Shown here in pieces: positions 1-64,000 of a stretch of 64,000 nucleotides of DNA. The notes below the pieces were generated by a model, which saw only the letters and a program-made list of their open reading frames with translations, was not told the origin of the DNA and did no database searches. A program made the translations under genes and the position numbers. Within the stretch, counting starts at the first letter, position 1. Each line of letters starts with the position of its first letter. The stretch comes from Geosiphon pyriformis uo1. Its lineage: Eukaryota; Fungi; Glomeromycota. The stretch spans positions 745,820 to 809,819 of the forward strand of contig JAAOMT010000664.1 in NCBI GenBank assembly GCA_016748015.1, written 5' to 3'.

Positions 1-322
1 TCCAAGTGGTGGTTTGTTATTTTAAAAAAGTAGAGCCGTCGTCCTAAAGAACGAAATATGTATACAAAGCACAAATCCAAAATAAATGTCCCGAGGTTAC
101 ATAAAATATTTTTTATGCAGCGACATTTTAGATGGCGTCCATCCAGTGGTTATTCAAGCTGTAACGTGGTTCCAAAGTTTGATATGTCTCTTCGTCCCTT
201 GCTAATGAGCGAAGAAGAATACATTCCCTATATTTTTTAACCCACCTCGTCTTTCATTTTTCTTGAAATGAGTCTTCGCCTTTGATAAGTTTCAAAAATT
301 CCAGATCAAGAAACAAAGCGTA

Positions 323-3300
323 ATGGATAGGAAAGATCCGATGATAAACCTTTACATTCTACCTCGAGACCAGGAGTTTACACACCCTACCTACATTTTT
401 AAAAGAAACAACGTTGAAAACTATAACTTTGACCAAAAGATGATGCTTATGAAAGAAACGAGATCGAGAACACTAGAAATACCCACTTACCACCCACAAC
501 AAAATGAAGAGGATCAGAAAAAGGACTTGGATTTCGTCAGCGTCTTTCAATCTCAACAAAGTTTCGAATCTTCTGTCATTGAACAACAGTTCTTTTCACG
601 ACATTATCTTCACAATAATGGGATTCATTTTTTGGATGAACAAATATATCCCTTGCCCAATTCTATATATTCTCGTAGGCCCATGGAGGTCACAGAGACT
701 GGTGTCAGCGAAACTTCAAAATTCTCGCAATATCCTTTCTCCTTTCGGTCTGACAATGCTTTATCATTAAATCAATATCGGAAATATTCCACATTACATA
801 GCCAAACCACAATTGAAACCTCAAATCATTCTATTGACTCTCAAGCTCGAGGAGATCAGGATATCAATTGGATATCCAAAAGCAAAAAATCAAAGCGATC
901 CCAATCTCTCGCATCTTTTTCGCCACTCAATCGTACTCGAGGCATAACCTTTAGTTCACCTCCATCTTCACCTTCACCACCCTCTCCTTTTATCAAGGTT
1001 TCTAAAAATGAAAAACAAAAAACAAAAGAAAAACAGATTACCAGCAATCAAAATCGAAAGATTACACTAAAACAGACATTCAAGAACGACAATATAACAA
1101 TGGAACCAAACCAAATTCTCAATAATAGAAGTCAAAAAATGGAAAAAATGCAGTCGTTGAACAAAGAGATTAAAACATTAAAGAAACAAACATCCAACAA
1201 TGAAAGTCCTGGAAAATTTAAAAAACTGGTTCTTAATGATGAAAATAAAAAAGAAACAAAACTGAAAACCATAAATGAAAGTCAAAAAACTAGAAAGAAA
1301 CAGACACCTGACAATCAAAGTCAAGGTTCTGTATCACCTTTGTCTTCCACGGTACCTCTGAACCCAAAAGCCCAAAAGTTACCACCCATTCCAAACCAGT
1401 TGGCTTTTGGTAATGTTGGTAAAAATCGAAAAATTCCGAAGTCGAAAATTGCCCTAATTGAACAATTAGGTTTCCAGCTCTCCTCAGAAACTAGGCGAAA
1501 GTCTTCCCCAATTCCCTCGAAAAATGTTCCTAATAAACTAACACGACCTTCTATTCTTCCTAAAGTTTCATCTTCACCTCGGAAAAAAAACGCGTCAGGC
1601 ATCATTTATACCATGGAATATATCAAAAGAACATATGATACGAAAACTGTCAGCTCTAATAAAGAAAACGCAATTTGGGCTGTAAATCCCAAAAACTTTC
1701 TCCTTGATACTGTGGAGTATGAACTCAAGTGGGAATTATTGGGACCTGCTAACCAAAGATTTCATCGCGCCACTGTTACAATACAATTAAATGATACAAC
1801 TATAGCAGTCCAAGGTGACGGTTTAACTAAGAAAGAAGCCGAAAGACTTGCCGTCCTGCATATTTGTTATGAGCTTTATACTAAAGGATTGATACCAGAA
1901 TTAATAAAAAGAAAATCCGAACTAAAAGCGACTGAAAAAATTGAGACGGAAGCAAAAAAACACGTGTTTGAATATTGTGCAAGATTTGATCATGTTCCAG
2001 TTTTTAATACTTCAGAGATCAATAATAAATTTTGGGAAGCCACCGTAGAACTTCCTTCGCAAGAAATTATCGGTTTTGGTCGCGGGAAAGTAAGGAAAGA
2101 TGCCGAATTATTAGCTGCTGCAGATTTCAAAAAGAAAGCTGAAGAGTATCAACTTCGACATGGAGGAGAGTCAATCTCTCAAACACAAAATAAATATCTT
2201 ACGGAGGAAATATCAAGAGATTTTCTTCAATTCTATTCTAAGTACAAGAAATTGAAGAACCCTGAATTAAAAAGCAATTTAATTGATAAAAATTCGTGGG
2301 AAGGATCAATATCGATAGGAAATAAGGTTGTTGGCGTCAGCAGACAAGAGAGCAAAAATGATGCACATATGGCTGCTTATTTCGAAGCTGCGATTTCGTT
2401 GCGGAAAGAACATACTGAAGTCTGGTCAAAGTTTGAATCAAAAGGTGGACTTAAACCCACCGTTCATTTTACGATTGGCGATACAACTTCCCGATTACTT
2501 CAAAGATTAGTGGACGAAACTAGGCGGGCACCTATGTTCCAAAAAAAGGCGGTTAATTTGACATCAAAAAATGAAAGAATCAAACCGGAAGCTAAGGATC
2601 AACCTCCAGAACCTGAACAATTGAAGGTTCTAGAAGCTGTATCTGAGAAGCTCTATGATAAACATCAAGAATATTTGAATTCGAAAGAAACCCTTAAGAT
2701 GCGCTCTATCCGTGACCAACTTCCAATTACTCAATATAGTGGTCCGATTTTAGAGGCCATAGAAAATAATCTAGTGACAATAATCGTTGGTTCGACTGGT
2801 TGTGGGAAAACTACTCAATTACCCCAGATTCTTTTTGAAGACGCAATACAGAAACGGAAAGGTGCTCAATGTAATATTATTGTTACTCAGCCTCGTAGAA
2901 TTGCTGCAATATCGGTTGCTCAAAGAGTAGCCGTTGAACGATCAGAAAAATTGGGACAAACCGTTGGATATCAAGTTCGCTTCGAAAACCAAATGCCTTC
3001 GAAAACAGGGAGCATTTTGTTTTGCACTACGGGACTTTTTCTTCGTCGATTGCATGACGAAATTTCTGCGAAAGATCCGTTCGAAGGAATAACCCATATT
3101 GTGGTAGATGAAGTTCACGAAAGGGATATTAATGCTGACTTTTTATTAGTCATTTTAAAACGCATTCTTGATGAGCGACGTCGCAATAATCGCTCCCCCA
3201 TAAAATTGATTCTTATGAGTGCTACCATTGATTCTGGAGCGTTCGCCGAATACTTCGGAACTTTTTCTTCAAATGGGAGATGTCCAATTATTGAAGTGCC

Positions 3301-5350
3301 CGGAAAAATTTATCCTGTTCGACAATTTTATCTCGACGAGATCATTCCAAAATTGCGATTACTATATCCTAGCGACGCTAAGCGGTTAGATTCAAAAGAT
3401 ACCCAACGGTATCTTGATCATGAAAACAAATTTCTCCCAGATATGAAACCCTCACCGAATAATGATCTTTGCTTGCTCTCCAGTGAACAACCTATAAAGA
3501 CCATAGTTGCTAAAAACAGTGATGAAGTTAATAGTCAGATTGCTGAAATTGATGATAATGGCAAAGTTTCTCTTTCCTCATCTTCTGGTAGAATTATTGA
3601 CTGGGGTGGATCAAGATTTTTTGATAAAGAAAGGGCCGACGCCCAGGTTCCTTTTGATTTGATTGCCTTAGTTCTTGCTCATATTGTTAAAACTGGACGA
3701 GAAGGAGGCATTTTGATTTTCTTACCAGGATGGGAAGAAATCACAACACTTAACCGACTTCTTGCTGCCTCTCCGCTACCATTGGGTGTAAATTTTTCAG
3801 ATCCATCACGCTTTCAAATTCATATGCTGCACTCTTCAGTTACATCAGCAGTACAACGACAAGCCTTTGAGCCTCTGCCTAAACCTGGGATGCGAAAGAT
3901 TATTATTGCCACCAATATTGCCGAAACCTCAATTACGATTCCAGATATTGTCTATGTAATTGATTCTGGTAAACTGAAAGAAAAACGTTATGATCAGTCA
4001 AAGAGAATGACTAGTTTGATTACAACCTGGGTTAGTCAATCTAACGCTCGGCAAAGGGCTGGAAGAGCAGGACGTGTACGTGAAGGTGAATATTATGCGA
4101 TGATGTCTCGAACTCGCTACCAGAATTTAGAAGGTTTCTCCACACCAGAGCTTTTACGATCTGATCTGCAGGAGATTTGCCTCCAAATCAAAGCTCTTGA
4201 TCTTCCCGCAACTATTAGCGATGTGCTTGCACAAGCCATTGAACCGCCAGAAGAAGCGACAGTTAAAGCTGCTTTGGACAATCTAAAGTCTCTACAAGCC
4301 TTGGATGCCTCGGAAGAGATGACTCCCCTTGGCAAGGTTTTGTCCACTTTACCCATCGAGCCTGGTCTTGGGAAAATGGTGCTTTTAGGCGCGATCTTCC
4401 AATGTCTCGATCCAATTCTTACCATTGCGGCATCAATGACTCTCAAATCACCCTTCATGGTACCCCCAGGTGCCAGACAGCGAGCAGACGCAATAAGAAA
4501 TCAATGGTCACAAGGACTTTCCAGTGATCATTTTGCTGTTTTGAATGTATATGAAGCCTGGTATAAGCTTTATGTAACCGGAAATGATTTCCAGTTTTGT
4601 AGAAAAAATTTACTCAGTCGAACTGGCATGCAAATGATTGCCAAAACTAAAGGGCAGCTTTTGAACATCTTGGAACGTGGAAGAGTTATCCCTAGATCTT
4701 TTAATAATACAAAGGAAATGAATTCCAATGATTTGGCACTTGGCCCATCTGAATACAATAGATATTCAAATTGTACTCCCTTACTTCGTGGTATGATTTG
4801 TGCTGGTGTATATCCCAATATTTCTATTCTATCCTCTAAAAGGATGACTACTACTCAACATGAAAAGAGCGCCCTTTTCCACCCTTCATCGGTGAATTTC
4901 GCATCAAAAAGCTCTTCAAGACAAAAAACAAAGGCTTCTAATAATGACCAGGGTTTTCTACCTGGTACACTTTTTGCATATACAAGTAAAACGAAGACAA
5001 TTGATCAACAAGTTTTCATTCGTGACATCACCCGTATTGATCCGTTATCTGCGGTCTTGTTTGGTGGCGAGATAACATCACAGAAAGATAAACGTTTGGT
5101 TTTGACTGTCGACGAGTGGCTCAGATTTACTGGAAGTAACAATACACTTAATAATGTTACTACTTTGAAAAATTTACTTGATCATTGCTTAACCGAGGTC
5201 TACCAAGGATTTGGGAGATTCAGTAGGCCTTCTAACGTAGATGAAAAAGTGAAAAACCGACTAGTGGAAGGAATCGCCGAAGTTATACACGAATTAGATC
5301 AAGATATCAAGGAATTCCGAGGGAAATCCTTTATATTTTATAATGATTAA
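323..5350 (+). CDS. DEAH/RHA-family ATP-dependent RNA helicase (DHX30/DHX36/DHX9-like) with N-terminal dsRBD-like domains; single exon
   Basis: 1675-aa ORF with GSTGCGKTTQLPQ (I), TQPRRIAAISVA (Ia), DEVH (II), MSAT (III), IFLPGWEEI (IV), ATNIAETSITI (V), QRAGRAGR (VI) and HA2/OB-like C-terminus. Three dsRBD-like segments end in G..KKEAE..A-type helices. The exact start Met is uncertain. Confidence 0.93.
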   Translation: MDRKDPMINLYILPRDQEFTHPTYIFKRNNVENYNFDQKMMLMKETRSRTLEIPTYHPQQNEEDQKKDLDFVSVFQSQQSFESSVIEQQFFSRHYLHNNGIHFLDEQIYPLPNSIYSRRPMEVTETGVSETSKFSQYPFSFRSDNALSLNQYRKYSTLHSQTTIETSNHSIDSQARGDQDINWISKSKKSKRSQSLASFSPLNRTRGITFSSPPSSPSPPSPFIKVSKNEKQKTKEKQITSNQNRKITLKQTFKNDNITMEPNQILNNRSQKMEKMQSLNKEIKTLKKQTSNNESPGKFKKLVLNDENKKETKLKTINESQKTRKKQTPDNQSQGSVSPLSSTVPLNPKAQKLPPIPNQLAFGNVGKNRKIPKSKIALIEQLGFQLSSETRRKSSPIPSKNVPNKLTRPSILPKVSSSPRKKNASGIIYTMEYIKRTYDTKTVSSNKENAIWAVNPKNFLLDTVEYELKWELLGPANQRFHRATVTIQLNDTTIAVQGDGLTKKEAERLAVLHICYELYTKGLIPELIKRKSELKATEKIETEAKKHVFEYCARFDHVPVFNTSEINNKFWEATVELPSQEIIGFGRGKVRKDAELLAAADFKKKAEEYQLRHGGESISQTQNKYLTEEISRDFLQFYSKYKKLKNPELKSNLIDKNSWEGSISIGNKVVGVSRQESKNDAHMAAYFEAAISLRKEHTEVWSKFESKGGLKPTVHFTIGDTTSRLLQRLVDETRRAPMFQKKAVNLTSKNERIKPEAKDQPPEPEQLKVLEAVSEKLYDKHQEYLNSKETLKMRSIRDQLPITQYSGPILEAIENNLVTIIVGSTGCGKTTQLPQILFEDAIQKRKGAQCNIIVTQPRRIAAISVAQRVAVERSEKLGQTVGYQVRFENQMPSKTGSILFCTTGLFLRRLHDEISAKDPFEGITHIVVDEVHERDINADFLLVILKRILDERRRNNRSPIKLILMSATIDSGAFAEYFGTFSSNGRCPIIEVPGKIYPVRQFYLDEIIPKLRLLYPSDAKRLDSKDTQRYLDHENKFLPDMKPSPNNDLCLLSSEQPIKTIVAKNSDEVNSQIAEIDDNGKVSLSSSSGRIIDWGGSRFFDKERADAQVPFDLIALVLAHIVKTGREGGILIFLPGWEEITTLNRLLAASPLPLGVNFSDPSRFQIHMLHSSVTSAVQRQAFEPLPKPGMRKIIIATNIAETSITIPDIVYVIDSGKLKEKRYDQSKRMTSLITTWVSQSNARQRAGRAGRVREGEYYAMMSRTRYQNLEGFSTPELLRSDLQEICLQIKALDLPATISDVLAQAIEPPEEATVKAALDNLKSLQALDASEEMTPLGKVLSTLPIEPGLGKMVLLGAIFQCLDPILTIAASMTLKSPFMVPPGARQRADAIRNQWSQGLSSDHFAVLNVYEAWYKLYVTGNDFQFCRKNLLSRTGMQMIAKTKGQLLNILERGRVIPRSFNNTKEMNSNDLALGPSEYNRYSNCTPLLRGMICAGVYPNISILSSKRMTTTQHEKSALFHPSSVNFASKSSSRQKTKASNNDQGFLPGTLFAYTSKTKTIDQQVFIRDITRIDPLSAVLFGGEITSQKDKRLVLTVDEWLRFTGSNNTLNNVTTLKNLLDHCLTEVYQGFGRFSRPSNVDEKVKNRLVEGIAEVIHELDQDIKEFRGKSFIFYND

Positions 5351-5791
5351 ATTCTTTACACGGTCATGAAACTATCAATTTATTATAATGTTCCCTTTTT
5401 TTCGTCATGGGACTTCCACATAATAGAATCTAAAGTATTTACGTTTGTAGGGACAGCTTATATGAATAGATTTTAGATTTTTAACGATTTGGCTTTTACT
5501 CTACAAATCATTTTCTACTCGTGTTTAATTTAATTTAATTCAATTCAAAGGCAAATTTTAAATCCCTTTAAAGATCGAGATATTCAAACTTATGGCATAT
5601 AATCTAAAGAAACTTGGAATCATGCCACGAAGTTGCCTTTTGTGTCACCGAATTCTCCTAACTCCCTATTATCACATCTCAATTTCTAACAAGCCAAGTC
5701 ACATGCCCGTTAATGCCTTTCTGATTACCATTTTTAACAGTTATTAAAAATCTGAGTCGAGTAGCTATCCTGCTATTCGTGAATTTGGCAA

Positions 5792-8700
5792 ATGGAATTT
5801 CAGAATATTCCTTTAACGAATTCCAACCTTGTAGACTTACCGTCACCCACACCTCTTTCAGCAAGCAACAATGCCAATACTGGGACGCCAATCAAACGTT
5901 TTAAGCCAATCGAGACTTGTGACCATTGTAAGGAGCGAAAAGTTAAATGCGATAAAGAGCGGCCAGTATGCGGCACTTGTAAGAGAACTAAAAGAGAGTG
6001 TACCTATGAGTTCTCTGCTTCTTCAAAGCGTGGGAGGCCCAAAAGTGAACTTGAGATTTTGCAGGAACAGATAGACGATGTTGTTACCATTCAGCACGGT
6101 CAACTAAATCAGCTGGAATCATTATTAGAAATGGCTGTAAAGGGGACCAGAGATCTTTCACAGACTTCAACAATAAATTTGTCTGATTTGATACCGAGTA
6201 ACGATAATTCAGATGGAGAAGGTTTCCTTCAAAGTCAAGTTTTTAATGTAAGTTTAAGTTAGCAGGAGTTTTTTCAGCGTTAACTACGTATTTTAATCAA
6301 TTTTGTGATTACCAGGGCTGGGTTGGGATGCATCCAAACGACGTAATGCCTGCCCCAAGTTTGAATCAAAACATATCTGAGGAGACTCTACAAGTTTCAG
6401 CTCAATTAGCTGCAACATTGCCTAAAAACAGCAAAGCGCCAGTGGTGCGAGATGATTTAATTATTTGTTTTTTTTTTTGCCAAGAACCTTTAAAATGCTA
6501 TATTTTTAATCTTTACCTCTACAGGTTCACAGCAGTAACATAAATGATCTCAATCAATATCAAGGAATCAATCTGGCTGCATCAGATCCAATTGATCAGC
6601 TTACAAATGAATTCGATAGCCTAAATCCATTCGAATCTACTCAATATATCGGAGAAGGATCACTATTAATGCTAAGTGATGTTGGTGAAGAAACGATACT
6701 TCCTCAAAAGCCTACTGATCTGTCTCAAGTTGAACCAGAACTTAAAATCATACCAGAACCAGTCGCAGCAAAATATATGATAGACTTATATTATCAGGTA
6801 TTTGAATTGGACCGGATTGAAATTAACTCGATAAACATATAGATTGATTTTTAGTCTTTCTTCATAACATCAGCGAGTTTATCGACATTATCCACATCTA
6901 AGAAGAAAATTTGTTGACGATTGCCTTGCAAATCTTTCAAAGCCACAACATTTCCTTTTGCTTAATAGTGTCTTTTTTGCTGCTTCACCATTTCATAAGG
7001 ATGAGAAAATGCGTGACGGAAAAACTTATCACAAGGTATTTAAGTAAAGATGAATATTCAATTTGTAATTTTTTAAGATTACAATTCGTTTATGATTCTC
7101 TCAAATTAAATAATAAAAATTAGAGAGCAGTAGGTAATGGAAAATTCATTAATATACTGTTTATAAGCTTTGCTTTGTTATTCTTTGCTTTGAATTTACA
7201 TTTATTACAATGCTGATATGCCTCAATTCCAATAAGCCTTATTACAGAATCATTGCTTGCAAACTCCTCACGTTTTAACAGTGATAAGTCTTTTTATACT
7301 TGGTTTACATACCCGGACGGTAAGTTGGTTAATTTTAAAACTATAAGAGCAAATTTCATTTAATTTTATTAAAAGAAATTGTTTTTTATTAGATGGGCTC
7401 AGCGTGGATCTTTCATGGAATGGGATCAAAAATGACTTTTGAATTGGGATTACATCGAAAAATTAAGAGATTTCAAATGAATGAAGAAATCAAAGAAATG
7501 AGGGATATGGCATTTTGGGGTTGCTTTGTGGCCGAAACGTGAGCATAAATTTAGATGGATTTACTTCACTGGTTAAGAATTAGTCGGAAAAAAAATGCAC
7601 CGAAAAATGCTTTTATTTATTTTTTATAGATGGGTTTCAGCATGTTATGGCCGTCCAAGCGCGATTGATGAAGCGAGTTGTGATGTAGACCTTCTTCCTA
7701 TACCATCAGATCCTGAGCCAGATGAAGAGACAAGACTTCATATTGCATGGATTCTTCAAATAAATTTAATGCGCATTTTCGCTCAAGTAAGTTATATTAA
7801 GCTCAATCGGAATAAAAATCATTATTAATTCAAAAAAATTTATTCTCAGGTGCGTAAATATTTGTATGGACGGTCAAAAATAGAAGGTACTCGGCGAGAA
7901 GAGAATCAATTTCGATTCTTGGATGCAGCTCTTGGTCGCTGGTTTTATACTTTACCACAATGGTTAAAATTCGAAGAGATGGCAAAAGATGAACAGGGTA
8001 GTTTGCTAGGATCTATCGGGGGTAAATATCGGTCTATCAATTTTTTTCCATTATTTAAATCTAATATCTTCTTGACCCTATACTTGATATTTCTGCAGGA
8101 GAGATGCACACACTATTTTGGACTGTGCTTATTCTTCTTCATAGCCTTAATCTCACAATGTTCACCTCAAGTCCATCCAAACTCACAATACACACTAGCC
8201 AAGATTCCACCCGTTTATCTTCTCAAACTATTTGCATTCATGCTGCTACTATCCTTCTGCATTGGCTTGATGTCCTAATGAATTCAGTACCAGATTTTTT
8301 TGAACAATCATGTACCGCTTTATTTTCTATAGCCCCTGCCATTCGTGTTTTATCTTGGACTGCACAAAGAGGTGATCAAAAAGCTGAAAGTATGGTAGAA
8401 CGACTAAAAGAAATTAAGAATGAAGTGAAAGAAATTGCTCGAAGAAGATTTGCAACAGGTAGATTGGATGGCGAGGAAAAACTTAAAGGATGGTTGGGAA
8501 AATTTAAGAAAGAGGAAGAAGCCAAAAGCAGCAAAGCCCAAGATGGAAATAAGATGCTCAATCCGGATCAATACAAAAATGATCGTTCACAGAATTCCCA
8601 CAAAACTCGAAATCCAACCCGTCGGCGAAATAACAAATCAACTAATTGGAATGATGACACCGACAATTTTAAATTTACTTTTGCACCAACTAATTTCAAT

Positions 8701-9138
8701 AGTTTTCAAGAATCCTCTCAACAAAATTTACACCCATATAATTATTCCGATACACCCCAACATCAAGAGTTTCATATATCTGGGGAATCCACAAATTACA
8801 ATTCAAATTATTCAGAATTACAGTTCTCTAATCTATCTGCACCGAATCCTTCATCTGCCTCAACATCCCCCAATCCATCTACCATATCTTCTCAAATGGG
8901 GCAACCGTCTTTTCATTCACCTATCTTCAGTGGAATCAATTATATTTCCCCTCAACAACAACAACAACAACAACAACAACTTCAGAATCCGACAAATATT
9001 TGGAACTCACCACCTGATAATAAACCTATTGTAAGAATTCAAGACCAGTATGGCGAAGAATATGAGGCGAAAATTTTGATGGATAATGGTAGCAATCTTG
9101 TTGGCTATAGTAATGAAGAATATGTGCCTACATTTTGA
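5792..9138 (+). CDS. Zn(II)2Cys6 fungal transcription factor with Fungal_trans/MHR domain; exons 5792-6247, 6316-6444, 6525-6797, 6874-7035, 7124-7133, 7237-7319, 7393-7538, 7630-7786, 7850-8021, 8099-9138
   Basis: CDHCKERKVKCDKERPVCGTCKRTKREC binuclear cluster. Manual splicing with GT..AG introns keeps frame throughout and gives MHR motifs (AWIFHGMGSKMTFELGLHR, AFWGCFVAETWVSACYGRPSAID). S/N/Q-rich C-terminal tail. Confidence 0.9.
8953..8979 (+). repeat. (CAA)9 microsatellite encoding poly-Q in the TF tail
   Basis: Direct read of caa x9, in frame with QQQQQQQQQ. Confidence 0.9.
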
Positions 9139-9569
9139 AGGTTAAGGCACAAACGAATGCCTCTTCTCATTATGGTCTCAAGCCTATCACACATTGTGCA
9201 TTAAATTTTACAACATTCGTTATTTAACTTTTGTATTATATTTATGAGTGTAATTATTATTTGGTCGAATCAATTTGGTGGCTCAATGAAAAGTAATGAT
9301 CATCAAATTTTCATAAACCACGTGTCTAGTTTCTAGATATTTCGCATAAGTGAAGTATGAATCATTCGTATTCCTTGATTATTTTAATCATTAGGAAATG
9401 ACTAAACTTCTTAATATTGGTTCAACGCGAGACTACGTCCTCGCATCGAGCCTTTTACATCAAGTTTGCACTCTCTTTTATGCTTTCAAAAATTTCATAG
9501 TTCAGAAATTTGAAGAAAAGGGCCTTTGGTACTCCCCGAGTCAAAAGTTCCCCACAAAACGTTTTCAGA

Positions 9570-10715
9570 ATGAATCGCCCATACCTAGATGCTGATCAAG
9601 TTATAGATTTCAAACGCTATTACGCTTATGGATTTGTGATAAACCTCATACCGCTTTACATATTTTACCCTGTACGTACCGGTAAGACACTTCAACAGGC
9701 CAACATTGGTACAGGCTTCTCGACCTCACTTTTTTCTGTGATCGCTGAAAGAACGCGAACTGAAGGGGTGCGTGGTTTGTACAAAGGTCTCGGTGTATAC
9801 GCGTTTGGTAGCATAAGTGGACGTCTAGTTCACTTTGCTACCTATGATGCCCTACGAGAACGTGTATATAAGGGACGTGGGAGTAGTCTTGGTCTTGGCT
9901 GGCTAGAAGGACGAGATCCGGCAATCATTAATGGATTCTTGGGCACTTTGGCTTCCGTTACCACCTCGTCTTTCATGGTGCCTTTTGATATGATTTCTCA
10001 TCAACTACAAGTTTCAAAAAAGGATCCTTCAGTCAATAATATACAACATCCAGAATCTCTTAACATAAATAATAAAAACCAACCTATAAACGAAAATAGT
10101 ACCTTTCCCAAGCGCAATATTCACACTATTAATCACATAAAACAATTCACTTTTGGTATATTATCCACAGCACATGAAAAAGCCACCAAAACTCCAACGA
10201 AATCTTCAATTTTCCCTTCTATTAAGTTACGTGACAATTTTATTACACGTCTAAAACCTCATGATGTGCCATGGTATCGTTTCTTATATCGTGGCTGGTC
10301 AGCAGGGATTTTGAGTACAATTTCTTTTTTTCCCGTATATTTTTATACCTATACTTTCACTCTGCAGCATCTGGAGCGCAATCAACATTTCTTTACTTTT
10401 CTACCCTCTCAGCACTTTTTCCTTTCTGTCAGTGCGGGAATGGTAGCTGGCCTATCGGCGACTTTTGCATCTGCACCATTTGATGTTGTAAAAACTCGTA
10501 TCCAAATCGCCCGAGAAGCTGGACATAATAATATGCGATGGTTGGCAATGGCAGGATCGATATTACGTACTCAGGGACTCAGGGGTATGTTTGTGGGAAT
10601 GTCTGCCAGATTGTCTATTATAGTACCCTTAGGCAGTCTCAACTTTTGGGTATTTGAAAAGGTTCGGGAATGGAGTGCTGTACGAATTGAATTACCACCT
10701 TCTAGTGATCATTAA
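9570..10715 (+). CDS. Mitochondrial carrier (SLC25 family), SLC25A44-like
   Basis: Three carrier repeats: YPVRTGKTLQQ..EGVRGLYKG, VPFDMISHQLQ..LYRGW, APFDVVKTRIQ..QGLRGMFVG. First ATG is at 9570 (the ORF track opens at TTG 9510). The subfamily call rests on N-terminal IDFKRYYAYG and DMISHQ and is less certain. Confidence 0.85.
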   Translation: MNRPYLDADQVIDFKRYYAYGFVINLIPLYIFYPVRTGKTLQQANIGTGFSTSLFSVIAERTRTEGVRGLYKGLGVYAFGSISGRLVHFATYDALRERVYKGRGSSLGLGWLEGRDPAIINGFLGTLASVTTSSFMVPFDMISHQLQVSKKDPSVNNIQHPESLNINNKNQPINENSTFPKRNIHTINHIKQFTFGILSTAHEKATKTPTKSSIFPSIKLRDNFITRLKPHDVPWYRFLYRGWSAGILSTISFFPVYFYTYTFTLQHLERNQHFFTFLPSQHFFLSVSAGMVAGLSATFASAPFDVVKTRIQIAREAGHNNMRWLAMAGSILRTQGLRGMFVGMSARLSIIVPLGSLNFWVFEKVREWSAVRIELPPSSDH

Positions 10716-11161
10716 GTTTCAACCTTATTAATAATATCATTAAAGTCAATGATAAGGGCTTTGGACCATAATGCAAAATAATATATTTTTATCCACCGAC
10801 ATCTGACTCTTTTAAATCATTGAGCCCTCGATTGAACATTATTGAAACAAGTGAATGGAGGTCAAAAAATCACTTTCCATGGATTTTATTAAGGGAAAAC
10901 AAAACCTCAGTTAAATCAACTTGATCAGGAATTTTGATTGGAAACATAAGCAGGATGATTTTACGAAGGCCAAGACAAATGTTCCTTTTATGAAGTCATC
11001 TTCATTAAAGAGGTAACAAGCTCTTTAGATTATTTATCATATAATCCTTTTTTACTTCATGCCTCCTAACAATACCCTTGGATGTTTTTAATAGTTAACT
11101 GTAGATGAGTTTCAAAATAATCCAATCCAATATTCTTAATTCCTAAGATTTTGAGCCTTTA

Positions 11162-12646
11162 TTAGTAAATCAAAGGGCAAAGAGTAACCTTTGGTGGATG
11201 CTTCCTTTTCCTAAAGTTAATCCTTGAGCCCAGGTCTACAACCTCAACCAAGAATTCTTCTATCTGGGCTTTATATACATCATCAGCCAATGAGTTTAGT
11301 GTCACAGGTGAAGGAAAACGAGAAATTTCAGAATTTAGAGAGAAAATCCTATCGCGATCAGATGAAAGTGCAAACGGCAATGATAAGGGCCGATCTTGGA
11401 GAGATGATTGTTTTTTCCCTTCCATAACCCTCTCAATGTCTTTATCAACGAATATCATGATTCCAGATTTTCCATTTTCTTGGGACTCTGTAACTGTCAA
11501 ATTCTTGGTAGATTTCGCAATATCTGTCTGTAAGTTAATTAAGCCAACAGGAAATGCGCCAAGTGGTCTAGAATTTTCAAGTATCTCCAACTTCAACGTA
11601 AAGTGTGGATCTTCCGGATCAATATCCAAAGAATTCAACCATTGATGAATATTTTCGATTGTTATGCCACGAGGAAATATGATTTTTAGCTCGAATTCCG
11701 ATATTTTAATCTCGAGTTGAGTTATATTTTCCAATATTTTATCCAAAATAGATATTACTGCCATTGAATGGGCATATTGTCTATTTGCTCTCTCCTTCAG
11801 GTAGTGAATTAGTGAAGGACTCTGTTGTTTGTTTTGAGGTCTATGACCTACCAAATGAGGATTTGTTGGCGTACATAATGGAGTGACAGCCGTTTGTCGT
11901 TCAACATCCCTATAGTGAGAACTTGTATTGGGTTCTGTGATAGGGAATAGATCAAAAACTAGCACGTAAACCTGAAGATTTTCATCAGAAATGTTTTCAT
12001 TCAAGATTTCTACTCCACCAGTGGCCTTAGGCAGACAGCCATTAACTGAAAATTTTGGCGACTTGTCACCCCCAACCCCCCTTGGAATTTTCAAGGACAA
12101 ACTTTGAATTTGATTTGAATAGGAATTATGCGAATTTTTTTCATGATCTGGTAGAATATTTTGTGGTGAGAAAAAATTATGATTATGTGAAATAGTTGTA
12201 AAAGGCCTACAAACAAGTTGTGCTAGCACACTTCCATTTGAAGTGGCTTGTTTTAAAGCTGATTGCGGGACAGAGCAAAACGTTCTCGGGGACCCAAAAA
12301 ATACTTTTTTGGCATTAGCAAAATTGGACCCGAAACCTGGCCTAATTGAAAAACTCCGGTTAGGATTGCAAAACCTGAGGGCATTTAATGGCACAGGAGC
12401 TGATATAGGAGAGATGACTTTGACTATCGGAAAGTTTTTGAAGAAGAATTTTCTAAGGCAGGCTTCTTGAACTTTGAAAGCTGAGGAGAGAAAATTTCTG
12501 TCGAATTGAGAGAATTGAAGTTGTTTGAAGCCAAGAGGTTTGGCCCCAACGCAGTCAATGTGAGAAGTCGGCTTGAGTTCTTTAGATCCAAAAAATTCCA
12601 AATGGGTTCGCAAGGGTGAAACCCAAGTCTTTAATTTTGAGAACAT
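11162..12646 (-). CDS. Hypothetical protein (~494 aa), function unknown
   Basis: Long uninterrupted ORF with gene-island base composition (CpG retained). Plausible ATG at 12646 (MFSKLKTWV); upstream ATGs at 12727 and 12718 are also possible. No recognised catalytic motif. Confidence 0.65.
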   Translation of the reverse strand: MFSKLKTWVSPLRTHLEFFGSKELKPTSHIDCVGAKPLGFKQLQFSQFDRNFLSSAFKVQEACLRKFFFKNFPIVKVISPISAPVPLNALRFCNPNRSFSIRPGFGSNFANAKKVFFGSPRTFCSVPQSALKQATSNGSVLAQLVCRPFTTISHNHNFFSPQNILPDHEKNSHNSYSNQIQSLSLKIPRGVGGDKSPKFSVNGCLPKATGGVEILNENISDENLQVYVLVFDLFPITEPNTSSHYRDVERQTAVTPLCTPTNPHLVGHRPQNKQQSPSLIHYLKERANRQYAHSMAVISILDKILENITQLEIKISEFELKIIFPRGITIENIHQWLNSLDIDPEDPHFTLKLEILENSRPLGAFPVGLINLQTDIAKSTKNLTVTESQENGKSGIMIFVDKDIERVMEGKKQSSLQDRPLSLPFALSSDRDRIFSLNSEISRFPSPVTLNSLADDVYKAQIEEFLVEVVDLGSRINFRKRKHPPKVTLCPLIY

Positions 12647-12779
12647 GACTTTTAGCAAGCAGGTTCCGTGGAACTTGGATATTTCGGATTTGATTTTTAA
12701 AGAAGCCCAGTTCCACATGACCACCATCGTACAAGTTAGCAATTAGTATCAAGGAGTTTTATTAAAATTAATTTTAATA

Positions 12780-13860
12780 AGTTATTTTCTAAATAGATTA
12801 AATTATTTGATACTTTTAAAAAATATTATTTTGAACAATAGTTCTTATATTCTATGAAATAATTTTTAATAACCAATCTGTTTATAATATATAACTTAAA
12901 AAATATTACAAATAATCTAATTAATTATATGTTGTAATATTAAAGATTAACAAAAACCAAACATAAATAAATACACTATTTTCAAAACAAAAATATTTTT
13001 AATTTATATAACAATTATTTTCTAAATAAAACATTTAAAATACTTTTTATATTTTTCATAATATTGGGAAAACAATTACCAAGAAAAAAAGAACTAATAA
13101 TAAAATAAATAAATATATGTTTAAATATATAATAATAGTAATATTATTATTAAAAAGTTCTGTTTTTTTTATATAAAAAACAGTTAAAACTTTATAATTT
13201 GACTTGGTAAAATTATAAAAAACATAAAATTTTTAAAAATACAACTTCAAAAATACAAATAAAAATCTTTAAATATTATATAATTAACTATTTTCAGAGT
13301 TTTAATTGTTAAAAAAACCAAAATTTTTATATAAATTCTCTTTTATTATTATATTTTCTATATAATTCTGTTTAAAAAAAATTATTAATAGTTTATATTT
13401 AGAAAAAAACTAGAAAATTATTAACATAAATATATTTAATTATTTTGTTAACTTATTTATTTATTTTTTAAAATTAAAAAAAAATTTAATATTTATAAAC
13501 AAATTATTATTAAAAACAGCATTAAAAAAACAAAATAACTAATAAAATCTGTTTTTTAATATATATATTAATTAACTATTATTTTGTAAATTTAATTATT
13601 ATTTTTAATCTAATTAAAATTTTTTTAACAAAATTATATTTTATTATAATATTACTATATAATACTAAAAAACCAAAAAATTATATAATTATATTTATTA
13701 ACAGAATTTTAAAAATATTAACAAAAATTTTTTTGACAATTAATTTTTAATTTGTATATATATTTACATGTTTTAAATTAGTTTTAATATAATATTATAC
13801 TATATAACTAATTTTTTAACTGTATTTAAACTTAATTTAAACATAAATATTTTTTTTTAT
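12780..13860. repeat. Extremely AT-rich decayed repeat DNA
   Basis: For example 3 G+C in 60 nt at 13561-13620. Part of it (about 13040-13330) aligns in inverted orientation with about 23660-24000. Confidence 0.65.
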
Positions 13861-16150
13861 TAAAGTTTAATAAATATAATTTAACCACTACTTAATACTT
13901 TGGAAAAAACTAGTTCCAAACTAAGTATAGTTCATGTACTTTTTATATATAATTAGCTATTTGAGCCAGTTTAGACTACACTATACTATTATTTTACAAG
14001 AAAACTTGTTTAAAATAGATATCTTTTAAACAATATTAAACAAAATAAGATTACTAAAAACCAATTTAACAAGCTATTTGACTGTTTTTATGAAACAAGA
14101 CTTAACTTTAAGAAATTCAAATTCCCAAAGTGTTAGTAATTCACTGAACATCTTATTACTTATTCTAATCAAAACTCCAAAATCATTAGACATATTAATA
14201 CTTTCTAAGCCATACTCTGTTTTTAATATTACTATCTTTTTTTTTTAACTTACCAACAGATTTGTTAAAAACACCCAAATGCATTAATTTTGTTTTCAAG
14301 CTTGCTGCTTAACACAAGATTACTCTTAACAAATTGTTTAAAAGTAGTTACTAATATGCCAATAGGCTTAATAATAGATTTAACCAAAGCTGACAACTTG
14401 GCCAAGTTAAATTTTAAAAACACTAGCTAAGACAAAATCAAAAAAATATCTTTAATCTTAAAAGAAAAAGCAAAAGTTACCAACAAAAAAAAGTTAAAAA
14501 AGCCCAAAAAAGCAAACACCTTAGCATAAAACTTTATATCCACAAAATATAAAGCAAATACTTTAAAAGAAAAAGGCAGAAAAACTTTATAGTCTACAAT
14601 TAGATGGCTTATTTTTTAACACCTAAAACAGCATTGACAATTAAAAGTTTTTTATTAGATATGATACTTTTTTAGTGTACTAGTTTTAATAATAGTAGTG
14701 TTCAAATTAATTTGAGATCCAAATATAACCAAAGCAAACCAAAAATAACAACCAGAATCAGAAAAACAAGGAATAAAACATGTCTAATTACCAACTTAAA
14801 AAATTATATTATTAATTTCAAATACAGTACAACCAGAAAAAAGATTGACCAATTTGGTTTTAAATCTATTATAAAATAAAATAGTCTCATTTTAAATTAC
14901 CAAGAGAAAAATTTTAATACTATTCTTACTTATTAAAATTAATCAATAATTTAAAGCAGACACAACAGAATCTAGTTCAATAAAGTAAACAATTACATAT
15001 TGCCAAATGCCAACAGGTTTTAGCATAACATAAGCAACTTTATTAAACATACTAAAAGCTGTTTTAATATTAATAACAAATATATTCAAAGATATATTAT
15101 ACAATATAACAGCAGTAAAAAGAGAATTAGTCTCAGAAACTACCAAAAACTTGGCAATTTTAAGAGTAGTTAAGTGAATAAAGCTTGTAAGCTTAATCAG
15201 AAAAACAGCTTCCAAAGACTTTTGAAAAGCAAACTCCATACAAAAAAGCTTTATATTATCTTTTGATACTGGTTTTGCATCCAAGAAACTATGTACAGAC
15301 TGAAAAATAGTCTTAATATAAGCCAATTTGATTTTAAAAGTAACACCAGACACTAGAGTAAAGGCCATTTATTCAGCAAATTTTTGACAATTAACAATAG
15401 TTTTCTAAATACCACCAGTGACAATACCAAAAACCAGAGAAAAAATTAAATTAGTTTTCATCTGATTAGTTCAGTTCTTAAAAACAAGTAATCTAACAAA
15501 AAACTGTTGTTTTGCTTTTAAACTATAATAATCTGCTAGAAAAGACCACATTTGGCAATACAATTAGTGATTAATCTTGGCCCATCTTAGATAACATGTC
15601 AAATAATACAACAGAGATTTTATCAAAAACCACAAAAAAATTCGATGTAACAATAACAAAGATGAACAACTGTCTCCACTTTTCTGAACTTTTGGTTTTT
15701 TTGACCATTTTTTTTAAAGAAAAGATGCTAATAGCACCTGATGTAGAAACTATAGAAAAAAAACTAGATTGTTAACTAATTTGTTATTAAAAACTTTTGG
15801 GCTCTTTAAAAAAATAGAAACAATATTAAAACTAATTCAAGTGTGTTTTTTTGAAGAGATTTTGACTGGTAAAAAACCAGCCAAAGATAAAAAAGATGCT
15901 TTAAAGGCCATTAAAAACAGTTTTTTATTATAAATATTTAAAAAAAAAGCTTTTAAAATGTTTTGTCTAGTAGTTTTTACAACAAAAAAAGCTTTTTTGG
16001 TTGAAATTTTATTAAATATCTTAAGAAAAATATCAAGTAAAGCTTTTTTACTCTTTGCTTTAATCATAGTTATAAAACTATAAATATATATTGAATAATT
16101 TTTTAAAATTTTGAAAAAGTAAAAATTTCTTTTTTTAAAGTTTTTTTTTT
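13850..16150 (-). mobile_element. Decayed ORF1-only LINE derivative (RRM + Zn-knuckle ORF1 followed directly by the LINE 3' tail)
   Basis: ORF fragments 15837-16067 and 14943-15368 (IKTIFQSVHSFLDA..KTAFSMFNKV..PVGIWQYVIVYF) resemble LINE ORF1 at 25219-25632 (LKRIFYCVNGFRGA..ESVFSKFDKI..LIGLWQKTLVEF). Tail at 13860-13990 matches 48047-48175. No APE/RT lies between them. Confidence 0.65.
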
Positions 16151-16199
16151 TATTACTAATAAATTAATATTTAAAACAAAAGATTTTACAAACTTAAAT

Positions 16200-18360
16200 T
16201 CAATGACTATAGACTGTAATTTAGTTATATGTTAATATGTGTGTATAAAAAATAGGACAAAATGCTAAAAAAAAAGTTAAAACTCAAGGCCAATCTATCT
16301 AAGAATTTTTTCAACAAAGCTATTTCTTATTCCAAGTTGTATAATTTTAAAATATTTAATTAGATGCAAACCAAAAATTTACTGGCTAATTTAATAACCT
16401 ATGTTAATTTAAAAAACATTCTTGGCAATTTATTTAAACATAAGACTATAAATCTATGAATTATCAATTAAATGTTTTGGCAATCTCTTAGTTTTTCAAT
16501 CACACTATCAATTACTCTTATAAATTGTTTTTTGGCAGACATAACAAACACTCTGATATTATGTGATTTGTCTTTAAGTAATAACATACTTAATGTCTTT
16601 TAGGCCAGTAATGATATTAATGTTGTAGATGTTTTAGGACTAAAACAATATATAAAAATAGTAAGTTTGCTTAAGAGATTTGGTATTGTTTTTATGAATT
16701 AGCTTTTAGACTATTACAGTATATGTTTTACATAGAATACATTTTGCAAATAGAAAAAACTAGATCTTAAAGATCTGATTTCTAAGTGGTTCAATTTGTT
16801 AGCCAAATTTATTAAGAATGATAATCTGAATGGCAATTATACTTTGACATATTGTCCTATTTTCAATAGCTGCTTATATAATGTTGGCTTTGTTAAGAAG
16901 TGTTTTATAAAAAAAAGGTTAATAAAATAGTTATTTATATGGATAAATTAGTCAAGAATTTAAGATCTATAAATACTTATGATAGTACTGCTGTTTATTT
17001 TTCAGATATTAATGTGAGTATAGAAATTAAAGTATATGGCTTACTTTTTTCAACTCTTATAGAATTGCAGATTATTACTTTAGTATTAAACTGTATTTCT
17101 ATATTCAATTTAGTAGTATTGTTTATAGACAATTAAGCATTATTAGATATGTGTATTCTGACTACAAAAAATATTAAACCAGACTTTTGCAATAAATATT
17201 GAATAAAAAAATAGTATATTTATCAAATTATTGTGTCTAAAAATCTGTTAATTAATTAGAACAAAATTAAAAGTTATTCTGATGTTGTTAACAATGAGTA
17301 TGCAGATTTTTTTGTTGATATCACCACCATATATAATTTTATATTGCCTATTAAGGTATTACACTGTTTTTTTGTCATAAAAAGCAAATTTGTTTTCAAA
17401 AATACCTATTACTTTCTTAGAAATTTGTTTGAGGCCATTAGTTTTATTGGTTAGAAATTCAAGTATGTAAATAGCATTGTAAATAAATCTCTTTGTAACT
17501 TTTTTAATATGCATTAAACTTTTAGTGTATGACATTTTAATAGTCAAATCCAATCTGGTTTTACAAGTTTCGCTTTTGTAATATTGTGTTTTTATTTTAT
17601 GAAAGTCTTATATTATTGACTATCTATAGCCAAAAGAAAAAGATCATACAATCTGAGTTATCCTAGTGTGTTATATATTTGGTGTGGGCTAATAGAAAAC
17701 TCAAATTATACTTTTTTATGTATATATAATGATTATACCAGGAAATATTTGATTTCAGATATTATTAAAAAATGGACTGGTCTACTGAATACTTATACTG
17801 CTAATTATATAATAATTTATTCTTTTTATGAAGTTGAATTTTCTAATTATTTGTACATATTGTTAACTAAAAATTTTGTGATAAAAGATTGAATAACTAA
17901 TATAACAAATTTGTTAGATAATAAATTAAGTAATAGTTTGTTAGTTATTAACTTAATCCAGCATTTTGCTAAGAGTTACAGATCTGTTATATGGCTTTTA
18001 ACAGCCAAATTGAGAATACATTATAAAAAAAATGATTTATTGTTATGTAACAAATTTGTAATTTCTGTTATAATTAAATTAGTGTTTATGTGGTTCTGAA
18101 AAATAATTTACAATTTTGGCATTAAGTTAAATGTTCATGTCTGCTTTAGTTTATATTCTTATTTAACTAGTATATATTTTAATTTCTTGTACAAATTTTC
18201 TGTAGTGGATTATTTAAGTATATAGTACTATCTTAATTAATTTGAATAACTAATTACATGTAGAAAAAGCATAAGTTATATTTAATATAGAATTTTGTTT
18301 AATTATATGGTTTTAGATAGTGGTTGGACTGTATTTGTTAAAATTTAATAAAAAAAAAAC
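16200..18360 (+). mobile_element. Heavily decayed 5'-truncated LINE (post-RT region, RNase H, C-terminal CCHC, 3' tail, poly-A)
   Basis: Colinear with 45952-48175 and 50900-52900. RNase H remnant VIYMDKLV..STLIELQIITLVLNC; CCHC remnant near 17670-17730; tail at 18225-18350 followed by an A-run. Confidence 0.75.
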
Positions 18361-19737
18361 TCAATTTTTTTTTGTGCAAAAAATAAAAAAATAAAAACAT
18401 TATTATTATTGTTTTTAATATTATAAAAATCAGACTGTTTAATTGGCTTTTTAATAGAAAAAACTTGATTTAAGTATTTTGTAAAATCATATTGTATAAA
18501 GTATTAAAAATATTTTTATATTTATTTAAAATAAAATTGGTTTTTTTATCATAAATTTTTTTTATGTTTTTAATATTTAACTTTTTATTAATATTATTAT
18601 AAAAACTTTTTATTTTACTGTTTTAAGATACAAACTTTTTAAAAGTATATCAAATTTATTTTTTTTATATCTAAATTACCAATAAATATTTTTAATACAA
18701 ACATATTAATATTAAACTTTTTGGCTTTTTTGTTTAATATAATTTATTATGTTTTTTTTAATATTAGAACAAATTTTTCTTTTATTTTTTTTGGTTATGT
18801 TTATAACAAATATACTTGTCATGTTTTTAAACAAAAATATATTGAAAATTTTAGCTTAAAAAAAAACTAAATATGAAAAAATGTAATAAAATATTTTTTT
18901 GGCTTCTTTTTGCTCTTTTTATGGTCTGAAAATTAATAAAAAAAATTTTTTTTAACAATCTTTATTATAACAAATTTAATTATTAAATTTTTTTATTAAA
19001 ATAAGTTAATTATAAATATATTAAAATTTAAGATAATTTAAATTAAAATTAAAATATTATTAAATCGGTTAAAAATCTAAATTTAATAATAATTACAAAA
19101 TTTGTATTGTATTATTTAAATATTATTGTTAAAATGAATTTACAATTAATTTTAAATTTTATAATATTGTGATTTTAGAAATTGGTTTGTTTACAATTGT
19201 CACAAATTTTTACAATTGTTTTAATTGCTATAGGTTATTTTTAATTTTAATTGATTTTCTTTAAAATATAAACACAAAAATTTATCATACTTTTATTGTA
19301 CAAAATTTAAAAATGACAGAAAATTTTGTTTTTATTCAAACTACATAAATTAACACAATTTTAATGTTAATCAATACTTTGTTACTACATGATAATATAA
19401 AATATATATTATTAAATTTACTGCTGTAAATTATATCAAGCGTTTCTAAAGACGACGACAATGGCGACTTCCCAATTAAATTTAACAATTTTACCAATCT
19501 GCATTAATCCGAAAATCATGCATTTACGAGTAAATCCAAAGGTTGTACTGATGATCACGTGCATTAATAAATATGCAAACCGAAGATTATAATATAATCT
19601 TAATAAGTCTAAGTGACTATGTTTCATTATGTTGTATTTTATGATTGATTGATATCATCAGGCTGAGTTATTTTCTACAATTTCTTAATTTAGTAGAGCA
19701 ACCAATCCAAAAAAATAGTTAAAACGTTAAATATTAT

Positions 19738-21201
19738 TTATGCCTTAAACCACCTCTCAAGGCATGAATGCCGATGGTTATCTATATATATATAATTGGC
19801 GAATATTAGAACTTAGTCAAAAATTGACATCCCTTTCATTAAATCAGCTTACCGACACTGTTAACGGGATTGCAATGGCATTTCCCATTTTCATGAAACT
19901 TTTTACGATCATCTGGACAATGTTCGAGTAGATTATGCTTATATGCTATATCATTAAAGAAATGTATCTCCGATTTCTGCAGGAAAAGAGCAAGCGCGAT
20001 CGAATGCACTGGTGCATCTCCCCATCTTCAAGAAATTTTAGGATTTAAAGAGCAAAAGTTTACTATGAATAAAAGCACCTTTAATGGATGTTAAGTTTAA
20101 TACCTTTCATAAAAATAGCCTCCTTTCTTGTCAAGATATTCAAAGAATTTGATATATCTCTCGCTCCTCCAAAAATTCAAATTTCCAATTTCAAAATTGC
20201 TCCAAAAATGACACCTTAGATATCAAAAGTTTGTTGAGACATCAATACAAATTAGGAAAACTTAAAACAATAAATCTTACAGGTTGTAATCGCCATTATT
20301 GTCAATTATGAAATTAGCAACATTTTTGGGAGTCAAGTATTGTGGATACTCTTGCATGAAGCCTCTGACGGACTGCCACAAAGTAGGTATTGTATTATTG
20401 AATTCATAAAAGGTTATAGTAAATCCATATGCCAAATTGTTATTTTCCATAAATAAGAAAGGATCATAATCAATATCGCAGGCGAATTCTACGGACGGTT
20501 CCAACCGCCAATACCAGTCGTATGGGTCGAGAAGTGGATGTCGGAAGAAGAATCCTGAATTGAAACGGCACATGTGTCGATATGTCAACGAATCACCGTA
20601 AATTACGCCTGACTTTTCCATTCTATTTTGACATTCTTCAGCTTTTGTCTGGTTTATCCAAGAAGGGTAACTCCACATTTCTTTGGGGATTAACCCTAAC
20701 CAAGTAAGATTTCAGAGGAATTAGTTCAATAAATAAAGTAATGGGCCGCTTCTCCTGCTACTAATTGTGAAACCTACCATAATAAGTTTCGGACTTTGTG
20801 CTATTAGATATTAATTCTTTAAATTCCTCGGTGAAATCTTTATCATTGAGAAACACATATGGATAATGAAACTTTTTATTCCATCTATCTTCCAATTGTC
20901 GCATTGTAGCCCTTAATTCATACACCTCAATGTTCCTGACTAGAACTACTATCGCGGCATTTACACGTGTACTGTTATTACTCTCCCGCAAAAGCAGAGA
21001 CTGGTCGGCCATCGGGTCTATGTACTCTGTTTCGAAAAAGACATCCCGCGAAGATTTAAATAGTGAGAAGTTCAAGAAATTTACTAGTCCGAAAAGTGTT
21101 AAGCATGACACAAGGCAGATTAGGAATAGAGTCCGGAAAAAAGGTAATTTCAATCTTGATTTTCTTAGTTTTTGAATGCCAAAAGCTTTAATAGTGGACA
21201 T
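19738..21201 (-). CDS. Glycosyltransferase family 15 alpha-1,2-mannosyltransferase (KRE2/MNT1/KTR-like); exons 21201-20778, 20695-20281, 20214-20104, 20025-19853, 19781-19738
   Basis: Type II N-terminal TM helix. Motifs [74 protein letters not shown] introns keep frame to TAA at 19740-19738. Confidence 0.95.
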
Positions 21202-21380
21202 AATCTTTTTAAAAGAGACAGACGGAAATGCAAGAATTTATAATTATATGGCATTTATCTAAACTTGTATTTTTTTATACAAGTCTGAGTGATATTTACA
21301 ATAACCACTATTTTTCCGTTATACTTTTACATCTAACGCGTCCAATTTTAAATAGCATGTGATCCAGCCATTGTATTATC

Positions 21381-21408
21381 TATTTATTTATTTATTTATT
21401 TATTTATT
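21381..21408 (+). repeat. (TATT)n microsatellite
   Basis: Direct read tatttatttatttatttatttatttatt. Confidence 0.8.
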
Positions 21409-22649
21409 TTTTATTGGATTAACTAAGTGTAGATGTAGCTCAATATTAGATTCTATAAATAAACCTTTTGCATCCATTTTACCAATTATGTAATTTAGAT
21501 TTAAACTATTTTTTACAACCATATTCTTGTCATCTTTTTATAATTTCTTATATTTTGGTTTTGAAGTTTTTACCAAAACCACAAACAAGTCAGCAAAAAT
21601 TCTTATTCAATGAAAAAGTAAAATACTTGTTTATTTTATTACTTAAAAATAAGTTATTAAATCTTTTTGTTTGGAGATAATATAATAAAAATAATAATTT
21701 TTAACATTAAATCTATTGTATTGAATTGTGTTTTTAAATTAAATTAAAGTTTAATTAAATATTTATGTTTTCAAATTATGTTTTTATAAATAAAATTTAC
21801 TATTAATTTTGTATTTGCTTTTTGAATTGTTTTGGGTTTTGGTTATTTTATAAAATAATTAATTATTATTACAATATAGTAATTTTTTTTGATTATAATA
21901 ATAAAGATTTAATTAAATTAACTTTTTTATTTTATTAAATAGTTGTTTAATTTTAATTAATATTAAGAATTTTGTTGACTTTGTTTTTTTTTTAAATAAT
22001 TATTACAAATTTTAATATATTATTTAATGTTTTTTTGTATTTAAGATTAAAAATAAAATTATAAAACTTTTTAAATAATATTATTTTATTTAAAATAATT
22101 TAATAAAAAATTTAAATACATTGTTACAAATAAACTTAGTAGATAGTATTGTAATATTTAGTGCTTGTAATTTAGAAATAAAAACTAATTATAAAGCAAA
22201 AATTAAAAATTAAAAATTTTGTAATTATATCTGGTTTTTTATAAAGTTGATTAATTAATCTTTGAAAATTTCTGTTGTATAAAGTTTTATTATGAAGTTT
22301 TTTAGTTATAAAACACAAAGATATTATTTTTTTTATGTATTATTGTAGTTTTATCTTATACTAATTAATTATAATTGTTAAAATTTAGTAATATCCTTTT
22401 ATTTTTTTAATAAACTAACAAAATAATATTAATATTTAATATTAAAAAGAAGCTTTTTTTTTACCAAGCTATTATAAAATTTAATTTCAAAACAATTAAT
22501 TTTTAATATTATTGTAATTAAACTTGTTTTATTTTTTGCTTATTTAATTTTGATTATTATTTCTAATTTGCTTTAGTTATATTTAATTTATAGAGTAATT
22601 TTAATGCTGCTATTATTTGAACTAATACTTTAAAAAAATTTTATATTTA

Positions 22650-23470
22650 ATAAAAATTTTTTAAATTTTAATGATGTTTTAAATATTAAGACTTAAATCA
22701 TTTAGCTGCTAATTATAAAATGTTTTTACCTCTTTTTTCTAAAACTCTTAAGGCTTTTGTGCCTTATTTTATTAGTATCAAGTCTTATATTAAGATTGTT
22801 GTTCTTATACCTCTTTTAGTTTTTAGTTCTTTAGTTGGTTTTGCTTTTTTTGCTAATATAATAGTTAATATTTTTGTGGTTTTTTTTTAGTTAGCTTTTT
22901 TAAAGTTTAATTTGACCAAGTTTTTTGCTTTGCTTAAGTTTATTATTAAGCCAATTGGTTTTTTAGTTATTATATTTAAACAATTTATCAATGGTAATTT
23001 AGTTTTAAGTAGTGTATTTAGTCTTAAAATCAATAAGATTTTAATACATATAGGTATTTTTAATAAAGCAATTGATAAGTTAAAGCAGAAGTTAATTGCT
23101 TTAAAAATCAAATATAATTATAAAGATATTGATATGTTTGGTTTTTATGTAAATTTTTTTGTAATTAATAATAATATGTTTTCTAACTTAATATTACTAT
23201 GGAAACATAAATTTATTAGTATTAAGACTAATATTTTAAAAACAGTTAAATAGTTAATTAGATTGATTAGTAATAGTACTATATTGTTTGAGATTGTTTA
23301 AAAAATATTTTTTTTAAGTAAGTTTTTTTTTAAAATATCAATATAGTATAGTTTGAATTAATTTGAATAGTTGGTTATATATAAAAGTATATAAACTATA
23401 TTTAGCCTTAAAACACTTAATTTGTTTCTAATTTCTAAATAATAGTTAAATCATACTTGTTAAATACATA
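22650..23470 (+). mobile_element. Second decayed copy (3' part) of the ORF1-only LINE derivative
   Basis: tttaatttgaccaagttttttgctttgcttaagtttattattaagccaattgg (22906-22958) matches the reverse complement of about 14362-14415. It is followed by the same tail at 23341-23465. Confidence 0.7.
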
Positions 23471-24554
23471 ATAAAAAATAAATAATTTTAAAAAACAATA
23501 ACAAAATAATAATATTAATAACTAATATATATAATTAACTATGATAAAGTTTTAATATAATAATATTTTTTTTTAAAATTAAGTTCTAATAAAATAAAAC
23601 TATTTTAATAAAATATATAATAATTATAACAATATTAATTTTGATTTAAAAAACTAAATTTTTTTATAAGTATTTTGGCTTTTTTTTACAATTATTAAAA
23701 TTTTAAAATTTTTAAATATATAATATTTAAAATTTTTACATAAATTTTTGAAGTTGTTTTTTAAAAGCTTTATATTTTTTATAATTTTATTAACATTTAA
23801 ATTGTTTTTTATATAACAAATTTTTATTAATAAATAAAAATTTTTATTATTTTTTAAATATGTTAAAAAAAAGCATTTTAATAATTATATATTTGAATAT
23901 ATATTTTTCTATTTTATTGCTAATTTTTTGTCTTTTTATAATAGTTTTTTGTAAATTAATAAAATTTGTAATATATTTTAAGTTTTTTTACTAATAATTA
24001 AAAAACTTTTTTATTTAAGAATAATTTTTAAAAGCATTTATATTTATATATTTTTTTATATATAAAATTAATAAATAAAATAACTATTTAATTAAATATT
24101 GTTTTGGCTTTTATTTATTTTATTAAGTAATTTATTATTGTTATTATATATTGGTTTTTATTAAAAATATTAATTAAAAAATCAATAATATTGATTTTAA
24201 TTCTATTAAAAATTTAATTAACAAAATTAAATAACTTTTTAGATAGTTAAAAAATTTTTAAAATTAGTTCTAATAAATTAAATGTTTTTTTAAATGTTTT
24301 TTTTGTTGTTAATTATATTTTAATAGATATTGTCTTTTATTTAAAAATTTAATAAATATTAAATTATTTTTTAAGTTTAATTTAAAATATTTTAATAAAT
24401 AATAATTTAATTAATTGTATTAATATATTTTTTATTAAATAATTAATTATATTATAATCAAATTTTTTAGTAATAATCTAATTTTTTAGCTTAATAAATA
24501 ATTTTATTTCTATAAATAATAATATTTCTTTTAATTTTAAAAACTTTTTCTTTT

Positions 24555-26730
24555 ATTGATCCTCTGGTCACAGTGAAAGCACAAAGTAGCCAAAGAAATA
24601 CAATTTCTTTTTTCTTTTCCCTTTTGCCTTTGTAGTTATTTTTTTTAACACATCTTTATTTGTTGTTATGGATCCAATAAGCTCTTTTGCTGGTGTTTCT
24701 GGTTCTGTTTTGGCTGAGTTGGAGATCTGGTCTAACATTAAGAAAAAAGCACATGTTGAGAGTATCTACTCTTATGGCCCTTCATACAAAAAACCTAAAA
24801 ATTCTAGAGTTATTGGTGGTATTGTGGCTTCATCAGCTGGTTTTATTTCTGTTAATGTTTTTTATGCTGGTGATAAGGAACAAAAGTGTCTTGGAGTAGT
24901 GAAGTGGAAAGCAAAAATGCTAGTGTTAATAGTGTATTTGACATAGAGAACATGAATAATATGGTGGCTGAAAAAACAAGTTATGTGAATTTTAACAATT
25001 CTAAAGCTGACAAAATGATAGATAACATAACTCTTAGGAGAACATAGACAAGGATGTATGTTTTGGATCAACTACCAAAGAAACCATTATTTAGCAATTT
25101 GAATAGTAATAAAGCTGAGTTGGTGCTTTCAGTGCCTAGATTTGTTGGTTCAAAAAACCTTCTATTTGTCATGTTGTAGAGCAAACCAGTTAGAGATTTT
25201 AGTTTTACAAAATCTTTCATGTTGGATGTTGAGCTGTCAACTGTTCTCGGCAAATCATTTGTTGATAAATTAATGACACTGAAGAGAATTTTTTATTGTG
25301 TAAATGGTTTTAGGGGGGCATTTACTCCCTCAAAACTTCTTGGGTTGATTAAAGTCTCTTTTACTTTGGAATTTAGTTTAATTAAGACCAGAAATTTGGC
25401 TATCAATGCAAAGATTTTGGTCAATAATGTGATTAGAAAACCAAACAACTGTTCAGATCAGGATGTAATAGTCAAGGAGATCTTAGTAGATCTTCTCAAA
25501 TCAGCAGTTGAGTCAGTTTTTTCTAAGTTTGATAAGATTATATTAATTAAGATGCAATTGATTGGTTTATGGCAAAAGACTTTGGTAGAGTTTGAATTAT
25601 CAGAGGTGGTTAGTTTAGTTGTATCCAAATGATCTGTTTTCATGGGAAAAAATTCTGTGTGTGTGGCTTTGGCAATTGAAGATAAACAATCATGGATTTC
25701 AAGAAATCAACATTGGACATTATTGTACATATTACCAGTTGGAACTACTGCTTATGATCTTTCTGATTTGCTGAATTCTTATGATGGGAAAACTTGCTTT
25801 ATTGGTTGCAATTTAAGTTCATATGTGTATAACAAATGTGCAGTGATTTGTTTTGAGAATAAGGCATTCAAATTGGCTGCTATTGATTCTGTTCTTGTTT
25901 TCAAAAGTGTAAATTTACATTAGGCTGGGCTTTTTTTGGCTTGTTGTGCTCTATATAAACAGTTTGGTCATATCTCTGATGTTTGCTCAGTAGGTGAAAA
26001 GTTTGGTGTTCACAATAAGTGTGTGGTAATTTCTTAAGATCAGATCCAGCTGGCCAATATATATAAGAAGAAACAGGCACCAATTGCCCATCCAGTTTTT
26101 TTTGGTGGCAAAACATGGGTCCAGATTGCTGGTGGCTTTCTATTTTGTATGACTGCTTCAGTTGCTTTTGGTGCTGGCATATTTTCTGGTGCAAATTTTC
26201 TTCTAAAGAGACTATTTCCACTTGACTTCTCTGGTTTAAATGATCATTTGGTGTCTTTGGAGTGCTTCTTAAAGCTTTTGTCTGACCAAGTTTCTGGTAT
26301 TTTGAGAAAATTGAGTTTTATTGATTTGGTGCCTTTGGCACTATCCCTCTGTGTTTCTCCTTCAGCCACTTCCACAGCTATTGTGTTGAATTTGGACTTG
26401 AATATGGCTTTAGATAAAGTATTGCTGTTATTTATTTCATCTTTTTCTTCAGTGGTCAAAGATATAATTGTTGAGCTCAGTTCAAGTAGTTCTAAGGTTT
26501 TAACTGCCAAAATGGGTGGTTTGGAATCCAAAATGATGGCTTTGGAGATGTCAATTGGTTCAGTTCTAAATAGATTAGAACATTTGTGCTCTGGTTCAGA
26601 TTTGTCAGTTTTTTCTTTGTCCCTATAAGTAATTTGGTATGGAAGTTTGCTACATGTAATGTTCAAAGTATCAATGTTCCTGTAAAACAAACAGATGTTG
26701 TTCATTGGCATAAGAGTTCTGATAACATGG
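24555..26730 (+). mobile_element. LINE 5' part: ORF1 (24668-26628, disrupted; RRM-like and Zn-knuckle remnant) and start of ORF2 APE endonuclease, cut by an LTR
   Basis: ORF2 start SNLVWKFATCNVQSINVPVKQTDVVHWH is homologous to 48570 MTNLVWKIATCNVKG (APE motif I). It ends abruptly at TGTTAT 26731. Confidence 0.8.
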
Positions 26731-28864
26731 TGTTATAGATAACTATTTCTGGTGTTGGATTAAATAACAAACCCATAACTTGGTGCTCAAATCTAGTTGT
26801 AGTTAATAGTGATCTGAAGGTTTGTGTCTAAAAAGTCTGTATCTGAAGGGTTTGGTTGAGTTCTTTGTATAATGAACAGAAATTCAATGTAATAGTTTTA
26901 TCTGTAGCTTCCTAAAACTGCGGTTTTGTTAATTTTTTTCTTAGCTTGATGGCTGGTATTTCTCTTAGTAAGCTATCTTCAATCGAGTGTTTTACCCTTA
27001 TTTCTGGATCTTTTACCAGTCACGTTTATCCTGACGTCAGTACCCCATGCGTTAATTCTCAATAGAGTTAGTAAATAACAATAAAATTAAAGCAAGAAAT
27101 AAAGAAAAGAAAAGAAAATAAAGAAAGAAAAGAAATAAGCCAAGGCGATTTGCAAGTTAGTATTCTATTAATAGCCATGATCAAGAGCTATTGTTCTAGT
27201 GTGGTTAAGTATCAATTATTATTAACATAAAGTGTTAATAGTGGCAGTGGGTTTGAGATAACAAACAGTTATTTATTTGTGGTTTGAAAAGTTGTCTAGA
27301 TGAAATCTAAACTGAGAGGTCTCTCTTTTTAGCTTCTAATCTTACTGCTATATATACATAATTGAGATTCTTCAATTCCTCAATTTTTCACAACAGGAAT
27401 TCTGGGATTTCTGGAATTCTGCAATTTTTTTGAGAGGAATTCTGCAATTCTTTGTGAGAATTCTGTAATTTCTGGAATCTTGCAATTCCTAAAAGGAATC
27501 CTGAAATTCCACATTTTACTACATCTATTTCTGATTGGTTAATAACTATGCTAATATATATTCCCTATATTTCTATAAGTAATATTATTCCCTTCTTTTA
27601 ATATTGAGCTCTATTGAAATCTAACTCTGTTAATTCCCCTTCTTGAAGTATTTCTTGAATTTCATTTTCGAGAATTACTTGCATTATTTGAGTCTGTAAT
27701 TTTTCAAATTGAGCATTGGTGATCTTTCCTAATTGATTACTGGTAACTGTATCCATTGCTTTGTTGAGTAAAATTTCTGGTTGATCCTGAAATGTTGTGT
27801 GTATTCGGTATATGGCTTGGATCTGTATAGATAAGTTGTTTTTTTCCACAAAATGTTCTAATTGTTGTAGTATTCTTGTGTTGAATAATTGCTTTGTTTT
27901 ATCTGTATATAGATTCTGGATATTTACATGTTGTCCCAAGTAAAAATAACAATAGTTTCTTGGAAATTGTTGTATCCACTAATTCCAAGTTTCTTTAGTC
28001 AACTCTTGGTATAGTGACTCTTTTGTCAACTCTTTTATTGCTAATTTTACTTTCACAATGATTTTGTCAATGGTATTTTCTGTTTTCTTCTGTGTTCTAT
28101 GTGGTGATGTTTTTCTAGTGTTTTGATATTGGATGGTTTGTTGATTAATTGTAATTTCCATCTCTTGGTGTTGAATCAATTGAAAAAGTTGTTGTGCTAG
28201 TGAGTAGATGTTGTCTGTAATTTTCATTTTTCTGATATTTCTTATCACATCTACCATGTCTTTATATATTCTTTTGATGAATTAATTTAATGTGTTGTTG
28301 TCAATGATGATGATTGGTTCCAGATCTCATGGAATCTCCTCTGGTTGGACTAGTATCTTCTGTACTTCTAATTGTGGAATATTACTGATAGATGATAGTA
28401 TGATGTTGTGATATGGTTTCAGTCGATCTCTATGTGCTGCTTTGGTTAAGATTTTGTTATCCAGTCTTAATTTGTAAGTTCTATTCCTTAGAATTTCTTC
28501 TATGTGAAATGGTCTATCCCATTTGAAGTTGAATTTTCCACTCCATTGTTTTTCTGCTTTGGTACAATGTAAGAATATTTTGTCTCCAATCTTGAATTCA
28601 ACTGGTTTGTCTGGTAGTTGATTATTATGTTTTTCTTTCTGTTTTTCTTGTGACTTTTGTATGTTATCAGCTGCTTTTCTTCATTTGTTTTCCAATGTTT
28701 CCATTAAGTTATATGTTCTTCTTAACAATGTTTCTTGGAAATTCTCTTCTGTTATTGGTTTAGTTGAATATGTGTTAACCTTTATCTCAACTGGTAATAT
28801 TGCTGTTCTACCATATATCAATTCAAATGGTGTTGCTTGTGTGGTGTTTTGCTTTATTGTCCAA
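26731..28864 (-). mobile_element. Gypsy element G, 3' end: integrase C-terminus, ORF3 (28227-27598 with one stop), PPT, 3' LTR 27584-26731
   Basis: Integrase TPFELIYGRTA..KWDRPFHIEEILRNRTYKL..LEPIIIID. PPT AAAAGAAGGGAATAA at 27599-27585. LTR T(A)TTAC...TAACA is related to 45105-45951 and 62668-63528. Confidence 0.85.
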
Positions 28865-29235
28865 TGTTACAGTTTAAGAATTTAGCAAAAGAATTATAAA
28901 AATAATACAAACTATTCAATCATAATATAGTGCAGTAATAATCTTAGAAAGGTAATGATTAACATAGTAGCAAACACCATCTCATAATAGTGGCAAGCAC
29001 CAGTTCACAATAGCAGCCAACACCAACTGGTGATAGCAGCAAACACCAGGTTGAAATATCAAAAAAAAAGTATTACAATGTGTTTTCTCATAGAACTACA
29101 AACATGTATATATACAATAGCTTTAATATTGGGAAAAGACAATCAAGTAATAAAAATCATAACTTATCAAGCAATAGATCTAATTTTATCCAACAAACTC
29201 CACTTTAAATCATACTTTCAAATTAAATATCCCAA
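28865..29235 (+). mobile_element. Probable LTR (another family) inserted in element G, truncated by the gap
   Basis: Starts TGTTAC exactly where integrase homology stops. Four TAG(T/C)(A/G)GC..(A/G)CACCA units precede a TATATATA box, the same layout as the other LTRs. Confidence 0.55.
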
Positions 29236-29828
29236 NNNNNNNNNNNNNNNNNNNNNNNNNNNNNNNNNNNNNNNNNNNNNNNNNNNNNNNNNNNNNNNNN
29301 NNNNNNNNNNNNNNNNNNNNNNNNNNNNNNNNNNNNNNNNNNNNNNNNNNNNNNNNNNNNNNNNNNNNNNNNNNNNNNNNNNNNNNNNNNNNNNNNNNNN
29401 NNNNNNNNNNNNNNNNNNNNNNNNNNNNNNNNNNNNNNNNNNNNNNNNNNNNNNNNNNNNNNNNNNNNNNNNNNNNNNNNNNNNNNNNNNNNNNNNNNNN
29501 NNNNNNNNNNNNNNNNNNNNNNNNNNNNNNNNNNNNNNNNNNNNNNNNNNNNNNNNNNNNNNNNNNNNNNNNNNNNNNNNNNNNNNNNNNNNNNNNNNNN
29601 NNNNNNNNNNNNNNNNNNNNNNNNNNNNNNNNNNNNNNNNNNNNNNNNNNNNNNNNNNNNNNNNNNNNNNNNNNNNNNNNNNNNNNNNNNNNNNNNNNNN
29701 NNNNNNNNNNNNNNNNNNNNNNNNNNNNNNNNNNNNNNNNNNNNNNNNNNNNNNNNNNNNNNNNNNNNNNNNNNNNNNNNNNNNNNNNNNNNNNNNNNNN
29801 NNNNNNNNNNNNNNNNNNNNNNNNNNNN
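29236..29828. other. Assembly gap (N run)
   Basis: N characters. Confidence 1.
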
Positions 29829-30283
29829 TTCTTGTTTTTGGATTTTCTATTGTTCTTTTTATGTATGTTATTTTGGAGCTATTAACTGTAATTTCTAGAT
29901 CGGATTTTAATTGTTGTAAGCTTTTAACTAATTGTTGAGTTATATTGTTGATGTTTTCTGGAATAAGTATCATTGTTTTAATTTTGACTGTTACTTTGGA
30001 ATCTTTTGCATGCGTTTTTATGGTTGTTAAATCATTTTTGCTGTGATCTAAGATTAATTATCTTTTCGAATAATGTTCAATTAAAACTATTGGTTCTAAA
30101 TCTCGTGGAATTTGTTCTGGTAGAATTAAAAGTAATTGTGTTCCAATTCTGGGTGTTTTTGTTATTATTACTGGTTTACTGTAATAGAATTTCAGCCGGT
30201 TACCATGTGCTGCTTTTCTTAATATTTTATCATCTAGTCTTAGCTTGTATGCTCCATTTCCAAGTATTTCGTGAATATAAAAT
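29829..30283 (-). mobile_element. Gypsy fragment: integrase C-terminus and ORF3 N-terminus
   Basis: FYIHEILGNGAYKLRLDDKILRKAAHGNRLKFYY..IPRDLEPIVLIEH*, then ATG 29973 MILIPENINNITQQLVKSLQ. Confidence 0.8.
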
Positions 30284-30303
30284 NNNNNNNNNNNNNNNNN
30301 NNN
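30284..30303. other. Assembly gap (20 N)
   Basis: N characters. Confidence 1.
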
Positions 30304-30595
30304 AAAGAAGCTATTCAGAAACAACTCCACAATGAATTCAAGACAACAGCTGGATCAACAAACAGTCACTACAGGCTTAGAGCTGCTCTTAGACTTTATG
30401 ACCTATTTCACACCTGTGAAAACATACTACAAAACCCAATTTTTCAACCTTTGAAGATTCAATACATTGGAAAGCTCACAGAACTGAAATTTCAACAATT
30501 TTCAGACCAAATTTCTTCAATAATTTTGGATTATTATCTGGAAATAACAGACAGTACTTGAACTTCGACGGAGCTCAGTCTTGAGGAGGAGGTTA

Positions 30596-31555
30596 TGTTA
30601 CCAGACGAAATTAGAGATATCATTTAGCATGAAACTATCCTATAATTCCTATCATTAATTAGCATATATTATCGTTTCAAATTATCACTTATGACATTAG
30701 CAAAAATGTCCGAAATTATCATTTAATTAATAACCCAAATTGTACACAACACAAATATAACCTAATTGCGATGATCAATCATGCAATACCCCGAACTATG
30801 TAACATTCAGAAGTTCGCCAAAATTTGTAGAAATTCGCCGAAATAATTGATAGTTCACCAAAATATCTAATAGTTCGCCGAAATGTATCTTTAGTTCAGC
30901 GAAATTGTAGAAAATAGCAAAGTTCAAGTTCATAGAATAGTGTTACAACAAGTTGTATAAAAGAAGAGCTTCTCTCTTCGAGAAAATGTATCTTATCTTA
31001 GATTTATCTCTTAAAACTGTTCCTATACACACAAAAAGAAATAAATATCAAATAATTCGAAAAACCAAATTCTTTAATTATTGTACTTGGAAAATCCCCA
31101 AAATCCAACTAACATTTTGAAATTGATTAGCTACCAATTTCAGTAAACTGTTAGTGACTCCAGGCCTGAATAGAAAACGTTTCCCTCAACAAAATTTTAT
31201 TTCTTTTACATTTCTTTTATTTTCTTTTATTTTTCTTATCACAATCATTAGGGTAGCCTACAGACGAGATTCCTGTAGAAGAGTTGACTTTCACAGCAAA
31301 GTAACTACACATTTTTAGTGAGCTTCCAGATGAGCAATACCTGGGAAAGAGTTGACGTTTACTACAACATAACTACATCAAGCAACTGGCACAGAATTGG
31401 CCATTCCACTCATAAGCCCAGCAAGTTCAAATTATAGGAGATAATTTGAAGATAAATTCAGTTACTGGAGGTTCAACCACATCCAGAAAACGTGAATTCA
31501 CAGCAAATAAGTATCGACAACATTACAGAAAAGAGACCAAAAACCTCCAGTAACA
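30596..31555 (+). repeat. LTR of element A (960 bp) with U3 AGTTCGCCGAAAT-type repeats and TATAAAA at about 30956
   Basis: Preceded by PPT GAGGAGGAGGTTA, followed by PBS; TG...CA termini. Confidence 0.9.
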
Positions 31556-31557
31556 TT

Positions 31558-31573
31558 TGGTGCTCTCCCACGG
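31558..31573 (+). promoter_or_regulatory. tRNA primer-binding site (TGGTGCTC core)
   Basis: TGG two nt after the LTR end. The same core occurs at 53699 (TGGTGCTCTCTGTGAGG), 63531 (TGGTGCTCCCTGTGAG) and 45102-45085 on the minus strand. Confidence 0.85.
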
Positions 31574-31600
31574 AAATAACACAGCAAAAACAAATTCAAA

Positions 31601-34600
31601 GTGGCGACCACACCAGACGCAACTACTTTAGAATATTACCAATCAATTTACACCCACTGCAAGCAAAGATTCAACATTCCAGACGGAATTGAAGTTGTCA
31701 AGAAATCAGTATACCAATACATTGAAAATCGCATCAACAATTATCTTTTTGGAAATTACAATATCTCCAAAGTTAAAAGCAATCTTTACAATAATTTAGC
31801 ACACTATTCACAATTGGGAACTGAAGACCTTAATAGTGAAACACTTGCCACTTACTTTCACGAACTTAATTATAACATTATCAAATACTGTGAAGAAACA
31901 TATCCAGTGCAATCTCAATACACCATTGATTTTGAATTGGAAACAGAAACAAGCAACAAAGACAAAAACAAATTAAAGCAATATTCAAGAACCACCCCAA
32001 ATACTCCAACACTACTGAAAACAACTGCTAAACATTTACAAACACCTGAACAAAGAACCAGTTCAAAACTTCCACTTACTATCACATCTTTTCCAGCTTC
32101 GTTTGCACAAGCACAAACACCTAATTCACCCTTGAATTGATTTGCAAGACCAGAAGATTTTACATCACTCAGAAGTCCCACCAGACAACAAAAACCCCTT
32201 CAAACTAGTTCCAATCTCCTTGATTTTCTAGCTGAAAATCAAAGTGAACACTCTAAGACAGCAGCAAACGAAGAAAACAACTCTGAAATAACCAAAGAAG
32301 AATCAATAAACAGTGAAAACGAAGAAAACAAAATGACAACATACATCACAAAAATCTCTGAATTCAATGGAGAAGATATTGAGACCAGTCCCCAAGAATG
32401 GCTTGACCAAGTTACTAAAGCTGGAGATGCAAATGGATGGAACGCTGCCAGAATGTTAAGAACAATTCCCTATTTTCTCAAAGAAACAGCAGGAGAATGG
32501 GTTAAAAACCTTGCCGCCCCATTCAATGATTAGAATGCTTTCAAAGCAGCCTTCCTTGAACAGTTCACTGACAATAATACCTCTATCACTCTTCGCAATC
32601 GTTTTCGAAATATCAAACAAGAACCCTCTGAATCCGTTATAACTTATATTGGGAAATTCAACAAACTTCTCAAACGAATTCGCCAACTCGAGACAAATGA
32701 TTATTATTCTGATGCTCAAATCTTGGATCAATTTATTGCTGGTCTAAAAGATAAACTAATTAAAAAGGTTCGCCCACATGTGCCAGAAGATTTAAACTCT
32801 GCCATCCAGCATGCGAAAAGATACGAAATGGCCATAGAAGAAGCCAATCATACAAAACTTGTAAATTTGGTAATTAGAGAAACCAGCTCAGCAGCTGAGG
32901 AAAAAATTGACCAACTCACAAAGAAGGTCAAAAACTATTTTACCAACCAACAACAACAACAACCCCAAAGATATCAACCACCCCAAAGATGAAATCAAAA
33001 TAACTTTGCACCACTTTCCAATAACCAGCCCTAGAATTGCCATTACTGTGGAATCTCTGGCCACTGAAAAAGAGATTGCAGAAAGCTGCAATGAGACCAA
33101 CAAAATAGGGGTAATCAACATTACTCTTCACCACAGCAATCTTATTATCAATTACCACCACCAGCTTACTATCCACCAAGACCCCAATACCAAAATAACT
33201 ATTATCAGCCCATCCCACAACCAATCCAACAGCAATACCAACAACCACCCACACAACATTATCAAGTATCTGCTCGAAGACTGATTACACAAAATCAATT
33301 CACACCACAAAACCGATACCAAGTAAACAACAGTAGAATCAGTTTGAACAACCAATTGGTTCCCTGAAATACCACTCAACCAAGATCCAACCATTACCAC
33401 ACTCAACCCAGTTATTTAACAATGCCGGAAGAACAGGATTTTCACCATACTGCACCCTCGGAAGGTAGAGCTGCAGCACAACAACAACAAAACCCTTCTT
33501 ATAACCACACCACTATTCCACCAGCCCAAATTGCTGAAAATACCAATCTCTCTGATATCTTTCCTTTTGAATTTGAAGTAAATGAATCACCATTCTTGCT
33601 TAGCAATGCAGTGGCTAATGAGCAAAAAGCCATCACTGCAATGTACGCAGAAGCTGAAGTAGAAGGAAAGCCAATTCACTTGATCCTAGACAGTGGATCT
33701 GCCGGAAGCATTATTACTTACCAGTTAATACAACAGTTGAAAAGAAATGTCGACCGACCAGCTCAAACAGTAATTGTCACTGCTGATGGCATGAAAAAGA
33801 CACCAGTAGGAGAAATTGACAATTTTCCATTCACTCTTGATGGAATTACCATTCCAGTCAAAGTTCTTGTAATGGATGCACCCCAGTACCAAGCTCTCGT
33901 CAGAAATGATTGGCTTCAAAAAGCCAATGCTAATCTGAATTGGGAAACACAAGAGTTAACAATCTTCTACCAAGGACAACACGCCTGAGTACCTGCCATT
34001 TGTGGTACATTCAACAAATGCTCTGAAAAAGCCCCAGCTTTTGAATTTGAACCAGAAGAAAAAAAACCAATAATCGAAACATTCATGGCTCTTGGATCAA
34101 TGTCCAACTGAGCCGATGAAACAGAACAAGAACATTTTACCCCACACACTAAACCCGAAACCTCTGGATGGAATATACCTTACTCAAAACCTGAACCAAG
34201 AAAACAATGCCCCTATATTTCCCTTAAATGTAAGGACTGTCACAAGAAACTATCATCAATGGAAGCCTGTATTTCACCTGAAGAAGAATATGAGAATCAT
34301 ACTTGTTATTACTGCAAGGCTTGCCACAGAGAGTGATGGGGCCATCTAATAAAAAGGAGCAGAAAATGGGACAACACCTCTTGTTTGACTTGTGAAGATA
34401 TGCTACCAGAAGAATGCAATTAGATTGATGTAGTAATGAGAGGAGGTGTCTGCGATCAGACCTGCCAATATGCCTTATCAATTTCAGAAAAAGTAAAAAG
34501 AGGAACACCCTTTAATGCAGCATACAACAGTGCTTTCAACAAACTTTATCACTACCCTCATGATGCCGAGATGATTTTCGACTTAGCAATGGCATTAATT

Positions 34601-37217
34601 AATGGAGCTACCAAGGAAGACGTTCGTCAAATGAAGGAAGCAGAATACATTGAATACACTATGGAATTAGCTGAATTTGATTATGAAGATGAAGTAGAAG
34701 TCTACCACCAAATTGCAAGTCACACCTACCCGACCCAAGAAGCTCAAATTCAATGATTAGAGCAAATGAACATTAGGTTATGTGAAGAATGCATTATGCC
34801 TTGCGATGAACAATAGTGTTCTGAATGCTATGCTCTTAGTATCCCCTTGCCCAGTGAAAATAATGAAAATGAAATTGAATTCGGAGAACCTGAAGAAACG
34901 GAAGAAATTGAAACAACACCCATCTACCTTATTGAAAATCAGCCTGCCTTACAACTTAAATACTTCAACAACAACGGACAAGAAATAAAATCCGAAAAAG
35001 CACATGAAATTGATGCTGGATATGATCTAAGATATCCAGGCAAGGATACTCTTGTTCTCAAACCCAAATCTCTCACAAAAATCAACCTCAAGATTGCACT
35101 CAAAATTCTACCAGGAGCAATGGTTCAAATTGCCTCCCGGTCCTCTCTGGCAAGCAAAGGAATCAATGTCAGAAGAGAAATAATTGATGCTGGATATACT
35201 GGAGACATAACAGTGATGTTTCAAAATGAGACTGACAAACCATTCAAGATTGAACATGCTGAAAAAATTGCCCAAGCTATTTACCTACCCTTAATCAATA
35301 TTGCGGGTTTGCAACTAGTCAATCAAAGAAAACAATTAGGAAAAAGCGATAGAGGAACCCAAGGTTTTGGTTCAACTGGACGATTCACAGTTCCAGTTAA
35401 TATAGCCCTTAACACACAGAACGAATCCCACCAGATTCTCAGACTTCCACAACCGATTACCATCTCACCCTTTGGAGAACATCCAGAAATTTACACTTGT
35501 ACAAAGCCAACAACCACACAACAAATTTTTGAGTCCAATGAACAAGTCTGCTTGGAACATAATATTTTGATCCCAAACATTTATATCCCAGAAGAAACAA
35601 AGAAAGTCCGAGTTACTTTTTACAACCCCAATAATTACCCCATAATTTTATTAAATAATTTAGAAATTGAAGTTATTCACAGTAATATATTTCAACAAGA
35701 ATTACCCCAAACAGTCCCCGATTTCTCTGAAATTATTGGACATTCACTACTGAAAATCAACCCAAACTCTAGCTCTGAAAACTACCATGTTGTCATAGAA
35801 AAACTATCTCGAATCAACATGGGACAACTTGAACTACAACAACAAACCCAGCTTAAAGAACTAATTGCAGAATTTGCTAATATCTTCGCTGAAAACAACA
35901 ATGACTTAGGAAGAACTGACTTGGTTCAACACCAAATCTATACAGGAGATGCCAAACCCAGGTGACAACAAGCCTACCAAGTTGCTCCAGAAAGTCACCA
36001 ATTTATCCAAGAAGAAGTACAACGGATGCTTAACAATGGGCTTATTCAACCATCAATGAGCCCATGGGCCTCACCTGTGGTTCTAGTTAAAAAAAAAAAT
36101 GGAAAGATACAATTTTGTGTTGATTACCGACAACTCAACAGTGTCACCATTGGGGATGCCTATCCTCTTCCACGAATTGATGACATGTTGGATGCCCTTG
36201 GAAAGTCCAAATACTTTTCAACATTAGATTTAGAGAGTGGATACTGACAAGTTGCTATAGATCCCAAAAACCGCCCCAAAACAGCATTTACCACTCAAGA
36301 AGGAAATTATGAGTTCAATGTAATGTCTTTTGGATTATGCAATGTACCAGCAACATTCTAAAGACTCATGGATGTTGTTTACAAAGGCCTCCTTTGGAAA
36401 TCAGTAGTAGTTTATCTTAATGACACTGATGTTTATTCACCATCTTTTGAACTACATTTAATTCACCTGCAAGAAGTTTTTCAATGATTACGGAAAGCAG
36501 AAACTAAACATTGAAAAATGCTACTTCGGAAAGACAAGTTTAGCTTTTCTTGGTCACATTGTTAGCAAAGATGGAATTAAACCAGACCCCGGAAAAATCA
36601 GTACTGTCAAAAACTTCAAAACTCCACGAAATACCACAGAATTAAGAGGATTTATTGGATTAGCATCTTATTACCGAAAATTCATCAAAGAATTCTCAGA
36701 AATTGCAAAACCCCTCAACCAGCTTACTACAAAAAATGTCAAATACAAATGGACAAAAGAACACCAAAATGCCTTCGAGATACTCAAAGAAAAACTCACA
36801 ACAGCCCCAATCCTTGCCTACCCAGATTTCAGCAACCGATTCCGGTTAGCAACTGATGCTTCTTATACTGCCTTTGGTGCCATCCTATCACAGTTAGATG
36901 ACAATGGAAATGAGCAAGTAATTGCTTATGCTAGTAGAACATTAAAGCCAGCCGAAAAAAACTACCCCGCAACAGAATTAGAAACTGCAGCAGTAATCTG
37001 GGCCCTACATCACTTCAACCTTTACCTCAAATCCAAAAAATTCGATATTATCACTGATAATATTGGACTTAAATGGCTTCAAAACAAAAACACCCAGCTG
37101 AACGCAAAACAAACCCGATGGACAAGATTTTTAGTTAATTACCAATACATTATACACCACAAATCAGGAAAACTCCACACCAATGTTGATTGTCTCTCAA
37201 GGATGAGGCAAGATTAG
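31601..37217 (+). pseudogene. Element A Gag-Pol (N-extension, capsid, CCHC, protease, Cys-rich insert, dUTPase, RT, RNase H) with premature stops and one frameshift near 36500
   Basis: ORF fragments starting at 31601, 32333, 32723, 33422, 34436, 34847 and 36026 share one frame. Stops fall mostly at CGA>TGA and TGG>TGA/TAG sites. Confidence 0.9.
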
Positions 37218-37265
37218 AAACAAAACTAACACCCAATTGAATTAACAGCATCAAAACAACAAACA

Positions 37266-38651
37266 ATGAACCCCGAAAACTACAACAATCTCAAACAATA
37301 TTTGGAGACATTAACAATCCCAACAGATTGGTCCCCAGACGAAAAACATCAGTTACAACAACAAGCCAAACAATATTTTCTACATAACAACATTATCTAT
37401 CATCAAAATTTCAAAAACCCAACCAAACCACTCAGATTAATACAAGAACCAAAAAAAGAAACCATTTTATACAACATGCACTCGGATCCTTCATCAGCAC
37501 ACTTCGGAAAAGATAGCACCACCCAAAGAACACTAGAATACTACTTTTGGCCTTGAATGAGAAAAGACATTCATGAATATGTCGAATCTTGTGATAGTTG
37601 TCAAAGAAAAGGAGAAACTCACCCTACAGAACCTTTAAATCCAATCAAAGTTGGACAGTCTTTTGACAGAGTTGGTATTGATTTAGTCAGACCACTATCT
37701 ATCACCACTCAAGGAAACCGTTATATTGCAATAGCTGTAGACTATCTTACTAAATGGCCTGAAGCCAGAGCCATTCAATGAGCAGATGCAAAATCAGTAG
37801 CAAATTTCATCTATGAAGACATCATTTGTAGACATAGATGTCCAATTGAACTTTTATCTGATCAGAGAACACACTTTGTGAACAACCTAATACAAGAAAT
37901 TTGTGAACAATTTAATGTCAAAAGACCTCTGTTTTCACCCTACCATCCACAAACAAACGGACTTGTGAAACGTTTTAACAGAACATTGTGTGAGTCATTA
38001 GCCAAAGTCTCAACCGATTTTGAGCAAGAATGAGATCTCTTTATTCCATCAGTGTTACTAGCATATAGGACATTAAAACAAGATATCATGAAACACACAC
38101 CATTTGATTTAACTTATGGAAGAACGGCAACGTTACCAATCAGTTTTACAGTGGAAACATACCCAGCACAACCGATTAATGAAAACAATTTCCAAGAAAC
38201 GCTTCAGCGAAGAGCCTACACTCTGTTTAGCATATTGGAAGGAAAATGACAAATAGCAGCCACCCATATTGAACACTCCCAAGCTCAACAAAAAGAACGG
38301 CATGATAACAAATTGCTTTCAGTTACCAATAAATTCAAAATTGGAAACAAAGTTCTCTTACACAGAACTAAAGCTGAAAAACAATGGAGTGGAAAATTTG
38401 AAAATAAATGGAATGGACCATTCTTTATCCATGAAGTCCTAGACAATGGATCATACAAGCTAAGACTTGATGACAAAATCCTAGCAAAAGTTGCACATGG
38501 AGATCATTTGAAACACTATCATTCCAGAAACAATTCTGAACCATTAATTCCACAAATTGGTACACATTCCCCTTTGGTCAGTCCCGAAAATATTCCCCGA
38601 AACTTAGAACCAATAGTTGTCATTGAACAACCTTCCAACCTGAACACTTAA
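37266..38651 (+). pseudogene. Element A integrase ORF (own ATG), disrupted
   Basis: MNPENYNNLKQYL..HSDPSSAH..CDSC..GIDLV..LSDQ..GLV(K)RFNRTL..WNGPF..LEPIVVIE. The fragments share one frame. Confidence 0.88.
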
Positions 38652-38771
38652 TTTAATTTTTACTAGTTATTCTCTTATAATTTAGAAACAATCTTACAAA
38701 AACAAAAACAAAAATAACATAAAAACCCATACACCAAAAATAATTTTTTTATATATTTTTCAATTGTTATA

Positions 38772-39353
38772 ATGACTATTCCTCAAAACATTCAACAATT
38801 ATCCCAAAAACTAATGTTAGCTTTAAAAACAATACCCGAATTATCCATTACTGTTACTGGAAACCACATAAATTATACCCAAACAGCAGTAGTTACAAAT
38901 TCAGCCCCAAATTCACGAAAATATCACCCATATAAAAAGAACACAAGAAGTTATACTGAAATTCACCTGCCAGAACTTTTAAAGCTTGCTTTAAGAGAAA
39001 ACCTAATGCTCACTCCGATTAGTATTCCACCAAATGCTACAATTCAACAAAAACTTCAACTGTGTCTCAATGAAGAAAACACTGAATATCTTCCAATCTA
39101 TAGATATTTTCACATTGGAAAAACACTCTACGGATGGAAACTGGAACTTACAACAGCAAATCTCACAAAAGAAGCTATTCAGAAACAACTCCACAATGAA
39201 TTCAAGACAACAGCTGGATCAACAAACAGTCACTACAGGCTTAGAGCTGCTCTTAGACTTTATGACCTATTTCACACCTGTGAAAACATACTACAAAACC
39301 CAATTTTTCAACCTTTGAAGATTCAATACATTGGAAAGCTCACAGAACTGAAA
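38772..39353 (+). CDS. Element A ORF3 (env-position protein of unknown function); true C-terminus FQQFSDQISSIILDYYLEITDST* is seen at 30490-30561
   Basis: Open frame from ATG 38772. The terminal LSLIHI* is translated adapter. Homologues at 28227-27598(-), 29973(-) and about 61268-61900. Confidence 0.75.
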
Positions 39354-39372
39354 CTGTCTCTTATACACATCT
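39354..39372 (+). other. Nextera/Tn5 mosaic-end adapter contamination
   Basis: Exact CTGTCTCTTATACACATCT joining ORF3 to an internal LTR position. Confidence 0.97.
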
Positions 39373-39630
39373 AAAGTAACTACACATTTTTAGTGAGCTT
39401 CCAGACGAGCAATACCTGGGAAAGAGTTGACGTTTACTACAATGTAACTACATAAAGCAACTGGCACGGAATTGGCCATTCCACTCATAAGCCCAGCAAG
39501 TTCAAATTATAGGAGATAATTTGAAGATAAATTCAGTTACTGGAGGTTCAACCACATCCAAAAAACGTGAATTCACAGCAAATAAGTATCAACAACATTA
39601 CAGAAAAGAGACCAAAAACCTCCAGTAACA

Positions 39631-42600
39631 ATGTGTACAAGTGACTCAGAAAAGCATAAAAAGCCATCTAGGCAAATAACTGGAACAACCAAAAAGCAAT
39701 TCAAACATTATCTTTCTTCCTGAAAGGCACAGCCGACTCATGGTATCAAAGCCTAGAAACAAAACCCACGAGCTTTGCCGAATTTAAAAATGCACTTCTG
39801 GAGTATTTTAGCAACCCAAATGCTGTCAGATTGAAGTGATTGAACAAGAATACTACACTGATCCTCAGGTTTTAAATCAGTTTATTAGAGGATTAAAAAG
39901 CAGCATTTTAGGAAGAGTATGCTCTGCCCACCCTAATTCTTTACCAGAAGCCATTATGCTTGCCAAAGCCCTTGAATTGGCTGAGAAAAAAGCTAATCAT
40001 AGTCAAATAGTTAACATGGTAATGGAGAAAAATAAGACAGAAACATTAGAAAAAAGAGTAACACAATTAGAGAAAAAACTCTCTAAGAAAATAGAAAGTT
40101 ACCTCATCCCGGATCTGAGAAAAAATACATACCAATCACCCCAAAGATGCAGCCAGGAAGTCAGTGACAGTTGAAATAATTGCTTATCGCACTAGGAATT
40201 CAGAACAGAAACGCATGTTTGCCATTTTTGCAATTGCGTAGGACATTTGATTAGTCAATGTCAAACACAAATGATGCAGAAAGTACACAAAAATAATTAT
40301 TACTCACCACCCCAAATGCCCAGAAACTAGTACATGCTAATACCACACCAATATCCTACTATGTATCAAAATCAAAGAGCTTACCAGCAACAGCCCATAA
40401 TACCCAACCCAAATTGGTGTCCCAAGGCCCGAAATCAGCCCATGTGGAACCAGAATGCATTAGTTCAAAGGAATCCAAACTGCACTGGAACCAATCAGCA
40501 AACCAATCCAAACTACCAAAATTATCAACAAACTTACCTTAATATACTGGAAAATCTAATCATCGGAAACAATGACAGTAGAAACATAAACAGAACCAAA
40601 AATTCCTCTAACAAATTGAGCCAGACAATACCACCAGCAGTTGCCACCGAAGATAGCAGCCTCACAGCTATTTTTCCTTTTAAATTAAAGGAAAACGAGG
40701 CTATGTTCAGTGGAGCAGCATTGGACGAAAAATGCCCAATTACTGCTATGTATATGGAAGCCACTGTAAACAATGTCCCAATTAAACTTATCTTAGACAG
40801 CAGATCTGCTGGAAGCATCGTAATGCTTCAACTAGTAAACCAACTAGGTTTCAAAGTTAATCGTGTCATGACATCCCAAATCATAACAGCTGATGAAAGT
40901 ACAAAGCTGTCTCATGGCAAAATCAACTTATTCCCTTTTGAAATTAATGGCATAGTAATACCTACAAAAGTATTAGTAATAGATGCTACACAATATCAAG
41001 TGTTAGTAGAGAATGACTGGTTAACAAAAGCCAATGCCACCTTAAACTGGACCACTCAAAAGCTTCTGATCAATTATAATGGCCACCAGACCAGAATTCC
41101 AGCCACCTGTGGCCACTTCCAAAAACCCAGCGCCAACCAAAGACCTACCTTCGAATTTGAGAAAAATCCAGCACTACCAGCCATCGAAACCTATCAGCTC
41201 TCTTGGGCTGATAACCAAAGAACAGGACTACCAGCCATACCAACGTGGACCAGCAAAGAAAGATCCGAATAAAACCAGGTAAGTTCACAAAGAAACCACC
41301 AGCGACACAGACCAAAGTTAGAATGCTTGGTTTGCAAGAAAAAACTCTTGTCTATGACTGCATGCAGCACACTGAACAAAGACCCAAGAAACCCCACCCA
41401 CTACTATTGTAACTGTTGTAACAAAGAAAAATACAGTTACTCAGAAAGACATGGAAAATGGGATGAAGAACCATGTCTCACTTGTGGAGAACCATTACCA
41501 AGAGGGTGCAACTGAAATGACATACTAGGCAGAGGAGGAACATATAACGCAACTTGCCAATACATGATTCTCATCTGTGACTGGATAAGAGAAGGAATGC
41601 TGTTCGAAGCAGCATTCAACAGAGCATTAAAAAGACTACAGCACTACCCACACAACGAGAATGAGTTGTATAATACTGCACAAGCCAAAATAAGAGGAGG
41701 AACCACCAAAGAAATACGACATTGGAAAGAGTCAGCCAAAGTAGCCAACGAAGTCACCAGCTACAACATGTTTGACCCAGTGGACAAATTCCAGAACTAC
41801 TACCAACAACTATGCTCCACTCGACAAGAGCAAGAACAATACCTTGCCTAAATTAACACTTACTTATGTGAAAACTGTCTTATTCCATGCCAAAATCAGT
41901 GCTGTGAAGAGTGTCAAAATAAAAGAGACTTAGAAAAAAATATGGAAATTGAGAATCAGCAGTTTCAAAATCAATCAATAAATCAACAAAACTCACCTGA
42001 CAGTCCCGAGTCAAAAAAATTTGTAGCCTATACTGACCTAGAACAGGTGACTGATATCTGATACTTTGACAACAGATACTTAGGAATAATACCCAAAAGA
42101 GCCCATTTAACTGATGCCGAATTCAATCTATGTTATCCAGAAGACCAATCCACAACATTACCACCCAGGAGCATCACCAAAATTGACCTAAAAATAGTGG
42201 TTGAAATTCTGCCAGGAATAATGGTTCAAATAGCGTTGTGATCAAGTCTTGCAAAAAAAAAATAAGCATTCAAGAAGAAGTAGTTGACTCCAAATACACT
42301 GAAAATTTGATGGTTTTGCTACAAAACAATTCAGAAAAGTCTTATACCATTAATTCTAAAGAAAAAATTGCACAAGTAATTTTTCTATCATTGGTAAAAA
42401 TTGGGAAATTTGTGCCAGTAGAAAATTGTGAGGAATTGTTACAAACAATAAGAGGAACTTTTGGTTTCGGATTGATAGGAAAAAGAATTAAAGCAAATTT
42501 TGCTGAAACAATAGAGGAAAAAGGCAAAGTAATTAAAACTGAGTAGTTCATCATGCTCTTATCATATGGAAAATCAGAAATAAGAATAAAAAGAACAATT

Positions 42601-44737
42601 AAAAAAAAAGACCTAATATTTGAGCCCTACCCAGAAACTTGCCAACAGTTTCTTATAAGACTTACTAACCTTTTTATTCCAGCTAATAAAGCTTAATAGA
42701 TAAAAATTCCTATTGCAAACACCACAAAAGAACTCATTTACATTCTGGAAGATACCATCATTGGATATCTTGGAATGGAACTAGAAAATGCATCAACACC
42801 ACAAGAAATTCTAAATTTCTTAAAAATCACTTTAATAAATTGGCAACAACTATTGGAATGTTATCAATTTATGACAGAAGAATTGACCAAATTAAATATT
42901 GGAACAATGGATCCTGACTAACAGCGACAATTAAAAGCATTAATTTTAAAATACTCTGATATATTTTCACAAAATAGTGAATTTGGAAGAACCAACTTGG
43001 TTCAACACCAAATTCCTACTGGAGACACCAGACCTAAAAAACAATGCACTTATCATGTCCCACCAATGGAGCATAATTTTATCAGAAAAGAAGTCCAAAG
43101 CATGTTGGAAAAAGGAATAATACAACCATTAATAAGCCCATGGTTCTCACCAGTTGTTTTAGTAAGGAAAAAGAATGGAAAAATTAGATTTTGTGTCAAT
43201 TATTGCAAACTAAACAGCAAACCAACCAAAGACTTATACCCAATACTGTTAATTAACAAAATTTTTGACGTTTTTGGAGGAGCAAAATGGTTTTTTACAC
43301 TGGACTTGACCAGTGGGTACTGGCAAGTGGAAATGGACCCAAAGGACAGACATAAAACAGCATTCACAACACAAAATGGCAATTATGAGTTCAATGTAAT
43401 GCTATTTGGATTAACAAATGCTCCTGTGACATTCCAAAGACTAATGGACATAATTTATTCTAGAATCCTGTGGCAATCCATTGTTGTCTACTTGGATGAT
43501 ACAAATGTTTTCTCATCAAAATTCACAGATTATCTCCAACATTTACAACAAGTTTTTGAGAGATTAAGACATGCTGGACTTAAACTAAATCTAGAAAAAT
43601 GTTTTTTTGGGAAAAATGAGCTAGTATTTTTAAGACATATAGTTGGAAAAGATGGAATAAAACCAGATTCATCAAAAATAAACAAAGTGAAAAATTTTCC
43701 AGTACCTCAAAATGTTTTAGAAGTTAGAAGCTTTTTAGGACTTGCATTTTACTACCACTGCTTTGTAGAAAACTTTTCAAACATTGCCAAACTCCTTAAT
43801 TACTTACTATCTAAAAATGTAAAGTTTGGATGAACTGAAGCACAACAAAAAGCTTTCAAGTACTTTAGACAAAAGCTCATTGAATTACCAATAATGATCT
43901 ATCTGAATTTTAACAAAAAATTCATTTTGGCCACAAATGCCTCTAAAACTGGACTTGGAGCCATTCTGTCACAAAAAGATGATAATGGAAAAGAATGTAA
44001 TTACTTATGCCAGCAGAAGTCTCAGTATGGCAAAGCAAGACTACGCAGCACATAAACTTGAATGCTTAGCAGTAGTCTGGAGTTGTGTTCACTTTGATAC
44101 ATATTTATGGTACCAACCCTTTAAGATTACTACAGATCATAGAGATCTGGTCTGGTTAAATAACAAGAAAGCATTAAAAGGAAAATACGCCAGATGGTTA
44201 CAAATGTTAGCACCATACAATTATATTATTAAATACAAAGAAAGTACCAAAAATGCTAATGCTGACTGTTTGTTAAGAATAAGACACACATAAAAATCAC
44301 CAATTCACCCGCCACAACAACAATGAACAACCACCTTTACAAAAACCTCAGCCAATACTTGGAAACACTACAAATAGATGAAGAAATGCCAGTAAAAGAG
44401 CTAATTAAGCTCCAAAAATTAGCAAAACACTATTTCATCCAAAATCACATACTTTATTACTGAAATCAACAAAATCCAGATAATCCATTAAGAGTTATAA
44501 CTATGGATAAAAAAGAAACTATCTTATTTAACATGCACTCAGATATTCATTCAGGCCACTTTGGAAAAACAGCAACCATCCAATATGCAACTAGCCATTA
44601 CTATTGGCCAAAAATAAGTTCAGACATAATCCAATACATAAGAAATTGTGACTCATGCCAATGAAGAGGAGAAGCAAAAACAATGGAATTATTAAGACCA
44701 ATAAAAGTTGAACAGCCATTTGACAGAATTGGAATAG
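39631..44737 (+). mobile_element. Gypsy element B internal region (host of element A): gag, PR, Cys-rich insert, dUTPase, RT, RNase H, start of separate IN ORF; truncated
   Basis: ANNWNNQKAIQTLSFFLKGTADSWYQ; CHFCNCVGHLISQC; ILDSRSAG; dUTPase remnant 42060-42480; RT YLDD at 43489-43500; NADCLLRIRHT* ending 44293; IN ATG 44323. Confidence 0.9.
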
Positions 44738-45951
44738 GTAATGGGAAATTGTTATTGTGTGTACCTTTCAATAGTTTGATTGATTTCCCTAATGATTGGT
44801 GCAAAAACTGTAGTTTCTTGGTAAGCTAATATGTTGAAATAATTCTGTATAGAAATTTTCCCTTGTGGATTTAATGTTAACTGTTCTTCTTATGCAGTCT
44901 GTGATTTTATCATTGATGTAAAAGTTGAAGGCTAATTCTGCTGGGAAATGGTTATTGTTTAATCCTAATTGTTGGCTATACTGTTGAAACAAGAATTTGG
45001 TGAATTCTAAGTAGTTTGCTCTTATGATTTCTGATTCTGCCACTTTTGAATAATTGTTGTTGGTGCTGTTCTCTGTAGGATTATATCTTACAGAGAGCAC
45101 TAAATATTACAGATAATTATTTGAAATCTCAATTCAAATAACAAACCTATAACTTGATGCTCAGAAATTATTCATGATAATAATGATGTTGATGATAATC
45201 TGAAGGTTTTGGTAGAGTTTTTTGTATAATAAACAGAGATTCAATAGTTGTTTCAGTAGTCTCCTGGAATCGTAATTCCATCAAATTTCTTTCTTAGCAT
45301 GGTGGTCAGTAATCTTTTTGGTAAGCTATCTTCAAATCTATGAGTGTTCTACTCTTGTTTTACAGGTCTTTTACCAGTCTCTATAATGTTTGTATCTCAG
45401 CACTTAACCTTCAATCAATTAGAAAAACAAAAAATAACAAGAATAAAATAAAATAAAATAAAATAAGCCAAAGTGGTTGCAAGTTAGTATCTCATCAATA
45501 GCCATAATCAAAAGCTATTGTTCCAGTATGGTTAAGTATCAATTATTATCAACATAAAGTGTTGATAGTAGAGAGTAGATTGAGATAGTAAATAATTATT
45601 TATTGATATTTGTGATGTGGAAAATTGTTTAGATCAAATCTAAACTAAGAGGTTTTTAACTAAGGAATTTTGCTTTTTCTACTTCTAGCACTACTGCTAT
45701 ATATACATAATTGAGATTCCTCAATTCCTTAATTCTTTATACCAGAAATCCTGGAATTCTTGGAATCCTATAATTCCTTTTGAGAGGAATCCTGGAATTT
45801 TGGAATCCTGCAATTCCTTGTATGAAAATCCTGAAATTTCTGGAATCTTGCAATTCCTCTTGAGAGGAATCCTGAAATTTTATTTTTACTATGGCTACTT
45901 CTGATTGGCTAATTTATATGCTAATATATTCTCTATATTTTATAAGTAACA
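44738..45951 (-). mobile_element. Gypsy element F, 5' end: LTR 45951-45105, PBS, Gag N-extension, truncated
   Basis: TGTTAC start at 45951; GAATTC/GGATTC-rich U3; PBS T(A)GTGCTCTCTGTAAG; KVAESEIIRANYLEF..AFNFYINDKITDC matches 63590-63830. Confidence 0.85.
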
Positions 45952-48175
45952 ATATAGTGTTTAGAAAAGCTATTACAAATAAACAGTTTTCTTATTTGGT
46001 GTTGGCTGTTCTGCAGCCCATTGTTAGCTATAGAACACAGTTTAGTTTTGTTTTATCTAATGTGTATTACAAATGGGATGTTATGGTTAGAAAAGGCCTC
46101 AAGTCTAAAACATATCTGTCTTATAATTTCTCTAATGAGGCTTTGTATCATCCCTCTTTGTATAATTTGAAGACTTTTGAGCAGGTGCAAGCTAAGAGTA
46201 AAATGACAGCTGTGGTTTCTTTTTTGAATGCTTTTAGCATTCTTGGTTATTTGTTCCTTCATTGATTTCTAGATTTGCAGGTCTTTGAGTAGGCTCTTTT
46301 AAATCCCTTGCAATTTCCTGTTAAGTTGTTTGTTAGCCTGGTAAATAATTTTTTTGTTGGGGTGGTTAGGATTTTCTTAAGTTGTGAGTTGTTTTTGTTA
46401 AACAATCTGCCCAGTGCTTTTCATAGTCCTGGTGATTTTTTTATGTCTGTGATTTTGGGTGGGTTTTTATTCCTTAATTTTGTTTATTTTTTGAAGCATT
46501 TTGGAATTGTGTTTGGTAACAGGCTTCTTGACAAAAAAGGTTTTGTAATAAACTGGGTGACCTTTTATCATTAAAAAAAACTTGATCCTAAAGGCTTTAT
46601 GCCTCATTGGTTCAATGTTGCATTAGGATTTTTGCATAGCAGAGAATTATGGTCATCTGTTACAGTTGAAATTAGTGGTTTTTTAGGCTGTATTATTTTA
46701 GATTCTAAGCAGTTTGCTGATGTGCATAATGGTTTGCTTGAGGTTTGGTCTGGCTTTTTTGATATTTACACAGATAATTCTTTAAGATTTGCTGGTTTTG
46801 CTAATGTTGTTAGTGGAATAGCTACATATTTTTTTGTCTTGGATACTAGTATTGGTGTTAATGTTTATAGTTTTTTGTCTTTTATCATGTCTGAGTTACA
46901 GGCTGTAGTTCTTTTATTAGAATGTGTTCTCTTATCCAGTTTGGTGGTCTTATATCTTAACAGCCAGGCTGCTATTGATATATGTGTAACTGAGGCATCA
47001 CTTGTTGTTCTGGATTTTTGCAATTGTTGCTGGATTGAAAAAAGACATATTTTTAATTTGATCAAAGATAAAGATCTTATTATTAGTTGAGTTAAAGTTA
47101 AGGATCACTTCAGAATATCTGGTAATATAAAAACTGATGCATTGGCTGGTGGGGCTGTTGGCTCTTTTTTTTCATTGCTGGCGAGAGTACAGAAACATTT
47201 TTTAATGACCAAGAACACTGCAATATTGGGCAATATCTGCCATTTTGTTAGGGATATATTCAGATTTATTTGTCATGCTTATTGGGAAGCAGGCCTAGAT
47301 TATAATATGATTCCAAATGCTTTATTAAAGAATTTTGATTGGGTCACTTCTGCGAAGATTTGGCATCTTGATTCCCATATGCTTGTTGGTTTTACTAGCC
47401 AAAAGTCAGTAGGTCTTTGTACATACTTAATGAAGACTGTATATAAAAGACTGTTGGTGGCTGTTAGAAAAAGTTTATATGATAAAAATTATCCTGGTGT
47501 TCTGTATTTGCTGTGTGATAAAATAGAATTGCCAAACCATGTCTTCACTTGTTTTTAGGATGTGTGTGTTTGGAAGAAGATTTTGTTGGAGGGTTTTATA
47601 TACTAAGATTTTCTGGCTGGTGTTTGTGACCTGTCTTTTTCAACTGTTCTAAGAATTCTTAATCTTTGTTTATTAGATATAGGCCTGTATTTGGTAGTAT
47701 ACAAAAGGTTTGTGTTGATGAAGTGGTGCAAAAAGACTATTAGTATTTTTAAGAATAAAAAAAGAGCTTCCTGTGTGGTTATTGAGTTTGTGAGGTTTCT
47801 AGTTGAGTTGCACTAATTAAAAATCTAGCTAGTGAAATCTAAATATAAGGTGAACATGAAAAAAGTCAGTTTAGTTGGTGATGGTGGTTTGGTGTTAGGT
47901 TTGTTATGTGGTATATTATCTATATTGTCGGATGATGTGATTAGAATGTTAGGTATTGCTGAATCTTTTGCTATTTAGTTTTGGTCATTGTAGAATTTGT
48001 TCTTTCTTTTCTGGTTTGGGTGGTAATATCCAAGTTGTTATAAGTGTGTAGTATAGTCTTGTCTGGTTTGAATAACTAGCCACATGTAGAAAATACATAA
48101 GTTACATTTAGTTTGAACCATTTAGTTTGGTTTTATGTACTAGATAGCAGTTGGGTTTCACTCATTAAATGCATA
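45952..48175 (+). mobile_element. LINE 3' part: post-RT, RNase H, CCHC knuckle, 3' tail
   Basis: IYTDNSL..SELQAVVLLLECV..YLNSQAAID..VKVKDH (RNase H); YLLCDKIELPNHVFTC; conserved tail at 48047-48175. Confidence 0.85.
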
Positions 48176-48511
48176 ATTTCTTTTTTTTAATCTTTTTATA
48201 ACAAAATAGCAGCAAAAAAAATTAAAACCATTAATATAAAACTAATATAAAAAAGATTATAATTTAATTATATTTATTAATTGTTTAAATTTTTAACATT
48301 TTTTTATTTTGGTAAAATCTGAAAAAATTCAATTTTTTATTATAAAATATATTAATTTTTTAAAAATAAATAAAATATTTATTAATTTAAAAAGCATTAT
48401 TATAAATTTATAAGTTTTATATTTTATAATGAAAGTTGTTTTTTTTGCTAATAAAATTTATTTTTACTTATTAAAATCTAGTTTTAATTAATAATTACTC
48501 TATTATTATAG

Positions 48512-51500
48512 TAGCCCACATAAATGGCATGGCTTTAGCTGGTGGTGCATTTTCTAAAATCTTTTTTCAATGACCAATCTAGTTTGGAAGATTGCTACAT
48601 GCAATGTTAAAGGTATGATGAATTTAACTAAGCAGGAGAACATCATTCATTGGCATCTGAAATCTGTTAATCTGGTTTCTATTTTTACTGAGACCAAACT
48701 AAAACTTAATACTGGGCCTTGGATTAAGAACAAGTTTGAAAGAGTTCAGATTTTTACTTCTGGCTCAAAAAAAAGCTTTTTTGGTGCAGGTGTGGCTATT
48801 TTAATGTGCTGTTTTCTGGCTCAGCATGTTTCAAGGATTGAAAAGGTTTCTAGTTATGCTATTTCTGTTCATTTATTGTTCAAGAAAGTTATTGATTATG
48901 TTTTTTTAAGTAAGACTCTATTTTCTGCTATCACTGGGCATAAGATTGGCTTTGTGTTTGAATTTTTTGATACCAATCATAAAATAGTTGGGGTCTTAGT
49001 TAGATTGAAAGATTTGGTGGATGCTTGGCTGACTGGTGTTCAAAAACAGACTAATAGAAACCATTGGAAATTCAAATTAAAGGATGTAGATGAGACAAAG
49101 TAGGGGCAATTTAAGGAACTTTCTTCTGCTCTTCTGTCTACATCTTTGGATTCTTTTATGGTCACAAGGAATAATGGAAATCTAAATGGAATGTGAGAAG
49201 TGTTGGAATATGCCATGTGTAATTTAGCTAATAAGACATTTTCTAAGTATTAGTTCAGTGAATTTGATTGTTCAAAAAACAAGCAATCTTCAAAGTTTTT
49301 CAGATTGGAATTGTTGGTTGCTAAGTTGATAAAATGTTTGGGTTTGGGTCTAATGGATGAGTTTGATTGCCTTGTTTAGATTTGGGTGTCTTTTAATAAT
49401 GCTGAGACTTCTAAAATCATTGTTTTATTTTGGAATAGACTTAAATCTGCTAATTTATGTGGTTACTTGTTAAAGGTCAAAAAAAGTTATCGGAAATCCA
49501 AGTTTTATGAAGCTGAGCTCACCAAAAGTAAGTTTATTAAAGATGCTATTAATAAGTAGATGAAGAGCTTCATTTCAGACAAAGGCAGTATAATCAGAAG
49601 TGTTTTGGAATGCCTATTTCACAAAGTTGTTCTGAACCATTTAGTAGTTAATAATGAGATAATTTTGGAGCTTGATGAGATTTAGTCTAAGGTAGATGAG
49701 ATTATAGTGAGTTGAACTTGTAAGTAGCAAGTTCCTTCTTTTGTGCCAGATTTGTGGGCTCGACAGTATGTCTTCTTGGCTTATATGAAAGATGATGCTT
49801 TTTCAAGTGTGATAAATGAGATTGGTTTGGATAAGTTCTCATTGGTAGTTGGTAAATTACTGGATGGCAAAGCAGCTGGCCTTTCTGATATAACAAATAA
49901 ATTGTGGAAATACTGTAATAATAATATGCTGGTTTGTTTTTGGAGTCTGCTCAATTCTTGTTTATTGATTGGTGATGTTCCTAGTCTTTGAAAAAAAACT
50001 TGGGTTTCTATAATCTCCAAGCTCTATAATTGGAATGGAATCCTGACTAATACCAGGTCTATTGCTCTTTTAGAAACTATGAGAAAGATTCTTTTCAAGA
50101 TTCTATCTGATTGGATCTCATTAATTTGCAGCATGTCTGATATTCTCCATGGTAATAATTTCTTTATTTTGAAAAATACCTCAATTCAATCTTCTGTGTT
50201 TGCTGTTAGTTTAGTAGTGGAAGATGCCTTGGAAAAGGGTTGAGAAATCTGGCTGGTTTTGTAGAACATACACAAGGCATATAATTCAGTCAAGTAGCAT
50301 TATCTGAGGTCTAGTTTAAAACACATCAAGATGTGTTGTAAGTTCATAAGATTTTTTGAGAACATTCATAAGAACAGAGTTAATAAAATAATAATAGATT
50401 TTGGTCTTTCGGATGGCTATATAGTTGGTAACAAGTTGGATTAGGGTGAAGTATTTTCACCTCTTCTCTGGAGAATTTTTTATGATCCTTTGTTGTGTAA
50501 AATTAAAAGGCAAGAACAGCTGTGCAGTTATAAGATCAACTCCAAATTTGTGGTAAAAACTGGCAGAATTAAAAATTATAATAACAGGTCTTTTTTTTTG
50601 CAGCTGGTGCCTTTGTTGATGATATGATATAGGTAAGCAATAGTTAAGTTTCAACACAGTATATTTTGAATATTGCTAGTGAGTTTTATGAGCTTAATAA
50701 TATTTTGATTAACAATAACAAGACAGTTGTAATTCCTATTAACTAGAGAGTTCTAGAAGCTACTTTGTGTATTAGTGATTGACCTATCTATATGGCAAAA
50801 AAGGGTGAGACTTATAGATATCTGAGTATCTTTTTGTCCATGAAGGGCTTATTCAATTCAAGTTTTGCTAAGGCTTATGCAGATGTCAAATTTTTTTCAA
50901 ATATAGTTTTCAGGAAAGCCATATTAGACAAGCAGTTCTTTTATTTGGTTGTGGCAGTCCTTTAGCCTATTGTCAGTTATTATATGCAGTTCAGTTTCAT
51001 TTTCAGAAGTGTGTGTCGGAAATAGGATGTTTTGTTAAGAAAGAGGCTTAAGTTTAAAACATTATTGCCTAGAGATTTTTCCAATAAAGCCTTGTGTTAT
51101 TCTTCTTTTTATAATTTAAAATTTTTCAAGCAAGTACAAGCTGAGACTAAGATCATGTTGGTTATTGGGTTCTCTAATGCTTTTGGAATTCTTGGCTGTC
51201 TGTTTGTATATCATGCTTTGGACTTACAGATATTAGGATGGGTGTTATCCAATTTTTTGCATTGTCCAGTCAAATTGAAAGTCAATTCATTGAACAATTT
51301 TTTGGCAGGAATTGTGAGAATTTTTTTGGATGTGAATGTGTCTTTAGCCAATGACATACCTTGTGTATTTCATGGTTTTTGTTGCTATTCAATGTCTAAG
51401 ATCTTGGAAACTGCTTTTTATTTTAATGTGATACCTTCTTTAAAGTGTTTTGGCATTGTCTTTGGTAATTGTTTGGTTACAAAACGTGGTATTGTCATGA

Positions 51501-52928
51501 ATTGAAAACTTTTCATTGTTGGAAAGGATTAAGTCCTAAAGATCCAATACCAGTTTGGTTTAGTAAGGCCTTGGTATATATGAATAATTATCTGATAGAA
51601 CCTGAAGACTGTTTAATTATTTTAGCTGGTTCTAGTTTTTTTTGTTCAAATGAGTTTGTAGAGGTTTGTGAAAGCTTGTATGGGATTTGGACTGGGAAAT
51701 TAAATGTCTTTACTGATGGCTCTTTGTGTAATCTGAGTATAAAGGAGGTGGTTTGTGGTGCAGTGGCTTATTTTTTTGAGATTGATATGGGTATAGATGT
51801 TAGCATACAGAGTGTGTTATCTTCTACATTGGCAGAATTGCAGGCAATTGCCTTAGCTTTGGAGTGTGTTTTCTCATATTGTTTAGTTATCTTACACACA
51901 GATAGCCAGGCAGCTTTGGCTGTGTGTCTATCAGAGTGTAAGCTGAGTTGGCCTAATGTTCGGAATCAGTGTTGAGTGGAATAGTGTTATATAGTTAATT
52001 TGATCAAATCAAAAGACATTTCAGTGAGATGAGTGAAAGTAAAGAGACATTCAGATGTTATTGGTAATAATCATGCAGATGCTCTGGCTCATGCTGCGTT
52101 GCATTTATGTTTGACTCTTCCAGTTGAAATAGATAAAAGGTTTCTTATGGCTGATGGCCTTGCTGTTTCATATAATGCTCACCATTTTATTCACAATATT
52201 TACCATACTATGAGTCGGGCTTTATGGAAGACAGGCTTTAGTGTGAGTGTTGTTAACAGTTCAATAATTCAGTCTATTGATTAAGAGTGCACTGTCTCTG
52301 TCTGGCATCCAGATTCTCATATATTGACAGGTTTTACTAGTAAAAAGTTGGCTGCTCTGCATACTTATTTGATAAAAGCTGTTTACAAGAAATTGCCAGT
52401 GGTTGTTTACAAGAGATTGTACAATCATGAATATCTTAATGTTTTGTGTTTGTTGTGTGATGAAGTAGAGTTTTCTGACCATGTTTTACTTGCTCTGTGA
52501 ATGTTTTGGTGCATTCTGAGATTATTTCCAGTTATATTGGTTTGTGATCATCTTTGGCAGATAATGACATTTCAGCTTTATCTCTAATATTGCAGACTCT
52601 TTTCCAGGTCTTTGACACTGGTGTGTATGCAGTATTATGCAAAGATTTTGTTTTCAGAGATTGAGTCAAGGAGGCCATTTCCATTTTTAATAACAAAAAG
52701 AAAGCTGTATTAATAGAGATGAATTTTGTTTGCCATCTGGCTAAGGACCATTAAAGTAGATCATGATTGCTGAGAGCTAAATTTAGGGTGGAAATAGAGG
52801 AGCATGGCTTGGTTTGTAATATGAGTGGGGTTTTTGCTCCTTTGCATAGGTTGCTTAGCTAACTGTTTGAGGGTGTAGTTCACTTGTTTGGTGTTGTTGA
52901 GTCTTTTGCTATTAGTTTTAATCTGTGG
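48512..52928 (+). mobile_element. LINE: ORF1 end plus ORF2 (APE, RT, RNase H, CCHC), disrupted; interrupted at 52929 by an LTR element
   Basis: WKIATCNVKG..IFTETKL (APE); GKAAGLSDI, RSIALLET.RKI, GEVFSPLLWRIFYDPLL, AFVDD (RT); VFTDGS..AELQAIALAL..HTDSQ..GNNHADALA (RNase H); CLLCDEVEFSDHVFTC. Confidence 0.9.
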
Positions 52929-55900
52929 TGTTATTCATAAAAAAGAAAACAGATATAGAAAATAGTAGACCAATAGAAGAGTAGTAGTTAGCATGTGAGC
53001 ATATTGCTTAGCAATGTAAGCATTGCTCAAAAAATCATAGCATATCATTCAGAAATGTAAGTAATCTTGTAGAACATAAATTATGTATATATAGCAGTAG
53101 TATTAAAAAAAAAGACAGACTTCTTAGTTTAGATTTAATCTAAACAATCTTCTACATCAAAAATATCAATAAATAATTATTTAATATCTCCAATCCACTT
53201 TCCACTATCAACACTTCATGTTGATAATAATTGATACTTAATCACACTGGAACAATAGCTCTTGATTACAGCTATTGATAGAATACTAATTTGTAATCTC
53301 TTTGGCTTAATTTTATTATCTTTTCTTTATTTTTTTTATTTTTTTATTTTATTGTGTTTACTAATTGATTAAGCACTGAATTATTGATGTCAAGGATAGC
53401 CTGGTAAAAGACCCCAAAGGAAGAGTATAAGAATTGAGAATTTAAAGATAGCTTACCAGAAGGGCATCTCTGCCAAGATTACTAGCCACCACACTAAGAA
53501 AAAAATTTGACAGAATTGCAATTCTAGAAGGCTACTGAGAAAACAACTATTGAATCTCTGTCTATTATACAAAGAATTCTAATTCAAAACCTTCAAATAC
53601 AATTAACATACTGATACTACCAATATTAGCAAGCTATTGAGCACCAAGTTACAGATTTGTTATTTGATTTAAGACCTCAAATAATCACTTGTAACATTTG
53701 GTGCTCTCTGTGAGGTATAATTTTACAGAGAACCAGCACCAACACACAACAATCCAAAAATGGCAAAACCAGAAAGAATAAGGACAAACCATTTAGGATT
53801 TGCCAAATCCTTGTTTTAACACTATTGTTAACACTTAGGATTAACTAACAATCACCTATCAGCAGAATCAGCTTTCAATTTCTACATCAATGAGAGAATT
53901 TCATATTTGCTAAAAGTATCAATAGAAACTAATTCAGCCAGAGAAAATTTCTACAACAAATTAATCCAAAACACCAGTCTACCAACAAATTATAATTTCA
54001 CAGCAATCTTCACTGAAATTAATAAAGAAATTGAAATTCACACTCAACAAAGATACCCAATTACCTATGCAAATAAAGGCAAAGGAAAACTCCAAACATT
54101 AGCAGTAATATCACAAAGAATACAACCACCTACTTGGAAGAAAACAAGAGTAGAATCACCAACCAATTCATTATACTATTATATACCTGGAAGTGCTATT
54201 AACATCTTATCAACAGGCATGTCCACATCCCATACGACATCAACATTTAGATAACTCTCATTTCAAAGTAAACAAAAAAAAGCAGAATTACTAAGAACTT
54301 ATGGCAATTACTTTGAAGAATTTAAATTGCAATCTCCAACACCATTAGGATTTTTATCACCACCACTTTCACCAGATTTTGGAATTGCAAGTTCTTGGGA
54401 GATAATAGAATCAGAAAAAGAAGAAGACGACAATCAAGAATTTAATTACCAAAACTTGATTGTTGAAAATCTGAAAATTAAAACCCCAAATCTCCAAACT
54501 TCTCAAAATCAGAACAATTCAAACCCTAACATTAATAATCAACAATACTTATTTCCAGTGATCATCATCAACCCATCACCAGCTGCCATACAACAACAGC
54601 CACTGTTACAACCTCAAATTTAGTTACTATTTTAACACTAACAACAACTAAACTTGGATCTAATGACTTATATCCCAATAGCAAAACTCAAAAAATTTAT
54701 GGAAGAAGAAGACAATGCCCAAATATGGCTCAATGACATTGAAAAAACCATCATGGCCAATGGATGGAATGATGTGAGAGCACTACAAACCATTTCATAT
54801 TTTCTCCAGAATACCACCAATTCTTGGTATCAAAGCTTGGCTAATAAATCCCAAGATTTCAATACATTTAAGCTTGCATTCCTACAATATTTCAGCAATA
54901 ATAATAGCATTAACCAATTGGCCAACACTTTTATTACCATTAAGCAAGGAGAAAATAAAGCAGTTACCACTTACTTAAGATGCATCCACAGAAATCTGTG
55001 CCAAATTCAGACAATACAGACTGATTATTTTACAGCATCACAAATCCTAAACCAATTCATTAGAAGTCTGTCCAGTAGCATTTTCCAATGTGTATGTCTA
55101 ATGCATTCAACAGACCTTCAAGCCACAATTACAAATGCCAGAGATTTTGAAACAACTGAACTCAAAGCCAACCATGCCCAAGCCATAAATCTAGTGATGA
55201 ACAGATCATCTGACTTGAATTCCAAATTAAAGCAATTCAGTAAATCAATTAATCAGAAATTAGAAGGATACTTAGTTAATACCAATAAAGCCATTTATTA
55301 ATCTCAACAATCAGAAAAACAGAAATTGCTTCCAAATTTAGCTGTGTCCAACATCATTCTTGACCAATCAACAGTGGCAACAGGAAATATGTGTATGCCA
55401 TTATTGTGATAAACAAGGACATTTGCAATTTGAATGTTGCAAAAAAATAAGTAACCTAAGATCAGTTAATTAGTATCAAAACTCTGATCACCAACTACAA
55501 ACTTAGAATTATGTTAATAATCAATTACCAAAACAATACTAATCTCAATTACATTACTCTCTAGTGATACAGCTGATTTATCAAACCTTAATGACACAGC
55601 AATTATATTCACCTCCAGTATATTACCAACAGCATTTATAATCTATCAACCACTGTAGTCACAAGTAATGTATCAAACACCAGCAATCTCAACTCTAAAC
55701 TTAGCTCAGATAACATCAGAAAATTCCAGATTCAAAGTTATTCAAAACTGGAGATCAGCAATGGTTGTTTACCAACCAATCTCCAGCTCTTCAAACCAGC
55801 CATCAAAATCACACTAGTGGAATTCAGAAACTGAGTATACCCAAAACCCAAGTTTTCAGAACTATTTAAGTCTTTTAGTAACCCCAAAAGACACTTCATT

Positions 55901-58900
55901 CAACAACATGAAACTCAACCAAAAACAACCACTTATCAGCAACATACCTTTAGCCACTATTACCAATGACAAATTACTTACAGTTATTTTTCCATTCGAA
56001 TTTGAGGAACTGATATCTATGTTCTTATTCAGTAGAGCCATACTTAAAAAAAAACCAATTACCACCATGTACACTGATGCCAAAGTTGATGGCCATTCTA
56101 TTAAGCTTATTCTTAATAATGGGTCAGTAGACAGCATTATTATATGACAACTTATGAACCAATTAAGTCATTGGGTTGATCATGCTGCCAGTGCCAAAAT
56201 CATAACTGCTGATAGAGCAACCAAAACTCTAATTGGTGAAATAGATAACCTCCTATTTAAAATCAATAGTCTCATAATATCAATCAAAGTATTAGTAATA
56301 GAAGCAACTTAGTACCAAGCTCTTATTGAGAATGACTGGCTGTACAAAACCAATGCTGTGCTCAATTAGAACACCTAAGAACTGCAGCTCAGCCAGAATG
56401 GCCACTACACATGCATGTCAACCATTTATGGTCACTTCAAGACCACTATCAATGACAAGCCACTTATTGAACTAGAAGAAGAAGAAAAAAAATTTATCTG
56501 AGAAGTATACCAAGTTTCCTGGGTCGACACCAAACACAATGAACTACCACCAGTACTTTCCTGGAATAACAAAGAAAAAAGAAAAAAAGAAGACACACCA
56601 GAAGAAAATGCTACTACAGAAAAAATAACTAGTGGCTGGGAAAAGAAATACTCATGTAAGCCCATAAAAGAGCTGTCATATATACTCCTTAAATACAAAG
56701 ACTGTAAAAAGAAACTTTCTTTTATGAAAGCTTGAATAGCCTTTAACAAAAACTACTGAACCAAAACTCACTATTACTGCAAGCCATGTCATAGAGAATG
56801 TTATAGTTACCCAAAAAAACAGAGAAAGTGGAACAATAAATCATGTTTTGCTTGTAGTAAATAGTTACTCAATAAAGGAATGTGGAATGACATTTCTGGT
56901 TGAAGAGGAACGTGTGACACTTTGTGCCAGTACACAATCCTTATAAGTAACTGGGTCAATTGTAGCACTCCCATTATTGCAGTCTAGCACTAAGCAATAA
57001 CTTACTTGGATGGCTATCCACATGATGAAAACAAAATTTGGAGAATAGTGAATGCCAAAGTCAAAGAAGTTACACTCAGCAAAATCCTAAAAATTAAGAA
57101 TAATCCTCCAGAACCAGTTGACATTGTTCTCATTTCAAACTCAAATGCTTTTTTCGATATAGAGACAGGCCCAGAGGAGTTTTATGAGCACTACCAAAAT
57201 TTGGCAGCAACAAAAGAAGAGCAAAAACAGCATTTGGAAGAAATAAATATCTGATTATGTAATTACTGTTTGATTCTATGTGACTTTTAGTACTGTAATA
57301 AGTGTGACCTTATTTACAATCCACCACCATGCATAATCTACACAATTCTGAAAAAAGAAGAACCAATTAGCAGCTGCACATCAGAATTAGAATTAGCTTT
57401 CAATCTTGATTCAAACTCCAACAACAATAACAACAAAAACAGCAGTTTCAGTTTCACTCAAAATAGCAACAAAAATACCAATAATCCAGACTCCAATTCA
57501 AACCCCAAAATATATATTGTGCTTTTTGATCTCTCCAAGAAACAGGAACTTAAATAGTACAGTAACAACAATAAAGGTATTATGCCAGAATATATACATA
57601 ATACTGATGTAGAATTTGATCTAAGATATTCAGAAAAAGATGCTCTCAAATTGGAACCACATTTGTGCACTTGCATTGATCTGAAAATAATACTGGAAAT
57701 TCCAGCAACAACAATGATTTAATTAACATCTAGGAATAGTCTAGCAAAAAAGAAAATTAACATCAAAGAAGGAATAATTGATGTAGAATATGTAGGAAAT
57801 ATTATTGTAATGCTACAAAATAACTCAAAAAAAGCCTATAGAACCAAATAAAAAAATAGCACAGACAATATTCCTGTCTTTGGTTAAAATAACCTAATTA
57901 GTATTAGTAAGAAACAGAAAAGAATTAAGAATTACAGCAAGAGGAATACAGAGATTTGGATCCACAAATAAAATAGATATATCAGTCAATATGGCAAAAA
58001 AAGAGATTATTGACAAGAAAAAAATTGTCTCCACTTGTCAACCAATTTCTATTCCACCATATGACCAGTACATGTTAGCTATAAAGAGAAAAGTGAAGGA
58101 TCAGGTACAGATTTTTGAAGGAGAAGCAACATTTTGTAAATCAGAAAAAATTGGATTAGTCAATTTACACATACTAGTCAAAAATCACAGACATATTAAA
58201 ATTCCCATCTACAATTATACAGAAAACATTATTAAGATACCAGAAAGAACTATTATTGGCTATTTAACTACTGAAATTGAAGACCAACTACCAAACACCA
58301 TTCCAGACTTTCCACAACTATGTGGATATGTGGATATTACATCACAAACAATATATAGGCAAGAGGAATGTTATCTGTTCTAACCAAAACAATTGGAACA
58401 GATGAACTTGGGAAACTTAGACTCACTTCAATGAATGCAACTCAAGATATTACTCAACAATTTCAATAACATCTTTGCCAACAAAAATAAATTTGGCAGA
58501 ACAGACATAATTTAACACCAGATCAAAACTGGAGATACAATGCCAATCAAACAAAGAGCATACAGAGTACTACCAGCCAGCCATGAAATCATTTGTCAAA
58601 AAATCAATCGGATGCTTGACAATAAGCTAATTCAGCCATTAATGAGCCTATAGTCATCACTAGTAATACTAATCTATAAGAAAAATAGAAAAATCCACTT
58701 TTGTGTGGACTACTAGAAACTGAATAGAGTAACAAAAGAAAATAGTTACTTGACTTCAAAGATCCAAAAACTGTTTAACACATTTGGAGGAAAAAAATGG
58801 TTCTCAACTTTGGACTTAGACAGCAATTACTGGCAAGTAGCCATAAAACCAGAAGATAAAAAGAAGACAGCTTTTATGACTCAAGAAAAAAATTTTGAAT

Positions 58901-61900
58901 TTAAAGTGATGTCATTTGGTTTGATAAATGCTTCCGCCATATTTCAATAACTTATGGAAATTGTTTATACTGAACTACTGTGAAAATCAGTAGTTGTTTA
59001 CTTAGATAACACTAATGTGTTCTTTAAGATATTTGATGACCATCTATATCATCTTCAACAAGTGTTTAAAAAGTTGAAAAAAACAGGATTGAAATTAAAT
59101 GCAACCAAGTGCTTTTTCAACAAGACAGAGTTGAAATTCTTGGGATATGTCATAAGCAAAGATGACATTAAAACAGATTTGGATAAAATTGCAATAGTAA
59201 AAAACTTTTTAGTACCAACCAATTTGATAGAACTGAGAGCATTTTTGGGATTCACAGGCTATTATTGCTGCTTTATCAAGAACTTTTCTAAACTGGCTTA
59301 GCCACTTTACCAGCTACAAACCAAGAATGTAAAATACAAATAAACAGAAGCTCAACAAAAAGCTTTCAACATATTAAGAAGAAAGTTTATTCAAGCTCTA
59401 ATGTTGATGTATTCAGATCACAGCAAACTATTCATCATTATTACCGATCCATTAAGTTAAGCATTGGGAGCAGTATTATCACAAAAAATACCAGATAAAA
59501 GAGAACATCCAATAGTTTATGCCAGCAGAAGCTTAAATCCAGCTAAAAAGAACTATGGAACTCCAGCACTAGAACACTTAGCTATTTATTGGGCTGTTAT
59601 CAAATGAAAAAAATACTTGAATCAAAAGTTTAAGGTGTACACTGATCACAAAAGATTGATTTTAATTCAGAAGCAAGAATTCAAAGATGATTACCATACC
59701 AGATGGAAAATAGAACTTTCATCATTTAATTATACAGTACATTACAAAAAAAGAAAAGAAAATAGAAATGTTAACAGTTTGTCAAGAATAAGACATATTT
59801 AAAAACATTTCAACCCAAAAATATAACAAAAAATGAATATACAAAAATACCAACAACTCTAACATTAAATAAATATCCAATTGTTTAAGGAGAAATTATC
59901 TCAAAAGGAACAAAACAACATAAAACAACAATCAAAATATTTTATCAACTATCAAAATATACTTTACTAGAAAAACAAAAAAAATCCAGATCAACTAACT
60001 AAAGTAATTACAGAACCAGAAAAAGAGACAATATTGTTTAACAGCACTCAAATCCAACAGCAGAACATTTTCACAAAGAAGCAATCATAGAAAAAACCAG
60101 AAAAAAATACTATTAGCCATTAATGTATCCAGATATTATCCAATATGTTCAAAATTATGACACTTATTAGAGAAAAAGAAGAACAAAACTCAGTGAACCA
60201 TTGAAACCAATCAAAGTGGAACAACTATTTGATTGCATTGGAATTAACTTAGTCAGACCATTAACAATTACTAGCAGAAGCAACAGATATATTGTAGTAG
60301 CCATGAATTATTTCACTAAATGGCTAGAAGCAAAAGCCATTCAAAGAGCAGATGCAGAATCCATTGCCAAATTCATTTATTAAGATCTGATTTGTTGACA
60401 TGGATGTCCAAAAGAACTATTATCAGATCAAAAAACTTACTTTGTAAATAGAACATTAGCAGAACTAAGTTAAAGATTTGGAATCAAAAGACCATTATTA
60501 TTACCATACCATTCACAAACAAATGGGTTAGTTGAAAGATTCAACAGAACATTGTGTGAAGCAATAGCCAAAATCAGCCAAGAAAACCAGGATAAATAAA
60601 ATTTATTCATACCATCAGTATTATTTGTTTATTAGACAATGAAACAAAACACTATACAAGCAACACCATTTAAATTAGTATATGGTAGAACAGCAACATT
60701 ACCAATTGAGATAGAAGTCAACACTTATTTAACAGAACCAATAACCAAAAACAATTTTCAGAAAATGTTGCTAAGAAAAACATATGACTTAATGGAAACT
60801 CTAAAAAACAAATGGTGAAGAGCAACTAATAACATCCAAAAGTCACAAAAAAAACAAAAAAAAAGACATAATAACCAACTACCAGATAAATTAGTTGAAT
60901 TCAAGATTGAAAACAAAGTACTTCTATATTATACCAAAGCAGAAAAACAATAGAGTGGAAAATTTGACCCCAAATGGAATGAACCATTTCACATAAAAAA
61001 AATTCTGGAAAATGGAGCTTATAAATTAAAATAGGACAACAAAATCTTAGCCAAAGCAGCACATAGTAATTGACTGAAATCATATCACCAGATAGTATTA
61101 TCATCCACCAATAACATTCCACAACTGGGAGTACAGAAAATACTAGTTCAACCAGATGAGATTCCATGAGATCTGAAACCAATTATAGTTATTAAATCAA
61201 ACATGTTAAATTGAATAACCAAAAGAATATAAAGACATGATATACACAACAAAAGCAACAAAGAAAAATAGAAATACCAGACCATATTTACACTTTAGCT
61301 CAACAATTGTTTCTGGCATTAAGTTAATAGCAAGCAAACATAGAAATTATCATCAACAACCAAACAATCTATTATTAAAACACCAAACAAAAAAAAAAAG
61401 TACACCATACTAGCAACCACAGAAACAATCAATAAACTGGTCAAATAAAATAGTAGAGAAAGTAAAAAACACCTTTGGAAAAATAACTATCATTGTTTCA
61501 ACAGAAAAACTAACAAAAAAAAATTGGAACCAATGAATAGACAAACTTCCAATACCATACTGCTATTATCAATTGGAACAAAAAGTAAATATTCAGAAGT
61601 TATATCTTGACAAATCAAAGAGAATCTTCAATCAAGAAATAATCTGGAACATTGAAGACATTATTGGAAAGAAAACAAACTTAACACTACACATCAGGAC
61701 CATTTATTGACTACACACTATATTTCAAAACTATTCAGAAGTATTATTACACTTTGACATAGAAACAATAATTATCAACCAATAGGAAAGAATAAACAAT
61801 TCACAATTTGAAGAAATAATGAGTAGGGTAAAACAAACACTACTTGAAAAAGAAGTATTTGACATAATTCAAAATGAGAATTTCAATGGAGCTTAATATT

Positions 61901-62667
61901 AAAAGAAGGAGATAATGTTACTCATAAAAAAGAAAACAAATATAGAAAATAGTAGACCAATAGGAGAGTAGTAGTTAGCACATAAGCACATTGCTTAGCA
62001 ATATAGAGCAATGTCAGAAATTACAGCATATTGGTTAGCAATATGGAACAATGTTAGAAAATTAGGACACATTGCTCAAAAAATCATAATACATTGCTCA
62101 GGAATGTGAGCAATCTTATAAAACATAAATTATGTATATATAGCAATAGCATTAAAAGAAAAAAAAACAGACCTCTTAATTTAGATTTAATCTAAACAAT
62201 CTTTCACATCAAAAATATCAATAAATAATTATTCAATATTTCCAATTTACTCTTTACTATCAACACTTCATGTTAATAATAATTGATACTTAACCACACT
62301 AGAACAATAGTTTTTAATCACGACTATTGACAAGATACTAACTTGCAATTACCTTGGCTTAATTTTATTATTTTTTCTTTATTTCTTTTATTTTCTTTTA
62401 TTTATTTTATTGTGTTTACTAATTGATTAATCGCTAAATTATTGACATTAAGGATAGCCTGGTAAAAGACCCCAAAAGAAGGGTATAAAAATTGAGAATT
62501 TAAGGATAGCTTACTAACAGGGCATCTCTGCCAAGATTACCAGTCACCACACTGAGAAAAAAATTCGATGGAATTGCAATTCCAAGAGACTACTAAGAAG
62601 ACAACTATTGAATTTCTGTCCATTATACAAAGAACTCTAATTCAAAACTTTTAGATACAATCAATGT
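52929..62667 (+). mobile_element. Gypsy element C, full length and heavily mutated: 5' LTR 52929-53696, PBS, gag-pol with dUTPase, separate IN (ATG 59833), ORF3 about 61268-61900, PPT, 3' LTR from 61916 (interrupted at 62667)
   Basis: Paired LTRs starting TGTTA(T/C)TCATAAAAAAGAAAAC; PBS at 53699; WLNDIEKTIMANGWND; dUTPase 57550-57970; RT YLDN; NVNSLSRIRHI* ending 59802; IN GLVERFNRTL; PPT AAAAGAAGGAGATAA. Confidence 0.92.
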
Positions 62668-64000
62668 TGTTACTCATAAAATATAGAAAGCATATATTAG
62701 CATATAAATTAGCCAATTAGAAGTAGACATAGTAAAATGTGGAATTCTAAGATTCCTTTTAAAAAAATTACTGGATTCCAAAAATTACTGGATTCTCATA
62801 GGAGGAATCGCAAGATTCCAGAATTCCAGAATTCTTCTCAAAAGAATTGTGGAATTCCAAGAATTCTGGAATTCCTGGTATGAAGAATTGAGGAATTGAG
62901 AAATCTCAATTAGTATATATAGTGGTAGTGTTAGAAGCAGAAAAAACAGATCTCTCTATTTAGATTTAATCTAAGCAATCTTCTTCATTATAAATATCAA
63001 TAAATAACTATTTGTTATCTCAATCCATTCTTTGCTATCAACACTTCATGTTAATAGTAATCTATACTTGACTATACTAAAACAATAGCTCTTGATCACA
63101 GTTATTAACAGAATACTAACTTGCAAATTGTCTTGGCTTATTTCTTTATTTTTTTTATTTTTTTTTATTTATTTTCTTTGCTTTAATTTTATTGTTGTGT
63201 ACTAATTGATTAAAAATAAAGTACTGAATTACTGATGTCAAGGATTGCCTGATAAAAGACTTCTGAAAGTGAATAGAACACATAAAAGAAATTATAGATT
63301 ACTTACCAAAGAATTGCCAGCCATCAAACTGAAGAAAAAAATTGACAGAATTGTGATTCTGAGAAGCTATGAATAACAACACTATTGAATCTTTGTTCAT
63401 TATACAAAGAACTCAACCAAAACCTTCAGATTACAAAACCTTCAAATTATTATCAACATGAATAGTTTTTGAACATCAAGTTACAGGTTTGTTATTTGAT
63501 TTAAGACCCCAAATAATTACTTGTAATATTTGGTGCTCCCTGTGAGATATAATCTTACAAAGAACCAGCACCAACACAATTATCCAAAAGTGGCAGAACC
63601 AGAAAACATAGGAGCAAACCATTTAGAATTCGCCAAATTTTTGTTTTAACAGTACAGCCAACAATTAGAATTAAACAATAACCATTTTCCAGCAAAATCA
63701 GCCTTCAACTTTTATGTTAATGATAAAATCACAGACTGCTTAAGAGGAACAGTTAACATCAAATCAACAAGAAAAAACTTTTATACAGAATTATTTTAAC
63801 ATACCAGCTTACCAAGAAACCACAGTTTTGCATCAATTATAAAAGAAATCAATCAAACTATTGAAAGATACATTTAACAATAATTTTCTATTACTTACAC
63901 AGACAAAGACAAAAAAAGATTACAAACACCAGCAGTAATGCCTAAAGGAATACAACTACCAACTTGAAAAAAACAAAGAATTGAATCTCCACCATATTTA
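62668..64000 (+). mobile_element. Gypsy element E: 5' LTR 62668-63528 nested in the 3' LTR of C, PBS, Gag N-extension running off the window
   Basis: TGTTACTCATAAAATATAG start; GAATTC-rich U3; PBS TGGTGCTCCCTGTGAG at 63531; AAAGTGGCA at 63587. Confidence 0.88.

Follow-up and report, generated by a model that had tools for sequence, protein, structure and literature searches.

The window analysed here comprises 64,000 nucleotides of the Geosiphon pyriformis genome. Its left part encodes fungal host genes, including those for a Zn2Cys6 domain protein, a glycosyltransferase 15, a mitochondrial carrier and a DEAH helicase (Pfam). The helicase, which has a double-stranded RNA-binding motif (Pfam), is encoded in a single open frame of 1692 codons (272-5350). 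Two further long open frames in this region, at 8065-9138 (+) and 11162-12742 (-), have no Pfam match at E 0.05. An inverted pair of about 1 kb (69% identity; 13836-14806 and 22497-23492) flanks an AT-rich region with the glycosyltransferase 15 exons, and is possibly a pair of old transposon ends.

From about 26 kb onward the window is filled with decayed Ty3/Gypsy elements (Pfam). Four of these, here called A to D, carry an additional ORF (ORF3), and all four ORF3 copies directly follow an integrase C-terminus and precede the 3' LTR (the spacers were examined for all four). The order gag-protease-RT-RNase H-integrase, together with the presence of an LTR and a polypurine tract, identifies the carrier as a Ty3/Gypsy LTR retrotransposon. 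The copy of element A is dead, because its pol is broken. Coordinates are given in Table 1.

Table 1. Positions in the window of the four ORF3 copies and of associated features of element A
Feature	Position	Strand	Basis or remark
Element A gag, protease, dUTPase, RT-RNase H and integrase, all decayed	31580..38651	+	Pfam, Ty3/Gypsy order
ORF3 of element A, codons 1-194 of the 239-aa protein, open, cut by assembly artefact	38772..39353	+	MTIPQN start
Tn5 mosaic end (Nextera adapter) remaining in the assembly, source of the false end LSLIHI*	39354..39372	+	Exact 19-nt match
3' part of A-type ORF3, codons 133-239	30304..30627	+	Premature TGA 30559-30561; true stop TAG 30625-30627 within LTR
Polypurine tract, read through by the ORF3 frame as EEEV	30583..30595	+	Sequence; same layout in L001
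A-type LTR, begins TGTTAC, 3' end approximate	30596..31190	+	Sequence
U3 array of five TTCRCCRAAA-like 10-mers spaced 20-21 bp apart and followed by a TATA-like box; candidate binding sites	30814..30904	+	Sequence
ORF3 of element B, 209 codons, in-frame ATG upstream at 28257, one TAG at 27979-27981	27598..28227	-	MKITDN start at 28227
ORF3 of element C, 5' 48 codons, cut by N gap 29236-29828	29830..29973	-	MILIPEN start at 29973; full relative is P0256
ORF3 of element D, frameshifted, several stops	61268..61905	+	IEIPDH, starts at ATA

SH3_Tf2-1 matches were identified at the integrase C-terminus of A and B (Pfam), and no chromodomain match was found at the integrase end of element A (Pfam). 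Instead of a chromodomain, the integrases of A, B, C and D have in common a hydrophobic tail motif, P.D/NLEPIV.I (38560-38651, 28300-28360, 30060-30150 and 61130-61215). In all four elements examined, three in the window (approximately 37215-37270, 44290-44330 and 59780-59820) and one on a metagenome contig, L001 (772-801), a stop closes the RT-RNase H frame and integrase is encoded separately from its own ATG; the separate integrases start with MNPENY, MNNHLY, MNIQKY and MEKSLY. Such a conserved division of pol implies that subgenomic RNAs or reinitiation are used. A dUTPase is encoded between protease and RT in element A (34817-35965, Pfam E 1.6e-20).

The ORF3 of element A is interrupted by an assembly artefact. 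The 19 nucleotides that follow the open part are the sole Tn5/Nextera adapter match within the window. Contigs of run X1 attach to adapter sequence at many unrelated sites, and loose contig ends at 39353 (runs X1 and X2) carry on with the sequence found at 30490. Further, 39168-39353 and 30304-30489 are 100% identical; the assembly has therefore probably set the element's 3' end before its own internal region. An earlier note on this DNA had proposed rebuilding the protein from 38772-39353 plus 30490-30561. The ORF does continue at 30490, but 30561 belongs to a premature TGA that stands where intact A-type models have W, and the frame runs on to the TAG listed in Table 1. It thus crosses the polypurine tract and ends inside the LTR, in agreement with the 239-aa models. 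The adapter joins two element copies inside the scaffold, and further chimeric joins may exist in the assembly.

At 239 aa, the A-type protein exceeds the length of about 220 aa given in the earlier note; B-type proteins have 209-219 aa and metagenome types 230-234 aa. The N-termini that the note quoted for A to D and its core motifs are all present in the sequence, and the two B ORFs at 28257-27979 and 27939-27598 are, as it had read them, one frame split by a TAG.

ORF3 occurs in hundreds of G. pyriformis gene models. Searches with the A copy gave 192 matches among 299 candidates and searches with the B copy 121 among 489; in each case the best 120 were all G. pyriformis hypothetical proteins. 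Integrase C-termini are fused upstream of ORF3 in 15 of 330 retrieved gene models. A direct tblastn comparison of A and B ORF3 was not significant (E 1.7-2.4), but in a profile-profile comparison the two families align across 182 columns, with a probability of 81 and E 1.2e-5. A profile built on the A and B families alone identified 119 proteins at E <=0.001 among 1.84 billion; it finds the C type (E 4.5e-32), the D types (E 1.7e-23 and 2.3e-13) and the metagenome proteins P0264 (E 8.4e-28) and P0268 (E 1.4e-25). One protein from this search, P0315, is a repeat protein and was discarded as a false match. A wider profile, which includes the families of the window copies, recovers all four of these copies and nothing else in the window. 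The ORF3 families are 21-37% identical to one another, and integrase C-termini 42-69%.

Outside G. pyriformis gene models, metagenome contig L001 encodes an RT-RNase H, a separate integrase ORF and an open 230-aa ORF3 that is about 30% identical to that of A and overlaps the purine tract in the same way; an LTR is also present, and occurs again on contig L002. A scan of DNA with a closer ORF3 alignment matched two of 506 candidates. Metagenome ORF3 proteins further include P0264, P0328, P0329 and P0333-P0335. A further homolog search matched six of 2611 candidates, none of them named, and did not yield a Rhizophagus-type sequence. Relatives were found in none of 203 candidate viral contigs, and none was found in annotated phages. 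ORF3 is thus an additional ORF that many copies and families have conserved in the interval from pol to the 3' LTR.

ORFs of this kind form a known class, to which ORF3 belongs as the class is described in the accessible text of PMC7264820: additional ORFs (aORFs) of Ty3/Gypsy elements lie in the interval between pol and the 3' LTR, are conserved in most copies of a family and lack database matches. Examples given there are gene23 of plant Grande and the aORF of fungal Boty, and a nuclear accessory role has been proposed. In that text, sense aORFs resemble Env and have TM helices, and the aORFs that are soluble and nuclear run antisense, whereas ORF3 is both sense and soluble; it also differs in its overlap with the polypurine tract, and none of the families named in the text matches it. 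Searches of the accessible literature aimed at this lineage retrieved no description of ORF3.

Codon-level comparisons point to constraint on the protein. Between B and D (187 codons), pN/pS is 0.48 (bootstrap 0.38-0.63) and dN/dS 0.32, values that blend selected and neutral change because both copies are dead. Differences affect the second codon position at a rate of 0.225 and the other positions at 0.364 and 0.396. Integrase controls gave pN/pS of 0.36-0.46, and LTR controls, read in arbitrary frames, gave values of 0.76, 1.01 and 0.76 for the three frames; of the shifted-frame ORF3 controls (0.60 and 1.48), the lower counts against selection. One diverged contig has 33 differences, of which 26 were listed; 13 of these affect codon position 3, 9 position 1 and 4 position 2, and 10 of 22 changed ORF3 codons are silent. 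Subfamilies A1 and A2 (23 and 24 proteins) differ from each other at 17 of 95 core sites (0.18) and at 13 of 24 linker sites (0.54), with copy decay alike within the two (0.11 and 0.14). As judged from these sequence data, which comprise one window pair (B/D), one contig and protein patterns, ORF3 is under purifying selection within the integrase range. The claim that the protein is conserved across lineages and functional is therefore borne out, both by cross-family profiles (E 1.2e-5; 1e-13 to 1e-32) and by a dN/dS that is not near 1. We conclude that ORF3 is a real, selected accessory gene family of fungal Ty3/Gypsy elements.

AlphaFold2 models of ORF3 have an N-terminal helix and hairpin (5-37, pLDDT 63-71), a linker predicted to be disordered (39-60, pLDDT <50) and a helical core. 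Modelled alone, the core is a confidently predicted helical bundle (pLDDT 92.5, pTM 0.85). Hydropathy at the N-terminal helix and hairpin is about 1.0-1.3. The usual Kyte-Doolittle cut-off for a TM segment is 1.6, and the best 19-residue window reaches 0.81-1.50 in all 30 full-length A-type proteins and 0.27-0.63 in all five B-type proteins. A TM helix or anchor, with the best window at <=1.50, is therefore absent from all 35, as the earlier note had stated. ORF3 is extremely unlikely to be a degenerate Env or to act as a movement protein in transfer between cells or hosts, readings for which its env position and sense orientation speak: by Kyte-Doolittle there is no hydrophobic segment, Pfam gives no Env family match, and structure searches returned no fusion-protein fold beyond generic coiled coils. 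The description of ORF3 as not Env-like thus stands, and profile and Foldseek searches (Pfam, PDB, BFVD) match it to no known Env or named family.

Significant matches were likewise absent from PHROGs, NCBIfam and viral structures. Weak PHROGs and NCBIfam rows (phrog_23683, and FtsQ in 12 of 40 related members) are scattered and were taken as chance. Of two PDB sequence searches one gave a best E of 0.15 and the other no match. Foldseek with the full model returned no match at E 0.001 in PDB or BFVD; with the core it gave no significant match in BFVD, where a DUF3102 protein ranked 15th (E 3.1). In VIA structure comparison the best Z was 5.2 for full and core models, with none at 8, and 3.3 in a second run. 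In a language-model search of the Atlas with the core, the top two matches are unnamed Mucoromycota clusters, with scores of 0.94 (171 shared features) and 0.93 that serve as leads only, as unrelated rows score 0.92 and no alignment lies behind them. The earlier note had likened the core to an uncharacterised helical domain frequent in Glomeromycotina proteomes; the two clusters support this likeness in part, qualified by the same unrelated rows and missing alignment.

This resemblance would also fit a captured host gene, or a passenger without a role for the element. We regard such an origin as very improbable, since ORF3 is under purifying selection of the same range as integrase, has been retained by many families despite their 21-37% identity, overlaps the polypurine tract, and has no copy in the window outside elements that the profile detects; the passenger form is largely refuted.

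DNA-binding domains of three ParB-family proteins align over the whole ORF3 core: Spo0J (Z 4.0, rmsd 4.3, 88 aligned), KorB (Z 3.6, rmsd 4.6, 91 aligned) and ParB (Z 3.5, rmsd 5.0, 87 aligned). These are three of 50 rows, at Z values common for the tool, and the top row is Orc6 (Z 5.2). DUF1016_N (PF17761) gave weak matches (Atlas 0.85; Pfam E 0.11-0.12, far under cut-off). ParB/KorB-type domains, DUF1016_N and DUF3102 (PF11300) have a helix order like that of the core and also a Y-x-x-I-G helix, although they are bacterial and phage proteins whose sequence, profile and structure scores against ORF3 are not significant. Kinship with DUF1016_N or DUF3102 was not supported by profile comparison: the core aligns with the YhcG-N (39 sequences) and DUF3102 (81 sequences) profiles over 13 and 18 columns, one short helix, with scores of 19.0 and 16.9 that do not exceed the maxima of block-shuffled controls (19.0 and 21.0). 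The YhcG-N and DUF3102 profiles, by comparison, align with each other over 107 columns. The YhcG N-terminus itself is, in the available part of PMC1189080, characterised just as helical and unassigned. With the profile test at shuffle level, DNA binding by ORF3 stays a guess, and a ParB/DUF1016-like DNA-binding fold for the modelled core is a weak lead.

A candidate nuclear signal was identified in the linker (pLDDT <50). The motif R/K/H-x2-5-PY, which is the PY-NLS consensus according to the text seen of PMC2408616, is present in seven of 13 family representatives. It is missing in the other six, namely both B types, two D models and the two most distant proteins. Among 62 decayed A-type copies it is retained in 27; in an alignment of 47 A-type copies the Y never varies and 28 copies retain the P, which is consistent with the decay of other C-rich codons. 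ORF3 has an acidic tail, with a net charge of -2 to -7 in complete proteins, but in A, F and L001 the tail overlaps the purine tract, and it may thus be a by-product.

A predicted nuclear signal would suit one alternative reading, in which ORF3 is a Rev- or CERV-like RNA factor that binds the transcript and aids nuclear exit of unspliced RNA, or balances full-length and subgenomic RNAs. The separate integrase ORF after the RT-RNase H stop in all four elements, which needs several RNAs or reinitiation, would accord with this, and CERV of Caenorhabditis elegans Cer1 is a precedent in the accessible account (PMC10309623). Like ORF3, CERV is an accessory protein of a Gypsy-type element, is novel and is nuclear, the location of ORF3 being a prediction. 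It is however a 517-aa spliced product that shares exons with gag and has a G-like domain; its position and predicted fold differ from those of ORF3, and we saw no shared family. Also, a motif scan found no long Arg-rich tract in ORF3, and Pfam gave no RNA-binding family match; we consider an RNA factor unlikely.

Alternatively, ORF3 may be an integration cofactor that is carried in the particle, binds integrase or cDNA, and either brings it into nuclei or, as a substitute for a chromodomain, tethers it to chromatin. The integrase end without a chromodomain match, the hydrophobic tail motif that the A, B, C and D integrases have in common, and the constant position of integrase directly before ORF3 would be expected on such a function. 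L001, however, has ORF3 yet lacks the last part of the integrase tail motif, and this role too seems improbable.

The LTRs contain repeat arrays that are candidate targets for a DNA-binding protein. Exact matches to TTCRCCRAAA number four, all in the A LTR at 20-bp spacing, with none elsewhere in the window; because the pattern was picked from these very matches, its shuffle count is post hoc. B- and D-type LTRs hold different arrays, with periods of 17, 21-22 and 40 bp. Arrays are enriched over shuffles in four of seven LTRs at both word lengths tested, and plain word counts are not significant for the A LTR or the LTR at 52929 and are marginal for L002. Such U3 arrays are common in LTRs without a gene of this kind. 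TTCnnGAA units, which correspond to the core of heat-shock elements, were identified in arrays of B/D2-type LTRs (27409-27477, 45747-45881 and 62816-62871), and host factors may therefore be the binders.

Overall, a nuclear accessory protein is the best-supported reading of ORF3. Within it, because of the conserved PY-type signal and the family-specific LTR arrays with a period of about 20 bp, our best guess is an LTR activator or anti-silencer that binds the repeat arrays of its own LTR and so keeps the element transcribed; this proposal, drawn from sequence features, is a tentative one. ORF3 would be imported into the nucleus via the PY signal in the linker, its core would contact DNA through a helix pair at about 133-167, and it would recognise the U3 array of its own family. 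The mildly acidic tail, or a host cofactor, may then activate the LTR or relieve silencing.

The same signs of a nuclear DNA binder (fold rows, PY motif and arrays) would be compatible with the opposite sign of effect, that is, with a brake in the form of a repressor or copy-number control acting on the LTR or the particle and limiting damage in a multinucleate host. ParB/KorB-type domains include repressors. We judge a brake to be quite unlikely, given the acidic tails and the proportion of LTR elements in the G. pyriformis genome (41.2% in the part seen of PMC11952901), which does not point to a strong one.

Two known systems serve as models for an LTR-binding activator or anti-silencer. Foamy virus Tas, as covered in the available text of PMC3798896, has 209-308 aa, is poorly conserved, adjoins the 3' LTR, combines a DNA-binding with an acidic activation domain and has lineage-specific LTR targets, features that illustrate how ORF3 may work. 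Tas differs in following env and in having an internal promoter with its own response element (PMC3798896), whereas in a window scan the A-array motif was not found near ORF3. No homology to Tas was detected with Pfam at E up to 10 (eight proteins) or up to 1 (40 proteins). VANC of VANDAL, in the portion of PMC5735166 consulted, is an element-encoded anti-silencing protein that diverges faster than the core enzyme and recognises family-specific tandem target motifs. ORF3 is like VANC in being element-encoded, in having diverged more than the integrase of its elements and in being associated with family-specific arrays, but VANC is the protein of a plant DNA transposon and has DUF1985 and DUF287 (PMC5735166); neither domain was among the Pfam matches listed for ORF3 (best 25 of 30 families in the larger search). 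ORF3 may thus act in the manner of Tas or VANC, yet it belongs to neither family.

Accessory proteins with a regulatory role are known, to our knowledge, from few LTR retrotransposons. On a more specific reading, which we hold to be rather doubtful, a Gypsy lineage of early-diverging fungi might encode its own sequence-specific LTR activator or anti-silencer, with a ParB-like helical domain that co-evolves with family-specific U3 arrays. If this reading is true, ORF3 would be a counterpart of Tas and VANC in a fungal retrotransposon and would help to explain LTR expansion in the G. pyriformis genome, as well as an abundant unnamed Mucoromycota protein family. A compact, well-folded and selected protein with candidate arrays in several diverged families offers a direct test of protein-target co-evolution. 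The results also bear on annotation: hundreds of hypothetical genes in G. pyriformis are retrotransposon genes and not host genes, and the unnamed Mucoromycota family is perhaps likewise retrotransposon-borne.

Other features of the decayed region were identified. No clear primer-binding-site-like TGGTGCTC was seen after the A-type LTR. The sequence TGGTGCTC, which resembles a primer-binding site and is presumably of the tRNA-Met type, occurs immediately after an LTR end at 53697-53715 and at about 63520. A 23-bp tandem repeat of 3.7 copies (28964-29048) adjoins the N gap. A match to cellular-type RNase H (PF00075, E 6e-6) at 51469-51975 is likely from another kind of retroelement.
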